Source: Fidelibacterota bacterium
Lineage (GTDB): Bacteria; Fidelibacterota; Marinisomatia; SCGC-AAA003-L08; GCA-2689995
DNA length: 64,000 nt
Assembly (NCBI GenBank): GCA_014381925.1
Contig: JACNKR010000048.1
Coordinates: forward strand, 313-64,312
Reading direction: 5' to 3'
Shown here: piece after piece, positions 1 through 64,000 of the stretch
Layout: the number at the start of each line of letters is the position of its first letter
Position numbering within the stretch: the first letter of the stretch is position 1
Notes under the pieces: model-generated
Database searches by the model: none
The model's input: only the letters and a program-made list of their open reading frames with translations
What the model was told of the DNA's origin: nothing
Made by a program: the position numbers and the translations under genes

Positions 1-2
1 TT

Positions 3-431
3 TTACTTTCAGGAAGCATTTCATCATTCACTGCCTCGGACAAAGCAGAAGTTGCTTTTCCGTTCTATATAGTACATGGGAGCGACAGGTATAAACAATA
101 CACCGTTGGTTCCCATTATCGATACTTTTTAGGTAAACATCGTAAAGGCTTCTACATAAGCAGTGGAATACGACTAACTCACATTGAAGGTGAGAAACGC
201 TCATATTGGTATTCATATGAAACAGATGATGGCCTCGTATCCGATGATAAAATCGGTTTGACCTTTGGAATTGGATACCGGAAGTATGGCTACAATGGGT
301 GGTACTGGGGAATGAGCTTATTTGGTGGGCGGTACTTAGAATCTAAAGATTTAGGACTCAGTGGTGCTTGGTTAAGTGATGGAAAATTAATTCTTGATAT
401 GGAAATACTAAAAATCGGGAAGATGTTCTAA
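3..431 (+). CDS. 5'-truncated outer-membrane beta-barrel-like protein (C-terminal part; missed by the ORF track)
   Basis: Frame 3 is open from the window edge to TAA at 429-431 and reads ...HYRYFLGKHRKGFYISSGIRL...IGLTFGIGYRKYGYNGWYWGMSLFGGRY...LKIGKMF*. It has alternating aromatic/Gly strands and a terminal Phe. Confidence 0.7.
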   Translation, partial: LLSGSISSFTASDKAEVAFPFYIVHGSDRYKQYTVGSHYRYFLGKHRKGFYISSGIRLTHIEGEKRSYWYSYETDDGLVSDDKIGLTFGIGYRKYGYNGWYWGMSLFGGRYLESKDLGLSGAWLSDGKLILDMEILKIGKMF

Positions 432-673
432 GTCTTCTCCAAAGGAAAACTGGCTAACATGCAAACGTAAACTACATAAACCTATTTCTGTTGTATGATA
501 ATTCATTAAAAACTCTAAGATTCTAACCTCTTTATTATTCAAAAAATAAATTTACAGATATTTTTTCCTAGGCAATTTTATTATTTTTCATGAAATACTT
601 CTGTAATTTATAAAAATTTATTTATTTTTATTTAATTTTAATTATTATCTACTTTTTCCCATTATTAACATTA

Positions 674-700
674 TTCATTCCTATTTTTAGTTACCGATAT
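674..700 (+). promoter_or_regulatory. Possible sigma28 (FliA/SigD)-type promoter of flagellin
   Basis: ACCGATAT at 693-700 is 1 mismatch from the -10 consensus GCCGATAT. The -35 is weak: TTCA at 674-677 with a 15-nt spacer, versus consensus TAAA. Confidence 0.4.
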
Positions 701-743
701 ATTAATTAGGTTCAATTTTATATTCCGAACCTGAATTTGAAAC

Positions 744-784
744 AAGAGCACGGAAGCTCTTTTAATTAAAAATAACACGGAGGT
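744..784 (+). promoter_or_regulatory. Two CsrA/RsmA-type binding sites in the flagellin leader
   Basis: Perfect hairpin AAGAGC-ACGGAA-GCTCTT (744-761) with ANGGA in a hexaloop. A second site, AC-ACGGAG-GT (775-784), overlaps the Shine-Dalgarno. Confidence 0.65.
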
Positions 785-790
785 AATTAC

Positions 791-1702
791 ATGTTTGGTG
801 ATGTAACAAGAGTTGGAGCAAATTTTCATGCAATGGAAGCTTGGTCTAACCTTAAAAAAGTAAATGGTAGTATAGGACAAATTCAATCAAGACTTTCATC
901 TGGTAAGCGAATTAATTCAGCTGAAGATGATACTTCAGGATACGCTTTATCGAAGCACCTTGAAAGTCGTACAAGAGGATTAAGTCAAGCATTAGACAAT
1001 GTTGGTACAGCTAAAAATGTATTAAATATTGCAGAAGGTGGATTTCAATCTCAAATGACTATACTTCAAACTGTAAAAGAAAAGCTAACTCAAGCTGCGG
1101 ATGGTTCATTAAGTGATGCACAAAGAGGTGCAATTGGTGACCAAATTAATGTTTTATTAACCGAATTTGATGATATTAATAGTGATACAAAATTCAATGA
1201 TAACGCACTTATGGGTGGCGGTGACGGTAATAGTGACGCATCAATCCAATTTCATGTTGGTGAAGGAAATGGTGATACACTAACCGTAACTTTTGATAAT
1301 TCATATAGACGAGATGTTGGTGAATCTTCAACTGCTGTTGATTTAGATGATATTGTAGATGGTACAGGTGGAACATCAAATTCAGCTGCATTAACTACAG
1401 CATGGGCAGCTTTAGATCAAACAGAAGCAACCGCTGGAATAGCAATTGCTGATAGTGCAATTAAAGCATTGGCTAAATCAATCCAAAATGTGGGTGATTA
1501 TAATGCTCGATTTTCTTCAAAAGAAGAATCACTTTCATTAGCAGTTTCTAACACTGAAGCAACTCGAAGTCGTATTGAAGACGCTGATTTTGCAAAAGAA
1601 CAAATGGCAATGATGAAGTTACAGATATTACAACAAACATCGATGTCTTCTTTTTCACAAGCTAACTCAGCACCTCAAATGGTATTATCTTTATTTAGAT
1701 AA
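791..1702 (+). CDS. fliC: Flagellin
   Basis: N-terminal RLSSGKRINSAEDD...NIAEGG and C-terminal SRIEDADFAKE...QILQQ...QANSAPQMVLSLF; short variable middle region; GGAGG SD. Confidence 0.95.
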   Translation: MFGDVTRVGANFHAMEAWSNLKKVNGSIGQIQSRLSSGKRINSAEDDTSGYALSKHLESRTRGLSQALDNVGTAKNVLNIAEGGFQSQMTILQTVKEKLTQAADGSLSDAQRGAIGDQINVLLTEFDDINSDTKFNDNALMGGGDGNSDASIQFHVGEGNGDTLTVTFDNSYRRDVGESSTAVDLDDIVDGTGGTSNSAALTTAWAALDQTEATAGIAIADSAIKALAKSIQNVGDYNARFSSKEESLSLAVSNTEATRSRIEDADFAKEQMAMMKLQILQQTSMSSFSQANSAPQMVLSLFR

Positions 1703-1728
1703 TTCTAAATTCTAATTCATTAGATATT

Positions 1729-1756
1729 AAAGGGGATATTTTTTATCCCCTTTTTT
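1729..1756 (+). terminator. Intrinsic terminator after flagellin
   Basis: AAAGGGGATA-TTTTT-TATCCCCTTT stem followed by a T tract. Confidence 0.85.
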
Positions 1757-1836
1757 ATTTTAAAGAAACATTTTAATCTGAAATTCTACATATCATAAAT
1801 GAATTATATTTCCACTTCAGGAAACAATATATTTTA

Positions 1837-3867
1837 TTGAAGAAAATTAACATTAAATCAATTATACACTTTTGGATTTTCATTTTAGTAATTCATTTTA
1901 ACTTATTTGGTAAAAATTTATTAGTCCAATTTCAACCCGATTATAAAAATAAAAATATTAATGAATTAAGAGAGCTAATATCTATTCCTTCAGATTATCA
2001 GTTTCAAAAATGGATACCTTGCTCAACCTCAGATGATTTTATTAATCAATCTTATCTTCAATTAATATATAGAATTTCATCACCAAAGTTAAATTCAAAT
2101 CAAATTCAAACATTATTAATTCAGCTTCGTCAAAATTCTCATATTAGAATTGTTGAAATTGAAAATATACATCAAATTCATTTTACACCTAATGATCCTG
2201 AATATTCAAACCAATGGTATTTAGATCAAATAAATTATCCTGAAGCATTAAATCAATGGAATATTCCAAATGGAATTACCCCCCAAACTGATAATATATT
2301 ATTTGTACCTATTGATACTGGTGTAGATTGGACCCATTCTGACTTGATTACAAATATTTGGCAAAATTTAGATGAAGATGCGGATAATGATGGAAGAACA
2401 ATTGAATGTGATGGAAGCATGTCTGGAAATATGTGTAATGGAAATTGGATTTTGGACCCGGATGATTTAAATGGAATTGATGATGATGATTGGGATTTGA
2501 ATCCCGAAACTTATATTGATGATTTAATTGGTTGGGATTTTGTTGGAGATTCTGGAATTGCAGATAATAATCCAAAACCAATATTAAATGAACCGTTTTT
2601 TTCAGGGTGGAATCATGGAACACATGTTGCTGGGTTATTAACTGCGTCAACAAATAATGAGATAGGTATATCATCTGCAACATTTAATGGAAACTTAATG
2701 GCAATAAAATGTACAAAAGAAAGTGATGGAAATACGCTTACAATTAATGAAGGGTTTAGTGCAATTTTATATGCTTCAAAAAAAGGATATTACAGTAATT
2801 TAAAAACCATTATTAACACATCTTGGGGAGGTGAATTTTATTCTAATTTAGAAAATGATGTGATACTCGTTGCAACGGAATCTTATGATGCAATAATTGT
2901 GGCTTCAGCAGGGAATGGGCAAAATAATATGCAGATTAACGCACCAACTTATCCTGCATCATATGACCCCGTCATTTCTGTCGCTCCATTAGGAGTAAAT
3001 GATATATGGAATAATTGGGCAAACTACCATCACACAATTGATATCTCTACTCCGGGTGAAAATATTTTTTCAACTATTATAAATAATCAATATGCTAATT
3101 TCACAGGTTCATCTCAGGCCAGCCCAATTGTTGCTTCCTCTATTGGATTACTTTCATCATTCCATCCCGAATATCAAACTGAACAATTAATTAAAATGAT
3201 TATTGAGACATCCAATGCCAATATATATCAAATTAATTCTCAGGAATATTTACAGGGGAATTTAGGCTATGGAAGATTAGACATCGAATCCGCTTTAATT
3301 ACACCCTTATTTCCTGAATTATCTATTTCACTAAATACAATAAATATTATAAATGATTTTGACGGAATTGCAAGTGCGGGAGATACAATTGAGATTACAA
3401 TAAATATACAAAATTCAGTATTTTGGGGTAATGCAGATAGTATAATAATATCACCATTTGTAACTCATCCTGAAATCACGATTGATTCCAATGAAATTTT
3501 AATTCCACAATTAAATTCAGGAGAATCTATTTCATTATCTAATAATACTATAATGATAAACTATTCACCGAGCATGACATCCGGTATTTATTATTTATAT
3601 TTTAATGTAAATGCAAACCAACATTTACCGGGAATCCCATTTGAAACAATTCTATCAATACCATTATTTATTTATGATTTTATTTATTATGGAGATGTGA
3701 ATGAAGATCAACGAATAGATATTATGGATGCATTGATTACGCAAGAAATTATTTTTGATAACCTGCCAGCAGAAGCATATTCTTGGTCAAATGCTAATTT
3801 AAATTTCGATGATTCATTAAATATAATTGATGTTATCCTCATAATTAATAAAATATTAACTGATTAA
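1837..3867 (+). CDS. Secreted S8 (subtilisin-like) serine peptidase with C-terminal dockerin-like domain
   Basis: Signal peptide; IDTG, HGTHVAG, ASAGN and GSSQASP catalytic motifs; C-terminal paired GDVNEDQRIDIMD / NLNFDDSLNIIDV. Confidence 0.9.
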   Translation: MKKINIKSIIHFWIFILVIHFNLFGKNLLVQFQPDYKNKNINELRELISIPSDYQFQKWIPCSTSDDFINQSYLQLIYRISSPKLNSNQIQTLLIQLRQNSHIRIVEIENIHQIHFTPNDPEYSNQWYLDQINYPEALNQWNIPNGITPQTDNILFVPIDTGVDWTHSDLITNIWQNLDEDADNDGRTIECDGSMSGNMCNGNWILDPDDLNGIDDDDWDLNPETYIDDLIGWDFVGDSGIADNNPKPILNEPFFSGWNHGTHVAGLLTASTNNEIGISSATFNGNLMAIKCTKESDGNTLTINEGFSAILYASKKGYYSNLKTIINTSWGGEFYSNLENDVILVATESYDAIIVASAGNGQNNMQINAPTYPASYDPVISVAPLGVNDIWNNWANYHHTIDISTPGENIFSTIINNQYANFTGSSQASPIVASSIGLLSSFHPEYQTEQLIKMIIETSNANIYQINSQEYLQGNLGYGRLDIESALITPLFPELSISLNTINIINDFDGIASAGDTIEITINIQNSVFWGNADSIIISPFVTHPEITIDSNEILIPQLNSGESISLSNNTIMINYSPSMTSGIYYLYFNVNANQHLPGIPFETILSIPLFIYDFIYYGDVNEDQRIDIMDALITQEIIFDNLPAEAYSWSNANLNFDDSLNIIDVILIINKILTD

Positions 3868-3870
3868 TTC

Positions 3871-4125
3871 GTGGAATTTTATTTATTCGGAATATTTTTA
3901 TTATTATTTGGAGGATATTCTTTGTTTTTATATATAAAGCAAATTTTAAACGATAAAAATAGAGTAGTTTCAGCCAAAATTAAAATGTATCGTCTTAAAA
4001 TTTGTGCTGATTGTGAGCATATTAGATTAAAAAATACGATGTATAAAAGATGTCATAAGTGTGGCTGTTTTTTAAGTGCTAAATCAAAGTTACTAAACCA
4101 AAAATGCCCTATTGATAAGTGGTAA
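3871..4125 (+). CDS. Small membrane-anchored Cys-rich protein (DUF6171-like putative metal-binding domain)
   Basis: N-terminal TM helix, then RLKICADC...CHKCGCFL.AK......CPIDKW. Confidence 0.7.
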   Translation: MEFYLFGIFLLLFGGYSLFLYIKQILNDKNRVVSAKIKMYRLKICADCEHIRLKNTMYKRCHKCGCFLSAKSKLLNQKCPIDKW

Positions 4126-4291
4126 ATAGGAAGCAATACTATAAATAAACAAAAAAAGTCTCATACAATAGGGCTTAACAAATTCTCTAAAAATCGCACT
4201 CATGGTATTATTCCCTTGTATTTCAGATAATTCGACAAAAGCTATAAATGTTGGTGAATGATCTCTGGTTTTTTATATTAGATTTTAGGAA

Positions 4292-5470
4292 ATGATTTTA
4301 ACATATATTAAATTACTTTGTATGGAAACAAAAAAAATATTGTTTATTGGTCATATTTCATGTACAGGGTGTACAAATTCAGAAGCCTGCAATTACGATT
4401 CATTAGCTAGTATTGATGATGGAAGTTGCATATCTAAACAAACATATTACTTAGATGCTGATGGTGATGGATATGGTTGTCCATCTACTGAGATACAATT
4501 ATGTTGGGATAATCCCGCAGTTAGTAATGGTACATATGTTTCCGAAATAGGTATCGAAACTGAAGAAAACTGCTTATGTGATGGGGCAATAGATGATTGT
4601 GGTGTATGTAATGGGAGTAATACATGTTATGGTTGTACAGATCCTGATGCAGTAAATTATAATGCAAATTACACCATAGATGATGGCAACTGCATATATG
4701 CGAATGATATTATAAATACTTTTGTAGATGAGGCTTTAGTTGCACAGCAAGGTAATACATCAACCACTAATCTCGGCGGAACTCCAGTTGCTATATTTAC
4801 CCATCAATCGGGGTATGAATATGAATCAGCAGATGATTTTAATGTCGATTTAGAAACCTATTACACTGATGGTTCGTTAGATGATTGGTTAGTAGCAAAT
4901 ATAACAGATCAATCAGAAGCAGATGCATATTTAAATGACTTTTTAGAACAATATGGTGGAACTGATTTAGGAGGGTTTATATATAATATCAATGGACCAT
5001 TCAGTTCATCAGGTGGAATTCAAAATTATTATTTAATTTCATACCCATTACAAGAAACTATTCAAATTCATCAATTACAAGATTATTTTAGTATAACATT
5101 TGAAACACAACCATCATCTGATGTGATTAATGCTGATTATGGGCTCGCCGATATACTTTTATTTAGCAACAGCGATTCGACGGTAAGGGCTCGATTTCAA
5201 TGCGAATATAATATTTGTTCAGATGACCCAACTATACCGTGTGGGGCATTTGATATTTGTGGGATGTTAGGAATAGGAAGTTGCATAACTTTAGATAATT
5301 TATCTGCAGAATTATTACCAAATTGTTGGATCGTGCAAGATTTTAACTCTAATGAGATTATAGAAAACTTTGAAATCCAACAAGGAACTGCATTTAGATT
5401 TTTACCAGCAGCAACAAGTCAAAGAGAAGAAAGTGGGAATTATGGACAATTTAATTTTACAGATGTATAA
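4292..5470 (+). CDS. Acidic Cys-rich repeat protein (GCT..A.NY..DDG.C repeats); start uncertain
   Basis: GCTNSEACNYD..DDGSC, YYLDADGDGYG, DDCGVCNG, GCTDPDAVNYN..DDGNC; no clear signal peptide. Confidence 0.65.
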   Translation: MILTYIKLLCMETKKILFIGHISCTGCTNSEACNYDSLASIDDGSCISKQTYYLDADGDGYGCPSTEIQLCWDNPAVSNGTYVSEIGIETEENCLCDGAIDDCGVCNGSNTCYGCTDPDAVNYNANYTIDDGNCIYANDIINTFVDEALVAQQGNTSTTNLGGTPVAIFTHQSGYEYESADDFNVDLETYYTDGSLDDWLVANITDQSEADAYLNDFLEQYGGTDLGGFIYNINGPFSSSGGIQNYYLISYPLQETIQIHQLQDYFSITFETQPSSDVINADYGLADILLFSNSDSTVRARFQCEYNICSDDPTIPCGAFDICGMLGIGSCITLDNLSAELLPNCWIVQDFNSNEIIENFEIQQGTAFRFLPAATSQREESGNYGQFNFTDV

Positions 5471-5516
5471 TGAAATGTTATTTTTTAATATTTATATAAA
5501 AATAGGAACACTATAA

Positions 5517-6110
5517 ATGGCATCTATTAGTTGGAATTTAATTGTAATTGATCAAACCCCACCCGAATGTGATATAACTTCGGGTTTACCTCAAGGATCA
5601 AATTTTGGGTCAGAGAATTCTGTTGATCCAAATTGGGAAGAGAGCTGGCAATGGACATATTCGTCTAATGTAGCCGGCGGTACTTGTACATCTCCACAAA
5701 CATTTACTTTGGATATAGACGATATAGCTTGTCAAATTGAAGTATTTGATGCCCAATGTTCATTTGGTAATCCATTCGTTTTCTTAAATTCAACCTATAC
5801 CCCGCCATTACTTGGCTGTATGGATGATACCGCTTGTAATTATGATGACACTGCAACTGCTGATGATGAAAGTTGTGAGTATGCTAATGGATATTTTACT
5901 TGTGGATGTTATAATTACCAACAAGGTGATTTTAATTTAGATTGTCAAACAAATATTTTAGATGTTGTAAATATGGTAGAAATGGTAATTCATGAAACGC
6001 CATTTACAGAACAAGAATTAATGATATGCGATATGAATAATGATAATATAATTAATGTAGTTGATTTAGTTATGTTAGTCTCATTTATTATTGGTGCATT
6101 ATTTAAATAA
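5517..6110 (+). CDS. Cys-rich repeat protein with C-terminal dockerin-like domain
   Basis: GCMDDTACNYD..ADDESC; GDFNLDCQTNILDVV / CDMNNDNIINVVDLV; AGGA SD. Confidence 0.75.
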   Translation: MASISWNLIVIDQTPPECDITSGLPQGSNFGSENSVDPNWEESWQWTYSSNVAGGTCTSPQTFTLDIDDIACQIEVFDAQCSFGNPFVFLNSTYTPPLLGCMDDTACNYDDTATADDESCEYANGYFTCGCYNYQQGDFNLDCQTNILDVVNMVEMVIHETPFTEQELMICDMNNDNIINVVDLVMLVSFIIGALFK

Positions 6111-6181
6111 ATCCGCTTTAGCGGTTGGGAATTGCATCTTAAATCAGCTAAATTTTATGCTCAGATTTTACTCAAGTTTTC

Positions 6182-7177
6182 ATGAATCAATCAAAAAATC
6201 CATTATTATCAGTTAAAAATTTAAAGAAATATTTTCCTATCCATAAAGGAATACTTTCTCGTGTTCAGGGGTATGTAAAAGCCGTTGATGATGTTTCATT
6301 TGATATTTTTCAGGGTGAAACATTAGGGCTTGTGGGTGAATCTGGGTGCGGAAAAACAACTGCAGGAAGAACCCTTCTTCGGTTATTAGATCCAACGGGT
6401 GGCACAATTCAATTTAATGGTCAAGATATTACAAATATTAGCCAAAAACAACTGCGACCATTACGAAAAGATATGCAGATTATTTTTCAAGATCCATATA
6501 GTTCTTTAAATCCAAGAATGACTGTTAGATCTATGTTAGCTGAAGCATTAAAATTTCATAAAATTGTAGATAAAAATGAAATAGATAAAGAAGTCTATCG
6601 ATTATTAGATGTTGTTGGTTTACAGAAATCCCAAGCAGATAGATATCCTCATGAATTTTCAGGAGGGCAAAGACAACGTATCGGGATTGCAAGAGCATTA
6701 TCTGTAAGACCAAAACTAATTGTTTGCGATGAAGCTGTTTCTGCCTTAGATGTTTCTATTCAAGCACAGATTATAAATTTATTAAAAGAATTACAACGAG
6801 AGTATAATCTTACCTACCTTTTTATAGCACATGATTTGTCGGTAATTGAATATATTTCAGATAGAGTTGCTGTAATGTATTTAGGAAAAGTAGTTGAAAT
6901 TGCAGAAAGTGATGTATTGTATAATAATCCACAGCATCCTTATACCAAAGCATTATTATCTGCTGTTCCCGTTGCAGACCCCGATAAAAAATCGAATAGA
7001 ATTGTTTTGACTGGAGATGTGCCAAATCCAATTAATGCTCCAAGTGGGTGTACCTTTCATCCGCGGTGCCCAAAAGCAAAAGAATCTTCAGAAATTCCTG
7101 ATCAATGTAAAAATGATATTCCAAAATTAAAACTAACTGGAGAAAATCAATTTACATCCTGTCACTTTGTTGAATAA
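6182..7177 (+). CDS. oppF: Oligopeptide/dipeptide ABC transporter ATP-binding subunit (OppF/AppF type)
   Basis: GESGCGKT, QIIFQDPYSSLNPR, FSGGQRQR, HPYT, GCTFHPRC. Confidence 0.9.
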   Translation: MNQSKNPLLSVKNLKKYFPIHKGILSRVQGYVKAVDDVSFDIFQGETLGLVGESGCGKTTAGRTLLRLLDPTGGTIQFNGQDITNISQKQLRPLRKDMQIIFQDPYSSLNPRMTVRSMLAEALKFHKIVDKNEIDKEVYRLLDVVGLQKSQADRYPHEFSGGQRQRIGIARALSVRPKLIVCDEAVSALDVSIQAQIINLLKELQREYNLTYLFIAHDLSVIEYISDRVAVMYLGKVVEIAESDVLYNNPQHPYTKALLSAVPVADPDKKSNRIVLTGDVPNPINAPSGCTFHPRCPKAKESSEIPDQCKNDIPKLKLTGENQFTSCHFVE

Positions 7178-8475
7178 TGAGCACAGAATTTCGCAAAGTT
7201 GCATTTCATACATTGGGTTGTAAATTAAATTTTTCAGAATCTTCAATGTTAAAAAATTCTATGTTAGAAAAAGGATATCAATCAGTACAATTTAATGATG
7301 GTGCAGATGTTTTTGTTATTAACACATGTTCTGTGACTGAAAATGCAGACAGAGAATGTAGAAAAATTATTCGGCGTGCAAAAAGACTATCCCCAAATTC
7401 CGTTATTGCAGTAATTGGTTGTTATGCTCAGTTAGCCCCTGAAATTATCAGTGAGATTCCAGGTGTGAATTTGGTATTAGGTACAGAAGAAAAATTTAAT
7501 TTATTAGATTATATTAATAAAATACATTCTGAGTCACCTGTGTCTATTTTTAATAGAGAAATTAAACATGTAAAGGAATTTCATCCATCATATTCAAGTG
7601 GTGAACGAACAAGAACATTTTTAAAAGTGCAAGATGGGTGCGACTATTCGTGTACATTTTGCACAATTCCATTAGCAAGAGGGAAAAGTAGGAATCAATC
7701 TATTTCTGAAACTCTAAAAGTTGCACAACAAATTGCAGATAGTGAATATAGAGAAATTGTTTTGACAGGTGTTAATATTGGCGATTTTGGAAAATCTACG
7801 AATGAAAATTTTATAGATTTATTAACAGAATTAGATCAATTAAACGGAATTGATAGAATTAGAATATCTTCAATTGAACCTAATTTATTAACAAATGAAA
7901 TAATTGAATTTGTTGCTAAATCACAAAAAATTATGCCTCATTTCCATATTCCACTCCAATCGGGCTCTGATAAAATTTTAAACTTAATGAAAAGACGATA
8001 TAAACGAAATTTATTTACAGAAAGAATAATTAAAATAAATTCAATTATTCAAAATTGTGGAATAGGGGTTGATGTAATTGTTGGGTTTCCTGGTGAAAAA
8101 GAAGAGGATTTTTTAGAAACATATCATTATTTATCTGAAATAGAAATTTCATATCTTCATGTTTTTACTTATTCTGAAAGACCAGATACGACTGCAATTA
8201 CAATGCCAAATATTGTTCCAAAAGGAGAAAGAGCAGAGAGAAGTAAAATGCTTCATATATTATCAGAAAAGAAAAAAGAGAACTTTTATTTATCTCAAAA
8301 AAATTCAGTAAATGAGGTGCTTTTTGAGTCAGAGTTAAATGGCCAAATTTCGGGGTGGACAAAAAATTATATTCGATTTGCGGGAGATGGTTCAAAGGAG
8401 TTAGAAAATAAAATTTCTAATGTTTATTTAAATTCATTTGAAAATGGGTTAATGAAAGGAAGTATTTCAAATTAA
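7177..8475 (+). CDS. mtaB: tRNA t6A37 methylthiotransferase MtaB (radical SAM)
   Basis: TLGCKLNFSE, NTCSVT, KVQDGCDYSCTFC, RISSIEP, HVFTYSER. Confidence 0.93.
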   Translation: MSTEFRKVAFHTLGCKLNFSESSMLKNSMLEKGYQSVQFNDGADVFVINTCSVTENADRECRKIIRRAKRLSPNSVIAVIGCYAQLAPEIISEIPGVNLVLGTEEKFNLLDYINKIHSESPVSIFNREIKHVKEFHPSYSSGERTRTFLKVQDGCDYSCTFCTIPLARGKSRNQSISETLKVAQQIADSEYREIVLTGVNIGDFGKSTNENFIDLLTELDQLNGIDRIRISSIEPNLLTNEIIEFVAKSQKIMPHFHIPLQSGSDKILNLMKRRYKRNLFTERIIKINSIIQNCGIGVDVIVGFPGEKEEDFLETYHYLSEIEISYLHVFTYSERPDTTAITMPNIVPKGERAERSKMLHILSEKKKENFYLSQKNSVNEVLFESELNGQISGWTKNYIRFAGDGSKELENKISNVYLNSFENGLMKGSISN

Positions 8476-9119
8476 TGCAATCTGAAAAACAGAAAATTGA
8501 ACTTCCTTTTGTTGGAATTGCAGGAAATATTGGTGTAGGCAAAACGACATTTACAGATTTAGTTTCTGAAAAATTTGGATGGGATGCATATTATGAGTCT
8601 GTAATTGACAATCCATATTTAAGTGACTTTTATAGGAATATGAATAGGTGGAGCTTTAATTTACAAATTTTTTTTCTACAACATCGGTTTGCAACTCATA
8701 TGGAAATGAGTGAAAATAAAAATGGGGTTATTCAAGATAGAACAATTTATGAAGATGTGGAAATTTTTGCACGAAATTTATATAAAATGGATTTAATGTC
8801 AAAAAGAGATTGGCAGACTTATAATGATTTATTTAGGAATATGACATCTTTTTTAAAAAAACCTGATTTGATTATCTATTTAAAAGCTTCTACAGATACA
8901 TTAATGTCTAGGATTAATTCGAGAGATAGGGAATTTGAAAGAAATATCGACCCTGAATATTTACATAGTTTAAATATTTCTTATGATAGTTGGATTTCAA
9001 GAATTAAAGATATTCCAGTTTATATTATTGAATCTGATAATTTTAATATTTTTAAAGAACCAAATAAATTAGAGAAATATTGTTCAGATATAAAATTGAA
9101 ATTGGAAATTAAAGGTTGA
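8475..9119 (+). CDS. Deoxynucleoside kinase
   Basis: GNIGVGKTT, NPYLSDFY, QDRTIYED, PDLIIYL. Confidence 0.92.
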   Translation: MQSEKQKIELPFVGIAGNIGVGKTTFTDLVSEKFGWDAYYESVIDNPYLSDFYRNMNRWSFNLQIFFLQHRFATHMEMSENKNGVIQDRTIYEDVEIFARNLYKMDLMSKRDWQTYNDLFRNMTSFLKKPDLIIYLKASTDTLMSRINSRDREFERNIDPEYLHSLNISYDSWISRIKDIPVYIIESDNFNIFKEPNKLEKYCSDIKLKLEIKG

Positions 9120-9724
9120 AAAAAATTGCAATATTTGCTTCGGGGAAGGGCTCCAATTTTGAAGTAATTTATAGTAAAATAAAATTGGGCGAAATTAATG
9201 GTGAAATTGTTTGTTTTATTACTAATAATCCAAATTCATTAGCCTTACAATTTGCAGAAAAAAATAATATTCCTTCAATTATTGTGGATTTAATAAATCA
9301 ATCATATACGAAAGATTTAATAGAATTTTTAAAGTTTCATGTTGTTGAGTTAATTGTTTTGGCTGGATATATAAAATTAATTCCATCAAAAGTAGTTGAA
9401 ATGTATGAAAATAAAATTATTAATATTCACCCTGCTTTACTTCCTGCTTTTGGAGGAAAGGGATGCTATGGAATGAATGTTCATATAAAAGTTTGGGAAA
9501 GTGGTGTAAAATATTCCGGAGTTTCAGTTCATTTTGTAAATAATAATTTTGATGAAGGTAAAATTATTACTCAGCAAATGGTGTCAATTTTACAAAATGA
9601 TACACCGACAGAAATTGCGGAAAAAGTATTAAAAATAGAACATCAGGTTTATCCAGAAGTAATTAAACAAATTTGTAATAATAATCTAAAATGGATTAAT
9701 AATAAACCATGGATATTAAAATGA
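9116..9724 (+). CDS. purN: Phosphoribosylglycinamide formyltransferase
   Basis: FASGKGSNF, LAGY, INIHPALLPAFGG; TTG start overlapping the upstream stop. Confidence 0.95.
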   Translation: MKKIAIFASGKGSNFEVIYSKIKLGEINGEIVCFITNNPNSLALQFAEKNNIPSIIVDLINQSYTKDLIEFLKFHVVELIVLAGYIKLIPSKVVEMYENKIINIHPALLPAFGGKGCYGMNVHIKVWESGVKYSGVSVHFVNNNFDEGKIITQQMVSILQNDTPTEIAEKVLKIEHQVYPEVIKQICNNNLKWINNKPWILK

Positions 9725-9736
9725 CAGGAGTTAATA

Positions 9737-11263
9737 TTGATTAGAACTGCATTAATTAGTGTGTGGGATAAAAGTGGATTAGATGAAATTGTTAATTTTT
9801 TATCTGAAATTAATGTTGAAATAATTTCAACAGGAGGAACTCAAAAATATATTGAATCAATCGGTGTCGATGTTACTCCAATTACTGCAATAACAGGTCA
9901 GAGTGCTGTCATGGATGGAAGAGTTAAGACACTTCATCCAAAGATTTTTGGTGGAATTTTAGCAGATAGAAATAACCCCGATCATTTGAAAGATTTAAAT
10001 GAAATTGGTGGCGTACCAATTGATTTAGTCATTGTAAATTTTTACCCATTTGTAAATGAAGCAGTATCAAAAGGATTGGAATTAAAAAAAGCGATTGAAT
10101 ATATTGATATTGGTGGCCCATCTATGATTCGATCAGCAGCTAAAAACTATCATTCAGTAATACCATTATGTAATAAATCACAGTTTAATGACTTCATTAA
10201 AAGCTATAAAGAAAGTAGTGGTCGTATTCCCTTACATATTCGTCAAAGATGGGCATCGGAGGTTTTTTCAATGACAAATGAATATGAATCATCAATATAT
10301 TCATATTTATCACCCGAAAAAAATGAAATTCCAGAATCAATTTCAATTGTGGTTAACAAGAGTGAATCATTAAGATATGGTGAAAACCCACACCAATTTT
10401 CAGGGTTTTATACTGAGCCACAAAAAGCATTACCATGGGAACAACTTCAAGGGAAACAGCTTTCCTATAATAATTATGCTGATATGGATTCAGCTATGCA
10501 GATAATTAATGAATTTAAAGAAAATGCATGCGTAATTATTAAACATGCAAATCCGTGTGGTTTTGGGTTATCACATACTCCTAAAAGTGCATATTTGAAA
10601 GCAATAAAAACAGACCCAATTAGCTATTTTGGTGGAATTGTTGGCTTTAATCAAAAAGTAGATGGTGAAACGGCGAATGAATTAACAAAATCATTTTTGG
10701 AATGTATTATTGCACCAGAATACTCAAATGAAGCATTAGATATTTTTAAACAAAAAAAGAATTTAAGGATTGTAATTTTAAAAAATAGAGATATAAATAA
10801 ATTTAATATTAAGTCTGTAGCGGGAGGTTATTTATATCAGTCATCGGATTATTTTGACGAAGTGGTGAGTAGTTGTGAAATTGCTACAATTAAAAAACCA
10901 ACAGAATTAGAATTAAAAGCTTTAGATGTGGGGTGGAAATTAGTTCGCTTTGTAAAATCCAATGGAATTGTAATTGCAAATTCAAATCAATTAATTGGTG
11001 TGGGAGCAGGACAGATGTCTCGCATTGATTCAGTTAAAATAGCAATAAGAAAAGCGGGTGATGCAGGTTTAAATTTAGATGGAGCTATTTTGGCTTCAGA
11101 TGCATTTTTCCCATTTTATGATAGTATTGAATTGGCTGTTAAATATGGAATTAGTTCAATTATTCAACCGGGCGGATCTATAAAAGATACAGATGTTATT
11201 AATAAAGCCAATGAATTAGATATATCAATGGTATTAACAGGAAAAAGACATTTTTTTCATTAG
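9737..11263 (+). CDS. purH: Bifunctional AICAR transformylase/IMP cyclohydrolase
   Basis: GRVKTLHP, IDIGGPSMIRSAAKN, LRYGENPHQ, KHANPCG, ASDAFFPF, RHFFH. Confidence 0.97.
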   Translation: MIRTALISVWDKSGLDEIVNFLSEINVEIISTGGTQKYIESIGVDVTPITAITGQSAVMDGRVKTLHPKIFGGILADRNNPDHLKDLNEIGGVPIDLVIVNFYPFVNEAVSKGLELKKAIEYIDIGGPSMIRSAAKNYHSVIPLCNKSQFNDFIKSYKESSGRIPLHIRQRWASEVFSMTNEYESSIYSYLSPEKNEIPESISIVVNKSESLRYGENPHQFSGFYTEPQKALPWEQLQGKQLSYNNYADMDSAMQIINEFKENACVIIKHANPCGFGLSHTPKSAYLKAIKTDPISYFGGIVGFNQKVDGETANELTKSFLECIIAPEYSNEALDIFKQKKNLRIVILKNRDINKFNIKSVAGGYLYQSSDYFDEVVSSCEIATIKKPTELELKALDVGWKLVRFVKSNGIVIANSNQLIGVGAGQMSRIDSVKIAIRKAGDAGLNLDGAILASDAFFPFYDSIELAVKYGISSIIQPGGSIKDTDVINKANELDISMVLTGKRHFFH

Positions 11264-11275
11264 GAGAAATAAAAT

Positions 11276-12292
11276 ATGTTAAATAAAATTTCAAATATGA
11301 TGGCTGGTGGCCATATTGCAATGGATTTAGGGACTGCAAATACATTGATTTGGATTGAATCACAGGGTGTTGTGATTAATGAACCATCTATTGTAGCAAA
11401 AAATACAATAACGAATACAGTTGTTGCTGTAGGAAATGAAGCCTATGCGATGATGGGTAGAACGCCTAATGGGATACAAACTATTCGTCCTTTAAAAGAT
11501 GGAGTTATTGCTGATTTTAATATGACTGACGGAATGATTCAAGGATTTGTGAAAAAAATGAATCTGAGTAGAATCGCACGCCCTCGAATGGTTATATGTA
11601 TTCCATCTGGAGTTACTGATGTTGAACGAAGAGCGGTGAGAGATTCGGCTGAAAGAGCAAACGCAAGTGAAGTTTATTTAATTCAAGAACCAATAGCGGC
11701 CGCCATTGGTGTTGGACTCGACATTAGTCAACCCAAAGGACATATGATTATTGATATTGGCGGTGGAACTACTGAGATAGCAGTAATTTCTTTAAATGAT
11801 ATTGTAGAAAGTGAAGCTATAAGAATTGCAGGTGATGAACAAAATGAAGCAATTGTTACTTGGTTTAGAAATGAACATAAACTAGATATCGGGCTAAGAA
11901 CTGCAGAAAGTATTAAATGTAATGTGGGTTCTGCAATTAGAGAAAAAGGGGTAATGATTAAAGTCAAGGGGCGTGACTTAGTATCTGGAATTCCAAAAAC
12001 CTTAGAAGTGTCGTCTGATGAAATTAGACAAGCATTAGCAGACACAATTTATCAGATAACACAGGCAATTAAAGCTGCACTTCAAAAAACCCCACCTGAG
12101 TTAGCTTCAGATATTATTGATTATGGTATTATTTTGACGGGTGGCGGTTCAAAATTAAAAGGGCTTGATCAGCATATAAGAAATAAAACGGGATTACCTG
12201 TTCATGTGGCTGAGGACCCTCTATTATCGGTAGTAAGAGGTACAGGGAAAGTTCTTGAAGATATTAAGGCGTATAGTGAAGTTCTAATTTAA
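11276..12292 (+). CDS. mreB: Rod shape-determining protein MreB
   Basis: DLGTANT, NEPS, RPLKDGVIADF, DIGGGTTE, LTGGG. Confidence 0.97.
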   Translation: MLNKISNMMAGGHIAMDLGTANTLIWIESQGVVINEPSIVAKNTITNTVVAVGNEAYAMMGRTPNGIQTIRPLKDGVIADFNMTDGMIQGFVKKMNLSRIARPRMVICIPSGVTDVERRAVRDSAERANASEVYLIQEPIAAAIGVGLDISQPKGHMIIDIGGGTTEIAVISLNDIVESEAIRIAGDEQNEAIVTWFRNEHKLDIGLRTAESIKCNVGSAIREKGVMIKVKGRDLVSGIPKTLEVSSDEIRQALADTIYQITQAIKAALQKTPPELASDIIDYGIILTGGGSKLKGLDQHIRNKTGLPVHVAEDPLLSVVRGTGKVLEDIKAYSEVLI

Positions 12293-13068
12293 TGAATTTT
12301 TTTCGTCTCTTTTTTCTGTATAGAGTTCATGTAATTTATATATTTACAACTCTACTTTCAATACTATTGTATTTTTCAAATGACTCTGATAATGTAAAAT
12401 CTGTGCAAGCTGATTTTTCAGATATTATATCTGTAATTCTAGGCCCAAAAAAATGGTATAAAGACATTCTTAATATCAAAGAAAAAAATGAATATTTAAT
12501 GGAATCTGTCGGACAGCTTCGATTATTAAATACAGAATTAATTCATTTAAAACATGAAAATAATGAATTAAGAGAAATGTTATCTTTCAAAAATAAAACC
12601 CCATTGAGTTTAAAAGGGGGGACTGTTGTAAATAGTCAGCTATCAGGCTTTCTACATACCTTAACATTAAATTCAGGTTTAAATGATGGGATAGTGCCAA
12701 ATTTACCTGTTATGGATATCAATGGGTTATTAGGGAAAACAAATACTGTTGGTGATAGAGCGACTTCCGTTCAGTTAATTACGGATAAAAACTTTAGAGT
12801 TTCAATTAGGGTTGGTGAAAAGTGGAATTTAGGATTGTTTATTCCTAGCCATGGTAAATTTGGTTATATAGAAGGGGTCCCTAAAAGTCAAAAAGTAATT
12901 CAAGGGGATACTGTTGTTACATCAGGAATTTCTAATATTTATCCAGGAGATATTCCTGTTGCAAGCGTAATTTCTGTAGAAGTAGATTCGGAACGCCCAT
13001 TTTTGAAAATAATTGTTGAAATAAGTGCAGAAGTCCATAATTCAAATTTTGTATTTATAGTTCAATGA
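12292..13068 (+). CDS. mreC: Rod shape-determining protein MreC
   Basis: TM helix, coiled coil (ENNELREML), GDTVVTSG..IYP; follows mreB. Confidence 0.92.
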   Translation: MNFFRLFFLYRVHVIYIFTTLLSILLYFSNDSDNVKSVQADFSDIISVILGPKKWYKDILNIKEKNEYLMESVGQLRLLNTELIHLKHENNELREMLSFKNKTPLSLKGGTVVNSQLSGFLHTLTLNSGLNDGIVPNLPVMDINGLLGKTNTVGDRATSVQLITDKNFRVSIRVGEKWNLGLFIPSHGKFGYIEGVPKSQKVIQGDTVVTSGISNIYPGDIPVASVISVEVDSERPFLKIIVEISAEVHNSNFVFIVQ

Positions 13069-13550
13069 GTAAAAAAGAATTGAAACTTGCTGGTTTAATT
13101 TGGATAATTATATTATTTATTCAAACTTTCATGCCAGCATTTAGAATTAATCAAATGGTTATTCAACCTGATTTAATATTAGTTTTAGTTGCGTTTGTAG
13201 CTTTAAGGTATGGTGGTGATTTTGCAATTATTTTTGCTTTTTTTAATGGGTTAATTCAGGATTTTTCAACACAAGAATCATTGTTGGGAATTTTAGCTTT
13301 ATCTAAATCAACGACTGCTTATGCCTTTCATTTTGTCCAACATTATAAAACTATTTGGACTCGAAAAATTAAATTATCTAGTATTTTTATCATTTTTATA
13401 TTCCATAATATAATATATTTTTATTTTTATTTAAGTGGCAATTTTTCTCTCTTTTTATCAGGTTTATTTGTAATAATGATTCAAAGTATTATTTCATTTT
13501 TAATTTTTTTAATTATAGAAAGAATCCTTTTCAAATCTAAATTGATATAA
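13065..13550 (+). CDS. mreD: Rod shape-determining protein MreD
   Basis: Multi-TM, PDLILV, GLIQD; lies between mreC and mrdA. Confidence 0.88.
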   Translation: MSKKELKLAGLIWIIILFIQTFMPAFRINQMVIQPDLILVLVAFVALRYGGDFAIIFAFFNGLIQDFSTQESLLGILALSKSTTAYAFHFVQHYKTIWTRKIKLSSIFIIFIFHNIIYFYFYLSGNFSLFLSGLFVIMIQSIISFLIFLIIERILFKSKLI

Positions 13551-15302
13551 ATGCCTCGTAATTTTGAATCAATACCAAATAGTCGTAAATATGGATTAAT
13601 TTTTCTATGCTTTGGTCTATATATTATTTTATATCTCCAATATTTTAATTTGCAAGTAAGAAATTATTCAAAATATAAAGGACAAAGTGATAATAATAGT
13701 ATTCGAAAAATACCTCTTCCTGCTCCACGAGGAATTATTTATGACAGAAACGGTATTCCAATTGTTGATAATATGCCAACTTATGAAGTTAAGGTAATTC
13801 CCGTAGATGTAAATGAAAAATTTAATTATTTTATTTTATCCAATGAATTAAATATTCCACAAAGTGAGTTAATTTCAAAAATAGAAAATGCAAATAAATA
13901 TTCATCCAAATATTTACCATTATTGCTTAAAAGGCATCTCGATTTTGAAGTTATTTCAAGGCTTTCTGAAAATCGTCTTGAATTACCTGGGATTTTATTT
14001 ACCGAATTACCTGCACGGACTTACCCAAGTGATGCAAAGTTAACGCATGTTATTGGTTATTTAAGGACTGTTTCAGAAGGATTTTTAAAAAATGCTTCTG
14101 AAGAATTAAACTATAATCGAGATGATGTTCACGGTTTTGCTGGGTTAGAATTATTTTATGAACCTGACTTAAGGGGAGTTGATGGTTATGAATACCATTT
14201 AGTTGACAATAAAGGGATTGACCATGGGATTCTTTTAGATGAAAATAGATTTTCACCAAAGAAAGGTAAAACGTTGGTTTTAACCATTGATCATGGTTTA
14301 CAGGTGTTAGTTGAGAATTTGTTAGATAGCTTAAAAGGTTCAATTATTTGTAGTAATCCGAAGACTGGTGAGATTTTTGCAATGGCAAGTGCACCTGATT
14401 ATAATTTAGATTCTTTTGTTGGGCCAATACCAAATGATTTATGGTCGAATTGGAATACAGATAAAAATCGTCCATTATTTAATAGAGCAATTAACGGCTT
14501 ATACCCACCAGGGTCAACATTAAAATTGGCTGCCGCTGCGATGTTGCTTGAAACAAACAAAGTATCACCAAATTGGTCAGTAAATTGCAATGGAGTATAT
14601 AACTTTGGTAATCGAAAATACCATTGTTGGAAAAAAACAGGTCATGGAAATGTTAATTTAAAACATGCCATTAAGTATTCGTGTAATATATATTTTTATC
14701 AATTAATTCAGCATTTTAATTTGAAAACATGGGTAGCATATATGAATGATTTTGGTTATGGGTTTAAAACAGGAATTGATGTAGAATTTGAATCATCGGG
14801 ATTAATACCTAATAAAACATATTTAGATGAAAAATATACTTCAAGAGGATGGGCTAGAGGTAATTTATTAAGTTTTGTATTGGGGCAAGGAGATGTATTA
14901 TCTACTCCATTACAGGTTTTGAAAATGGTTAATTTAATTGCCACTAACGGAATGGCTGGTAAATTAAATTTAGTAAAAAGTGATGATATTGAGATTGATA
15001 CACTTAACTATTCAAATAAAACATGGACTTTTATTAACGATGCGATGTGGACTGTTGTTAATGGACTAAAAGGGACGGGAGAAAAAGCAAAACCAAATAA
15101 AGGTGTAGCACGAGGTAAAACAGGAACAGCTGAAAACCCTCACGGAGAGCCACATTCATGGTTTGCTGGTTATACAACTTTAAAAAATGGAAAACAGTTA
15201 AGTGTTGCAATCATAATTGAAAATGGTGGAAAAGGGTCGCAGGTTGCCGCTCCTATGGCAAAAAAAATATTTAATAATTTTGCAGGAGTAAAAGTTGATT
15301 AA
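13551..15302 (+). CDS. mrdA: Penicillin-binding protein 2
   Basis: APRGIIYDRNG, YPPGSTLK (SxxK), SCN (SxN), GKTGTAE. Confidence 0.95.
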   Translation: MPRNFESIPNSRKYGLIFLCFGLYIILYLQYFNLQVRNYSKYKGQSDNNSIRKIPLPAPRGIIYDRNGIPIVDNMPTYEVKVIPVDVNEKFNYFILSNELNIPQSELISKIENANKYSSKYLPLLLKRHLDFEVISRLSENRLELPGILFTELPARTYPSDAKLTHVIGYLRTVSEGFLKNASEELNYNRDDVHGFAGLELFYEPDLRGVDGYEYHLVDNKGIDHGILLDENRFSPKKGKTLVLTIDHGLQVLVENLLDSLKGSIICSNPKTGEIFAMASAPDYNLDSFVGPIPNDLWSNWNTDKNRPLFNRAINGLYPPGSTLKLAAAAMLLETNKVSPNWSVNCNGVYNFGNRKYHCWKKTGHGNVNLKHAIKYSCNIYFYQLIQHFNLKTWVAYMNDFGYGFKTGIDVEFESSGLIPNKTYLDEKYTSRGWARGNLLSFVLGQGDVLSTPLQVLKMVNLIATNGMAGKLNLVKSDDIEIDTLNYSNKTWTFINDAMWTVVNGLKGTGEKAKPNKGVARGKTGTAENPHGEPHSWFAGYTTLKNGKQLSVAIIIENGGKGSQVAAPMAKKIFNNFAGVKVD

Positions 15303-16533
15303 AGAGTTTTTTAAGCGATATACTATTTTTCCTGCAAATTATAAAATAACTGTGGGAATTATTTTCCCGATTTTATTATTAATCATTATTAGTCTTATGA
15401 TTTTATTTGCTGCAAACCCTAATAGTTTTCAATTAAATTCTTTTTTTGGGAAGCAGTCCGTTTGGTTTGGGGTGTCAATTGTTGCTTTTTTAATTGTACA
15501 GTCAATTAAACCCCATTTTTTTTATGAAAATGCTTATATATTATATGGGTTTTTAATATTAGCAATAATTTCAACTTATTTATTTGAATCAGTGGGTGGT
15601 TCTTCTCGTTGGATTAAATTAGGTGCAATACAATTTCAACCTTCAGAAATTGGTAAAATGATTGTTGTTTTTGCTTTAGCTAAATTTTTAACGGATTTAC
15701 GAAATTTAAGTTCGGTGTATAAGACTATTACACTCTCATTTATTCTAACAGGAATCCCTGCTTTACTTGTATTTAAACAACCCGATTTAGGTACTGCGTT
15801 AGTTTATATTTTCGCTACAATTCCAATGTTAATTTGGAGAGGATATAAGCTATCAAATTTGTTTGTTGTGTTTGGACCATTTATAAGTATCATTGCAGCA
15901 TCAAATATTATATTTTTTTCAATTTGGATGGGTTTTGTAGTTTTTGTTCTTTATTATACTCGACCAAAATTAATTAATGCTATTGGTGTGTTTATCTCAA
16001 ATATTATATTTGGAACAATAACAACATTGATTTGGAATAGTTTATATCCCCATCAAAAAAATAGAATACTTATTTTTTTAGATCCTACAAAAGATCCAAT
16101 GGGGGCAGGATATCAAATTATACAATCAAAAACAGCAATTGGCTCTGGAGGCTTATTTGGAGTTGGATTAGGTAATGGAACACAGACTCAATTACGATTT
16201 TTACCCGTAAGGAATTCTGATTTTATAATATCAGTTATTGGCGAAGAGTTTGGACTACTTGGTATTTCTGCAATATTAATTTGTTTTGGTATAATTATTT
16301 ATTGGATGATAAATTATGCTCAAATTACAAGAAATCAATTTGGAAGCTTATCTATAATTGGCTTTTCCTCAATTATATTTTTTCATACCTTGGTAAATAT
16401 GGGTATGGCTGTCGGGCTTTTCCCAGTAACAGGATTACCATTACCATTTATTAGTTACGGAGGTACATTTTTACTATCGATGTTTCTCATAATTGGAATT
16501 ACTCAAAATTTTATAAATAATAATTTCAGATAA
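15295..16533 (+). CDS. rodA: SEDS glycosyltransferase RodA
   Basis: FQPSE, QPDLGT, GYQIIQS, DFI, GEEFG, LPFISYGG. Confidence 0.95.
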   Translation: MIKEFFKRYTIFPANYKITVGIIFPILLLIIISLMILFAANPNSFQLNSFFGKQSVWFGVSIVAFLIVQSIKPHFFYENAYILYGFLILAIISTYLFESVGGSSRWIKLGAIQFQPSEIGKMIVVFALAKFLTDLRNLSSVYKTITLSFILTGIPALLVFKQPDLGTALVYIFATIPMLIWRGYKLSNLFVVFGPFISIIAASNIIFFSIWMGFVVFVLYYTRPKLINAIGVFISNIIFGTITTLIWNSLYPHQKNRILIFLDPTKDPMGAGYQIIQSKTAIGSGGLFGVGLGNGTQTQLRFLPVRNSDFIISVIGEEFGLLGISAILICFGIIIYWMINYAQITRNQFGSLSIIGFSSIIFFHTLVNMGMAVGLFPVTGLPLPFISYGGTFLLSMFLIIGITQNFINNNFR

Positions 16534-16704
16534 TTTTTTTATAAATAATAATTTTCTTAATTATTGAGTAACTCCTCAATTATTTATTAAATTACACCCT
16601 TCAAATTATATGAAAATTAAAACAATTTGGCCAAATAGAAATTCATTTAATTGGCCAATCTCACTTTTCTATCATCAGCTAATATTTAAATTGGGGATAA
16701 TGCT

Positions 16705-17529
16705 ATGAGTCATAAAATCTATTTTTTATCTACAGAAGTTGCACCTTTTGCGTCAGCATATTCACTTGGTGCGTTCTCACGAAAAATGTCTTCAATTTAT
16801 CATGAAGACCCAGATATTGATATTCGATTGCTTATGCCTAAATATGGATTTATTAGTGAACGGAAGTATATATTAAGGGAAGTTATTCGTTTAAAAGATA
16901 TTAAAGCCACTTATGGTGGAGAAGAAAATCTTGTAAATATTAAATCTGCATTTATTCCAAATACAAGAGTGCAAGTTTATTTTATGATTGAAAATGATTT
17001 ATTTAAACCATTACAGGAATTAATTTATAAATCTAGAAATGGAAGACCTTTTAAAGATAATGATGAAAAGTTTTCGTATTTTAGTTATATAGCAATTCGC
17101 ACATTAAAAAATCTATATTGGAAACCTGACTTTATTTTTTGTAATGATTGGCAGACTGCAATGGTGCCAAAAATGCTAAAAGATCTTTTTTTAGACGATG
17201 AATTTTATGAAGGAATGCAGACTGTTTATTTTATCCATTCTATTAATGAAATGCGATCATATACAAAATCATCCTTAGAAGCATCTGGTCTTAAAATTGA
17301 AAGCAAAAATGTTGATGGAACAATTTCAGCGATTAAACATTCAGCATTGACTATTTTAATGGATGATGACAAAGGGACAATTAGAAAAGAAATGGATAAA
17401 AATAAAGATATTGCTGATGCTTTTGATTCTACAAACAATTTAATTTTTAATGTTGCTAAGTATCCAAAACCGGGTGTCTGGGATGACCTTACAAGTAAAA
17501 TTAAATCTGAACTACAAAAACTTTCTTAA
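16705..17529 (+). CDS. Glycogen/starch synthase N-terminal-domain-only protein (Bacteroidota-type truncated GlgA)
   Basis: EVAPF, RLLMPKYG, EVIRL, WKPDFIFCNDWQTA, TVYFIH; only 274 aa, with no C-terminal GT-B half. Confidence 0.8.
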   Translation: MSHKIYFLSTEVAPFASAYSLGAFSRKMSSIYHEDPDIDIRLLMPKYGFISERKYILREVIRLKDIKATYGGEENLVNIKSAFIPNTRVQVYFMIENDLFKPLQELIYKSRNGRPFKDNDEKFSYFSYIAIRTLKNLYWKPDFIFCNDWQTAMVPKMLKDLFLDDEFYEGMQTVYFIHSINEMRSYTKSSLEASGLKIESKNVDGTISAIKHSALTILMDDDKGTIRKEMDKNKDIADAFDSTNNLIFNVAKYPKPGVWDDLTSKIKSELQKLS

Positions 17530-17534
17530 GGTAA

Positions 17535-20324
17535 ATGAATAAATTCCGGCAGTTATATCACTGTCTAATATTAAGTATCTTCATTTTTATTGGTTGTGAA
17601 CAAAAACCATTAATACTAGATTTGGGTGAGGATGGTTTAATTTTAGATGTTATTACCCTTTCACAGTTTAGTACACAAACAGAACAGCCCGATACATTAG
17701 TAATCGGTGAAAGTTTTAAATTATATGTAGGCACCATTGATTCTACTCGAAGTAGTCAAATTCTAATAAATATTAATCCAATCGCTTTACAAAATTCATC
17801 AACATGTAATGATTCAACTCAGGCAATAAGTTCTTATATTGAATTAAGGTCAACTTCTGAAATATACCATATTGTTGGTGATGAAAATGAAAACCCAGTA
17901 ATAGATTTAAATAAACAGTTTGGTATAGATTCGACTCAATATAATGCATGTTTTATTCCAAACTTGGATTCAATATATAATTGGGATAATAATTCAATAA
18001 ATATATCAAATGATTTTAATCCTAATTTGGGTAATGATATTATTCCATTAGAGATTTCAATATCTCAATTTGGTTTAAAAATTTATTTAGATTCGATATT
18101 ATCAACAACCAGTATTTGTGATTTTAATGAGCCAATTCATATTTTATTACATGATGGTCAGGTTGGTAGATTAACAGAATTTTTTTCAACTGAATTTTAT
18201 GGTACTACACTTGGACCAAGAGTAAATACAGATATTGAAGTAATTTTAACAGAAGAGATTCAATTGGATAGATTTTCAATAAACACAGTGAACCCAAGTT
18301 TCCTTAATGAAAATGATTATGAAATTGAACAAGATATCGATGGAAATGTTACAGGAATATTTAAAAGTAAAATTCCGGATATTATTATTGATTCTTTGAA
18401 TGTGGTTGCTTGGTCTGATACAGCAAAAGAAATTGAATTATTTAAAATAGATTTAGAATTAGAAAATATTTTATTGGATAGCTTGGGAATAGTAAATTTA
18501 TTTTTTCATAGTCTAAATTTTTCAAATTCAAGTTTAACATGGGCGGATGATCTTGATGATCCTGCTTCAGATAATTGGAATATTATAGATTCTACTGGTA
18601 CTGAAAATAATGAGATTTGGGACTTTGGTGAATATTTTGAAGATTGTGGAAATGACGGAGTTTGTGATATCGATGAACTAGGGTATAATCCTGTAGGGAC
18701 TGAAAACAATGAAGTTTATGATTATGGTGAATACTTTGATGATTTTGGTACAGATGGTTTGCCTGATTCATTAGAAGAGAATTATCATGTTTTGGACAAT
18801 CCTGATCCAAGTAATGATAATTATTTAATTGATCCTAATAATGATAATTGGGGAAATACTTTATTATATGATTCATCAATTATAATTTCTCAGGAAATAG
18901 ATTCCGTTGATTGTTATTTGGAATATTTTGGCACTGAATATCATACTTGGTTAACAAGTAGTAACGCTAATCTTGACTTATTAAATTCATGGTGCGGAGA
19001 TCTACCTAATAATAATTGTTCTTCTTGTGATACATTATATAAAGTAATTGAATTTTTTAATAGTGGAACAGAAGGAAATGGTATTTGGGATTTAGGGGAA
19101 GACTTTTTAGATTTAGGTTTTGATAATTATCCTGAAAATATTGAAAATAATGATGATCAAGAAGGTAATGGTATTTGGGATTTTGATGATTTAAATGATA
19201 ATGGTATTTGGGACTATGGTGAGCCTCATGAAAGCTGGGCTGATTGCGGAATAGATAATTTATGTGATTTAGATGAAGCAGGATATAATCCAAATGGTTC
19301 AGAAAATAATTTATTTTATGACTTGGGAGAATTATTTTTAGATTGTGGTATAGATGGAGTTTGTGAGGAATCACCAGATATTTTTGATGATTATAATATT
19401 GACCCAAATGGAGATAATTGGAGTTATGAAGATTCAACGGGTACTGAATTGAATAGTTTATTAGATGAAGGTGAATTTTGGCGAGACTGGGGAGTTGATC
19501 AATTACCTGATTCTTTAGAAAATTCAATTATTTCAAATGGAGGGAGTTTAAATATTTCTACAGGTACCAATAACTGGGAGTTTGAAAAGTATGAAATTAT
19601 TGACACCATTTTTGCTCGACCTGAATTAACTAGTAATGATGATATCGTAATTTGGGTTTCATCAATAGTGGGTAGCCAAAATAATTATCATATTGGTATA
19701 TCTATTTATTCTTTAAAAAATATTACACAATTTGAAATTGGAGTAAACCATATTCCTTTCTTTGATTATGAAGAAAATATTGTACAAGAAACAAAAATAA
19801 ATACAAATTATACTCTTGATCCTATTGATGAAATTAATTTTATCAATGATATTTCTGCTTACCCTAAAGTAATAATAAATGAAAATGATTCTAATAATTT
19901 TCATATTAATTATAGTGATAATTTTATATCAAAAATTGAAATACCTAATCTTGACTCATTAATATTATCAAATCAAAATATGTCTGTATCACAAGCCATT
20001 TTACATTTAACAATTGATACAACAAATATTAATTATCATATAAATGAAAATGGAATAAAAATATTATTTAGTAAATTTAATAATCTGACTTCAGATGTAT
20101 TTAGTAATGAAAAAACATTATTGTACTCAAAAGTAGTTAAGCATGAAACAAAATTAGATATAGATTTTACAACTGAAATGCAACGATTATTGACGGATGA
20201 GTCCAATAATTATGGATTTATTCTTGAAGCAAGCGGTGAGTCCAATAATTTTTCACAACTCACATTCTACAATGAATCAGATTCTTTATTTAAACCCACG
20301 TTGGAAATTATGTTAATTAAATGA
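17535..20324 (+). CDS. Large lipoprotein (DUF4270-like by architecture and context) with an internal acidic repeat insert
   Basis: Lipobox FIGC; N-terminal LYVG..DS; C-terminal DFT..MQ..L....NYGFIL....FY.......KPTLEI; directly follows the truncated glgA. Confidence 0.6.
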   Translation: MNKFRQLYHCLILSIFIFIGCEQKPLILDLGEDGLILDVITLSQFSTQTEQPDTLVIGESFKLYVGTIDSTRSSQILININPIALQNSSTCNDSTQAISSYIELRSTSEIYHIVGDENENPVIDLNKQFGIDSTQYNACFIPNLDSIYNWDNNSINISNDFNPNLGNDIIPLEISISQFGLKIYLDSILSTTSICDFNEPIHILLHDGQVGRLTEFFSTEFYGTTLGPRVNTDIEVILTEEIQLDRFSINTVNPSFLNENDYEIEQDIDGNVTGIFKSKIPDIIIDSLNVVAWSDTAKEIELFKIDLELENILLDSLGIVNLFFHSLNFSNSSLTWADDLDDPASDNWNIIDSTGTENNEIWDFGEYFEDCGNDGVCDIDELGYNPVGTENNEVYDYGEYFDDFGTDGLPDSLEENYHVLDNPDPSNDNYLIDPNNDNWGNTLLYDSSIIISQEIDSVDCYLEYFGTEYHTWLTSSNANLDLLNSWCGDLPNNNCSSCDTLYKVIEFFNSGTEGNGIWDLGEDFLDLGFDNYPENIENNDDQEGNGIWDFDDLNDNGIWDYGEPHESWADCGIDNLCDLDEAGYNPNGSENNLFYDLGELFLDCGIDGVCEESPDIFDDYNIDPNGDNWSYEDSTGTELNSLLDEGEFWRDWGVDQLPDSLENSIISNGGSLNISTGTNNWEFEKYEIIDTIFARPELTSNDDIVIWVSSIVGSQNNYHIGISIYSLKNITQFEIGVNHIPFFDYEENIVQETKINTNYTLDPIDEINFINDISAYPKVIINENDSNNFHINYSDNFISKIEIPNLDSLILSNQNMSVSQAILHLTIDTTNINYHINENGIKILFSKFNNLTSDVFSNEKTLLYSKVVKHETKLDIDFTTEMQRLLTDESNNYGFILEASGESNNFSQLTFYNESDSLFKPTLEIMLIK
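18540..19523 (+). repeat. Imperfect intragenic acidic repeats (GTE.N..WD.GE.F.D.G.D; DP..DNW)
   Basis: About six copies, e.g. GTENNEIWDFGEYFEDCGND, GTENNEVYDYGEYFDDFGTD, GTEGNGIWDLGEDFLDLGFD, GSENNLFYDLGELFLDCGID, GTELNSLLDEGEFWRDWGVD; DNA-level repeat AATGGTATTTGGGA three times. Confidence 0.85.
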
Positions 20325-21544
20325 AAACTATATTTGTAATATTTATAGGATTACTATTTTCTCAAGCATCTGTATTGAGCTTTAATGGATTTGGTGAAAA
20401 TCAAAATTACCAAAATCCCGCCAATGCAGGATCAGGGCAAATGAGATTATTTTCAACATCTTATAATTCTGGTGCATCTACCGCACTTGCAACTATTTAT
20501 AGAGACTCTTTTACAAAATTAAAAATATCTAGCCAGATTCAAAATTTGAACTCAAATAATGCTGTGAATCTTATTACTCAAGGGTTGGATTTATTAAGTG
20601 TTTCATTTCCAATAGATAATGATAAAGCGTTTCAAATTTCTTTATCACCTCAGTATTGGTCACAATATTCAATTAATGAAAATAAAAATATAGAAACTGT
20701 AGAATTTGATGGCGAAAATTATGCATTTAAGTCAAATTATTATGGTCGTGGTGGGTATTCAGATTTAGGTTTGGTTTGGTCTCAAAAAATAAATGAACAC
20801 TTTTCGTATGGGCTTGGCATGAGCTCATATTTTGGCAATAGATTTCAATCAGATTCAACATTTACATATAATATTTTCCTTAATTCGGATGAAGAAGAAG
20901 TAATAACTCCAAAATCAATCTCTATTTTAAATACGACTAATCATTATCAAGGTTATGGGTTAAAAATGGATTTATTAACTTATTATCAAAAATTTGAAAT
21001 TGGTTTTTCCATTGAGACAATTGGACCTTTTAAAATTGAACAAAAAAAATATTATTCTGTTGGATTAAGTCAGACAAATATTAATAAAATAAAAATACCA
21101 AATTTAAGTAATCGAATTTTATTTGGAATTAAATATAATTTTACTGACCAATTTGCTTGTATGATCGAAAATGATATACAAAAATGGTCAATTATAGATG
21201 ATTCATATATGATATTAAATTCTCAAAATTATAATTTAAATAGATTTTCTCTTGGATCTTATTATCATCATATAAATAAATCCATTGGGTTTTATCAATC
21301 AATTACATTTAGAGGAGGTTTATTTATTAAGTCTTGGGAAAATCAAGTAACAAAGCAAAAAATTACAGATTTTGGCCTAACATTAGGTACTGGAATAAAT
21401 TATAATAATAATTCAAATAGTATTAGTTTCTCATTAGTCTTTGGTGAACGGAAATTTGATATTTATGGAATTACTAAAGAGCAGTATTTTGATTTTATTC
21501 TTGGATTTGAAGTCGGTGAAAAATGGTTTATTAGAAAAAAGTAA
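20321..21544 (+). CDS. Outer-membrane beta-barrel protein, FadL/PorV-like superfamily
   Basis: Signal peptide, S.LS..GFGE N-terminus, NPA motif, G.GG strand, FRGG, C-terminal GEKWFIRKK. Confidence 0.75.
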   Translation: MKTIFVIFIGLLFSQASVLSFNGFGENQNYQNPANAGSGQMRLFSTSYNSGASTALATIYRDSFTKLKISSQIQNLNSNNAVNLITQGLDLLSVSFPIDNDKAFQISLSPQYWSQYSINENKNIETVEFDGENYAFKSNYYGRGGYSDLGLVWSQKINEHFSYGLGMSSYFGNRFQSDSTFTYNIFLNSDEEEVITPKSISILNTTNHYQGYGLKMDLLTYYQKFEIGFSIETIGPFKIEQKKYYSVGLSQTNINKIKIPNLSNRILFGIKYNFTDQFACMIENDIQKWSIIDDSYMILNSQNYNLNRFSLGSYYHHINKSIGFYQSITFRGGLFIKSWENQVTKQKITDFGLTLGTGINYNNNSNSISFSLVFGERKFDIYGITKEQYFDFILGFEVGEKWFIRKK

Positions 21545-21562
21545 TTATTTAAAGGAATAAGT

Positions 21563-22795
21563 TTGAAGAAATTTTTAACAATTATATTGATATTTTTAAG
21601 TGTTTTTGCATGTGTCCCACCTGAAAATCCGGGTGCTGAGAGTTCTGCAGGACTATTATCACCAGAAGAAATTGAAGAGAGAAATCAGGAGTGTGATTTA
21701 TATTTAAGTTTTGCACATACTAATTATTCAAACCATGAATATGAAGATGCTCTAGAAAATTTTAATGAAGTAATTAATTTTGGTTGCTCGGATAGAAATG
21801 CTGAAGATATATTTTCGTGGATGGGAAGGGCATATATAGAGCAAGGGAAAAATGATTCTGCTAGCTTTATATTTAAAAAAGGGATGAAATATTTAGATTC
21901 TAATTCAGAGTTTTTAGAAGTTTATGCTTGGAATGAGGGTAAATTGAACAATGTTGAAAACCAAATTTATTTACTTGAAAAACAATTAGCATTAGATGAA
22001 AAAAATGTTAGTGTATTAGAAAAATTAAGTGATATTTATAGTGAAAATGGTAATTATAAAGAACAGTTAAATATATTATCCTTATGGTTAAAAATTTCTC
22101 CTGAAAACCAAAAAGCTATAGGTGAAAAAAAGGTAGCTTATGGTGAATTAGGTTTGGATGAATCTACAGTTGATAGAGAAAGATGGGAGCAAAATCCATC
22201 AAATATTCAATATGGTTTGGAATATGTAAATGGTTTAAATGACCAGGGATTAGAAGAAGATATGGTTTCTGTTTTAAAAGAATTATTGACTTATGATAGA
22301 GGAAATAAAAAAGTTTTAAAATTATTGGGTGAAACTTATATCTCTTTAAGTAGGGATAATGAAGCATTAGATACTTATACTAATTTATATAATGTCAATA
22401 AATCAGATTATACCGTTTCGTTGGAAATTGCAAAAATTTATGCAGTCCTTGAAGAATATGAAAATGCTTATAATTGGGTTGAAAAGGCAATAAATATTAG
22501 TGGTGGAAAAGGGGAAACTTATTTTCAAAGAGCAGAAGTGATTTTTGAACTTGCAGAGTTTTGTAGTGAAGAAATATTAAGTTTTGAAGATAAAATTGTA
22601 TTTGAAATTTCCTATAATGATTATGTAACCGCTGTTCAAAAAGGATATAAAAGAGCAAAAGCTCGTAAAGATTTTGTAGGAGAAAATAATATTACTAAAT
22701 CTTCAGATTGGTTTATGAGGCCTGACTCTGAAAGAGATTTTACACCCCAAAGCAAATGTTATAAATGGCTAAATAGGTCAATTAAAAGAAAATAA
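21563..22795 (+). CDS. TPR-repeat lipoprotein
   Basis: Lipobox VFAC; multiple helical TPR-like repeats; AAGGA SD with TTG start. Confidence 0.8.
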   Translation: MKKFLTIILIFLSVFACVPPENPGAESSAGLLSPEEIEERNQECDLYLSFAHTNYSNHEYEDALENFNEVINFGCSDRNAEDIFSWMGRAYIEQGKNDSASFIFKKGMKYLDSNSEFLEVYAWNEGKLNNVENQIYLLEKQLALDEKNVSVLEKLSDIYSENGNYKEQLNILSLWLKISPENQKAIGEKKVAYGELGLDESTVDRERWEQNPSNIQYGLEYVNGLNDQGLEEDMVSVLKELLTYDRGNKKVLKLLGETYISLSRDNEALDTYTNLYNVNKSDYTVSLEIAKIYAVLEEYENAYNWVEKAINISGGKGETYFQRAEVIFELAEFCSEEILSFEDKIVFEISYNDYVTAVQKGYKRAKARKDFVGENNITKSSDWFMRPDSERDFTPQSKCYKWLNRSIKRK

Positions 22796-23238
22796 TGGAA
22801 ATTGTATTAGCTACAGATCATGCTGGTTTTGAATTAAAGGAATTAATTAAAAAATATTTAGTTGATTTAGATTATAAAGTTAAAGATTTTGGAGCCTTTG
22901 AATATGAAGGTTCAGATGATTATCCTGATTTTATTGCCCCAGCATCAAAATATATTTCAGAAAACTCTGATATTATGGGAATAATATTCGGAGGATCTGG
23001 TCAGGGAGAAGCAATATCTGCAAATAGGTTTAAAAACATCAGAGCCGCTGTTTATTATGGCGGGCCAATTGAATTAATTAAATTATCTCGAATTCACAAT
23101 AATGCTAATATATTATCATTAGGAGCTCGATTTTTATCTTTAGGGGAAGCTAAAAAAGTTATAAATTTATGGCTAAATACTGATTTCGAAGGTGGTAGAC
23201 ATTTAAATCGAATAAATAAAATTGATGAATTAAGTTAA
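22795..23238 (+). CDS. rpiB: Ribose-5-phosphate isomerase B family
   Basis: [36 protein letters not shown]. Confidence 0.93.
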
Positions 23239-23239
23239 A

Positions 23240-24553
23240 ATGACTATAAATATTCAAGATACATTAGTGAAAAAATCTATTGAAAGAGAAATTGATAGAC
23301 AGCGAAATACTCTTGAGATGATTGCGTCGGAAAACTTTACTAGCCCTGCTGTTATGGCTGTTGTTGGTTCAATTTTGACAAATAAATATGCTGAAGGATA
23401 TCCAGGAAAAAGATATTATGGCGGATGTGAATTTGTTGATGAAGTGGAAAATATTGCTATAGATAGAGCAAAAAAATTATTTAATTGTGAATATGCTAAT
23501 GTACAACCTCATTCAGGTTCACAAGCTAATATGGGGGTGTTTCAAGCGATATTGAAACCTGGCGATACTGTACTTGGATTGAATTTAGCTCATGGTGGTC
23601 ATTTAACACATGGAAGCCCTGTAAATTTTTCAGGGAAATTATATAATTTTATTTCGTATGGTGTGGAACAAAAATCAGGTAGAGTTGATTTTGTAAATGT
23701 TTTAGAATTAGCAAAAAAATATAAACCCAAACTAATAATTTGTGGAGGAAGTGCGTATCCTCGATTTATTGAATTTGAACAATTTAGAGTAATAGCTGAT
23801 GAAGTTAATGCATTTTTAATGGCAGATATTGCACATCCTGCAGGATTAATCGCTACAGGAATACATCCTTCTCCATGGCCACATTGCCATTTTGTTACAT
23901 CGACAACTCATAAAACATTAAGGGGGCCTAGAGGTGGATTAATATTAATGGGTAAGGACTTTGAAAATACTTGGGGTCAAATTGCATTAAAATCAGGTCG
24001 AATAAAAATGGTTTCAGAATTAATTGATAGTGCAATTATGCCAGGAATTCAGGGTGGTCCATTAATGCATGTTATTGCGGGGAAAGCCATTGCATTTGGT
24101 GAAGCATTAACTAATGAGTTTAGTTTATATTGTCAAAAAATTGTTGAAAATTCAACTTTTTTAGCACAGGAGTTACAAAATAAAAATTTCAATTTAATTA
24201 CAGGTGGAACGGATACACATGTAATATTATTAGATTTATCAAATAAAAATATTTCTGGTAAAAAAGCAGAGCGAATTTTAGAAAATGCTGGAATAACAAC
24301 AAATAAAAATATGGTTCCATTTGATAAAAAGAGTCCTATGATAACGAGCGGTATTAGAATTGGTACTCCAGCTTTAACCACACGTGGTATGGGGTTAAAT
24401 GAAATGAAAAAAATTGCAGATTGGATTGAACAAATTATTAATAATCATGATAATGATAAATTAATAATTTCAATCCGTCAAGATGTTAAAAATTTATGTG
24501 ATAAATTTCCATTATATGAGGCTGAAGATGAAATGTACAAATTGTCAACATAA
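23240..24553 (+). CDS. glyA: Serine hydroxymethyltransferase
   Basis: [41 protein letters not shown]. Confidence 0.98.
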
Positions 24554-24977
24554 TGAATCAAAAGTTGTTGATTCTCGTTCAGCACAAACGGGGACTAGTA
24601 TCCGACGACGAAGAGAATGTTTAGGCTGTGGTTTTAGGTTTACAACCTATGAATATATTTTACCTACCCCTGCGATGGTTCTTAAGAAAAATGGACTACA
24701 GGAAGAATATGATCGTAAAAAATTAATTAATAGTTTTCATTTAGCATGTAAAAAGCGACCAGTTTCAGAGGAAGATATATTTAAATCAATAAAAATTATA
24801 GAAGATAAGCTTAGTAAATTATCAATAATTGAAGTTGATTCTCGTGAAATAGGTGAACTTGTAATTGAAGAGTTAAAAAAATTAGATAAAATTGCATTTG
24901 TTCGTTTTGCATCTGTTTATCGTGAATTTCAAGATATTGGTGAGTTTCAAGCACATATTGATGATTTATCAAATTAA
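24528..24977 (+). CDS. nrdR: Transcriptional repressor NrdR
   Basis: MKCTNC...VVDSR...[21 protein letters not shown] cone, VRFASVY; start moved to ATG 24528. Confidence 0.95.
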
Positions 24978-24992
24978 AGAATTAATTTTTTA

Positions 24993-25772
24993 ATGCAACG
25001 GATAATATTATTTCCTGTTAATTTTGTTATCGATTTTTTTGAAGGGATTGGTCGTTACACATTATTAATGATTTCAATGTTTCGTTCTATAGGCTCATGG
25101 TCATCTTTTTTTTCTCGCACAATAGATCAAATGGTAACTATTGGAATAAAGTCAATTCCAATAGTAATGTTAACATCTTTTTTTTCTGGAATGGTTACAT
25201 CTGTTCAGTCTGCTTATCAAATTACAAGTAGTTTTATTCCTCCAGAGACAATAGGAAGTATAGTTGGTGAATCTATTCTTTTAGAACTAGCACCCGTAAT
25301 TTCAGCATTAGTATTAACAGGTAGAGTTGGGGCAACAATTACTGCGGAAATTGGCACTATGCGTGTGACCGAGCAAATAGATGCTTTAGAATCTTTGTCA
25401 TTTGATCCTATTTCTTTTCTTATTTTACCACGAGTTATTTCTGGAATTATAATGTTTCCTATATTAATTATTATTGCTGATTATTGTGGAATTACTGGAG
25501 GTTGGATTTCTGTCATTTTTGATCCCGATATTAATGTAACTTCATTTCAATTTTTTGATGGATTTAAACAGTGGTTTAAAGTCTGGGATGCTTGGTTCGG
25601 GTTAATTAAAGCATTATTTTTTGGGTTTGCGATAACTTCAATTGCATGTTATCATGGTTATTATACTGAAGGTGGTGCCGCTGGTGTAGGAAAATCAACA
25701 ACAATTAGTGTGGTATCATCATGTGTAGCAGTTGTTTTTCTTGATTATCTATTATCGTCAATATTATTATGA
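24993..25772 (+). CDS. mlaE: MlaE-family ABC permease
   Basis: ELAPV, GRVGA.ITAEIGTMRVTEQIDAL, GGAAGVG. Confidence 0.93.
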   Translation: MQRIILFPVNFVIDFFEGIGRYTLLMISMFRSIGSWSSFFSRTIDQMVTIGIKSIPIVMLTSFFSGMVTSVQSAYQITSSFIPPETIGSIVGESILLELAPVISALVLTGRVGATITAEIGTMRVTEQIDALESLSFDPISFLILPRVISGIIMFPILIIIADYCGITGGWISVIFDPDINVTSFQFFDGFKQWFKVWDAWFGLIKALFFGFAITSIACYHGYYTEGGAAGVGKSTTISVVSSCVAVVFLDYLLSSILL

Positions 25773-26518
25773 TTAATATTAAACAATTATGTAAATCTTT
25801 TGGAAATAATCGAGTTTTAAATAATATAACTTTTGATATGGTTGAAGGACAGTCACTGGCGATTGTTGGTCAAAGTGGTACAGGTAAAAGTGTTTTATTA
25901 AAGAATATGATTGGTTTAATGAAGCCTGATTCAGGAGAAGTTTGGATTGATGATGAATTAATTAGTAGTTTATCTTTTAAACAACTTCAAAAAGTAAGAA
26001 CTAAAATTGGAATGGTTTTTCAATCGGGAGCATTGTTTGATTCTTTAACCGTCGGCGATAATATTGGCTTAGGGTTAAAAAAACTAACAATTTTAAACAT
26101 TAATGAACAAAAAGATCGAATATTAGAATCCTTATCCGAAGTAAATTTGGAAGGAACCGAAAATTTAATGCCTGCTGAACTTTCGGGAGGTATGAGAAAA
26201 AGAGTTGGGATTGCACGAGCAATAGCAATTAGACCTAAATATTTATTTTATGATGAACCAACAACGGGTCTTGATCCAATTATGACTGATATAATAAATA
26301 AATTGATAGTAAAATTTCAAAAAGAATATAATATGACATCTTTAATAATAACACATGAAACAAAAACAATTTTTGATGTTGCAGAAAAAGTAATTATGTT
26401 AGATGATGGAAAAATTATATATAATGGTGAAACAAATAAAATTAAAGAAAATGAAACACCACTAATTAAACGGTTTTTTACAGGTAATAGTGAAATGAAT
26501 GTAGGGAGTAAATTATGA
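25769..26518 (+). CDS. mlaF: MlaF-family ABC ATPase
   Basis: GQSGTGKS, MVFQSGALFDS, LSGGMRKRV, YDEPTTGLDP. Confidence 0.92.
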   Translation: MINIKQLCKSFGNNRVLNNITFDMVEGQSLAIVGQSGTGKSVLLKNMIGLMKPDSGEVWIDDELISSLSFKQLQKVRTKIGMVFQSGALFDSLTVGDNIGLGLKKLTILNINEQKDRILESLSEVNLEGTENLMPAELSGGMRKRVGIARAIAIRPKYLFYDEPTTGLDPIMTDIINKLIVKFQKEYNMTSLIITHETKTIFDVAEKVIMLDDGKIIYNGETNKIKENETPLIKRFFTGNSEMNVGSKL

Positions 26519-27522
26519 AAAAAAGTAAGTTATTTTTTTTGGGGTCAATAATTTTTATATCAATAATTGCATTTGTAATGGGGATATTATACCTACAAGA
26601 TATAAAGTTGCAGAGTTCTAATTTTACTTTTTCAGTCATTTTTGATAGTGCTCAGGGATTGAACGAAGGGAACAATGTTACAATGTTAGGTAAACGAATT
26701 GGTAAAGTAACAAAAACTAGAATTATTGAAGGAAATAAAATTGGTGTTGAGCTTTCAATTGATAATTCATTTGCATTCAAAATTCCAATTGACTCAAAAA
26801 TCCATGTTAAATCTGAGGGGATTTTAGGTGCAAAATATATTTCTATTGAGCCCGGAAAAGATTCTAAACATTCGTTATTGGCTGGTGATATTGTGGAAGG
26901 AATTCGAGAAGTAGATTTTTCTGAAATTACACCTGGTATTGTACCGCTTACTCAGGATTTAGGGGCTTTTGCTCGTAGATTAAAAGCAACATTGGGAGAA
27001 AAAGAAAAAGAAAATATTCAAAACACTATATCTAATGTTGAAACATTAACAAAAGAAATGGTTGATTTTATTAAGGAATACCGGAATGTTTTGTCTGATG
27101 AAGAGCGTGAAAATATAAAACAATTTACGGAAAATTTAAAGGTTTCTACAGAATCATTTAAAACAGCAACAACTGATTTAGAATTAACATTAAAAAAAGA
27201 TTTACAAAAAGTAGGTGAGGCAATATCTGGACTTAAAAAGTTTACTGAAAAAGCAGATGTTTTTAATGAGTCAATTACTTCCTTAAAGGAAAGCTCAGAA
27301 TTAATAAAGACAGCTTCAGAAAATATTAATACATCATCAAAACAATTTTCTGAAATTGTTAGTAAATTGAATGGTAAAAAAGGTACTTTACCTCGATTAT
27401 TAAATGATGATGCTGTTTATAATCATATTGATAGTTTAGTTTTAAATGTTCAGGCAATTATTACAGATTTTAATGATAATCCCGTAAAGTATATAAAAGC
27501 ATATATTAAAGCTAAAAAGTAA
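26515..27522 (+). CDS. mlaD: MCE/MlaD-family protein with long helical C-terminal region
   Basis: TM helix, GL..G..V...G..IG.V, GILGAKYISIEPG, long amphipathic helices ending NPVKYI. Confidence 0.88.
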   Translation: MKKSKLFFLGSIIFISIIAFVMGILYLQDIKLQSSNFTFSVIFDSAQGLNEGNNVTMLGKRIGKVTKTRIIEGNKIGVELSIDNSFAFKIPIDSKIHVKSEGILGAKYISIEPGKDSKHSLLAGDIVEGIREVDFSEITPGIVPLTQDLGAFARRLKATLGEKEKENIQNTISNVETLTKEMVDFIKEYRNVLSDEERENIKQFTENLKVSTESFKTATTDLELTLKKDLQKVGEAISGLKKFTEKADVFNESITSLKESSELIKTASENINTSSKQFSEIVSKLNGKKGTLPRLLNDDAVYNHIDSLVLNVQAIITDFNDNPVKYIKAYIKAKK

Positions 27523-27523
27523 A

Positions 27524-27727
27524 ATGAAGAAGAATATTAATTTTGCATGTCCAAAGTGTAAAATAATTTTATTTTCAGAAATGAAAAAATGGTATTATTG
27601 TCTTGATTGTAATGAAAAATATCCTGTAAAAGAAAATATTCCAATTTTAATATTTGATTATGCGGAACCTTTATTAAAAGAAGACATTATTGAATGCAAT
27701 CAGAGTTGGAAACAATCAACTGAATAG
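27524..27727 (+). CDS. Trm112-like small zinc-ribbon protein
   Basis: ACPKCK...CLDCNEKYPV.ENIPILI. Confidence 0.7.
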   Translation: MKKNINFACPKCKIILFSEMKKWYYCLDCNEKYPVKENIPILIFDYAEPLLKEDIIECNQSWKQSTE

Positions 27728-27804
27728 GGTAAATTTAAAGTCTTTATTCTAAATTTAAATTAATAATTTGAGTGAAAATTAAACTCAATTTTACAGGGGA
27801 CTTA

Positions 27805-29352
27805 ATGAAAAGATTTTTTTATATATTGTTGTTTATTGGAGGTTTTATATCTCAGGTAGGTGCTGTTGGTGAGGCTGGAGCTATTTTCTTATTGATAACA
27901 CCAGGAGCAGGTCCTGCCGGCACAGGTGAAGCTCAAGTTGCAAAAGCTGACGATGCGTATGCTTCTTATTTTAATCCTGCAGGATTAGCCTTTTTAAATG
28001 GTTCAGAAATGTCACTTATGCATGTTAATTGGTTACCTAATCTTGCAGATGATTTATATTATGAGTATTTAGGAGGTAGGACTTATATTGAAAATTTAGG
28101 TACTATTGGAGGACATTTTATTTTCCTAAACTTAGGTGAGCAAACAAGAACAGATGAGTTTGGTAACATATTAAATAAATTTACAAGTAATATGTGGGCT
28201 TTGACTGCTAATTTTTCAACGATGCTATCCGAAAACTCAGGAATAGGATTAGGAATGAAAGTTTTTCAACAAAATTTAATTTCGGGCGGAACTGCAGCCG
28301 AAGCTGGAAATGGAAAATCAACAGATTTTGCATTTGATTTAGGTTATTTACTTAAATTAAATCGTTTTAATTTTGGATTTGCAATTTCAAATATTGGACC
28401 TAAAATTTCATTTATTGATGTAAATCAAGCAGACCCTGCTCCAACAAATTTAAGAATTGGATTTCAAGCTGAATTATATAATAATAATTATAATAAGGTT
28501 AACTTATTGTTTGATGTGAATAAGTTATTAGTTGCTTCATATCCTGATATGGATTGGGATGGAGATGGTCTTGTTGGAGGATATGATGAAGCGGGAGATT
28601 TAGGTACATTGGGTGGAGAAGATTATGGTTTTAATCAAAATGGACAAATAGAATACTCACATTCAGATCCATGGTATTTTGCCATTATTACTTCGTGGTT
28701 AGATGATTGGTTTTTAGGAGGAGATCGAGATTTAATTAGACAAGGTGCAAGTTCAGAATTACTTGATCATAAAATTGGTGGATGGGAATTTTTTAATGGC
28801 GAATGTAATTCTAATTTTACATCAATATCTACATCAAATAATAATATGTGTAATGAACCGGACTCACCTGAATTTGACCCATATATTGAATTAGACGATG
28901 TAGTAACAGAAGTTTATGACGATGAATTGAAACAAAATTTTTATCCTGAGCTTTTTGAACATGAACCATATTATGATAGTAATGAAAATAATATTTATGA
29001 TGAAGGTATTGATGTATTATTAAATGATTTAAATGATAACGGAGAATGGGACTCGTTTGAAGATTCTAAGTATAATGAGTTTGGTCAAGTTGAAAAAGGA
29101 AAAGGTGATGAACGATCAATTAAAACTGAATTTGTTGAAAGTGTATATAATATTGGATTAGAATATTGGTATAGTGAAAATTTTGCAGTTAGGGCAGGTT
29201 ATATACATGATCAAGAAGGTGACATAAAAGTTCCAACAATGGGTGCAGGACTTCGATTTGGTGGTTATGGATTTGATTTTGGATATACAGGTGGTGCAGA
29301 AGGCCACCCTCGCTCTAACACAATGTTCTTTTCTATAAATATGGAACTTTAA
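27805..29352 (+). CDS. porV: PorV-family outer-membrane protein with a large acidic loop insertion
   Basis: FLLITPGA, YFNPAGLAF, NWLP, DLYYEY, SNIGPKI, PTNLRIG, GLEYWY...FAVRAGY, HP..NT; start at ATG 27805 behind AGGGGA. Confidence 0.8.
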   Translation: MKRFFYILLFIGGFISQVGAVGEAGAIFLLITPGAGPAGTGEAQVAKADDAYASYFNPAGLAFLNGSEMSLMHVNWLPNLADDLYYEYLGGRTYIENLGTIGGHFIFLNLGEQTRTDEFGNILNKFTSNMWALTANFSTMLSENSGIGLGMKVFQQNLISGGTAAEAGNGKSTDFAFDLGYLLKLNRFNFGFAISNIGPKISFIDVNQADPAPTNLRIGFQAELYNNNYNKVNLLFDVNKLLVASYPDMDWDGDGLVGGYDEAGDLGTLGGEDYGFNQNGQIEYSHSDPWYFAIITSWLDDWFLGGDRDLIRQGASSELLDHKIGGWEFFNGECNSNFTSISTSNNNMCNEPDSPEFDPYIELDDVVTEVYDDELKQNFYPELFEHEPYYDSNENNIYDEGIDVLLNDLNDNGEWDSFEDSKYNEFGQVEKGKGDERSIKTEFVESVYNIGLEYWYSENFAVRAGYIHDQEGDIKVPTMGAGLRFGGYGFDFGYTGGAEGHPRSNTMFFSINMEL

Positions 29353-29359
29353 ACAAAAG

Positions 29360-31903
29360 TTGTCTATATATAATAAGTTTGTAATTTTAGCTACCCTCGC
29401 TTTCGGGGGTGGTTTGTTTTCTACACCTATTGTAAATTCAGTATTAAATGTTGAAAATACAGATATTCAGCTCTTAATTGGTTTAAGAATTCAATTTCCT
29501 CAGTCTGAAATTGATAATAGTACAAGTGGTGATGAAACATTTTTTTTGAATGAAATTGATGAAAATATTTTAACAAGATGCGATGGTTTTTTTGTTGATT
29601 TACCCCCTCATAATCAATCTTATTTTCAATCTCAAATGAATGCTGTAAATAATTATTTTAATTCTGTTTCAAATGGGAATATCAATTTTGATATTGAAAT
29701 GACTGAAAATATTTTAACTGCAAATGAAGGAATGGCATATTATGCAAGTTCTGATACAACTTTAGGTGATTTATTTATTGAAGGAATAAATGGATTTAAT
29801 TCAGAAATTGAATCAATAGTATTAAATTATTTTTCTGATTTAGAAATGGGTTTGGAACAAACTTTAATTGTTTTATTTCATGCGGGAATTGGTCAAGATT
29901 TTGCAGTTCCTTTTTTAGATCCAACTCCAAATGATCTAAGCAGTGCATATATTGAAGAAACAATGTTGAGAGTTTTACCTTCAATTTCAGAAATAAAAAT
30001 AAAGAGGGGAGTTTTATTGCCTGAATCTCAAAATCATATTTATTATAATGTTATTGAATCTATTTTTAATGGAGAAGAAGATTTTTGCGATTATCAAATT
30101 GGTATGACGGGGATTTTTTCTTTTTTGGTTGGGTATGCACTAGGAATACCGCCCTTATATAATATTGAAACAGGTGATGCAGGCGTAGGTGTTTTTGGAT
30201 TAATGGATCATGGGTCAAATAATGGAAGAGGTGTGATACCTGCCCCACCTACTGCATGGAGTCGAATTAATGCTGGTTGGGTTGAGCCAACATTATTAAA
30301 TAAAAATGGTATTTATGAAATTTATTCACGAAATATAGAAGATAAGATTATGAAAATTCCTATTTCTAATGATGAATATTTTTTATTAGAGTTTAGAAAT
30401 AACTTAGCTGTTGAAAGTGATAACTTAGAAGAAATTAGATTTCAAGAAGATTTTTCATATTTACATTGGTTTGATGTGTTAACTGATTCATTACCTGAAT
30501 TAATAAATTTAACTGAAATGGGAATTATTGAATCTATTTCTAATTATGATTTAGGTTTGCCAGAAACCGGAGCCTTAATTTGGCATATAAAAGAACCAAA
30601 TTCTAGTTTAGATAGTATCAATATAGACCCTGAAAATAGACACATCCATTTGGAAGAAGCGGATGGTGCTATTGATATTGGTTATGAGAGTTTTAATCCC
30701 TTTTTTAATGAACATATTACAGGATGGGGTGCAGATATGTGGTTTCCACGAAATTCACAATGGGAATTAGCAAATCAAAATTTTGATGAAATTGAGTTTA
30801 GTGATTTAACATTTCCAAATACAAAAACTAATTCTGGAGTTAAAACAAATATTCGCATATCTGAAATTAATATATCTGATTCCACATTTAATTTTAAATT
30901 TCAAAAAACAAGTAACCTGAATTGGCTACAAATTGCAGAATATGGCTCTTACCCAATTGGTGCAACATCTAATTCTGTTATTATGAAATCTGGAAATGAC
31001 TTTTTTCAAATTTATTTATCTATTCCTGATACAATTAGTATAAATACAATAAATATAGATTTTACAGATGATTGTATCAATAACCCATTTCAAATTATAC
31101 AACCAGAAAACTCTGGGTATGAATGTATTTCTCAACCTCAAACTATAAATGGATATATTGAAAATCCAGATTTCCTAATTGAAATAGATAATGCATCGGC
31201 TGTTGGTGATATAGATTTAGATGGTTTAGATGAAATTTTTTATTTTGAAAATGGAAAATTATATTGTGAAAATGAAAATGGTACATTCTGTAATGGGTTT
31301 CCAATTTCTGGTAATTTCACAGAGTCATTACTAATAGCAAATATTATAGATGATGAATTCCCAGAGATTATTTTAAAAGAGGGATATGATTTAAAAATTA
31401 TATCTCATCTCGGTATAGAATTATTTAGTGAATCTTCATTAACAAATGTAATGCCAATTATTGTGCCAAATTGGGATGGTGAATTAGCAGGATTAGTTGA
31501 TGGTACTCAAATTTTTACTTTTGAATACGATGAACAACATAGCTATTGGATTACAAAATTTGGAACAATAAATGGAGATTCGAAATCTTCAGGTTTTCAT
31601 TTTTCACAAGAAGTTTCTTTTGATGGAATTGAGAAAAAGAAAGTATATAATTACCCAAACCCTGTTAGAGATGGTAAAACTACATTCAGATTTTTTAATT
31701 ACGGTGCAAGTTCTGTAAAAATAACGATTTTTAATTCAGCGGGGCAATTTATAGAATCATTTGAAAAAAATGATTTAACATATAATGAATATAATGAATA
31801 TGAGTGGGAAACCGGTCGTTTAAATGTGGGGGTTTATCTTGCAGAAATTAAGCCGAATATTGGCAATGCACACCTAGTTCATGTTATGATATTAAATAAA
31901 TGA
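29360..31903 (+). CDS. M6 (immune inhibitor A)-like domain protein with degenerate zinc motif, FG-GAP-like repeats and T9SS-type C-terminal domain
   Basis: FHAG.G, G.G.FGLMD.GS, AWSRI.AGW, EYFLLEFR, G.LIWHI, LEEADG, GDIDLDGLDEI, VYNYPNPV...G.Y; HExxH position reads FLVGY. Confidence 0.8.
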   Translation: MSIYNKFVILATLAFGGGLFSTPIVNSVLNVENTDIQLLIGLRIQFPQSEIDNSTSGDETFFLNEIDENILTRCDGFFVDLPPHNQSYFQSQMNAVNNYFNSVSNGNINFDIEMTENILTANEGMAYYASSDTTLGDLFIEGINGFNSEIESIVLNYFSDLEMGLEQTLIVLFHAGIGQDFAVPFLDPTPNDLSSAYIEETMLRVLPSISEIKIKRGVLLPESQNHIYYNVIESIFNGEEDFCDYQIGMTGIFSFLVGYALGIPPLYNIETGDAGVGVFGLMDHGSNNGRGVIPAPPTAWSRINAGWVEPTLLNKNGIYEIYSRNIEDKIMKIPISNDEYFLLEFRNNLAVESDNLEEIRFQEDFSYLHWFDVLTDSLPELINLTEMGIIESISNYDLGLPETGALIWHIKEPNSSLDSINIDPENRHIHLEEADGAIDIGYESFNPFFNEHITGWGADMWFPRNSQWELANQNFDEIEFSDLTFPNTKTNSGVKTNIRISEINISDSTFNFKFQKTSNLNWLQIAEYGSYPIGATSNSVIMKSGNDFFQIYLSIPDTISINTINIDFTDDCINNPFQIIQPENSGYECISQPQTINGYIENPDFLIEIDNASAVGDIDLDGLDEIFYFENGKLYCENENGTFCNGFPISGNFTESLLIANIIDDEFPEIILKEGYDLKIISHLGIELFSESSLTNVMPIIVPNWDGELAGLVDGTQIFTFEYDEQHSYWITKFGTINGDSKSSGFHFSQEVSFDGIEKKKVYNYPNPVRDGKTTFRFFNYGASSVKITIFNSAGQFIESFEKNDLTYNEYNEYEWETGRLNVGVYLAEIKPNIGNAHLVHVMILNK
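29391..29420 (+). terminator. Terminator-like hairpin after porV, inside the next gene's signal-peptide codons
   Basis: CTACCCTCG-CTTT-CGGGGGTGG (9-bp stem with 2 GU pairs) followed by TTTGTTTT. Confidence 0.6.
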
Positions 31904-34872
31904 AAAAATATTTAACTCAATATTTTATTTATATATTTTTAATTTCTGGATTATTTTGCCAGTCTTTATATAATCACCCCGAATTAAACTGGCATTCTTT
32001 TGAAACTGAACATTTTATATTTCATTTTCATGATGAAACTGAAAATTCAGCTAGAGAAGCGGCCACCGTAGCAGAATATATTTATCAGCCAATTACAACC
32101 CTTTATGACTATGAGCCACCGGAAAAAACACAAATAATTATTAAAGACACCGATGATTATGCCAATGGAGCTGCATATTCGTTTGATAATAAAATTGAAA
32201 TTTGGGCAACTCCACTAGCCTTTGATTTAAGAGGTGCACATCGATGGTTGCAAAATGTAATTACTCATGAGTTTACTCATATTATTCAAATTCAATCATC
32301 CGTTAAATTTTCATTAAATGTACCGGGTGGTTTTTTTCAATTTATTGGTTATGAAAAAGAAAAAAGAGATGATGTATTATATGGTTATCCTGATCGAATA
32401 GTATCATACCCCTTACCCGGGATTATAATTCCACCTTGGTTGGCTGAAGGTACAGCTCAATTTATGTACCCAGGAGCTAACTTTGACTTTTTAGATTCTC
32501 ATCGTGATATGATTATACGAGATAGAGTTTTGAACAATAATCTTCTTACTTTTTCACAAATGAATTCATTTGGTAAAAGAGGAATTGGCAATGAATCAAC
32601 TTATAATCAAGGCTTTTCATTTATTTTATGGCTGGCAAAGAATTATGGAAATGATATTAATAAGAGAATATCAAAAGAGATTTCAAATCCATTTCAGTTT
32701 TCGATTTCAAATGCATTAAAAAAAGCAACGGGTATTTCTGGAAAAGAACTTTATAGTTCATGGGCAAATGATATTTCTATAGATTATTTAAAGAAAACAG
32801 AAAAAATAAAACGAAATGAAATTAAAGGTGAAATAATAGAAGACGATGGAGGGGTAAATTTATATCCCGTTTGGAGCCCTAATAATAAAAACTTCGCCTT
32901 TTTAAGTAATCGAAAACATGATTATTTTTCTCAAACAGATTTATATATATATAATTTTGAAACAGATAAATCAATAAAAATTGCAAGTAGAGTTGAATCT
33001 AAACCTACTTGGATAAATAATAGTCATATCCTTTATTCTCGTCGCTCGAAGAAAAATGATAATGGTTCTACTTTTTTTGATTTATATAAATATGATTTAA
33101 ACTTAAAAGAAGAAACTCAATTAACAATTAGTGGTCGTTTTACAAGTCCATTAGTATTAAAAGGGAAGGATAAATTTATAGCATTTAAAACAAGTGATGG
33201 TTCAACAAATATATATTTATCAGATGTTAATCATGTAGATCTTCAGCCAATAACTCAAATTGATAATGGTTTAGTTCTTTTTTCAGCGACTTATAATTCT
33301 ATTGAAAATATTTTAATTTTAGATGGGAATTCATTACATGGTCGGCAGTTATATTCATTGGATATGGAAAATTATAAATTAGAAATAATTACAAATTCAA
33401 ATTGGGATTCCCGAAACCCAAATTATCAAAATGGACAATTATGTTATTCTGAAGATAAATCGGGGATTTATAATTTAATATGTGAGTTTAATGATAATAA
33501 GAATTATATCTCAAATGTTTTAGGTGGTGCTTTTATGCCAGATGTGAACAATAAAGGTGAAGTATTATTTAGCCTTTATAAAAATGGTGAGTATGAAATT
33601 GCAATATTGAAAGAAAAAAACTATATCAATAAAAATTATGTGGGATATTCTGAAAATAATTTTGAAAATCGTCCTCATTCCATTTTAATTTCAGAAAAAA
33701 ATAATACGGAGGCAACTGATTATAAAGATGGGATGTCTCGTCCTTTTATTTTACCTAAATTGATGATTGATTATAATACCGTAAAATATGGTTTTTATTT
33801 ATTTTCATCTGAATTTTTGAATCGAATGAATTTTATTGTAGGTGCATCATTAAATTCAATTAAAGATAAAGACCTATTTGCAATTTTTGAATATAAAAAA
33901 TGGAAATATACATTTTATATGAATTTTTTTGGAATTCAAAGACATAAAAATAATATGGATTATAAGTTTTTTGATTTATATACAGGTAGATCAGATTTAA
34001 AATTTACAATTTTTGCAACAGATTTAGGTACAAAATTTCCTTATAAAAATCATTTAATAGACTTAAAATATTCATACCAAAAATATAGAGCAAACCAACG
34101 GTGGACATTTATTGAAGGATCTGGAATAAATGAATATCCAGCAGGGTATGGGTATGATTATTATCGAAATCATTCTCTTTCTTTAACTGGAAAATTTTCA
34201 ACTAAAAAAACACAATTTTTAGGAAATATGTTACCTCAAAATGGATATGATTTAAATTACAAAATTATGTTTGATCATAATTTATTTTTAAATGGATTTA
34301 AGGAAGATCAATTACAGACGGAGATTTTTTCTCCCGAACATACTTTTAGAACTGAAGTTAAATTTCATAAGTATAAATTATTATCTGAAAAATTAAATAT
34401 TAGTGGTGCATTTAAGAGTCAAATTGGAGTTGTGAGTAATCAAAACATCGATGATTTCTTTTATTATTTTAATGGAGGGTTAGCAGGTTTAAAAGGATAT
34501 ACTTATTATGATACAACATTATATGGTCCTAATATGATGTTATTATCTACCGTAGTTAGAAAACCTGTATTTACAGAAAAAAGTATTGTGATTGGCCCAG
34601 TAAATTTACAGAATTTATCTATAGGGATTATTGGACAATATGGTGGTGGATATAGCTATAAAATGAATGAAATTATTACTGGTAAACCAAAAAATTGGTT
34701 CTCTGATGTGAATTTTGGCGAATCTATAGGATGTGAATTAAGATTGGCAGGTTTCTCATTTTATTCATATCCAACGACATTTTCGTATGAAATCCATTAT
34801 CCTTTAGCAAATGATTATGAAAATCCTCAACCTAAACATTATTTTACAATTTTATTTGATTTTCAGGAGTAA
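31900..34872 (+). CDS. Peptidase MA-like domain + PD40/TolB-like beta-propeller + C-terminal beta-barrel protein
   Basis: Signal peptide, VITHEFTHIIQ, PPWLAEGTA, P.WSP propeller motifs, aromatic strand-rich C-terminus ending HYFTILFDFQE. Confidence 0.78.
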   Translation: MKKYLTQYFIYIFLISGLFCQSLYNHPELNWHSFETEHFIFHFHDETENSAREAATVAEYIYQPITTLYDYEPPEKTQIIIKDTDDYANGAAYSFDNKIEIWATPLAFDLRGAHRWLQNVITHEFTHIIQIQSSVKFSLNVPGGFFQFIGYEKEKRDDVLYGYPDRIVSYPLPGIIIPPWLAEGTAQFMYPGANFDFLDSHRDMIIRDRVLNNNLLTFSQMNSFGKRGIGNESTYNQGFSFILWLAKNYGNDINKRISKEISNPFQFSISNALKKATGISGKELYSSWANDISIDYLKKTEKIKRNEIKGEIIEDDGGVNLYPVWSPNNKNFAFLSNRKHDYFSQTDLYIYNFETDKSIKIASRVESKPTWINNSHILYSRRSKKNDNGSTFFDLYKYDLNLKEETQLTISGRFTSPLVLKGKDKFIAFKTSDGSTNIYLSDVNHVDLQPITQIDNGLVLFSATYNSIENILILDGNSLHGRQLYSLDMENYKLEIITNSNWDSRNPNYQNGQLCYSEDKSGIYNLICEFNDNKNYISNVLGGAFMPDVNNKGEVLFSLYKNGEYEIAILKEKNYINKNYVGYSENNFENRPHSILISEKNNTEATDYKDGMSRPFILPKLMIDYNTVKYGFYLFSSEFLNRMNFIVGASLNSIKDKDLFAIFEYKKWKYTFYMNFFGIQRHKNNMDYKFFDLYTGRSDLKFTIFATDLGTKFPYKNHLIDLKYSYQKYRANQRWTFIEGSGINEYPAGYGYDYYRNHSLSLTGKFSTKKTQFLGNMLPQNGYDLNYKIMFDHNLFLNGFKEDQLQTEIFSPEHTFRTEVKFHKYKLLSEKLNISGAFKSQIGVVSNQNIDDFFYYFNGGLAGLKGYTYYDTTLYGPNMMLLSTVVRKPVFTEKSIVIGPVNLQNLSIGIIGQYGGGYSYKMNEIITGKPKNWFSDVNFGESIGCELRLAGFSFYSYPTTFSYEIHYPLANDYENPQPKHYFTILFDFQE

Positions 34873-34879
34873 ATATAGA

Positions 34880-36220
34880 ATGATTAAATTAATTAGTATT
34901 TTTATAGTTTTTATTGGATTTTTAACAAGTGAAATTATTCCACAAAATATTGAAAAACTTGAAATTTTAGGCGAAATTAAATCTATAAGTGATTCTAGCT
35001 CAACAAGTGATAGTATCAAAATTTCATTGTCTATAAATAAAGAGAAAAAATATAAATATCCAGGAAGAGCAATGTTATTATCAGGTTTAATTCCGGGCTT
35101 GGGTGAATTGTATTCTGGAAGTCCAGTCAAAGCATTTACTTTTGCAGGAATTGAAGCTGGTGCATGGTATTTCTGGAATAAACAACAAGATAAAATGCTT
35201 ATTCAAGAACAGGCATATAAACGTTTTGCTGATGAACATTGGGATTTTGAACGATGGGTAAAGAATTATTATAATTATTATAATTTGCAGAATGAATTTT
35301 TAAATACATTTGAGTTTTATAAATTATTTTCAAATATTCCAAATGGTATTCCAACAATGTTTGGTAGCTATAATAGTAACTTTAATCAAATTGAAGAATG
35401 GGTTGATATAAATAATAATTCTATACAGGACGAAGGTGAAATAATTGAATGGAATTATACACATATAAATGATGGGTCTCATTCAATTGCATTTTATGAT
35501 CCTCGTTATGATGAAATTAAAACATTTCCTAATGATCCTCCTAGTTTAGAAAGTAATGGATATTTTTATTGTTCTGATTTTGATAATAGTTCTAATAATT
35601 GTAATTCTTTTGAGTTATTACCTGAATTTGAAGAAGTACTTTCAGAAGTATATGTTCAAAAGAACTTACATTTTTATGAAAATATTGGTAAATATAATCA
35701 ATTTTTTATGGGGTGGGATGATGCTCAATTAACAGTAACTTCATTTTCTTTATCCGATAATTTAGTAAATATTGGGGTGGATATTTCGAATTATGTGGTA
35801 ACGGCAGATTCTATAATTGGTCCATTGAATAATCCGAGAATAAATATATCAGATAAATTTGAATATAATTCAAATACAGGTGATTTAGAGTTGGTAGAAA
35901 ATTTAAACCCTAGTTTACAAAATTTTCAAATTATGTACACAAAAGCAAGTATATTTGATAATGAAGGATATATTGTTCCAAAATCTCCAAATAAATGGAC
36001 TTACCGAGATTTAAGGGATGAATATAATAATATTGGAAAAATGGCAGGGTATGCAATGACTTCTGTTATGTTTAATCATGTTATTAGTATGATTGATGCA
36101 GTAATTTCAACTAATATTTCTAATCGAAAAAGTCAACAATCTCGAGTTACCGCGGAACCTATTTTAGATTTAGAATCAAAATATGGTGTGGGTGGTATTC
36201 GATTAAATTATAGGTTTTAA
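34880..36220 (+). CDS. Secreted/outer-membrane hypothetical protein (DUF5683-like P..A...S..IPGLG..Y motif)
   Basis: Start at ATG 34880 with signal peptide; PGRAMLLSGLIPGLGELY, YENIGKYNQF..GWDD, NHVISMIDA, terminal LNYRF. Confidence 0.65.
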   Translation: MIKLISIFIVFIGFLTSEIIPQNIEKLEILGEIKSISDSSSTSDSIKISLSINKEKKYKYPGRAMLLSGLIPGLGELYSGSPVKAFTFAGIEAGAWYFWNKQQDKMLIQEQAYKRFADEHWDFERWVKNYYNYYNLQNEFLNTFEFYKLFSNIPNGIPTMFGSYNSNFNQIEEWVDINNNSIQDEGEIIEWNYTHINDGSHSIAFYDPRYDEIKTFPNDPPSLESNGYFYCSDFDNSSNNCNSFELLPEFEEVLSEVYVQKNLHFYENIGKYNQFFMGWDDAQLTVTSFSLSDNLVNIGVDISNYVVTADSIIGPLNNPRINISDKFEYNSNTGDLELVENLNPSLQNFQIMYTKASIFDNEGYIVPKSPNKWTYRDLRDEYNNIGKMAGYAMTSVMFNHVISMIDAVISTNISNRKSQQSRVTAEPILDLESKYGVGGIRLNYRF

Positions 36221-36223
36221 TTT

Positions 36224-37006
36224 ATGATACAAAAGTTTATTCTTATTTCTTTATATATAATTTTAATGATGAATTGTGGTTCAAAATCAAGTTTATTAGA
36301 TGAAAATATAGCTGAGCGATTTAATTTAGGAATGGAGTATTTTGAAAAAGAAAAATATTTAAAAGCAGAAATTGAATTTAATTATCTTATTTTAAACAAC
36401 CCTGGTTCAAAATTATCTTTAGATGCACAATATTATTTAGCCGAATCTATGTTTTATCAAGAAAAATATGATGAATCAATAGTAGAATATATGAGGTATA
36501 GTCGGTTTTCAGATGATCCAATTAAAATAGAAACTGCAGAATTTAAATCATGTAAAGCATCTTTTTTATTATCAAATAATTTTTTACATGATTTAGGGTC
36601 TGCACCTGAACTAATGGATAAATTGCAAGTATTTATTGAGAAATTCCCAGAAAGTAATTATTTGTCTGATATAGAAGGTTTTTTTAGTGAAATCAGAGAA
36701 AGACTTGCGAAAAAAGAATATGAAGCAGGAAGACTTTATTTAAAAATAGAGGAATATGAATCTGCATTAATATATTTCAATGAAGTTATAACATTATATT
36801 ATGATACAAAATATGCAGATTTAGCGAGAATTGAAATTATATTTACCTTTTTATTACAACATAAATATGAAGATGCTATTTTACAATTATCTATATTTGA
36901 GGATAAATTTATAGATGGTAATAATCAATTAATCGCTAAAACATTGATTAAAGATATGAGAGACGGTAATTTGACATTATCAAATTACTATCGATTATAT
37001 AAGTGA
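36224..37006 (+). CDS. bamD: Outer membrane protein assembly factor BamD
   Basis: Lipobox MNC, TPR helices, Q.FIEKFPES.Y, LAKKEYEAGRLYLK. Confidence 0.88.
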   Translation: MIQKFILISLYIILMMNCGSKSSLLDENIAERFNLGMEYFEKEKYLKAEIEFNYLILNNPGSKLSLDAQYYLAESMFYQEKYDESIVEYMRYSRFSDDPIKIETAEFKSCKASFLLSNNFLHDLGSAPELMDKLQVFIEKFPESNYLSDIEGFFSEIRERLAKKEYEAGRLYLKIEEYESALIYFNEVITLYYDTKYADLARIEIIFTFLLQHKYEDAILQLSIFEDKFIDGNNQLIAKTLIKDMRDGNLTLSNYYRLYK

Positions 37007-37569
37007 AGTTGTATTTTTTGGGTGGATCGTTTAATCCACCGCATTTAGGCCATTTAAAGATTGCAGAGTTTTGTATAAAACAATGTGATCTTTTTTTATT
37101 TATACCCACATATAAATCTCCATTTAAATTAAACCAAAAAATCGTTTCACCTTCTCATCGTTTAAATATGTTAAATTTATTAATACAAAAACATGAAAAA
37201 ATTAAAGTAGATTCATTTGAAATTGAAAAAGAAGAGACCAGCTATACTTATAAAACAGTAGAATATATTAAAAATAAATATAATCCTTCTGAATTGGTAA
37301 TGATAATTGGTGATGATCATTTGGAAGCTTTAAATAAATGGAAAAACATTGATTATATTTATAATAATTGTAAATTAATTTGTTTTAATAGAAATAATAT
37401 ATACACCAAAAAGAATCTGGAAATCGAATTTATTAAATCTTTTAATTTCCCAATTTCATCATCCCAAATTCGAAATAATATTAAACAAAAAAATATTCGG
37501 GGAATAAAGAATTCCTTATCAAGTAAATTGGTTGACTATATTTTAAAAAATAAATTATATGAAAAATAA
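37003..37569 (+). CDS. nadD: Nicotinate-nucleotide adenylyltransferase
   Basis: GGSFNPPHLGH, SYT, IIGDD, W, ISSSQIR. Confidence 0.93.
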   Translation: MKLYFLGGSFNPPHLGHLKIAEFCIKQCDLFLFIPTYKSPFKLNQKIVSPSHRLNMLNLLIQKHEKIKVDSFEIEKEETSYTYKTVEYIKNKYNPSELVMIIGDDHLEALNKWKNIDYIYNNCKLICFNRNNIYTKKNLEIEFIKSFNFPISSSQIRNNIKQKNIRGIKNSLSSKLVDYILKNKLYEK

Positions 37570-37817
37570 AAATATGAGTAATACATAAATTATTGTTTAT
37601 CAATAGTTGTAAGGTGTATAAAATTAATAAGTTATTATATATATTAACAATGTATTCACAGTGAAAATAAAAATTTTCAGGATGATGTATGTAAGGAGTG
37701 TAGAAATGATTATTTTGTATATTATGGCATATATAATATGAAATATTTATTTTGTAATTTTAATATCTCCGCGAATGAAGAAAAATCATTTTATCAGTTT
37801 TGAAATATATTGAATTG

Positions 37818-40658
37818 ATGAAAAAAATAATTCAACATTCCTCCTCCCTAATAATCCTGCTCATTTTTATTACTATACTAAATGGGCAGGATTTTATAAT
37901 TAATCAATACCGTGTTCAAGATGGATTATCTCAAAATCAGGTATATGCAGTTAATGAAGATTTAGATGGTTTTCTCTGGGTTGGAACTCGAAAAGGTCTA
38001 AATAGGTTTGATGGAAAAAACTTTATAAAATATTATAAAGGAACCCATCCTGTCATTCATAGTCATATAATAAAAGATATTGACATTGATAAAAATAATA
38101 CGATTTGGGTTGCATGTGAATTTGGATTTTATGGTCTTCAAACTGATTATAGTGGTAAAGTAATAAAAGGATATGGTCCATTTATTACAGATGCTCAAAT
38201 TTTTGATCTTGATGTTGATGAAAGTAAAATATTAGTAAGCTCAGATAGAGGCATTTTTAAATATAATATTGAAAAGTCTGATATTGTGCTTAAAAATACG
38301 TTATTAAACGATAATCCTGATGAGATTTTTCTTTTTATAGAAAAAGTAAATGATAATCAATATATTACTTCCAGCACCTTAGATAAATATTATTTAATTA
38401 AAAATAATATTATTACTGAAATTAAATCACATGTTCAAAATGGATTTGATTTAATAACCATTCCTGATAATAATTATTTAATTACTTCATTGGATGGCCT
38501 TGCCCAAAAGAATACTCAAAATGAAATTGAACAAATTAATAAAATTAATAATATTAAAATCCCATATAGAATTATTTTAGACAAACAATATGGCTATTGG
38601 GTTGGGACATATATGGATGGATTATATTTAGTAAACACAGATTTTACAATTAATCACCATTTTAAAAATACCATTATTAATGATATTACAAATATGCATC
38701 ATGATGTTAATGGTACACTTTGGGTTGCGACTGATGGATATGGTTTATATTCAATTAAAATTTCTAAATTTGAAAAATATGATAAATCTAATGGTTTATC
38801 AAATCAAATGATTTGGTCTGTCGAACCAAATTCAATGGAAAATGAAATTATCGTAGGAACCTATACAAATGTAGCTTGGATAAAAAATAATGTTGTTATT
38901 GAATCAACCTTTAAAGAATATTTTCATCGAAATAGTATAAATTGTATCGAGGTCTCAAATTCTGATGATATATTTATTGGTACTGTCCATTCATTTTTTA
39001 AAATTTCAAATAATAGAGATTCAATTTATCAAATTCATTCAAAATATTTTTCCGAAGATTCAGGAGTAATGTCATTAAAATTTGATAATAATAATGAATT
39101 ATGGCTTGGAATGAATACCTATCCTAATTTAATAAAGTATGATGGAGAGAACTGGGAACCATATTCATTTTCTGAAGATGGGAACCAAAATAGAGTAAGA
39201 AAAATTGATTTTGATTCTAAAAATAATGTATGGTTTACAACGGATCATTATTTAATTAATAAAAATGGTATTTTTTGGGAAAAAATAAATTTTGAGGGAG
39301 AAGTCGTTTATGATTTTGATTTAATTAATGATTCTCTAATATATGTAGGAACAGATGCAGGGCTATGGGAAATAAATAAGGTTTCTCCTATAAAGTTAAA
39401 TTTAGATATTCCAATAATGACATCAATTTATTCAATTCAAAATGATGAATTTAATAATTTATGGTTAGGTACAGATAATGGTATTTATAATTATGATATT
39501 TTAAATAATGAAATATATCATTTTGGGATATCAGATGGATTAACAGAATTAGAAACAAATTCAAGAACATTAAACTTTGATAAAAATGGAGATTTATGGA
39601 TTGGAACAACTGCTGGTGTATTTAAGAAAGACCATTCAATTTTTTCTAAAAAGATTAATAAAAAATGTTTTATCGAAAAGGTTAGTTTCAATGATACAAC
39701 TTTAACAGATTTTTATAGAAATAAAATTATAATAAATGATGGTGAAATTGAATTCAATCTCGTCGCAATAAATTTAAAGCAAAATAACGATCCTATGTTT
39801 AAGTGGAGATTATTAGGTCAAAGTGATAAATGGTTTACTTCAAAAAGTAATATGATTCGATTTTCAAATTTGAAATATCTTGATTATGTTTTTCAATATC
39901 AAGCTGTTTGGAGTAGTCAGGAATCAACAGACATAAAAGAATTTTATTTTACCAATAAATATGATTTAATAAATAGTCTATTCTTTAAAATATTTTTTAG
40001 TTTTCTATTTATAATAATAATAATTTTTATTTTATTTTTTAATAATGATAGTAATAAAACAGACTTAGTTCCATTAGAAATAAATATATTTAAACCTCAT
40101 CTTGAAATAATTGCAGAGGGGATTTCAAATGGTAAGAGTGTGTTTAATTCTATAAATGCAAGGTCTATATTAATTCTTATTTTATTAAAAAAGTTTATTG
40201 ATAATTCAGGAGTTCAATCTGAAGAAATAAATAAAATTGTTTGGCCTGAAATAGATGAAGATAAAATTAGAAATAGAAAAAATGTAACAATGTCAAAGAT
40301 TAGGAAATTATTTTCAATAATAAAAAAAGAAGATTTTATAGAGTTAAAAAATAATATTTATAACATTAATGATAAATATTTAGAGTTTAATTGTGATTTG
40401 AAAACTTTTATGATTAATTATGAATTAGGTGAATCAGCAAAAAAAGCAAATAATATTTTAGATGCAATAAAATATTATCAGTTAAGTATAAAATATTATA
40501 ATAAAATTGGAGTTTGTAATCCTCAAAAAATAGAAATAATTGATAGTTATAATAATAAAATTAAATTATTAGCCATTTCATCCGCCAACTATCTTATTGA
40601 AAATGAGAATTTATGTTATGATCAAGATTCAATTGAAAAAGCCAATAAAATAATTTAA
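37818..40658 (+). CDS. Membrane-spanning regulator: two-component-type beta-propeller sensor + YYY-like domain + TM + SARP-like winged-helix/helical output
   Basis: DGLSQN.V, GFLWVGT..GLNRFDG, repeated LW.GT..G, YVFQYQA, TM helix, then GVQSEEINKIVWPE...RNRKNVTMSKIRKLF...CDL; start probably ATG 37818. Confidence 0.75.
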   Translation: MKKIIQHSSSLIILLIFITILNGQDFIINQYRVQDGLSQNQVYAVNEDLDGFLWVGTRKGLNRFDGKNFIKYYKGTHPVIHSHIIKDIDIDKNNTIWVACEFGFYGLQTDYSGKVIKGYGPFITDAQIFDLDVDESKILVSSDRGIFKYNIEKSDIVLKNTLLNDNPDEIFLFIEKVNDNQYITSSTLDKYYLIKNNIITEIKSHVQNGFDLITIPDNNYLITSLDGLAQKNTQNEIEQINKINNIKIPYRIILDKQYGYWVGTYMDGLYLVNTDFTINHHFKNTIINDITNMHHDVNGTLWVATDGYGLYSIKISKFEKYDKSNGLSNQMIWSVEPNSMENEIIVGTYTNVAWIKNNVVIESTFKEYFHRNSINCIEVSNSDDIFIGTVHSFFKISNNRDSIYQIHSKYFSEDSGVMSLKFDNNNELWLGMNTYPNLIKYDGENWEPYSFSEDGNQNRVRKIDFDSKNNVWFTTDHYLINKNGIFWEKINFEGEVVYDFDLINDSLIYVGTDAGLWEINKVSPIKLNLDIPIMTSIYSIQNDEFNNLWLGTDNGIYNYDILNNEIYHFGISDGLTELETNSRTLNFDKNGDLWIGTTAGVFKKDHSIFSKKINKKCFIEKVSFNDTTLTDFYRNKIIINDGEIEFNLVAINLKQNNDPMFKWRLLGQSDKWFTSKSNMIRFSNLKYLDYVFQYQAVWSSQESTDIKEFYFTNKYDLINSLFFKIFFSFLFIIIIIFILFFNNDSNKTDLVPLEINIFKPHLEIIAEGISNGKSVFNSINARSILILILLKKFIDNSGVQSEEINKIVWPEIDEDKIRNRKNVTMSKIRKLFSIIKKEDFIELKNNIYNINDKYLEFNCDLKTFMINYELGESAKKANNILDAIKYYQLSIKYYNKIGVCNPQKIEIIDSYNNKIKLLAISSANYLIENENLCYDQDSIEKANKII

Positions 40659-40710
40659 AATTATTATATTTACCTTATAGATACAATAGTGAAATATCAT
40701 AATTTTTAAT

Positions 40711-41364
40711 ATGGTGCATTTCAATAAAATAACAGCAACGTACTTTCCAAATATAGGAATAGACGATTTTTCACTTCGAATTAATAAAGGCGAAATGGTT
40801 TTTTTAGTGGGTCCTTCAGGTGCAGGAAAATCAACTGTGTTAAAATGTCTATACGGAGATGTCAATATTCAAAAAGGGGTATTATCTTTAGAAGGTTCCG
40901 ACATTACAAAATTGAGTATAAAACAAATTCAAAAACTTAGACGAAAAATTGGGATTGTGTTTCAGGATTATCGACTTATCAATGAAAGAACTGTTTTTGA
41001 TAATATTTCGTTACCATTAAGAATAGAAAAAAAATCTTCATCTCAAATAAAGCTAAGAACAAATGAAGCATTATATGAAATTGGTATTGAGCATTTAGCT
41101 AAGCGGTTTCCGAATGAATTGAGTAGTGGGGAACAACAGCGAGTAAGTATTTGTCGTGCATTAGTTAAAAAACCGGTTATGATTCTTGCTGATGAGCCTA
41201 CTGGGAATTTAGATCCTGAAGCATCTATTGAAATTGTAAAAATATTTGAAAGATTATCAGAGTTAGGCATAACAATTGTAATGTCAACACATAATCATTC
41301 ACTTATTCAAAATACAAAACATACAATAGTTAATCTTCATCTTGGCACAAGAGTATTAAGTTGA
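40711..41364 (+). CDS. ftsE: Cell division ATP-binding protein FtsE
   Basis: GPSGAGKST, LRRKIGIVFQDYRL, GEQQRV, ADEPTGNLDP. Confidence 0.93.
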   Translation: MVHFNKITATYFPNIGIDDFSLRINKGEMVFLVGPSGAGKSTVLKCLYGDVNIQKGVLSLEGSDITKLSIKQIQKLRRKIGIVFQDYRLINERTVFDNISLPLRIEKKSSSQIKLRTNEALYEIGIEHLAKRFPNELSSGEQQRVSICRALVKKPVMILADEPTGNLDPEASIEIVKIFERLSELGITIVMSTHNHSLIQNTKHTIVNLHLGTRVLS

Positions 41365-42233
41365 TTTCATCTTTTATATTTTTAATTGGCGAAAGTTTTA
41401 AAGGGATTTGGCGAACAAGAGTACAATCCTTTTCATCAATATTAATGATAATGATTTCAATATCACTATTAGTTGCAGGGTATTTTGTTTATACTAACTT
41501 TAATAGATATTCCGATGAATTAAAAACATCTTATCAAATGGAAGTTTTTTTTAATTCAGAATTAGATAGTATTGAATGTCAAGATTCTTATAATAAAATT
41601 TATTCCTTTCCTTTTATTAAAAAAGGTGAATATATTTCAAAAAAAAGGGCAGGAGATATATTTAATAAGCAGTTTGGGCAAGATATAAATTTTGTTTTTG
41701 GAACTAATCCTCTGCCTTGTAGTGGCCGATATGATATGGTTGAATCTTTTCGTAATATTGATGGATTGAATGAAATTAAAGAAAAAATTTCAATTTTATC
41801 TGGAGTTGAAGATATTCATTATCCATCTGAATTCATTATAAAGTTTGATAATTTATCCTCAGATTTAATGGCTGGATTTATTATTGGTGGTATCATATTT
41901 TTATTTATTTCTATTTTTATTATTTCAAATACGATTAAAATGGTAATTCATGCGAGAAGGTCACAATTAGATTTACTCATTTTACTCGGTGCATCAAATG
42001 TTTTTATCAAAACTCCATTAATTTTAGAGGGTATTTTCCATGGGATTATAGGTGGTATATTAGCAGGTGGAATTTCAATTTTAATGAAAACAATATTAAC
42101 TTATTTATTTTATCCCACAATTAGTTTACAAATAATATCGAATTCAATATTACTTTTTTCATGTTTAACTTTTGGTGTTTTATTTGGAATGATTGGAAGT
42201 ATTATGGGAATCGGAAGATATTTGGAAAAGTAG
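41361..42233 (+). CDS. ftsX: Cell division permease FtsX
   Basis: NPLP, ISNTIK..I.ARR, L.GA...FI..P..LEG. Confidence 0.9.
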   Translation: MISSFIFLIGESFKGIWRTRVQSFSSILMIMISISLLVAGYFVYTNFNRYSDELKTSYQMEVFFNSELDSIECQDSYNKIYSFPFIKKGEYISKKRAGDIFNKQFGQDINFVFGTNPLPCSGRYDMVESFRNIDGLNEIKEKISILSGVEDIHYPSEFIIKFDNLSSDLMAGFIIGGIIFLFISIFIISNTIKMVIHARRSQLDLLILLGASNVFIKTPLILEGIFHGIIGGILAGGISILMKTILTYLFYPTISLQIISNSILLFSCLTFGVLFGMIGSIMGIGRYLEK

Positions 42234-42341
42234 AAATATATCCGTTTTAATGTTTACTCGCATTTGCTTAAATTGTGGGCTATTGAAGATTAACAATCCG
42301 TTGTTAATATGTTATTTTTCTATTCAAAAGTATTAGTTTTT

Positions 42342-44453
42342 ATGAATAATAAATTAATTTTTTCGTTATTTTTTCTATTTTCACAGCTTATTTCTGCTGA
42401 ATCTATGGTTGGTGTTATCCATTCAGTGAGTGGAGATGTGACAGTTTATTCCAGAACACAAACAAATTCTGTAAAAAAAGCAATAATAGGTAGAGCCATT
42501 TATAATGGAGACCAAATTGTAACAAGTGGAAATGGTATTTGCCAAATTCTTTACAAGGATGAAAGTATTTTTATCCGAGTAAGTGAAAATTCTAAAATTA
42601 AATTTAGCTCGGCAGGATTCTCTGATATTATTGATTTGATATCGGGTCAATTTTATTGTCAAAAGGCTCAAAATAATAGGGCAATTAAAGTTTTTACATC
42701 TATTGGGCAATATAGTTGCGTTAATGGTCGTTTTTGGTTATCTACTAAATTAAATAAAAATGATGAAGTTCTTATACATTCTGGTGAAGTTCATTTAAAT
42801 AATCAATATAGCTTAAGTGATGTAGATCTAAAAACAGGTGACGCTGGAATTTCATATACAAATGGAGAAGTTATTGTCGGGGGGTATAATGACCTTAGCT
42901 TAGTAGAATTAAAACCGCAAACGAAAACCATTGAAGATTTTATTTTACCCATTATTTTAGAAAAAAATATTCCACAAATTCATTCCTATGATTTAATTCC
43001 TCAATATAAAACACGAATTTCAATTTTTAATGATAATGTTCAAAGCTTTAGAAATTATCGCTATCAATTTGGTACTCATGCAAATGGTGAATCATATATT
43101 CAATTTATTTCTTATTATCATAAATTTGATTTTAAAGTTGGAGTGGCAATCCCATTTGTTTTTGGGAAAGATGGTTTTAGAAAATCAGATTGGGATGATA
43201 TTTTTGATTTATTTGAGCGTATTAATTATTTAGATTATTTTAATACAGAAAAAAAATATGAAATACATTTAGGAAAAATTGAGAATAAAACATGGGGTGC
43301 TGGAGGTTTACTTTATAAATATACAAATACTCAAAATTATCCAAATACAGTAAGAACTGGTTTTGATGGAACAATTTCAATGGGTAATAAATTCCTTAAT
43401 TTTAATTATTTTATATCAAGTTTTAGAGATTTTAAAAATGGTGGTGGACTGATGGGAATTAGATCAGAAATGTATTTAACAGATTACTTTCCATTAACAA
43501 TTGGATTTGGATTTATAACAGATCTTAATAATTATTCAGAAATCAATTCAGAACTTAAATTTTCAACAAGAACAATTTCAGGTACGGAAGTTGATATTAA
43601 TTATAAATTGTTTTCAGGTGTAAATAATTATTTAAATCTCTTTTTTGAATATGATGAAATTTATTATAATGAAGAAATTATTTTTACTAGCCCGAGTAAG
43701 GATATAATTAAAAAACCTGGGGGATCTAATTGGATTTTTGGATTTGAACATAAAAAAGGTACATTAATTAGTGAAATTTCTTTTTCACTTGCTTCAAAAA
43801 CAATGAATAGTGAATACTTTAATTCAGTCTATGATTTAGAAAAGGCAAGATATATTTCAATATCTGAAGATTCTATAATGAATTCTGATTCTCACTTAAA
43901 TGATTTAAATAATTTTAGATTAAACCATACAACAAACCTTGAAGATTTAACTTTCCAAGACTATTTAATACCAAAAAATATTTATTCAGTTTATAGTGAT
44001 CGACTGAACTTTTATGATACACCAGGAATTAAGTTTTCGATGCAAAAATATTTTGGAATTTATGGGCATTTTAATTTCAGTTATGGCTTTAAAATGGAAA
44101 AGTTAGATGCTCAATATGATAAAATTTATAATAGTTTAAGCGATGATGATAAAATTAATTTTGAATATTTACCAAAAAAATACCATAGTTTAGAAATTCA
44201 TACAGGGATTGGAGATAAAGTTATCAGAGGGGTTTATGGGTTGAACTTTTTCTATAATCAATATAATGCACCAACATTTTTTAGTTTTAGTGATGAATTA
44301 ACAAGTGCTGAAATGGGATTTAATATTAGTCTTCGTCCTATTCAGTTTATGCGTTTAATAATTGAAAATAAAATGATACATTTTGATTTTAATAACGATG
44401 GTGTTATTGATAAAGCGAATAATATAAATGTTGAATTTAAATTTTCAATTTAG
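42342..44453 (+). CDS. Secreted protein with N-terminal FecR-like domain and C-terminal beta-strand-rich (barrel-like) region
   Basis: Signal peptide from ATG 42342; V.G.V...GD.I.T...SENS; V.T; V..GEV; later DWDD, G.GGL...Y.N, terminal VEFKFSI. Confidence 0.6.
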   Translation: MNNKLIFSLFFLFSQLISAESMVGVIHSVSGDVTVYSRTQTNSVKKAIIGRAIYNGDQIVTSGNGICQILYKDESIFIRVSENSKIKFSSAGFSDIIDLISGQFYCQKAQNNRAIKVFTSIGQYSCVNGRFWLSTKLNKNDEVLIHSGEVHLNNQYSLSDVDLKTGDAGISYTNGEVIVGGYNDLSLVELKPQTKTIEDFILPIILEKNIPQIHSYDLIPQYKTRISIFNDNVQSFRNYRYQFGTHANGESYIQFISYYHKFDFKVGVAIPFVFGKDGFRKSDWDDIFDLFERINYLDYFNTEKKYEIHLGKIENKTWGAGGLLYKYTNTQNYPNTVRTGFDGTISMGNKFLNFNYFISSFRDFKNGGGLMGIRSEMYLTDYFPLTIGFGFITDLNNYSEINSELKFSTRTISGTEVDINYKLFSGVNNYLNLFFEYDEIYYNEEIIFTSPSKDIIKKPGGSNWIFGFEHKKGTLISEISFSLASKTMNSEYFNSVYDLEKARYISISEDSIMNSDSHLNDLNNFRLNHTTNLEDLTFQDYLIPKNIYSVYSDRLNFYDTPGIKFSMQKYFGIYGHFNFSYGFKMEKLDAQYDKIYNSLSDDDKINFEYLPKKYHSLEIHTGIGDKVIRGVYGLNFFYNQYNAPTFFSFSDELTSAEMGFNISLRPIQFMRLIIENKMIHFDFNNDGVIDKANNINVEFKFSI

Positions 44454-44457
44454 TTAA

Positions 44458-44598
44458 ATGTCTCATGCAAAAGAAATATTAAAGTTTGATGTTGGTGGAA
44501 AAGGATTTAAATGGGCAGCTTATTTATTAATTCTAACATCTATAACTTTAATTATTTTAGGGGTATATTTTTTATCTAATTTAATTAATGAATTTTAA
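44458..44598 (+). CDS. Small single-TM protein, 46 aa (below the ORF-track cut-off)
   Basis: MSHAKEILKFDVGGKGFKWAAYLLILTSITLIILGVYFLSNLINEF*; fills the gap and overlaps the next start. Confidence 0.55.
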   Translation: MSHAKEILKFDVGGKGFKWAAYLLILTSITLIILGVYFLSNLINEF

Positions 44599-44782
44599 AG
44601 TTTTTGCTTCGATATTAATAGGTATGTGCCTGATTGGTATGTCCTTAGGTTATGTACTTGGATTTTATGTTAGAGATATAATTGATTCTAATCATTGGGC
44701 TTATTTAGGTGCACCTTTATTGGGTATTGGTTCAGGCTTAGTAATGGTCGGTGCATTATTTAATAAACATCTCAAAACTTGA
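44588..44782 (+). CDS. Small two-TM Gly-rich membrane protein
   Basis: Two hydrophobic helices with GxxxG motifs. Confidence 0.65.
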   Translation: MNFKVFASILIGMCLIGMSLGYVLGFYVRDIIDSNHWAYLGAPLLGIGSGLVMVGALFNKHLKT

Positions 44783-44844
44783 TTTTATCATCTTATAAAT
44801 CAATCTTAAATTTAACCTCTGAATTATTTTAAAATATTTTAATT

Positions 44845-45110
44845 TCGTGCTAGGCGGGGAGCTAGCGGTTCCTTGTAACCTGAAATCCGCTTCATGCAGG
44901 GTCAAATGCCGTAGGAAGGGTTTTGCTGAATTTCAATTTAATTATAAGTAGTGATGATTTTGTCAGCTCTACGCAATATATGGTGGTTAAACCCCGTCAG
45001 ATCCGGAAGGAAGCAGCGGTAGATTATTTATATATGTGCCGTAGAATCCTGATAGATAGCTGGCTGTTTTTAAATTGTTGTGTCCAGAAGGTTCGACCTA
45101 CGGTGCACGG
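44845..45110 (+). ncRNA. ffs: Signal recognition particle RNA, large bacterial type (with Alu domain)
   Basis: 5' CGTGCTAGGCGGGGAGCTAGCGGTTCCTTGTAACCTGAAATCCGCT; helix-8 TCAGATCCGGAAGGAAGCAGC at 44997-45017; 3' GCACGG pairs with the 5' end; about 265 nt; directly upstream of dnaX. Confidence 0.93.
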
Positions 45111-45125
45111 AGATTTAGGAATATA

Positions 45126-46811
45126 ATGAGTTATCAAGTATTATCTAGGAAATGGCGTCCTCAAATATTTGATGATGTTATTGGTCAATTACATATTACT
45201 AAAACATTACAAAATGCAATTCAAAAAGAACGAGTTGCACACGGTTTCCTATTTTCAGGTTTAAGAGGTGTTGGAAAAACGACAACTGCTCGAATTTTTT
45301 CAAAAGCTTTAAATTGCTCAAATCCACAAAATAATAATCCTTGTAATAAATGTAATATTTGTAAAGATATTACAAATGGGCGAAGTTTAGATGTACTTGA
45401 AATTGATGGTGCTTCTAATCGAGGGATTGATGAAATAAGAGAACTTAGAGAAGCGGTAAAATATCCACCTACAAATGGTAAATATCGAATTTATATTATT
45501 GATGAGGTTCATATGTTGACAACACATGCATTTAATGCATTATTAAAGACATTAGAAGAGCCACCACCACATGTGAAATTTATTTTAGCCACTACAGACC
45601 CTCAAAAATTACCTCAAACAATTTTATCAAGAACATTACGATTTGAGTTTAAACGCGTTCAATTACCTATATTAAAAAATTATATTCAACATATATTGGA
45701 TAAAGAAAAAATAAAATATGATGATGCAAGTTTAATTCAAATAGCAAAAAAAGGTGATGGTAGTGTAAGAGATTCTCTTAGTTTGTTAGATCAAGCAATT
45801 ACTTATACAAATGGAAACTTAATTTTAAATGAAGTACAAAATATATTAGGTGTTATTAGTGAAAGTTTATATTGTGAAGTATTATCTGATATAATAACAA
45901 AAAAAACAGATTTAATTTCTAATGTTCATACAGCTTTAAATTCTGGTATATCACTTGGTGATTTCATTATTGGGTTTAATCATTTTTTAAATCAAGTAAT
46001 GCTTGTATTAAGTGAAGTTGATATTGATATTGAATTGGGTGATGATACAATTAAGTGGATTCAGTCACAGCCCAATTTACAAGTTTTAGATATATTAAGA
46101 ATGATAGAATTATCCCAGAATTTTGAATCCAAGCTAAGGCATATGAAATATCCAATATTAAATTTGGATTCTATGTTAGTAAAACTTCTTTCAATGGAAT
46201 CTACAGTTACAATTTCTGAAGTTATTCATGGAAATATAAAAAATATTCCTCCTAATCCATTTTCTCGAAAAAATATTGAGAATAAGCCCGCTGATAAAAT
46301 TGAGAATAAGACTAAAGTAAAAGAATTAAAAAAAATAGACTCACCTAAATTATCCATTCCCGATGAAAAAGAAGATCCTTCGGGCAAAGTATCTGATGAA
46401 AAACCCATAATTGAAAAAAATATTGCTAAAATACAGAATAGTAAATTAGATTTAAACTTTTTTGAACGAAATTGGAATGATTTTTTAGATCAAGTAGAGG
46501 CTGAACATCCTAAATATTTAACTTATTTAGCAGATGTAAAATTAAAATCATTTATTGATGGAACTTTAACCATTCAATTAAATTCAGAAGATGAATTTAA
46601 TGCAAGAGGAATAAAAAATAATCAAGTAAATTTAGAAGAAATATTAGAAACATATTCAGGAGAGAAAGTAAAATTATCACTGAATATAATTAAAGATAAT
46701 TTAAAACCAACTATCGAAAAAATAGCTAATGGTATAGTTAAAAAGTCTAATGGACATCCATTATTTGAAACAATTATGGAAACTTTCGATGGTGAATTAA
46801 TGAGGAGTTAA
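45126..46811 (+). CDS. dnaX: DNA polymerase III subunit gamma/tau
   Basis: MSYQVLSRKWRPQ, GLRGVGKTT, EIDGASN, IIDEVHML, NALLKTLEEPP; start ATG 45126 behind AGGA. Confidence 0.96.
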   Translation: MSYQVLSRKWRPQIFDDVIGQLHITKTLQNAIQKERVAHGFLFSGLRGVGKTTTARIFSKALNCSNPQNNNPCNKCNICKDITNGRSLDVLEIDGASNRGIDEIRELREAVKYPPTNGKYRIYIIDEVHMLTTHAFNALLKTLEEPPPHVKFILATTDPQKLPQTILSRTLRFEFKRVQLPILKNYIQHILDKEKIKYDDASLIQIAKKGDGSVRDSLSLLDQAITYTNGNLILNEVQNILGVISESLYCEVLSDIITKKTDLISNVHTALNSGISLGDFIIGFNHFLNQVMLVLSEVDIDIELGDDTIKWIQSQPNLQVLDILRMIELSQNFESKLRHMKYPILNLDSMLVKLLSMESTVTISEVIHGNIKNIPPNPFSRKNIENKPADKIENKTKVKELKKIDSPKLSIPDEKEDPSGKVSDEKPIIEKNIAKIQNSKLDLNFFERNWNDFLDQVEAEHPKYLTYLADVKLKSFIDGTLTIQLNSEDEFNARGIKNNQVNLEEILETYSGEKVKLSLNIIKDNLKPTIEKIANGIVKKSNGHPLFETIMETFDGELMRS

Positions 46812-46812
46812 T

Positions 46813-47139
46813 ATGTTTCCAAAAGGTGGAATGGGAAAAATGATGAAACAGGCACAAGCTTTACAGGCTAAAATGGCACAAGCTCAGAGTGAACTGGGAG
46901 ATATTAGTGTTGAGGCAAATTCCGGCGGAGGAATGGTTGTGGTTTGTGCAAATGGCAATAAAGAAATTACATCAATTAAAATAAATCCAGATGTATTGGA
47001 AGAAGATGTAGATTTATTAGAAGATTTAGTTTTAGCTGCAACAAACCAAGCACTTGTTAAAGCATCAGACGCCGCGGAAGAAAAAATGAATTCTGCTACA
47101 GGTGGAATGATGGGACAATTTAAAATGCCAGGAATGTAA
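46813..47139 (+). CDS. ybaB: YbaB/EbfC nucleoid-associated protein
   Basis: KQAQ..Q, SGGGMV, LEDLVLAA.N.A; between dnaX and recR. Confidence 0.93.
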   Translation: MFPKGGMGKMMKQAQALQAKMAQAQSELGDISVEANSGGGMVVVCANGNKEITSIKINPDVLEEDVDLLEDLVLAATNQALVKASDAAEEKMNSATGGMMGQFKMPGM

Positions 47140-47729
47140 TGCTCCCTGAATCTTTACAGCGAGTTATTGAAGGTTTTAAGCAATTTCCCGGTATTGGTCC
47201 GAAAACAGCCCGCAGGCTAGCATTTTATGCGTTAAATTCGAATGTTACACAAATCCAAGGATTTGCAAATTCATTAATGAACTTAACAGAGAAAATTAAA
47301 GAATGTGGTATTTGTTTTAATATTACAGAAAATCAATATTGTGATATTTGTAATGATAAATCTAGAGATACAACTGTATTATGCATTGTAGAATGTCCTT
47401 CAGATATTTCATTAATAGAGCAAACAGGATTTAAGGGTCAATATCATGTGTTGGGTGGAATGTTATCTCCACTGGACGGAGTTGGACCAGATGATTTAAA
47501 TTTTGAAAATTTCATTTCCAAAACTGAAAATTTTTCTGAAATAGTAATCGCAACAAACCCTAGTGTTGAAGGTGAAACTACAGCCTTATATATCGTAAAT
47601 TTATTAAAAGATTTGCCAATTAAGGTTTCGCGACTAGCAAGGGGGTTACCATCGGGTGGGAATTTAGAATATGTAGATGAACTTACTTTATTGCGTTCAA
47701 TGTCAGAAAGGGTTGAAATCACAACTTAA
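47139..47729 (+). CDS. recR: Recombination mediator RecR
   Basis: PGIGPKTARRL, C4 zinc finger, YHVLGG, ATNPSVEGETTA. Confidence 0.96.
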   Translation: MLPESLQRVIEGFKQFPGIGPKTARRLAFYALNSNVTQIQGFANSLMNLTEKIKECGICFNITENQYCDICNDKSRDTTVLCIVECPSDISLIEQTGFKGQYHVLGGMLSPLDGVGPDDLNFENFISKTENFSEIVIATNPSVEGETTALYIVNLLKDLPIKVSRLARGLPSGGNLEYVDELTLLRSMSERVEITT

Positions 47730-48316
47730 TGCAAAAACATATTCCTAATTTACTCAGTTTATCTCGGGTTTTATTGACACCTGTTTTTTTATATTTTTTA
47801 CTTTTTTCTGATCATGAGCATGCAAAATTAATTTCAGCAATAATATTTACAATTGCATCAATTACAGATGCATTTGATGGGAAAATTGCACGAAAATATG
47901 GTTATGAAACTCGAATTGGCGTATTCTTAGATCCATTAGCAGATAAATTTTTAGTATTATCTGCATTTTTTTCATTTGTATTTTTGGGGGATATTGAATT
48001 AATTATGGTTATTTTAATTTCATTTAGAGATATTTTTGTTACTATATTAAGAATGATAATGGAGGCAAAAGGAGTTACAATGATAACAAGTAAAGCGGGG
48101 AAATTAAAAACCCTTCTTCAAATTGGAACCATTAATGTAATTTTTCTTTATATATTACTAAAATTTTATAAGTATTCAAATTATTTAGAAATCTTCGATA
48201 AATACCAAATTATTTATTTATTAATGTTAATTACAACAATAGTGACGGTATATACAGGTCTTCATTATTTTTATTATAATCATAAAAAATTAAAAACAAT
48301 ATTATTTAACAAATGA
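47729..48316 (+). CDS. pgsA: CDP-diacylglycerol--glycerol-3-phosphate 3-phosphatidyltransferase
   Basis: PNLLSLSR, TDAFDGKIARK...G.FLDPLADK, GKLKT..Q. Confidence 0.93.
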   Translation: MQKHIPNLLSLSRVLLTPVFLYFLLFSDHEHAKLISAIIFTIASITDAFDGKIARKYGYETRIGVFLDPLADKFLVLSAFFSFVFLGDIELIMVILISFRDIFVTILRMIMEAKGVTMITSKAGKLKTLLQIGTINVIFLYILLKFYKYSNYLEIFDKYQIIYLLMLITTIVTVYTGLHYFYYNHKKLKTILFNK

Positions 48317-48758
48317 CACTGATACACAAACTAATCAGCACTTTTTTTTTATCGGAAAATTACCATACGCTCCTGGAACATGGGGTAGTTTAGGTGCAAT
48401 TCTCATTTGGTGGTACATTCCGCACGATTTAATAATTCAATCCATTTTTATTTTATTATCAATCATAATTGGAACATGGAGTTCACAGATTTATGCGAAC
48501 CATTTAAATTTAAAAGACCCCTCTGAAATTGTAATTGATGAAGTTTCAGGAATGTGGATTACATTATTTTTTGTTCCTCATCAATTAAGTTTATTTATAA
48601 TTGGATTTGTTTTATTTAGATTTTTTGATATAAAAAAACCATGGCTAATTGATAAAGTTCAATATTATTCTGGTGGAATTGGTATTATGGCAGATGATAT
48701 TCTTGCTGGAATTTTTTCTCGAATTATTATTTATATTGGAGTGATTTTATTTCTTTAA
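48313..48758 (+). pseudogene. pgpA: Phosphatidylglycerophosphatase A, frameshifted in a T9 run (48342-48350); may be a sequencing error
   Basis: ATG 48313 overlaps the pgsA stop. Adding one T gives STFFFIGKLPYAPGTWGS...KDPSEIVIDEVSG...FRFFDIKKP...GIMADD. Confidence 0.85.
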
Positions 48759-49978
48759 GGGCATCAATATTAACAATTGGTAATGAATTAGTTTCTGGAT
48801 TTACAGTAGATACAAATTCTTCATGGTTGGGAAAAAAATTAGTTTCTCGAAAAATAATTGTTGAAAAAATAGTTTCTGTTAGAGATCAAGATGAAGCTAT
48901 TAAATTTGAATTACAATCTTTATTAAATAAAAAACCAGATTATTTATTTATAACTGGTGGACTTGGTCCAACTCATGATGATATTACTCAAAATTCAATT
49001 AAAACATTTTTTAAATTGGATGAAGATTTCGATCAAAAATATTATGATACCTTGAAAGTTAAATTTGCTGAACGCGGAATTGACATGCCGGAAAGTAATC
49101 GTAGTCAAGCAATTATATATAAAAATTGTAAAATGTTAAATAATCCAAAAGGTACTGCAAAAGGGATTGAAGTTAATTTTAATAATACTAAAATATTTGT
49201 TTTACCCGGCGTACCAATTGAGATGAAAGCTATTTTTTTTGATTCAATTAATTCTATTTTACCAGTTGAATCTAAAAACTCATTGATAACTTTAAGAGCT
49301 TTTGGTATTTCGGAGAGTAGTTTAGCTAAAAAAATGAATAAAATTTTAGATGAATGGAAATCAAAAGTTGAAATTGCATTTTTGCCAAGTCATTTAGGTG
49401 TTGATGTAAGAATAAATAATTTAGTAAACCCGAAAATTAATTTATCTGAAATTGTTGAATCTATAAATTCTGTTGTTGGTAATTATTTTTTTGGAAGTGG
49501 AAGTGAAAAATTAGAACAAATAGTTGTTGACGGGTTGAAATTAAATAATTTAACACTTTCAGTTGCTGAATCATGTACTGGTGGTAAATTAGCAAATTTC
49601 ATTACGTCGGTACCAGATAGTTCTTCTATTTTTATCGGTGGAATTGTGGCATATTCAAATTCGGTTAAAATGAATTTTTTAGATGTTGCTAAAGACACAA
49701 TTGAGAAAAATGGTGCAGTAAGTGAAGAAGTTGCAATCCAAATGGCAAATGGAATCCGAGAAAAAACAAACTCAGATATTGGAATTGGAATTACAGGAAT
49801 ATCTGGTCCAACGGGTGGATCCGTTGATAAACCTTTAGGACTCGTTTTTATTGCAATTTCAGGAAAGCAAAATAATAAAGTTAAAAAATTCATACTAAAA
49901 ATGGATAGAGTTATGCATCAGGAAACAACTTCCTATATTGCATTAAATATGATAAGGAGATATTATTTTAGAAAATAA
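48749..49978 (+). CDS. cinA: Competence/damage-inducible protein CinA (NMN deamidase fusion); probable ATT start
   Basis: The conserved N-terminus ILTIGNEL.SG..VDTNS lies upstream of the first standard start; TGGLGPTHDD, LPGVP.EM, VAESCTGG, GAVSEEVA, TGISGP. Confidence 0.92.
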   Translation: MSLRASILTIGNELVSGFTVDTNSSWLGKKLVSRKIIVEKIVSVRDQDEAIKFELQSLLNKKPDYLFITGGLGPTHDDITQNSIKTFFKLDEDFDQKYYDTLKVKFAERGIDMPESNRSQAIIYKNCKMLNNPKGTAKGIEVNFNNTKIFVLPGVPIEMKAIFFDSINSILPVESKNSLITLRAFGISESSLAKKMNKILDEWKSKVEIAFLPSHLGVDVRINNLVNPKINLSEIVESINSVVGNYFFGSGSEKLEQIVVDGLKLNNLTLSVAESCTGGKLANFITSVPDSSSIFIGGIVAYSNSVKMNFLDVAKDTIEKNGAVSEEVAIQMANGIREKTNSDIGIGITGISGPTGGSVDKPLGLVFIAISGKQNNKVKKFILKMDRVMHQETTSYIALNMIRRYYFRK

Positions 49979-50531
49979 ACGAATATTTATAGGGATTCCT
50001 GTAAGAGTGAATTTAAGTACAATGGTAGAAATGGTTCAAACTACAATTGATGCACCATATGGTGATATTAAGTGGGTCTTTGGAAAAAATTTACATATGA
50101 CACTATCTTTTTTAGGTAATTTAGATGAAAAGAAAATAAATGAATTAAGCCAAAAATTAGAAAGTCTTCAGTTTGGATCCCCGTTTAATTGTGTATTAAC
50201 ACATACTGGGGTTTTTCCTGATGAAAAAGAACCACGAGTCTTTTGGTTAGGTATAGAAAGAGGAAAAGATAGAGTAATTGGTATTGTTGAACAAATTAAT
50301 AACATATTAATAGAATTAGATTTACCTGTTGATGATAAATTATTTATTCCTCATATCACAATTGGTCGTGTAAAAAATAAAGAAAATGTGTGGAAAATAG
50401 GTTCAGATAATTACTTAAATGCCGTATTTTCACCTACGAGATTCCCCGTGAATTCAGTACATTTGTATCAAAGTGAATTAACTCAACAAGGAGTTAAGTT
50501 TACAACAATCGTTTCAAACAATTTACAATAA
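49965..50531 (+). CDS. thpR: RNA 2',3'-cyclic phosphodiesterase (2H family); probable ATT start
   Basis: KRIFIGIP N-terminus in frame upstream of GTG 50007; LHMTL.F and PHITIGR 2H motifs; GVFP...PRV.W. Confidence 0.88.
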
Positions 50532-50544
50532 AGAGGACTTTATT

Positions 50545-51546
50545 ATGGAAAGCAAAGCAAAAGGTAAAAATTTAGATTTAGCCATTACTCAAATTGAAAG
50601 ACAATTTGGGAAGGGTTCAATTATGAAAATGGGAGATAAAAAAGCATTAAGTATTGAATCTATTTCGACAGGTTCAATTTCATTGGATGCAGCTATTGGA
50701 ATAGGTGGTATTCCCAAAGGACGAATAATAGAAATTTACGGCCCTGAATCATCTGGTAAAACAACATTAACTTTGCATATTATTACAGAAGCTCAAAAAG
50801 CAGGTGGTTCGGCAGCTTTTATTGACGCTGAACATGCGCTAGATCCGATTTATGCAAAAAAATTGGGGGTAGATACAGATACTTTATTAATTTCTCAACC
50901 AGACACAGGTGAACAAGCTTTAGAAATTACGGAAACTCTTGTGAGAAGTGGAGCATTGGATGTAATTGTAATTGATTCGGTTGCTGCATTAGTTCCAAAA
51001 AATGAATTGGATGGTGAGATGGGAGATTCCCACATGGGATTGCAGGCAAGATTAATGTCACAAGCATTAAGAAAATTAACAGGTACTGTTGCTAAATCTA
51101 AAACGTCAGTTATTTTTATTAATCAATTAAGACATAAAATTGGTGTAATGTTTGGAAGCCCTGAAACAACAACAGGAGGGAATGCACTTAAATTTTATTC
51201 ATCACTTCGGTTAGACATTAGGAGAATTGGTCAAATTAAAGATGCCGACCAAGTGGTAGGAAATAGAACTCGTGTTAAAGTAGTAAAAAATAAAGTAGCA
51301 CCCCCATTTAAACAGACCGAATTTGATATAATGTATGGTGAAGGTATTTCATATATTGGTGACTTATTGGATTTAGCTGTTACAGCAAATATTGTACAGA
51401 AAATGGGAGCATGGTTTTCTTATGGCGATGCTAAAATTGGTCAAGGCCGAGAAAAGGCAAAACGATATTTAGCTGAAAATGAATCTATTACTGTTGAAAT
51501 AACAGAAAAAGTAAAAGCATTTTTAGGAATAGAAACTGAAAAATAA
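50545..51546 (+). CDS. recA: Recombinase RecA
   Basis: [42 protein letters not shown]. Confidence 0.99.
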
Positions 51547-51558
51547 TATTTTAATAAT

Positions 51559-52845
51559 TTGTATAGGATAAAATTTATTTTCAAAATACTATTATTTATA
51601 TTTAATGTAATCTTTTTTTCTACTCTTGCTTTTTCTACTGAATTAGATTTTGAAGTTGTGGTGCATAATGAAGGTGCTTCAACAAAAAATCTTATTTTCC
51701 ATACTATGAACAATCAATTCCTCGCGATTTTAGATAGTAATTTAGTTCCATATTGGCAAATTAAGGTTGATGAAATAGGTTTAGATTTTAAAGTAAATCA
51801 AAATAATTTAACTTATTTTCAAAAAGATAGTACTTCTTGGATTGTATTAAATTCAGAAATGCAAGAGGTAGATACTTTAAAATGCACAAACGAACTAAAA
51901 GCTGATTACCATGATATTCAATTATTAGAAAGTGGTGGTTATATTTTACAATCATATCATGATGAAATTATGGATATGTCGCAATATATTTCAAATGGAT
52001 ATACAAATGCGGTTGTAAATGAGTTGGTCATTCAAGAATTTGATGTAAATCATAATTTAATTTTTGAATGGTATGCACATGACCATTTAAATATTGGTGA
52101 TTATTCAACTTTAAATTTATTTCTTGCTGATTTTACCTGGATGCATGGTAATAGTATTGAAATTGATTTTGATGAAAATTTGATTTTATCAAATAGACGA
52201 AGTAGTGAAGCAATTAAAATAGATAGAAATACAGGTGATGTTATTTGGATTTTAGGTGGTCCAATGAGTGATTTTACATTTCTTCATGATTCCTTTAATG
52301 GATTTTCTAAACAACATGATGTGAGAAGATTGCAAAATGGAAATATTTTAATTTTTGATAATGGTACTCAACATACTCCTCAAATATCTCGAATTATTGA
52401 ATATGAGTTAAATATAGACAATATGACTGCTGATTTAATTTGGGAATATAGTCACCCTGAGGAATATGTGGGATTATCGATGGGTAGTGTTCAACGATTA
52501 GAAAATGGAAATACATTAATTAATTGGGGGAATATTTCAAATTCGGGTGCTATCGTTACAGAAGTTAATATGGAAAAAGAAATTGTCATGGAAATTCATT
52601 TTCCAATGGGTAATAATATTTATAAAGTTCGAAAAAATGATTGGCAATTTAATATTGATTTAATGAAAGCTGACTTAAACTTAGATCAAATAATCAATAT
52701 TTTAGATATATTAGCTGTAGTTAATATTATTTTAGATTCCAATTCATCAAGTACTGCTTTTCAATTATTTAAAAGTGATTTAAATAATGATGGAGAAATT
52801 AATATTGCTGATATTATTATAATGATTACACTTATTTTGGAATAG
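51559..52845 (+). CDS. Secreted aryl-sulfate sulfotransferase (ASST)-like protein with C-terminal dockerin-like domain
   Basis: Signal peptide; DYHD, HGNSI, LSNR, QHD, FDNG, GSVQRL.NGNTLI.WG; ADLNLDQIINILD / SDLNNDGEINIAD. Confidence 0.82.
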   Translation: MYRIKFIFKILLFIFNVIFFSTLAFSTELDFEVVVHNEGASTKNLIFHTMNNQFLAILDSNLVPYWQIKVDEIGLDFKVNQNNLTYFQKDSTSWIVLNSEMQEVDTLKCTNELKADYHDIQLLESGGYILQSYHDEIMDMSQYISNGYTNAVVNELVIQEFDVNHNLIFEWYAHDHLNIGDYSTLNLFLADFTWMHGNSIEIDFDENLILSNRRSSEAIKIDRNTGDVIWILGGPMSDFTFLHDSFNGFSKQHDVRRLQNGNILIFDNGTQHTPQISRIIEYELNIDNMTADLIWEYSHPEEYVGLSMGSVQRLENGNTLINWGNISNSGAIVTEVNMEKEIVMEIHFPMGNNIYKVRKNDWQFNIDLMKADLNLDQIINILDILAVVNIILDSNSSSTAFQLFKSDLNNDGEINIADIIIMITLILE

Positions 52846-52911
52846 AATTTCCTTCAGAATCTATATTTTTATGGGGTTTTTTTATATCATTAAATAAAAT
52901 TGATTCTATTT

Positions 52912-53673
52912 TTAATCCAATTGAATTAATGAATCTGGTTTGATAAAAAACCACTTAATTGAACCTATATTTTTAATTTTATTTAACTTACTTTCAGCAT
53001 CTATAATCAATTTAAAGCTTACCCTTCTTGAACTTTTTTCATCTTCAAATCTTGACTGCCCATCAACATTGTATAAAATTTTACTCGATGAATATCCAAT
53101 TGATGAAAGTATATTACGTGTCCAAAGATCTATTTCCCCAATATTATAAATATTTAAAACATATTTTAATACATTTGAGCTTCTTTTTTGGGATAATTTC
53201 ATATTTTTTAAATATGCTTCCAGCCCTCTTTTTTCCCCATCACCCCAATCACTACTTGTATGACCTTCAATTTGAATAGCACTAATCTGGTTCCTAAATT
53301 GTTCATTTTTTATAATAAAAATATACCTAGGAAAAAATATATCTAAAATATTTTTAAATTGGTCTGAAAGTTCAGCCTTCCCTTTTTTAAATAAAACCTC
53401 TGAACTATTAAATTTAAATGCAAGTGTAGTAGGATCGAAATCTGCTTCCCAATCCTCAAATTCATCGGAAAATTCTTCTTTGATTTCAGAAGCAATATCT
53501 TGCTTGATTAATTGATAATCTATAACAATGTCTTTGGCCGATTCAGCAATTTCACTGGAGTTACTAATATAATTTATAGAAATAAAAAGAAAGATAATTG
53601 TTAAACCAGTCATTACATCAGATACATAAGTCCAATAATCTTCACTTTGTTTTTGCCTTTTGAATTTAGCCAA
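52912..53673 (-). CDS. ZorB/MotB-like protein (TM + OmpA-like peptidoglycan-binding domain), Asp-containing copy
   Basis: YWTYVSDVMTGLTIIFLFI, VLF..G, FFPRY, IEGHTSSDW, NMKLSQKRS, SRRVSF. Confidence 0.85.
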   Translation of the reverse strand: MAKFKRQKQSEDYWTYVSDVMTGLTIIFLFISINYISNSSEIAESAKDIVIDYQLIKQDIASEIKEEFSDEFEDWEADFDPTTLAFKFNSSEVLFKKGKAELSDQFKNILDIFFPRYIFIIKNEQFRNQISAIQIEGHTSSDWGDGEKRGLEAYLKNMKLSQKRSSNVLKYVLNIYNIGEIDLWTRNILSSIGYSSSKILYNVDGQSRFEDEKSSRRVSFKLIIDAESKLNKIKNIGSIKWFFIKPDSLIQLD

Positions 53674-53674
53674 T

Positions 53675-54388
53675 TTAAATATTGGAATCAGGTTTAGATA
53701 TTTGATCTAATCTTAATTCGGCATCTGTCACAATTCTAAATACAACACGTCTGGAAGTGATTTTATCTTCAACGACACGAGGACCTATTTCTATATATTT
53801 TAGTTGACTTGAAGAATATCCAATCGAAGTGATTTTATTTCGTGTCCAAATATCAGTATCTCCAATATCTTCAATTTTCAATACAAATTCTAATACTTTT
53901 GCACTTCTTAATTGAGATAATTCCATATTTTTTATATAAGCAGTTAATCCTGTTGTTTTGCTATCCCACTCACTGCTCGTATGTCCTTCAATCTGTATTG
54001 CATAGATATATTCTCGGAATTTTAAATTTTTTAAAATTTTTAAATATCTTGGAAAAAAATCATTTAATATAGATTTAAATTCGGGAGTAAGTTCTGAGCT
54101 ACCTTTTTTAAATAGCACATCTGGGCTATTAAATTGAAAAGATAGAGTTGATGGATCCACTAAAGCATTCCACATACCCATTTCATTTAGGAATTCAAAT
54201 TTTATAGATTCTATAATTTCCTCTTTTATTTTTTCAAAATTTTCCACAATGTCCTTTGCATCATCATTTTCTAACTTTACACTATGAATATAGGTAATTG
54301 CAATAAATAAGAAAACTACCATTAGCCCAGACATGATTGCCGAAATATGAATAGAATATTCATCATCTTGTTCATGGCGTAAAGTCAT
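53675..54388 (-). CDS. ZorB/MotB-like paralog lacking the conserved TM Asp
   Basis: YSIHISAIMSGLMVVFLFI, VLF..G, FFPRY, IEGHTSSEW, NMELSQLRS, SRRVVF. Confidence 0.85.
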   Translation of the reverse strand: MTLRHEQDDEYSIHISAIMSGLMVVFLFIAITYIHSVKLENDDAKDIVENFEKIKEEIIESIKFEFLNEMGMWNALVDPSTLSFQFNSPDVLFKKGSSELTPEFKSILNDFFPRYLKILKNLKFREYIYAIQIEGHTSSEWDSKTTGLTAYIKNMELSQLRSAKVLEFVLKIEDIGDTDIWTRNKITSIGYSSSQLKYIEIGPRVVEDKITSRRVVFRIVTDAELRLDQISKPDSNI

Positions 54389-54412
54389 TAAATAACTTTA
54401 TGCTTTTCTTTT

Positions 54413-55636
54413 TTATACATTTATTTTAGCTTTATCCTCAAGAAGATGTTTTAGAGTATATATGAGCCTTTTATTATTATCTGTTATTTGTTGAGTTTGA
54501 TTATCTGACTCTTTTAATAATTTTTTAATATTTGTATTTAATTCTTGAAGTTCTATTACAGATCTGACTTGCCATTTCCCAGCTTCATCAGCTTCCGTTG
54601 ATTTCTTCTCAAATGATTGGCTCATTTTTTCAGTTGCTTCTAACATTGTTTTACCAAGGTTTTCAGAAAATTGACTCATATTTTGTTCAATACTAGGTAC
54701 AACCTCTTTAGTTGATTCTCCAACGGTAAGAGTAAATTTATTGATTGAATGTTTAAGATTTTCATTGGTTTGGGTAATTGAACTAACTAATTCTTTAAAT
54801 TGTTTTTTTAAATCTTTCTGTTGATCTTCCTGACTCTGTTCTGTTTGGAATCTTAATTTTTTAATTCCATCAGAAATATCACCTAAAATTACAGAATATT
54901 GAGATAATCCAGATAATTTAGAGGTCAATTCATCAAGTTTAGCACTATAATCGTCTTTAACAAGAAGCTCTTGTAATAGTGATACCATTTGTTTTTGACT
55001 TTCATCTGTATTAGTTTCAATTCCAATGGAACTAGATAATTTTTTAATAAATGATAGTAATTCGTCGTTATTTGATTTATTACTATCTAGTAGCTTTTTT
55101 ATTTGAGATTCTAAATTTTGAGGAGTTTCATTGGATTGGGAGTCCGCCTTTAAATTTAATTGATTTATACCTTTAAGCATCTCACTCATTAAATGTGCTA
55201 ACGATTTATTATTATCCCCTGATAATTTTAAATTTAATTCATCAAGTTTTTCATTATAATCATTACGATTTAATAACTCTTTTAATATGGGCACAACATT
55301 TTCAGAGTTTGATTCAATGGATTCTTGGGTGTCGGGGATTTCGTCTTCTTCATCTTCTCGACTTAATTCAAACTTTTTTAAAATTGTTAAAATAATACCT
55401 GTAATTGATGAAACAAATGCAAGTTTTAATCCTTCAAGAAGTTTGGGCACAGATGTGTCGATGTTGTTTACATCAAATGCATATAATCCGATAGCAATAC
55501 CAGTAAATGTACCTAAAATCCCTAATGATGACAAAATAGTTGGTAAAATATATTTGTGTTTTGGATGATTTCTCAGCAAAACATAAAATGCAATAATTAT
55601 AACAATTGATAATGGCGTTAAAATACTCTGTAACAT
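54413..55636 (-). CDS. ZorA-like MotA/TolQ/ExbB-family membrane protein with long helical cytoplasmic tail
   Basis: PTILSSLGILGTFTGIAIGL, FD...I..S...LLEGLKLAFVSSITG, then about 310 aa of predicted helical tail. Confidence 0.82.
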   Translation of the reverse strand: MLQSILTPLSIVIIIAFYVLLRNHPKHKYILPTILSSLGILGTFTGIAIGLYAFDVNNIDTSVPKLLEGLKLAFVSSITGIILTILKKFELSREDEEDEIPDTQESIESNSENVVPILKELLNRNDYNEKLDELNLKLSGDNNKSLAHLMSEMLKGINQLNLKADSQSNETPQNLESQIKKLLDSNKSNNDELLSFIKKLSSSIGIETNTDESQKQMVSLLQELLVKDDYSAKLDELTSKLSGLSQYSVILGDISDGIKKLRFQTEQSQEDQQKDLKKQFKELVSSITQTNENLKHSINKFTLTVGESTKEVVPSIEQNMSQFSENLGKTMLEATEKMSQSFEKKSTEADEAGKWQVRSVIELQELNTNIKKLLKESDNQTQQITDNNKRLIYTLKHLLEDKAKINV

Positions 55637-55893
55637 TTTTCCCTTTATTCAGAATGCCAAATATAATAGGATGAGTTAATTCAATTATAATGAAAATCTA
55701 ATTAATTTTATTGAATTTATTTTAAATATTCACCATTTATTTAATTTTATACTATTAGGTTTTGAAATATGTTATCTAATAATTGAATTTCAGTACATTT
55801 TTCTGATGATTTACGAATATAAAAAAAATAATTCTTCATGTGAAATAAATAGCTAATCACTATTAAATTTTCTATCAAGATTAGGAGTAAATA

Positions 55894-56247
55894 TTGAAAG
55901 TTGAGTACATGAATAAGGGCCAATGGGGCAAAGTGGTCGCTTTTTTTTCTGTAAGAACAGAAGAAGGATTTATAATAAAAGGCCTAAAACTCATTGAAGG
56001 AATAAATGGAAAATTTGTAGGATTTCCAAGTGAAAAAGGAAAAGATGGTGAATACCGAGATACTGTATTAGCTACAAAAGAGTTAAGAGAAAAGTTAACT
56101 CAATTTGCTATAAAAGAATATGGTGGTGATGTAATGCATAATTCAGGCTATGGAAATAATACACCAAATGATTTTAACAATGAAATGCCAGCTCCACAAT
56201 CAGCACCTGCACCAGCTAAAGCATACGACGATGACATACCTTTTTAA
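55894..56247 (+). CDS. SpoVG-family nucleic-acid-binding protein with SSB-like acidic C-terminal tail
   Basis: F.IKG.KLIEG.NG.FV.FPS.K.KDGEYRD; low-complexity linker; ends YDDDIPF; AGGAG SD with TTG start. Confidence 0.82.
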   Translation: MKVEYMNKGQWGKVVAFFSVRTEEGFIIKGLKLIEGINGKFVGFPSEKGKDGEYRDTVLATKELREKLTQFAIKEYGGDVMHNSGYGNNTPNDFNNEMPAPQSAPAPAKAYDDDIPF

Positions 56248-56254
56248 ATTTTAA

Positions 56255-56626
56255 ATGTCGCAAATTATTGCGGTAGGGGTAGGTGGTTTTATAGGTGCAA
56301 CTTCAAGATATTTTGTCGGGCTCAAATTAGTAGATATTTTTTCTAAATCATTTACACCAACTTTAGTTATAAATATAATTGGCTGTATTTTATTTGGATA
56401 TTTTGTAAATCACAGTTTTATAACAGAATCAAATTATCCTTTAAAAGAATTTATACTTATTGGAATTTTAGGTGGATTTACAACTTTTTCGACTTTTGGA
56501 TTTGAATTTATTTCTTTAATTCAAAAAGGACAACAACAAATGGCATTTATTTATATCGGATTAAGTATTATTCTTGGTGGAATCGGGTTATATCTTGGAA
56601 TAAGTTTGAACCGATTATTTTCATGA
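56255..56626 (+). CDS. crcB: Fluoride efflux channel FluC/CrcB
   Basis: GGFIGATSRY, TL.IN..G, GILGGFTTFSTF. Confidence 0.93.
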   Translation: MSQIIAVGVGGFIGATSRYFVGLKLVDIFSKSFTPTLVINIIGCILFGYFVNHSFITESNYPLKEFILIGILGGFTTFSTFGFEFISLIQKGQQQMAFIYIGLSIILGGIGLYLGISLNRLFS

Positions 56627-56658
56627 ACAAATAAAATATTATATAATGGAGCGTTACT

Positions 56659-57330
56659 ATGGCATGGTTTTTTAAATTTATAAATTCATCAATAGGTAAG
56701 AAATTTATAATGGCACTTACTGGATTATTATTAAGTTTATTTTTAATTATTCATCTGGGGAATAATTTATTGCTACTGGTTGATGAAGATATTTTTAATA
56801 GCTTAGTTGGAGGTCTTGGAGGATTAAAGCCTTTAGTCCGTGTTATTGAAGTATTATTAGCAATTCTGTTTATGATTCATATTATAAATGGAATTCGTCT
56901 CACAATTCAAAATAAAAAATCCTCACCACAGGGAAATAAAGTAAATAGTGGTACAGAAACTGCCTCTATCTCATCACAAACAATGGCTATTTCAGGAATT
57001 ACAATCTTAGCATTTCTTATTTTTCATTTAAGAACAATTTGGGTAAAATTTCAAGAAATGCATGCTTCACAAGATCATGAGTTTTTCAATGTTGTAGCAG
57101 AGTCTAATATTGGGTTTGGGAATATTTGGATAACTATTTTTTATATTATTGCATTAATTTTATTATCAATGCATTTAAAACATGGTTTTCAGTCTGCATT
57201 TCAAACATTTGGATTGTCAGACAGTCGATATAAAACAATTATAAATTGTATAGCAGTTTTTTTCTGGTTTGTAATTCCCGGATTATTTATTACAATTGCT
57301 ATATATTTTGGTTTCTTCTTTAACAATTAA
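56659..57330 (+). CDS. sdhC: Succinate dehydrogenase/fumarate reductase cytochrome b subunit
   Basis: SSIGKK..MALTG, H..NL, H...G, FH, HL.HGFQSAFQT; five TM helices. Confidence 0.92.
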   Translation: MAWFFKFINSSIGKKFIMALTGLLLSLFLIIHLGNNLLLLVDEDIFNSLVGGLGGLKPLVRVIEVLLAILFMIHIINGIRLTIQNKKSSPQGNKVNSGTETASISSQTMAISGITILAFLIFHLRTIWVKFQEMHASQDHEFFNVVAESNIGFGNIWITIFYIIALILLSMHLKHGFQSAFQTFGLSDSRYKTIINCIAVFFWFVIPGLFITIAIYFGFFFNN

Positions 57331-57345
57331 TAAAAGGGTTAAACA

Positions 57346-59256
57346 ATGGCTTTAGATTCAAAAATACCTGAAGGTCCACTCTCAGAAAAATGGACAAAAC
57401 ATAAGTTTAACATGAAGTTGGTAAATCCTGCCAATAAACGCAAATATAAAATTATTGTTGTAGGAACAGGTTTAGCTGGGGCTTCAGCCTCTGCAACTTT
57501 AGCAGAGCTAGGTTACGAAGTTGAGGCATTTTCTTACCATGAATCACCAAGAAGAGCACATAGCATCGCGGCTCAAGGTGGAATAAATGCTGCAAAAAAT
57601 TATCCAAATGATGGTGATAGTATTTATCGTCTATTCTATGATACAATAAAAGGTGGTGATTATAGAGCAAGAGAAGCAAATGTATATCGACTTGCAGAAG
57701 TCAGTAATAATATTATTGACCAATGTGTTGCACAGGGAATTCCTTTTGCGCGAGAATATGGAGGATTATTAGATAATCGTTCATTTGGTGGAGCCCAAGT
57801 TTCAAGAACTTTTTATGCGCGTGGGCAAACAGGACAACAATTATTACTTGGTGCATATTCAGCATTAATCAGACAGATGAATTTGGGAAAAGTGAAATTC
57901 CATAATCGTACAGATATGTTAGATATGATTATTCATGAAGGGAAAGCCCGCGGAATTGTTACTCGAAATTTAGAAACAGGAGAAATAAAAGCTCATACAG
58001 CAGACGCTGTCATTTTAGCAACCGGTGGTTATGGCAACGTATTCTTTCTTTCAACAAATGCTATGGCTTCTAATGTTACAGCATCTTGGAGAGCGCATAA
58101 ACATGGTGCATATTTTGCAAATCCATGTTTTACACAAATTCACCCAACATGTATTCCTGTTGCGAGCGACCATCAATCAAAACTCACATTAATGAGTGAA
58201 AGTTTAAGAAATGATGGACGTGTTTGGGTACCTAAGAAAAAAGGTGATGACCGAAATCCAAAAGATATTCCTGAGAATGAACGGGATTATTATTTAGAAA
58301 GATTATATCCATCATTTGGAAACCTTGTTCCGCGAGATGTCGCTTCCCGAAGAGCAAAAGAAATGTGCGATTTAGGTCATGGCGTTGGACCTACAAAATT
58401 AGCTGTTTATCTTGATTTTGAAGATGTAATTGAACGAAATGGAAAACCTTGGGTTGTTGAAAAATATGGTAATCTATTTGATATGTATAAACAAATTACA
58501 GGAGAAAATCCATATAAATCACCAATGATGATTTATCCTGCAGTACACTATACTATGGGTGGTTTATGGGTAGATTATAATTTAATGTCTTCTTTACCTG
58601 GGTTGCATGTATTGGGAGAGGCAAATTTTTCTGATCATGGTGCTAATAGGTTAGGTGCAAGTGCATTAATGCAAGGCTTAGCCGATGGATATTTTGTAAT
58701 ACCTTATACAATTGGTGATTATTTAGCAACGGAATCATTAAAGCCATTATCACCTAAGGATAATGTGTGTACCGAAGCTGTAAAAAATGTTCAAAACCGA
58801 ACTAAAAAATTATTAAATATTAATGGTTCTAGAACGGTTGATGATATACACAAAGAATTAGGTAAAATTATGTGGGAATATGTAGGTATGGCTCGTGAGA
58901 AATCAGGACTTGAAACTGCATTAGAAAAAATTCCTAAACTTCGTAAAGAATTTTGGAAAGATGTAAAAGTACCTGGCTCAGCTAATGAATATAATCCTGA
59001 ACTAGAGAAAGCTGCTCGTTTAGCAGATTTTCTTGAATTAGGTGAACTCATGGCAAGAGATGCACTTGAAAGAGAGGAATCATGTGGTGGTCATTTTCGT
59101 GTTGAACATCAAACAGATGAAAATGAAGCAAAACGAAATGATGAAGATTTTACTCATGTTGCGTCTTGGGAATTTGAAGCTGAAGGGAAATCAAAACTTC
59201 ATCAAGATAAACTTACATTTGAAAATGTTAAATTGACTACAAGGAGTTATAAATAA
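57346..59256 (+). CDS. sdhA: Succinate dehydrogenase/fumarate reductase flavoprotein
   Basis: [49 protein letters not shown]. Confidence 0.97.
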
Positions 59257-59996
59257 TGAAAGTCACTTTACAAGTTTGGAGACAAAAAAATAGAACTACA
59301 ACCGGAGATTTTGTTAGTTATGATGTTGAAAATGTATCAGGAGATATGTCATTTTTTGAAATGTTAGATATGTTAAATAACTCATTAATTTCTGAAGGTG
59401 AAGACCCGATATCATTTGATCATGATTGTAGAGAAGGTATTTGTGGTACATGCGGTGTATCAATAAATGGGCGAGCACATGGTCCATTAAAGGGTGTTAC
59501 TACTTGTCAACTCCACATGCGAAGTTTTAGTGATGGAGATGTTTTAGTTGTAGAACCATGGCGTGCATCTGCTTTTCCTGTTATAAGAGACTTAGTCGTA
59601 GATAGAACTTCATTTGATAAAATAATGGAAGCTGGTGGGTATGTTTCAATTAAAACAGGTGGAACTCCCGATGCAAATGCTATTCCAATTCCTAAATTTG
59701 ATGCTGAAGAGGCAATGGATTCAGCTTCATGTATTGGTTGTGGGGCATGTGTTGCTTCTTGTAAAAATTCTTCTGCTATGTTATTTGTAGGTGCAAAAGT
59801 TTCTCAATTTGCATTATTACCACAAGGGAAAGTCGAACGCAAAGAGCGTGCATTAAATATGGTTGCAACAATGGATGACGAAGGGTTTGGAAATTGTTCA
59901 AATACAGGTGCTTGTGAAGTAGAATGTCCAAAAGAAATTTCAATTATAAATATTGCACGATTAAATAGAGAGTTTTTTAAAGCAAGTTTTAATTAG
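59256..59996 (+). CDS. sdhB: Succinate dehydrogenase/fumarate reductase iron-sulfur subunit
   Basis: [34 protein letters not shown]. Confidence 0.96.
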
Positions 59997-61023
59997 ATTC
60001 TATAGAATTAATCCAATCTCTGATTAATTTAACACCTTCTTTATGAACTAATTTTCTACCCAATTCTGGCATCATAATTCCAGAATCACTCGACTCCATT
60101 CTATAAATAATAATTGACTCATCTGGATTTCCAGGTACAATATTATATTTTAAATTTCCCGAACCACGCCCAGAGGCAACGGGTGTTTTATAATAACCAA
60201 TTTTGTGTAAATCATTTTCAGAATAATTTAAATACAAACCAGAAGTCATTGCAGGCCCATTTGAATTATGGCAATGTCCACAATTAATATCTAAATATGC
60301 TCTTGCTCTATTTTCAAGTGAAAAATGAGAATCTTCCCAATTTGCTGTAATAGGTATTGATTCAATCTCAGGTAAATTTTCAATTAACCCCATTTGAATC
60401 ATTTTTTCTAATTGATGATATGGTTTTATTTCTGTAGTTTTGAAATTACAGTTTAATAATCTTGGCTTTGGTCCGATGGGTAAAAATTGATTTTCACTTA
60501 CATGACATCCTTTACACATATTTACATTTGGTACAAGATAGTTAGCTTTCTGAGGTTTACCATCCAAATCTATCCACGAAACAATTTGTCTATCCCCTGC
60601 AATTTCTAAAAATGCATCTGTTTGTTCAGCATTCCAAATATAGGGATATCCAAACCAACCTTCGTTGGTATTTATTAATAATCGAGTTTCAATTATTTGC
60701 CAATTATTTTTAGGTTCTCTAAAATCAATGGGGTAATAAAATGTTTTTATTAGAATCGTTCCAATTGGAAAATCAAAATTTTCAGGATTTATATAGGACA
60801 TTTTCTGTCCTTCAGGTAGTACTAAAAATCTGAGTTTATGGGCGTAATCTGTAAAAAGAGGAGTAGATATTTGGTAAGGAATAACATTTAAGTTTGGGAT
60901 TTGATTTTTTAGTGGTCCATTAAAAAAATGATAATCAGATAATTTTGGTTGAGCATAATCTAAAATCCCACTTATTCCTAAAGAAATAAAGATTATCCAT
61001 ATATATTTTATAACTTCATACAT
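59989..61023 (-). CDS. SO2930-family diheme c-type cytochrome (TIGR03806-like)
   Basis: [47 protein letters not shown]; start moved to ATG 61023. Confidence 0.85.
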
Positions 61024-61027
61024 TAAT

Positions 61028-62254
61028 TTATTTAAGAATTGTAGGAGATATGCGTGGTAACCGGCAAGTAAATGAAGATTCATCTTGAGAAAAGGAGGTA
61101 AAAAATGGTGTGTACCAATTTGTAAAATTATTATTAATATCTAAATTTAAAAATTCAGCATTATTGTTATTCTCTATACAGAATCTATTTTCATTAATAA
61201 TTTTTCCTTTTGAATCAATATATTGAGGATCAGGATTACCATCATAAACAATTTCTGGTACGTCTTTCCAAAACTTTAAAAACATTAATTGGCCAATTTC
61301 ATGTTTTAAAGTAGGTATTTGTGGTTTTCTTTCAAATTTATTATCATGAATGTAAATTGATGATGTGTATGGATTATATAACGAATCTAAAATAGGATCC
61401 TCTGTAATAAAATAGCTTACAACAGCTGTTCCGACTGTTTTATTATCAATTATATCATTTTCAAAAATTTCTACTCCACTTGTAGCTAAAACCATTATTC
61501 CAGTTCCTGCGGGAACTGTTCCAACTATGTTTCCGGGAGGAGCAAAATTAAATAAATTATTATCTTTTACTAAATTATTATAAACTCGAATATTATGTCC
61601 GTCTTTTACTTCTAAGTCTGGTAAATCAAATACTAAAATACCACCTGTATTATCATGCGCGTAATTATCAAAAACATCCGCGTTCGTACTATTTTCAATT
61701 TCAATTCCTGCTACATTATGAAATGCTTCACAATTTTTAACAATAATATTTTTAGACTGTCCAACATAAATACCTGCATCTGATGCACCAATTGCGATAC
61801 AACCATCAATTAAAATATTTGAACACTGTACGGGGTAAATACCATAAGATCCATTTGTTGGCTTTGGACCATTTGTCCATTCTGTTTTTACATTATAAAA
61901 ATAAATTATATCGGTATCTTGTGCTTTTATCCCATCACCTTTTGTGTTCTGTGCGGTGAAATTTTTGAGAGTAATATTTTTACAATTGATGACGCGTAAA
62001 CCCTCAGCACCGTCTTCTTGATTAATAAAAGAAAGAATTGAATTATTCATATCATTTCCTTCAATTGTAATATTATTCTTACCTTCAATTGAAAGCGTTC
62101 CTTTTATTTCAAATTCACCAGAAGGAATTTTTATGATGCCACCTGTTTCAACTAAAATAAGTTGAGTTTGGAAATCTTTTTCAAAGTTACTAAAAAGAAG
62201 AATATTAATTGAAAATATAAAAGTTAAAATGAGTTTAAAATTATGTTGTATCAT
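61028..62254 (-). CDS. Parallel beta-helix repeat protein (TIGR03805-like)
   Basis: Signal peptide; NG.YGIYPV, GASDAGIYVGQS, NVAGIEIENS, NTGGILVFDLP, NFAPPGNIV. Confidence 0.88.
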   Translation of the reverse strand: MIQHNFKLILTFIFSINILLFSNFEKDFQTQLILVETGGIIKIPSGEFEIKGTLSIEGKNNITIEGNDMNNSILSFINQEDGAEGLRVINCKNITLKNFTAQNTKGDGIKAQDTDIIYFYNVKTEWTNGPKPTNGSYGIYPVQCSNILIDGCIAIGASDAGIYVGQSKNIIVKNCEAFHNVAGIEIENSTNADVFDNYAHDNTGGILVFDLPDLEVKDGHNIRVYNNLVKDNNLFNFAPPGNIVGTVPAGTGIMVLATSGVEIFENDIIDNKTVGTAVVSYFITEDPILDSLYNPYTSSIYIHDNKFERKPQIPTLKHEIGQLMFLKFWKDVPEIVYDGNPDPQYIDSKGKIINENRFCIENNNNAEFLNLDINNNFTNWYTPFFTSFSQDESSFTCRLPRISPTILK

Positions 62255-62276
62255 AGCGTCAATTTATGAGTTATTA

Positions 62277-63638
62277 TTATATAGAAACATTATTATTTTT
62301 TTGAATAACATCAGCGATTAAAAAGGCGAGTTCAATTGCTTGGCTTGCATTTAAACGAGGATCACAATGAGTATGATATCGATCTCCTAAGGATTTGTCT
62401 GTAATTTCTGCTAATCCTCCAGTACACTCCGTTACATTCTGCCCGGTCATTTCTAAATGAATACCTCCTGCATGCGTGCCTTCGGAATTATGAATTTCTA
62501 TATTTGTTTTTACTTCATCTAATATATGGTCAAATGGTCGTGTTTTATACCCACTTTCAGATTTAATTGTATTTCCATGCATAGGGTCACATGACCAAAT
62601 TACAATTTTACCTTCAGATTGAATTCGTTTTATTAAATTTGGTAAATGATTTTGAACGAGACCTTTACCATATCTTGAAATTAATGTAATTTTTCCTGCT
62701 GTATTATTTGGATTTAAAATATCAATCATTTTTATAAGTTCATCTGGATTTAATTTTGGCCCACATTTAATTCCAATTGGATTTTTTATACCTCTACAAT
62801 ATTCAATATGGCCACTATCAATAAAACGAGTTCTATCTCCAATCCATAAAAAATGGGCAGACGTATTATACATCTCACCGGAGGTTGAGTCCATTCGTGT
62901 TAATGCTTCTTCATATGGTAAAAGTAACGCTTCGTGTGATGTATAAAAATCAACTTTTCTTAATTGAGTTGTTGTCTCTGCATTAATTCCTAATGCATCC
63001 ATAAAATTTAAATTTGCTTGAATTTGGTTTGCTAAATCTCTATATCGTTCTGCTTGAGGACCACTTTTAACAAATCCCATATTCCAAGATTGAACATGTT
63101 TTAAATCAGCAAATCCACCTGCTGCAAAAGCTCTAAGTAAATTTAATGTTGATGCTGCTTGGGAATAGGCTTTTAATATGCGGTTTGGGTCAGGGTTTCG
63201 ACTTGATTTATCAAATGAAATCCCATTTATTATATCACCTTTATAACTTGATAATTCAATACCATCTTTTTTTTCTGTATCACTTGACCTTGGTTTTGCA
63301 AATTGTCCTGCCATTCTTCCAAGTTTTACAATGGGTAAATGTGTACCCGCAGTAAGAATAATAGCCATCTGTAATATAACTCTAAAAGTATCTCGGATAT
63401 TATTTGCATTAAATTCTGCAAAACTTTCTGCACAATCCCCCCCTTGTAAAATATATCCTTTTCCTTCAGCAACCTGAGCCAAAGATTTATTTAATGCCCT
63501 CACTTCCCCTGCAAAAACGAGAGGAGGAAATTGTTTTAATTGATCTGTTGCATTTGATAAATCATCTTGTGAGGGATATACAGGTAGATGTTTTAATGTG
63601 AACTTATTCCATGAACTTGGACTCCATTTATTTGCCAT
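62277..63638 (-). CDS. Class II DAHP synthase
   Basis: PPLVFAGE, QGGDCAESF, GRMAGQFAKPRS, WIGDRTR, CDPMHGNT, CDPRLN. Confidence 0.96.
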   Translation of the reverse strand: MANKWSPSSWNKFTLKHLPVYPSQDDLSNATDQLKQFPPLVFAGEVRALNKSLAQVAEGKGYILQGGDCAESFAEFNANNIRDTFRVILQMAIILTAGTHLPIVKLGRMAGQFAKPRSSDTEKKDGIELSSYKGDIINGISFDKSSRNPDPNRILKAYSQAASTLNLLRAFAAGGFADLKHVQSWNMGFVKSGPQAERYRDLANQIQANLNFMDALGINAETTTQLRKVDFYTSHEALLLPYEEALTRMDSTSGEMYNTSAHFLWIGDRTRFIDSGHIEYCRGIKNPIGIKCGPKLNPDELIKMIDILNPNNTAGKITLISRYGKGLVQNHLPNLIKRIQSEGKIVIWSCDPMHGNTIKSESGYKTRPFDHILDEVKTNIEIHNSEGTHAGGIHLEMTGQNVTECTGGLAEITDKSLGDRYHTHCDPRLNASQAIELAFLIADVIQKNNNVSI

Positions 63639-64000
63639 TTTCGTCCTTTGTTAATTTTGTTGTTTGAATTTGTATTGCTTCATTTATTTGCTTTATCATC
63701 ATTTTTGTATATGGATTATAAGTTTGTAAATCTTTATATAATTCCCAAGTATCATTACATGTTTGATTTACTAAATCTAATAAATTTCGAAATCCTTCAG
63801 TATCAATTGTTGACCTTTTTGCACCAAATTCTTTTAATGATCTTCCTATAAAATGTGTAATTCCTTGACTGTTTGATGCGAGTTTATCATGAGTATCTGG
63901 ATCAATTTGAATTACCTCTATCCCTTGTCCTGAAAAATATTGTTTCCAAAAATGATAAATATCATAAACATCTCTTTCAGGGTATGCCATCATTTTTAGA
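63628..64000 (-). CDS. tyrA: Prephenate/arogenate dehydrogenase, C-terminal part (runs off the window)
   Basis: HDKLA.SQGITHFIGR, IDT.GF..L, ND..EL..DLQ.YNPY; coupled to the DAHP synthase gene. Confidence 0.75.
   Translation of the reverse strand, partial: LKMMAYPERDVYDIYHFWKQYFSGQGIEVIQIDPDTHDKLASNSQGITHFIGRSLKEFGAKRSTIDTEGFRNLLDLVNQTCNDTWELYKDLQTYNPYTKMMIKQINEAIQIQTTKLTKDENGK

What the first reader, a model, noticed from the sequence alone, without database searches (positions are those of the whole stretch)
52912..55636. Effector-less Zorya-like operon: one ZorA and two ZorB paralogs
Seen: three tightly coupled minus-strand genes (gaps of 24 and 1 nt) set against the + strand flow between an ASST-like gene and spoVG. 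Motifs (LGILGTF.GI..GL, GLK.AF.SS..G plus long tail; SD.M.GL...FLFI, FFPRY, IEGHTSS.W, LSQ.RS, SRRV.F) look like ZorA/ZorB rather than flagellar MotAB or ExbBD. No zorC/zorD helicase, zorE nuclease or other effector is adjacent, and no mobility gene. Established: Zorya uses a peptidoglycan-anchored ZorA5B2 ion-driven motor whose tail recruits nucleases. Inference: an undescribed A-B-B' variant that defends by ion leakage alone, recruits effectors in trans, or has been domesticated as an envelope sensor or motor.
Basis: partly seen in the sequence, partly recalled or inferred. Interest (0 to 1): 0.85.

Follow-up and report, generated by a model that had tools for sequence, protein, structure and literature searches.

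The report
Zorya II variant: two ZorBs, no nuclease
A rare three-gene operon in a marine bacterium encodes the membrane motor of the type II Zorya anti-phage system, but it has two different ZorB anchor subunits (one lacking the ion-binding aspartate) and no nuclease partner, which makes it a new variant of a known defence machine.

Summary
Three coupled minus-strand genes (54413-55636, 53675-54388, 52912-53673) encode one ZorA and two ZorB paralogs of the type II Zorya family. PADLOC gives ZorB2 254 and 248 bits and ZorA2 94 bits; the best solved relative is 8VVI. They do not group with MotAB or TolQR.

No ZorE or ZorD was found in this 95%-complete genome or in its complete congener. The ZorC search was uninformative.

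The A-B-B' layout recurs intact in 7 loci in two housekeeping contexts. It appears in none of 116 other ZorB2-family loci, most of which carry ZorE. B1 and B2 stem from one duplication.

Three new points emerged:
- In the window's lineage B1 has Ala where type II ZorB has its critical Asp (D21). B2 keeps the Asp, and ZorA gains two pore-lining Thr.
- The cassette is 64-92% identical in DNA between strains whose flanks are ~99% identical (dS 0.43-1.35 against ~0.03), yet dN/dS is ~0.2.
- The ZorA tail tip is the best-conserved cytoplasmic part and is specific to this variant.

It is accessory, found in 3 of 401 phylum genomes. Most likely it is a functional A5:B:B' Zorya-derived sensor motor, probably antiviral, with an unknown output. 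This is a new variant of a known kind, and its function is untested.

The parts
54413..55636 (-). ZorA-like subunit (407 aa): three predicted TM helices followed by a helical cytoplasmic tail of about 320 aa
   Evidence: PADLOC ZorA2 PDLC00635 93.8 bits. NCBIfam ZorA2 70.5 bits, below the cut-off of 700. Best solved relative 8VVI_F, type II ZorA, E 4.2e-13. Precomputed Pfam PF28082, which names ZorA-like_t1. All-helical DSSP on a low-confidence model.
55367..55576 (-). ZorA membrane core, residues 21-90 (TM2-TM3, polar ring T43, S76/S77, plus lineage-specific T45 and T79)
   Evidence: Mean identity about 0.9 across 14 alleles. Residues and codons checked. T45 and T79 co-vary with B1 Ala17. Assignment of the polar-ring residues comes from my reading of the alignments plus recall.
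54452..54676 (-). ZorA tail tip, residues 321-395, the most conserved cytoplasmic segment
   Evidence: Conservation 0.85-0.95 against 0.5-0.8 for the rest of the tail. It is 85% identical in DNA to G001, where the rest of the cassette is 56-76%. It hits canonical ZorA2 in only 2 of 79 loci at E<0.01.
54909..55261 (-). Internal repeat in the ZorA tail (44-nt DNA copies 309 nt apart, a 103-aa period; motif ..DY.EKLDEL..KLSG)
   Evidence: the repeat finder family D2, 80% identity, and the translation.
53675..54388 (-). ZorB paralog B1 (237 aa): TM helix plus OmpA-like PG-binding domain; Ala17 (codon 54338-54340) sits at the ion-coupling Asp position
   Evidence: PADLOC ZorB2 254.4 bits, full length. 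Pfam OmpA 33.9 bits, above the 27.2 cut-off. 8VVI_A E 6.1e-38, with Ala17 aligned to D21. Codon GCA.
52912..53673 (-). ZorB paralog B2 (253 aa, TTG start): TM helix with Asp19 (codon 53617-53619) plus OmpA-like PG-binding domain
   Evidence: PADLOC ZorB2 247.9 bits. Pfam OmpA 30.6 bits. Codon GAT. Forms its own clade with support 100/100.
55637..55893 (.). Divergent intergenic region between zorA and spoVG; holds a promoter-like site for the operon at 55844-55816 (minus strand)
   Evidence: Consensus scan, 10 of 12 positions matched. The region overall has 18 promoter-like sites against 24.7 expected, so this is a position only and not evidence of function.
52889..52929 (.). Left arm of a 41-nt imperfect inverted repeat that brackets the cassette (right arm 55676-55716)
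   Evidence: 80% complementary. Score 25 against a shuffle mean of 12.3, sd 1.7, reached by 0 of 500 shuffles. Not significant at the equivalent sites of 4 other alleles, so it is specific to the window.

Best explanation
The three genes form one functional operon for a membrane machine derived from type II Zorya. A ZorA pentamer (three TM helices and a long helical tail) most likely surrounds a heterodimer of two ZorB paralogs (A5:B1:B2), both anchored to peptidoglycan through OmpA-like domains. In the window's lineage only B2 keeps the ion-coupling aspartate (D19). B1 has alanine at that position, and ZorA has gained two threonines beside the ion path, so the ion pathway has been remodelled into a single-Asp form. 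By analogy with characterised Zorya, the complex would sense envelope or peptidoglycan perturbation during phage entry. It would convert ion flow into movement of the ZorA tail and signal through the strongly conserved, variant-specific tail tip. The usual nuclease ZorE is absent, so the output must be something else: an unlinked conserved partner bound by the tail tip (my preferred guess) or the ion flux itself. What is shown: homology, architecture, conservation, selection and distribution. What is inferred: heterodimer assembly, antiviral role and output.
For: Family: PADLOC ZorB2 254 and 248 bits and ZorA2 94 bits. The best solved relatives are the type II ZorAB chains of 8VVI (E 6e-38 and 4e-13).

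Architecture: A-B1-B2 is present in 7 loci: the window, G001 and L022-L026. It is absent from 79 other genome loci, 33 viral-contig loci and 4 further metagenome loci.

One duplication: B1 and B2 together are separated from 89 single-copy ZorB2 with SH-aLRT 100, and the B1/B2 split has support 100/100.

All three genes are under purifying selection. dN/dS is 0.19-0.23 against L022, G001 and L024, including between two Ala-lineage B1 copies at dS 1.2.

Asp loss: the column reads 111 D, 8 A and 1 gap across 120 homologs, and the 8 Ala are the closest B1 orthologs. Ala17 aligns with D21 of 8VVI_A, which PMC11890865 section 6 calls the critical Asp. An A5(B1)2 homodimer would therefore have no Asp at all, which favours pairing with B2.

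Co-variation: ZorA has T45 and T79 in 4 of 4 alleles paired with B1-Ala, and I/M45 with A79 in 6 of 6 paired with B1-Asp.

B1:B2 complex model: score 0.79, best of 3 controls 0.00. That mark was reached by 58 of 80 solved complexes and 2 of 110 mismatched pairs. The runs agree in at least 71% of contacts, and partner pLDDT is at least 78.

Accessory and fast-turnover locus: found in 3 of 401 phylum genomes. Flanks are ~99% identical to L022 while the cassette is 64-92% identical, with dS 0.43, 0.93 and 1.35 against 0.025-0.04 in the flanks.

Tail tip: conservation 0.85-0.95 across 14 alleles.

No ZorE or ZorD was found in G000 (94.9% complete) or G001 (100% complete).
Against: No experiment or expression data exist; no RNA run held the stretch.

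In characterised type II Zorya, ZorAB without ZorE gave no protection against T7 or phAvM (PMC11890865, passages read). An effector-less module is therefore not expected to defend by the known route.

NCBIfam equivalog cut-offs are not reached: ZorB2 202 and 176 bits against 400, ZorA2 70.5 against 700.

The heterodimer model may pass from memory of the solved ZorB homodimer, and homodimers were not modelled for comparison.

The Asp/Thr co-variation is compatible with a single ancestral event (one change on the tree, support only 66/64). It is one lineage contrast, not replicated evidence. Six of the ten pairings rest on equal contig lengths rather than on contigs I saw.

The locus lies among housekeeping genes. 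It has no mobility gene and no other defence gene beside it, and its GC content matches the flanks.

The ZorC search was uninformative because its control rang in no genome.

The ZorA model has low confidence (pLDDT 41.5).
Confidence: 0.5

Rival explanations
1. Domesticated envelope sensor or motor. The Zorya-derived A5:B:B' unit has been recruited for a non-defence task such as envelope-stress sensing or energising an envelope process, and its tail tip binds a housekeeping partner.
For: No effector was found in the locus or genome. Neighbours are housekeeping genes in both contexts: recA/ASST and spoVG-crcB-sdh, and MBL/Rieske and metG-tatD-ksgA-rpoD. There are no mobility genes and GC matches the flanks. 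The position is the same in two species. The tail tip is strongly conserved.
Against: It was found in only 3 of 401 genomes of the phylum and 3 of 41 close relatives, which is unlike a housekeeping function. Deeply divergent alleles sit in a ~99% identical backbone, which is typical of loci under phage-driven or other frequency-dependent selection. All close family relatives are ZorE-linked defence loci: 69 of 80 genome loci and 31 of 33 viral-contig loci.
Confidence: 0.25
2. Two alternative homodimeric stators. B1 and B2 do not pair. Instead ZorA forms A5(B1)2 and A5(B2)2 complexes with different triggers or ion use, or B1 acts as an inactive regulator or decoy.
For: Solved ZorB is a homodimer (8VVI; PMC11890865 section 6). 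In alleles where B1 keeps Asp (L022-L026), both homodimers could be active. The complex model cannot distinguish hetero- from homodimers.
Against: In the Ala lineage an A5(B1)2 complex would have no ion-coupling Asp, yet B1 stays under purifying selection (dN/dS 0.21 at dS 1.2). The two genes are strictly linked and tightly coupled in 7 of 7 loci, with gaps of -1 to 3 nt. ZorA pore residues co-vary with B1, which implies that B1 sits inside the ZorA ring.
Confidence: 0.15
3. Decaying remnant of a canonical type II Zorya that has lost ZorE and is no longer functional.
For: ZorE is required in the characterised system (PMC11890865) and is absent here. One ZorB has lost the critical Asp.
Against: All three ORFs are intact in 7 loci. 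dN/dS is ~0.2 over dS up to 1.6. The collection holds 17 B1-type, 13 B2-type and 18 ZorA-type clusters. The PG-binding signature residues are invariant in both paralogs.
Confidence: 0.05
4. An ordinary MotAB, TolQR or ExbBD-type stator mis-read as Zorya.
For: There is a weak Pfam MotA_ExbB match (15.7 bits) and weak NCBIfam MotB/MotS matches.
Against: MotA_ExbB is below its cut-off of 22.9. MotB scores 28.8 bits against ZorB2 at 201.8. The top solved relatives are Zorya chains only. The long ZorA tail is absent from MotA, TolQ and ExbB (established knowledge; PMC11890865).
Confidence: 0.02

Closest known systems
Type II Zorya (ZorA2-ZorB2-ZorE; solved ZorA5B2 of Sulfuricurvum kujiense, PDB 8VVI; functional system of E. 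coli ATCC 8739)
   Same: Same protein families and sizes. ZorB is full-length against the ZorB2 profile (254 and 248 bits) and against 8VVI_A (E 6e-38). ZorA is 407 aa against 378 aa in 8VVI, with three TM helices and a helical tail. The gene order starts A-B. The OmpA-like PG-binding domain is present.
   Different: The third gene is a second ZorB, not the HNH nickase ZorE, and no ZorE is present anywhere in the genome. One ZorB lacks the critical Asp. The tail tip is not recognisably like canonical ZorA2 tips (2 of 79 loci). NCBIfam equivalog cut-offs are not met.
Myxococcus AglRQS gliding/sporulation motor (one TolQ-like and two TolR-like subunits)
   Same: One channel-forming A subunit is encoded with two different B subunits. 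[quoted passage not shown]
   Different: It belongs to a different branch of the 5:2 motor superfamily (Tol-like). No TolQ, TolR or ExbD family match appeared here. It has no OmpA-type ZorB domain and no long ZorA-type tail, and it drives motility and spore-coat assembly rather than defence.
Type I Zorya (ZorABCD, E. coli; PDB 8QYD and related)
   Same: It is a ZorA5B2 PG-binding ion-driven motor. The ZorA tail tip and the ZorB Asp (D26) are needed to recruit the effector ZorD (PMC11946911, passages read). Here too the tail tip is the conserved cytoplasmic element.
   Different: The match is much weaker (ZorB1 profiles up to 159 bits; ZorA1 up to 47 bits). ZorD was not found, and the ZorC search was uninformative. 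The ZorA is much shorter.
Flagellar stators MotAB/PomAB
   Same: The 5:2 architecture, the conserved Asp on the B subunit facing a Ser/Thr ring on A, and the OmpA-like anchor are shared (PMC11890865 section 6).
   Different: Scores are below the family cut-offs. ZorA has a long tail in place of the torque-generating cytoplasmic domain.

Membership tests
Zorya type II | ZorB2-family subunit (TM helix plus OmpA-like PG-binding domain) | tested here: met
   PADLOC PDLC00641 gives 254.4 and 247.9 bits over profile positions 10-235 and 7-234 of 238. 8VVI_A E 6.1e-38. Pfam OmpA 33.9 and 30.6 bits against a cut-off of 27.2.
Zorya type II | ZorA2-family subunit with long cytoplasmic tail | tested here: met
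   PADLOC ZorA2 models give 49-94 bits. 8VVI_F E 4.2e-13 over residues 12-340. Precomputed PF28082. About 320 aa of helical sequence follow TM3 (the model has low confidence).
Zorya type II | NCBIfam equivalog scores (ZorA2 NF041792, ZorB2 NF041787) above the curated cut-offs | tested here: not met
   ZorB2 scores 201.8 and 176 bits against a cut-off of 400. ZorA2 scores 70.5 against 700.
Zorya type II | ZorE HNH nuclease encoded with ZorAB | tested here: not met
   The third gene is a ZorB paralog. ZorE models PDLC00642 and PDLC00645 found nothing in G000 (94.9% complete) or G001. The same models score 273-498 bits on ZorE of the canonical loci L028 and L029.
Zorya type II | Ion-coupling Asp in the ZorB TM helix (D21 in 8VVI) | tested here: inconclusive
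   B2 has Asp19. B1 has Ala17 at the aligned position. Across 120 homologs the column reads 111 D, 8 A and 1 gap.
Zorya type II | ZorA5:ZorB2 assembly | not testable with these tools
Only B1:B2 was modelled (score 0.79, best control 0.00).
Zorya type II | Anti-phage activity | not testable with these tools
   This needs an experiment. The only indirect signals are patchy distribution and allelic hypervariability.
AglRQS-like A-B-B' motors (Tol-like) | One A subunit gene plus two distinct B subunit genes in one operon | tested here: met
AglRQS-like A-B-B' motors (Tol-like) | TolQ/TolR-family sequence membership | tested here: not met
   No TolQ, TolR or ExbD family appears in the Pfam or NCBIfam lists at E up to 1.
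Flagellar MotAB stator | MotA_ExbB (PF01618) and MotB equivalog scores above cut-off | tested here: not met
   PF01618 scores 15.7 bits against 22.9. MotB PRK06667 scores 28.8 and 22.1 against 300.

The most novel reading that the evidence does not exclude
This is an effector-free Zorya. A natural heteromeric A5:B:B' motor with only one ion-carrying aspartate and two added pore threonines, possibly marking a change of coupling ion in this marine host, would deliver the antiviral output through its own gated ion flux or tail movement. It would be kept as deeply divergent alleles in the population by phage-driven frequency-dependent selection. It would also be a natural test of whether a 5:2 motor needs both B-subunit aspartates.
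Probability: 0.15. Interest if true: 0.85.

Novelty: new variant of a known kind. Interest (0 to 1): 0.6.

Why it matters
Zorya is one of the most widespread anti-phage systems, and its ZorAB motor has so far only been described together with soluble effectors (ZorCD, ZorE, ZorFG). A conserved, selected ZorAB module with a duplicated ZorB and no nuclease raises two possibilities. The motor may have an output of its own, or its tail may plug into partners encoded elsewhere. Either would widen the picture of how 5:2 motors are used for signalling.

The single-Asp heteromeric form is a natural experiment on the alternating-site mechanism proposed for MotAB-type motors. The sharp island of old alleles in an otherwise ~99% identical backbone gives a tractable population-genomic handle on phage pressure in an uncultured, abundant marine lineage. 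That lineage is probably Marinimicrobia/SAR406, inferred only from the nearest named homolog.

Tried and rejected
Expression: the look-up of sequencing runs listed no RNA holder. One run held a 0.13 share of the words and two held next to none. I did not lay reads. This says nothing either way.

Structure of ZorA: AlphaFold2 with the 14-allele alignment gave mean pLDDT 41.5 and pTM 0.23. It is usable only for the helical secondary structure, so I ran no fold search on it.

ESM Atlas on the tail tip gave unnamed clusters and one ZorA-like cluster at 0.91-0.92, which is not informative.

5:1:1 model: not possible, because 7 chains exceed the limit of 6.

Empty-site comparison: in 28 spoVG loci of relatives (L012, L149-L175), none has ASST or recA within the 1.5 kb fetched on the far side. 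In G002 the neighbour also differs. No clean empty site could be shown.

Mobile-element reading: there are no mobility genes. The 41-nt inverted repeat bracketing the cassette is significant in the window (0 of 500 shuffles) but not in G001 (69 of 300), L022 (51 of 300), L024 (202 of 300) or L025 (51 of 300). I rejected it as a conserved cassette end.

HNH candidates in trans: PF01844 hits G000:C44 (also present in G001) and G000:C13, a 360-aa protein that by eye resembles a DUF262/ParB-like-HNH type next to a methyltransferase fragment. I did not scan it against any family library, and it occurs in G000 only. Neither matched the ZorE models, and I did not pursue them as partners.

ZorC search: the control rang in no genome, so it is uninformative.

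Promoter and terminator scan: 18 promoter-like sites against 24.7 expected, and no terminator-like site after B2.

The internal ZorA repeat was not found by self-BLASTP. It is visible in the DNA (D2) and by eye.

Supplementary files of the Zorya papers were not seen, for example Supplementary Data 1-3 of PMC11890865 with subtype distributions. They could list variants of this kind.
Full report
**1. What is there**

One search lists three minus-strand ORFs at the reported coordinates:
- 54413-55636, 407 aa, called A here.
- 53675-54388, 237 aa, called B1.
- 52912-53673, 253 aa with a TTG start, called B2.

The gaps between them are 24 and 1 nt (junctions read). Every other large, non-nested ORF from position 3 to 59996 is on the plus strand. 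The flanks are cinA, ligT, recA and an arylsulfotransferase-like gene with a dockerin domain on one side. On the other side are spoVG, crcB and sdhC (Pfam). GC content of the cassette (0.26-0.29) matches the flanks.

**2. Which family**

PADLOC places B1 and B2 full-length in ZorB2 (PDLC00641, 254.4 and 247.9 bits). It places A in ZorA2 (best 93.8 bits), with type I and III models far weaker.

NCBIfam agrees in rank but not in threshold. ZorB2 scores 201.8 and 176 bits against a cut-off of 400, and ZorA2 scores 70.5 against 700. MotB, MotS and other OmpA-type models score below 30 bits. Pfam gives OmpA just above its cut-off for both Bs and MotA_ExbB below its cut-off for A.

Against all PDB chains, the only matches of B1 are the type II ZorB of Sulfuricurvum kujiense (8VVI_A, E 6.1e-38) and, weakly, type I ZorB. 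A matches 8VVI_F (E 4.2e-13) and then E. coli ZorA. The solved type II ZorA has 378 residues, with residues 100-378 forming the tail (PMC11890865, section 6, read). A 407-aa ZorA is therefore normal for this type and not truncated. The proteins are divergent type II Zorya ZorA/ZorB, not MotAB, TolQR or ExbBD.

**3. No effector**

Two ZorE models score 273-498 bits on ZorE of the canonical loci L028 and L029. Those same models find nothing in the window's genome (G000: 2.48 Mb, 81 contigs, 94.9% complete) or in the congener G001, which is 100% complete. ZorD gives no hit. The ZorC search is uninformative because its control rang nowhere.

Two HNH-domain ORFs exist elsewhere in G000. One is also present in G001. 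The other is a 360-aa protein next to a methyltransferase fragment and is found in G000 only. Neither matches the ZorE models.

**4. Is the A-B-B' form real and conserved?**

G001 (same genus) has the same triplet in the same place: cinA-ligT-recA-ASST | B2 B1 A | spoVG-crcB-sdhCAB.

A metagenome scan with B1 returned 9 loci. Five of them (L022-L026) have A (414-416 aa where complete), then B1, then B2. L022 shares the window's context. L024-L026 lie in another context: EamA transporter, Rieske oxygenase and MBL-fold genes on one side, and metG, tatD, ksgA and rpoD on the other. The other four loci have a single ZorB. Where the contig allows, these are canonical: L028 is ZorA (595 aa)-ZorB-ZorE and L029 is ZorB-ZorE.

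In a scan of one genome per species, the best 80 ZorB2-family loci comprised 79 with one ZorB and 1 with two. The one with two is L031, on a contig of the same length and layout as G001's. Of the 80:
- 68 had a BLAST-detectable ZorE, and one more (L108) has ZorE by PADLOC, giving 69.
- 2 are cut by contig ends.
- 8 have no ZorE next to ZorB.

All 33 viral-contig loci have one ZorB, and 31 have ZorE. Only the best 80 of at least 587 genome hits were examined, so other two-B loci could exist among the rest.

**5. Origin of the two ZorBs**

In a quick tree of 117 homologs, B1-type and B2-type sequences together lie on one side of a branch with SH-aLRT 100, separate from 89 single-copy ZorB2. The 117 are the sequences of 200-300 aa among the 120 listed; 3 were dropped for length. 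In a careful tree of the 28 B1/B2 sequences, the B1/B2 split has support 100/100. One duplication in the ancestor of this variant is the simplest reading.

Both paralogs keep the PG-binding signature residues invariant: IEGHTSS.W, N..LSQ.RS and SRRV.F.

**6. The Asp-less paralog**

B1 reads SAIMSGL where B2 reads SDVMTGL. HMMER aligns B1 Ala17 with D21 of 8VVI_A, which is the 'critical ZorB aspartate' of type II (PMC11890865, section 6). Among 120 homologs the column reads 111 D, 8 A and 1 gap. The 8 Ala sequences are the nearest B1 orthologs, from several sources. The other 9 B1-type clusters keep Asp.

The Ala group is compatible with one origin, though support is weak at 66/64. It has persisted: window and G001 B1 are 65% identical, with dS 1.2 and dN/dS 0.21.

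ZorA co-varies with B1. All 4 ZorA alleles paired with B1-Ala have T45 and T79 in TM2 and TM3. All 6 paired with B1-Asp have I or M at 45 and A at 79. Overall, 4 of 14 full-length alleles are of the Thr type and 10 are not. Pairing is direct for the window, G001, L022, L024 and L025. For the others it is inferred from equal contig lengths.

The N-terminal 100 residues of the window's ZorA and of the L022-type alleles differ at little else. Because this may be a single evolutionary event, it counts as one contrast and not as replicated evidence.

PMC11890865 (section 6) notes that Na+-type motors have an additional polar residue near the Asp. A change of coupling ion is therefore a hypothesis, not a result.

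**7. Selection and population pattern**

Against L022, flanking genes are 98-100% identical in protein, with dS of 0.025-0.04 where it could be computed. A, B1 and B2 are 86%, 72% and 69% identical in the codon alignment, with dS of 0.43, 0.93 and 1.35. dN/dS is 0.19-0.21.

DNA identity is about 0.96-1.00 up to 52749. It drops to 0.64-0.94 between 52750 and 55749 and returns to ~0.99 from 55750. These are old, selected alleles exchanged into a nearly clonal backbone, not a gene decaying in place.

The family is rare in the lineage. The ZorA protein is found in 3 of 41 relatives, one of them a weak hit. The ZorB2 model at E<=1e-30 is found in 3 of 401 phylum genomes, or 2 of 190 among high-quality ones. 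The third genome, G331, carries a canonical-type ZorA2 (482 aa) with ZorB2, cut by the contig end. G002, from the same genus, lacks it.

**8. ZorA tail**

Across 14 full-length alleles (62-86% identical to the window's), conservation varies along the protein:
- Residues 21-90, the membrane core: about 0.9.
- Residues 100-320: 0.5-0.8.
- Residues 321-395: 0.85-0.95.

The DNA encoding the tail tip is the best-conserved stretch against G001. The tip hits ZorA in only 2 of 79 canonical loci at E<0.01, so it is specific to this variant.

In type I Zorya a tail-tip deletion abolishes ZorD recruitment (PMC11946911, passages). In type II, ZorAB directs ZorE to the membrane on infection, and ZorAB without ZorE did not protect against T7 or phAvM (PMC11890865, passages).

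**9. Assembly**

A B1:B2 complex model scored 0.79, with the best of 3 controls at 0.00. That mark was reached by 58 of 80 solved complexes and 2 of 110 mismatched pairs. Runs agree in at least 71% of contacts, and partner pLDDT is at least 78. A homodimeric ZorB structure is solved, so the pass may only reflect that likeness, and homodimers were not modelled.

The stronger argument is genetic. An A5(B1)2 complex in the Ala lineage would have no ion-coupling Asp, yet B1 is selected, tightly coupled to B2 in 7 of 7 loci, and co-varies with the ZorA pore.

A precedent for one A with two different Bs is Myxococcus AglRQS, predicted as AglR5:AglQ:AglS (PMC11761067; PMC3858216).

**10. Verdict**

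The finding is real. The closest known system is type II Zorya, but two defining features are not met: ZorE is absent, and the equivalog thresholds are not reached. A third, the ZorB Asp, is met by only one of the two paralogs.

I file it as a new variant of a known kind: a Zorya-II-derived A-B-B' module. I found no description of it in print:
- Searches returned only papers on types I-III. I saw listings for all of them and passages for PMC11890865, PMC11946911 and PMC12505986.
-, Zorya with Marinimicrobia, returned 0 papers.
- Supplementary tables were not visible.

The function is untested. An antiviral role is favoured by kinship, patchiness and allele turnover, but the lack of any effector leaves the output open.

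Noticed in passing
window 52889-52929 and 55676-55716: A 41-nt inverted repeat, 80% complementary, brackets the cassette. One arm spans the B2 stop and the other lies 40-80 nt upstream of the zorA start. It is far above shuffles in the window (0 of 500) but not at the equivalent sites of G001, L022, L024 or L025. It is unexplained, and could be a recombination scar, 5'-3' mRNA pairing or chance.
   Followed up: yes
window 54909-54952 and 55218-55261: The ZorA tail contains an internal repeat with a period of 309 nt (103 aa): ..PILKELL..DYNEKLDELNLKLSG.. and ..SLLQELL..DYSAKLDELTSKLSG... This suggests the tail grew by duplication of a helical module.
   Followed up: partly
L046, L047, L062, L068 (Odoribacter/Butyricimonas), L055, L060, L080, L088: Eight of the 80 species-level ZorB2 loci have a short ZorA (about 220-376 aa by ORF) and one ZorB but no ZorE next to it. 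In the Odoribacter/Butyricimonas loci the pair sits inside a longer operon with two genes of about 392 aa upstream. These may be other unclassified ZorAB-based systems.
   Followed up: partly
L055:5866-8244: A 792-aa ORF about 1 kb downstream of an E-less ZorAB pair matches PADLOC TIR effector models (160 bits) and viperin models (70 bits). This looks like a neighbouring defence gene in a Prolixibacteraceae MAG.
   Followed up: no
window 47000-61000 against L011 (G001): Divergence from G001 is asymmetric around the cassette. The left flank (cinA to ASST) is about 89-98% identical in DNA and the right flank (spoVG to sdh) about 77-95%. The cassette therefore sits at a boundary between segments with different histories.
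   Followed up: no
L146 (G000:C13), ORF 1492-2574 minus strand: A 360-aa protein with a C-terminal HNH motif lies next to a fragment resembling a DNA methyltransferase. By eye it looks like a DUF262/ParB-like-HNH restriction-type gene; I did not scan it. It is present in G000 but not in G001.
   Followed up: partly
L021 (G331:C4), ORF 1546-2454: In another family of the same class, a canonical-type ZorA2 (482 aa) is followed by a ZorB2-like ORF. That ORF stays open for 303 aa to the contig end, which is longer than a normal ZorB. It could be a fusion, or a missing stop at the contig edge.
   Followed up: partly
window 51559-52845: The arylsulfotransferase-like neighbour carries a C-terminal dockerin type I domain (PF00404, 30.3 bits), which is unusual for this enzyme family.
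   Followed up: no

Follow-up and report, generated by a model that had tools for sequence, protein, structure and literature searches.

A tandem ZorB operon in Fidelibacterota in which one paralogue lacks the ion-carrying aspartate: a possible heteromeric ZorAB motor

In current models of MotAB-, ExbBD- and ZorAB-type motors, two equivalent aspartates take turns. MotAB, PomAB, ExbBD and TolQR belong to the A5B2 architecture class, as would the module described here, and contain B homodimers with two aspartates, whereas one of the two B subunits co-encoded at our locus has none. The GldLM/PorLM motor of type 9 secretion is also a 5:2 assembly, with an inner subunit that is without the canonical aspartate and a charge that lies elsewhere, in a compensating acidic residue of the outer subunit; no new residue of that kind is present in the ZorA helices here. 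According to the available part of a study of type I Zorya (PMC11946911), the B-subunit aspartate of 5:2 motors is conserved universally and essential to the mechanism, and the exchange of the equivalent residue in ZorB of E. coli (D26N) abolishes both defence and effector recruitment. For type II ZorB, Asp21 is named as the critical aspartate in the accessible portion of a second study (PMC11890865).

One A-type gene accompanied by two different B-type genes, the arrangement of our locus, is also that of the AglR5-AglQ-AglS gliding motor of Myxococcus xanthus, for which the available text of one paper gives a predicted 5:1:1 motor with a heterodimeric insert (PMC11761067) and that of another reports that all three genes are needed and that AglQ D28N is inactive (PMC3858216). 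Since AglR5QS has been predicted to be 5:1:1 (in that same portion of PMC11761067), the idea of a heteromer is not new for the wider family. AglR5QS differs from our locus in belonging to the TolR-like branch, in lacking this type of OmpA-like domain, and in having a known output (the Glt/Nfs machinery). For ZorAB the heteromer is new, and a member without the aspartate is unusual. Our search of the literature brought up neither a ZorA-ZorB-ZorB module nor a ZorB lacking the aspartate (“two ZorB” there refers to two subunits of one complex), and nothing on a heteromeric ExbD structure (ExbD1/ExbD2).

Here, we describe a minus-strand trio of genes in the window (the whole stretch of 64,000 nucleotides analysed, from a marine bacterium) that encodes a ZorA-like subunit, a proximal ZorB-like paralogue (B′) and a distal one (B), and that forms a compact operon flanked by spoVG and an arylsulfotransferase/dockerin gene (Table 1). 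The first-pass annotation of this DNA took both B genes for ZorB-family paralogues downstream of a ZorA-like gene, on which the PADLOC matches and the matches to PDB entry 8vvi agree. The latter, the type II ZorA5B2 complex of Sulfuricurvum kujiense, provides the best solved relatives of all three genes by sequence: B′ matches 8vvi_A (type II ZorB) at E 6.1e-38, and the ZorA-like protein matches 8vvi_F at E 4.2e-13 across residues 12-340. Both ZorA proteins, similar in length (378 aa in the solved chain of 8vvi, 407 aa here), combine a membrane core rich in Thr/Ser with a long tail. The ZorB-like copies resemble type II ZorB in having a single transmembrane helix together with an OmpA-like domain, and the W....D motif is kept in the distal copy. 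Our locus differs from type II Zorya in having two ZorB genes rather than one, in the alanine of the proximal copy at the position of Asp21, and in having no ZorE, an HNH nickase, either adjacent or in the genome. It differs from canonical ZorA2 in that the EQFGENFKQLN-type stretch, common to 10 aligned canonical ZorA2 proteins, is absent from the ZorA tail of tandem-ZorB modules, and all three proteins score below the NCBIfam equivalog cutoffs (201.8 and 176 bits for the two ZorB-like copies against a ZorB2 cutoff of 400, and 70.5 bits for the ZorA-like protein against a ZorA2 cutoff of 700).

Table 1. Genes and key codons of the tandem ZorB operon and its surroundings (window positions).
Feature	Position	Strand	Details
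ZorA2-like subunit, 407 aa	54413-55636	minus	PADLOC ZorA2 E 3e-27
B′, proximal ZorB2-like paralogue, 237 aa	53675-54388	minus	PADLOC ZorB2 E 2.7e-76; Pfam OmpA 33.9 bits
Codon 12 of B′	54353-54355	minus	Ser in place of the family Trp
Codon 14 of B′	54347-54349	minus	CAT, His; 3 residues before Ala17
Codon 17 of B′	54338-54340	minus	GCA, Ala; at the universally conserved Asp position
B, distal ZorB2-like paralogue, 253 aa	52912-53673	minus	TTG start; PADLOC ZorB2 E 2.6e-74
Codon 19 of B	53617-53619	minus	GAT, Asp; retained ion-carrying residue
spoVG	55894-56247	plus	operon neighbour
Arylsulfotransferase/dockerin gene	51559-52845	plus	operon neighbour
Two overlapping ORFs, 364 and 408 aa	59989-62254	minus	first ORF with CxxCH-like motifs

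The two paralogues are 50% identical to each other, the N-terminus of B′ being MTLRHEQDDEYSIHISAIMSG. A single base separates the B′ stop from the TTG start of B in the window; in a congeneric genome (G001), whose operon is syntenic with that of the window, both junctions of the operon are TAATG overlaps. The order ZorA, B′, B is held in all five loci with the module (the window, G001, and the metagenome loci L007, L008 and L009). The wider surroundings in the window are housekeeping genes (dnaX, recR, recA and succinate dehydrogenase), and a search for RNA evidence found none, a run labelled as a metatranscriptome (X16) covering only the ends of the stretch.

Two further features of the neighbourhood deserve mention in their own right. 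Dockerins are unusual in the described biology of the phylum, and a C-terminal type I dockerin domain is found in secreted neighbours of the module both in the window and at L007:2112-2909. These two neighbours are unrelated (the arylsulfotransferase in the window, a 265-aa protein in L007) and stand in two different contexts. Elsewhere in the window, the first of the two overlapping ORFs listed last in Table 1 has the motifs CKGCH and CGHCH, which suggests a c-type cytochrome, and a possible beta-helix protein adjoins it.

The ZorA-like protein begins with a membrane core whose helices are rich in Thr/Ser (GILGTFTGIAIGL, AFVSSITGI) and continues into a cytoplasmic tail of ~300 aa. In a comparison of the window's genome (G000) with G001, identity is 84% in the core, 72% in the tip of the tail (residues 251-407) and 45% in the middle of the tail (residues ~96-250), the least conserved part. 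The stretches that hold Thr42/Thr44 and Ser76/Ser77 align, at the level of the region and not of the residue, with the part of EcZorA that holds Thr147 and Ser184. Residues 44 and 79 are Thr (FTG, ITG) in two genomes of the clade with alanine in B′ and Ile and Ala in the Asp/Asp-type ZorA of L008; these extra polar residues lie near the presumed polar ring, and with three sequences compared they may mean nothing.

The loss of the aspartate from the proximal copy, and of the neighbouring tryptophan with it, had been noticed in the first-pass annotation, and both observations hold. B′ reads YSIHISA17IMSG where B reads YWTYVSD19VMTG, with Ser12 in place of the tryptophan, and in the alignment to 8vvi_A Ala17 of B′ falls on Asp21 of type II ZorB. 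The accompanying remark that the GCA codon (54340-54338) lies two changes from an aspartate codon is right for base changes from GAT or GAC, of which one alone is non-synonymous (GAT to GCT). Ala17 is more than chance or a sequencing error. In G001, B′ reads FSIHVSAIMSG (again with GCA) and B reads YWTYVSDVMIG. Codon 17 of B′ is the same in contigs from three other studies; a 1597-base piece (X7) has 0 differing letters, a 372-base piece that covers it (X12) also has 0, and a 500-base piece (X11) has 7, none of them at codon 17. Among the best 120 database matches, 8 clusters have alanine (the window's own cluster and one fragment included), 111 have aspartate and 1 is truncated at the N-terminus. 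The first-pass annotation had asked whether the loss is fixed in orthologues, and it is: all seven further members of the clade, as well as G001, have alanine.

How unusual is this within the family? In a survey of 150 ZorB-family representatives, one for each cluster at 50% identity, the aspartate is aligned in 128, the motif lies in the unaligned N-terminus in 17 more, and the helix is missing in 5. Because none of the 150 has another residue at the aspartate column, an intact helix without the aspartate is seen only in the clade with alanine (hereafter the Ala clade). Single-copy relatives keep the aspartate in 90 of 90 cases and the tryptophan five residues before it in 89 of 90; this tryptophan is kept in 12 of 12 distal rows and lost from 16 of 16 proximal ones. 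Position 14, three residues before the aspartate column, is His in all 7 Ala-clade rows, Phe in all 9 Asp-keeping proximal rows, Tyr in all 12 distal rows and Ser in 84 of the 90 single-copy relatives. The Ala clade and the Asp-keeping proximal clade are separated by 7 fixed differences, 4 of which (at 14, 17, 21 and 33) lie in the 24-residue transmembrane helix, and comparison with the distal and single-copy rows identifies D17A and the histidine at 14 as derived in the Ala clade. We looked for a new acidic residue in B′, in B and in the ZorA helices of the Ala clade and saw none. Hence the suspicion that a nearby acidic residue might stand in for the aspartate does not hold as worded, and what survives of it is the titratable, non-acidic histidine at -3 that was fixed together with the alanine.

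The history of the pair was followed in a maximum-likelihood tree of 50 rows, with 18 of the 90 single-copy matches as the outgroup; six database rows were left out, two of them fragments (P0017, P0022) and four (P0001, P0011, P0020, P0027) standing for proteins of the window or G001 already entered under other names. The tandem-module proteins form one clade (support 100/100). Within it, the distal clade has a support of 100/99 and a stem of 1.04, and the proximal clade a support of 94/88 and a stem of 0.27. Within the proximal clade, the 7 rows of the Ala clade have a moderate support of 89/77 on a stem of 0.027, and the 11 rows of the Asp-keeping clade a support of 91/83. Because B′ and B are thus sister clades (100/100) inside the ZorB2 family, they point to one duplication of ZorB, and because the sister clade has the aspartate in both copies, the duplication is older than the loss. 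As read from these sequences, the order of events is a single duplication and, later, one change from aspartate to alanine in one sublineage.

Tandem ZorB genes occur only in a small clade of Neomarinimicrobiota type. The form that keeps both aspartates was seen with its DNA in L007, L008 and L009, in the order ZorA, B′ (AIFISD), B (YWTYVSD); the surroundings in L008 and L009, between a gene of metallo-beta-lactamase fold and metG, differ from those in the window. Of 80 metagenome loci retrieved with the proximal-clade alignment, a single ZorB is present in 77 and the tandem pair in 3. Within its phylum the module is rare: at E <= 1e-10, 2 of 81 relatives contain it; at E <= 1e-20, 3 of 401 genomes of the phylum gave matches, the third being a different, single ZorAB. 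In the genome G002, of the same genus as the window, the module was not found; its contig diverges and ends shortly past the arylsulfotransferase gene, so that the boundaries of an insertion cannot be drawn. A scan of the genome collection with B′ gave one distant locus alone, in Psychromonas, with a single ZorB and ZorE, and no relatives were found in viral contigs. The locus L087 (G359:C4), of the same phylum, has a different ZorAB, in which ZorA measures 482 aa and the one ZorB is long; the ORF called for this ZorB begins inside the transmembrane helix, the true start being probably an upstream non-standard codon.

How might the two paralogues be assembled? On the basis of the coupling of the genes, the complementary loss of invariant residues and a predicted B/B′ dimer, we regard a ZorA5:B:B′ heteromer as the best reading, if one to which we would give slightly less than an even chance. 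The two copies have lost different family residues: B′ has lost the tryptophan at -5 in 16 of 16 rows, and B has lost the methionine at +6, replaced by threonine in 12 of 12 rows, along with a proline (to serine) and others. Different invariant losses in each paralogue are typical of a homomer that has turned into an obligate heteromer, as with duplicated ring or dimer subunits. The predicted B/B′ dimer reached an ipSAE of 0.79, a mark attained by 116 of 157 solved complexes and by 2 of 215 mismatched pairs, against 0.00 for the best of 3 controls; since the ZorB homodimer has been solved (8vvi), this value shows likeness only and does not separate a heterodimer from homodimers. The prediction may be a memory of a like complex, and any ZorB pair would probably pass. 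The dimer runs have at least 84% of their contacts in common and a partner pLDDT of at least 83, and the predicted contacts involve the helices and the OmpA-like domains. In the model, residues 19, 20, 22, 23, 26, 27 and 30 of the B′ helix contact the partner, from which helical-wheel arithmetic would place positions 14 and 17 outside the partner-facing arc, facing ZorA. At predicted interface positions, fixed differences separate the B′ and B clades (E vs K/N at 167/170, E vs V/I at 49/51 and S vs K/R at 231/234), and these are suggestive only. We do not rely on an argument from charge complementarity for the heterodimer, as the distal positions vary (K/E at 159, K/N at 170).

The B/B′ dimer prediction is equally compatible with separate homodimers, in which A5B2 would be the working motor and A5B′2, being without a carboxylate, would be inert or regulatory and would compete for ZorA or for peptidoglycan sites. 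Such an arrangement would be the homodimeric form of the brake suggested in the first-pass annotation. Canonical ZorB is homodimeric in solved structures (8vvi; PMC11890865, in the portion available), and since neither copy has lost any of the peptidoglycan-binding motif and the transmembrane helix of each is conserved, B′ or B could each fill a ZorA pentamer alone. We nonetheless think this arrangement unlikely: it leaves unexplained both the different family-invariant losses in each copy and their opposite divergence at the predicted interface positions, translationally coupled 1:1 synthesis would be ill suited to adjusting how much of a brake is made, and the sister clade has a pair with the aspartate in both copies, so the pair predates any “dead” copy.

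Whether B′ is also without a role in ion coupling is a separate question, and a histidine relay could be combined with either a heterodimer or homodimers. Here His14 would be the protonatable group of B′, replacing the aspartate, and ion coupling would be kept. All 7 rows of the Ala clade carry the histidine, against 0 of 9 in the closest clade with the aspartate; the changes from Tyr or Phe to His and from Asp to Ala fall on the same short stem (0.027); a helical wheel drawn on the predicted contacts puts position 14 as well as position 17 outside the arc that faces the partner; and a histidine at -3 is tolerated beside the aspartate in 2 of the 90 single-copy relatives. Against this, the family admits several residues at -3 (Ser, Tyr, Phe, His), and the joint fixation of histidine and alanine carries no statistical weight, because it is one event on one branch. 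We know of no 5:2 motor with histidine in place of the aspartate. Moreover, histidine is neutral or positive where aspartate is negative or neutral, which misfits the proposed engagement with the Thr/Ser ring of ZorA (PMC11946911, available part). On balance, a relay through His14 seems improbable.

All readings so far take B′ to be a working protein, which its pattern of conservation supports. The first-pass annotation had noted that the proximal copy keeps a full frame and all OmpA-like motifs, as it does over its 237 aa: the peptidoglycan motif columns of the OmpA-like domain that are invariant in the 90 single-copy relatives are kept in both B′ and B, and all other columns conserved to at least 85% in those relatives are kept in B′, including Y..NM.LSQ.R and SRRV of the OmpA-like domain. 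Purifying selection on the Asp-less copy is likewise borne out. By NG86 on the pair G000 and G001, dN/dS is 0.215 for B′ (dN 0.253, dS 1.18), close to 0.228 for ZorA (dN 0.270, dS 1.19) and 0.145 for B (dN 0.231, dS 1.60), values that are rough and probably overestimates because dS between the two genomes exceeds 1 and is saturated. Conservation in B′ is highest in the transmembrane helix, with a mean pairwise identity in the Ala clade of 0.90 in this segment and 0.76 overall; the corresponding figures are 0.85 and 0.72 in the Asp-keeping proximal clade, and 0.89 and 0.72 in the distal clade. Thus a decaying duplicate without function, which could appeal to the two near-invariant residues gone from B′, is very improbable indeed, and we reject a pseudogene in view of the frame, unbroken in G001 and in each of the 8 clusters of the Ala clade, the dN/dS of ~0.2, like that of the neighbouring genes, the helix, 90% identical within the Ala clade, the remaining family-invariant columns, all retained, and the gene itself, unchanged in contigs of 3 further studies.

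Is the module, then, a Zorya defence system? The earlier assignment to Zorya stands for the ZorA2/ZorB2-like core and fails for the effector, as no ZorE or other effector ORF was seen flanking the operon. The ZorE models PDLC00642 and PDLC00645 gave no match in the 94.87%-complete genome, and ZorE is absent downstream in the tandem loci. Measured against the components of type II Zorya, ZorA is present, the ZorB aspartate is present in B and replaced by alanine in B′, and ZorE is missing. Since ZorE is necessary for type II Zorya defence (PMC11890865, in the accessible text) and is neither linked nor found in the genome, the locus is not a complete type II Zorya. For 23 single-ZorB loci chosen from 78, the gene downstream of ZorB is ZorE2 in 17, ZorC1-like in 1 and without a PADLOC match in 5, these last comprising four polysaccharide-type genes (for an ATP-grasp protein and three hexapeptide transferases) and one with no Pfam match. 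As our locus also makes plain, matches to the ZorB2 and ZorA2 profiles do not by themselves identify a Zorya defence system. The patchy distribution and varied chromosomal contexts of the module bear on phage protection only indirectly.

Among the single-ZorB loci, a subgroup (L014, L016, L027 and L064, and by the length of ZorA also L023, L024, L029 and L030) has a single ZorB2-family gene with a short ZorA-like protein of 313 aa, and has as neighbours, instead of ZorE, genes for sugar-transfer ATP-grasp proteins and hexapeptide acyltransferases. This points to ZorAB-like units that belong to polysaccharide loci and lie outside defence. At L059:2351-3775, the ZorB2-family gene is followed by a ZorC1-like gene (EH signature) and not by ZorE, a mixed layout of type I and type II.

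Returning to the ZorA5:B:B′ heteromer, we propose the following working model. The stand-alone ZorA-ZorB′-ZorB module, with no nuclease effector attached, derives from the ZorAB core of type II Zorya, and a lineage-specific tandem duplication of ZorB gave two specialised paralogues. One B′ and one B would sit together inside the ZorA pentamer (A5:B:B′), a co-assembly for which the stoichiometry, ion use and output are all inferred, and their periplasmic OmpA-like domains would form a peptidoglycan-binding dimer. In the window's clade, the coupling carboxylate would be on B only (Asp19), and B′ would supply a tightly conserved uncharged helix. His14 of B′, presumably on the ZorA-facing side and one turn cytoplasm-ward of position 17, may or may not relay protons. 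With half the carboxylate sites, such a motor would be slower or more tightly gated than a canonical A5B2. It may even not turn at all, because the aspartate is essential in solved systems and the models alternate between two. The duplication itself needs no Asp-less partner, because the sister lineage keeps the aspartate in both copies. Taken as a whole, a rotary unit with a single carboxylate (or an Asp/His hybrid), built as an obligate heterodimer in A5:B:B′ and acting without a nuclease, is a proposal that we consider rather unlikely.

If the proposal is true, the output of the nuclease-free unit would be the motor or its ion flux itself, or would pass through an unlinked partner, and a 5:2-type motor could work, or be usefully gated, with one aspartate. 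The family offers a natural matched series: single-copy ZorB, a tandem pair with Asp/Asp, and a tandem pair with Ala/Asp and a co-fixed histidine, in which a second B subunit has been kept for long by selection, first with the aspartate and then without it. These three natural forms bear on whether one carboxylate is enough, on whether an obligate heterodimer can arise from a homodimeric stator core, and on what role ZorAB has without a nuclease. Thus, the module provides a natural case for asking whether such motors need both aspartates.
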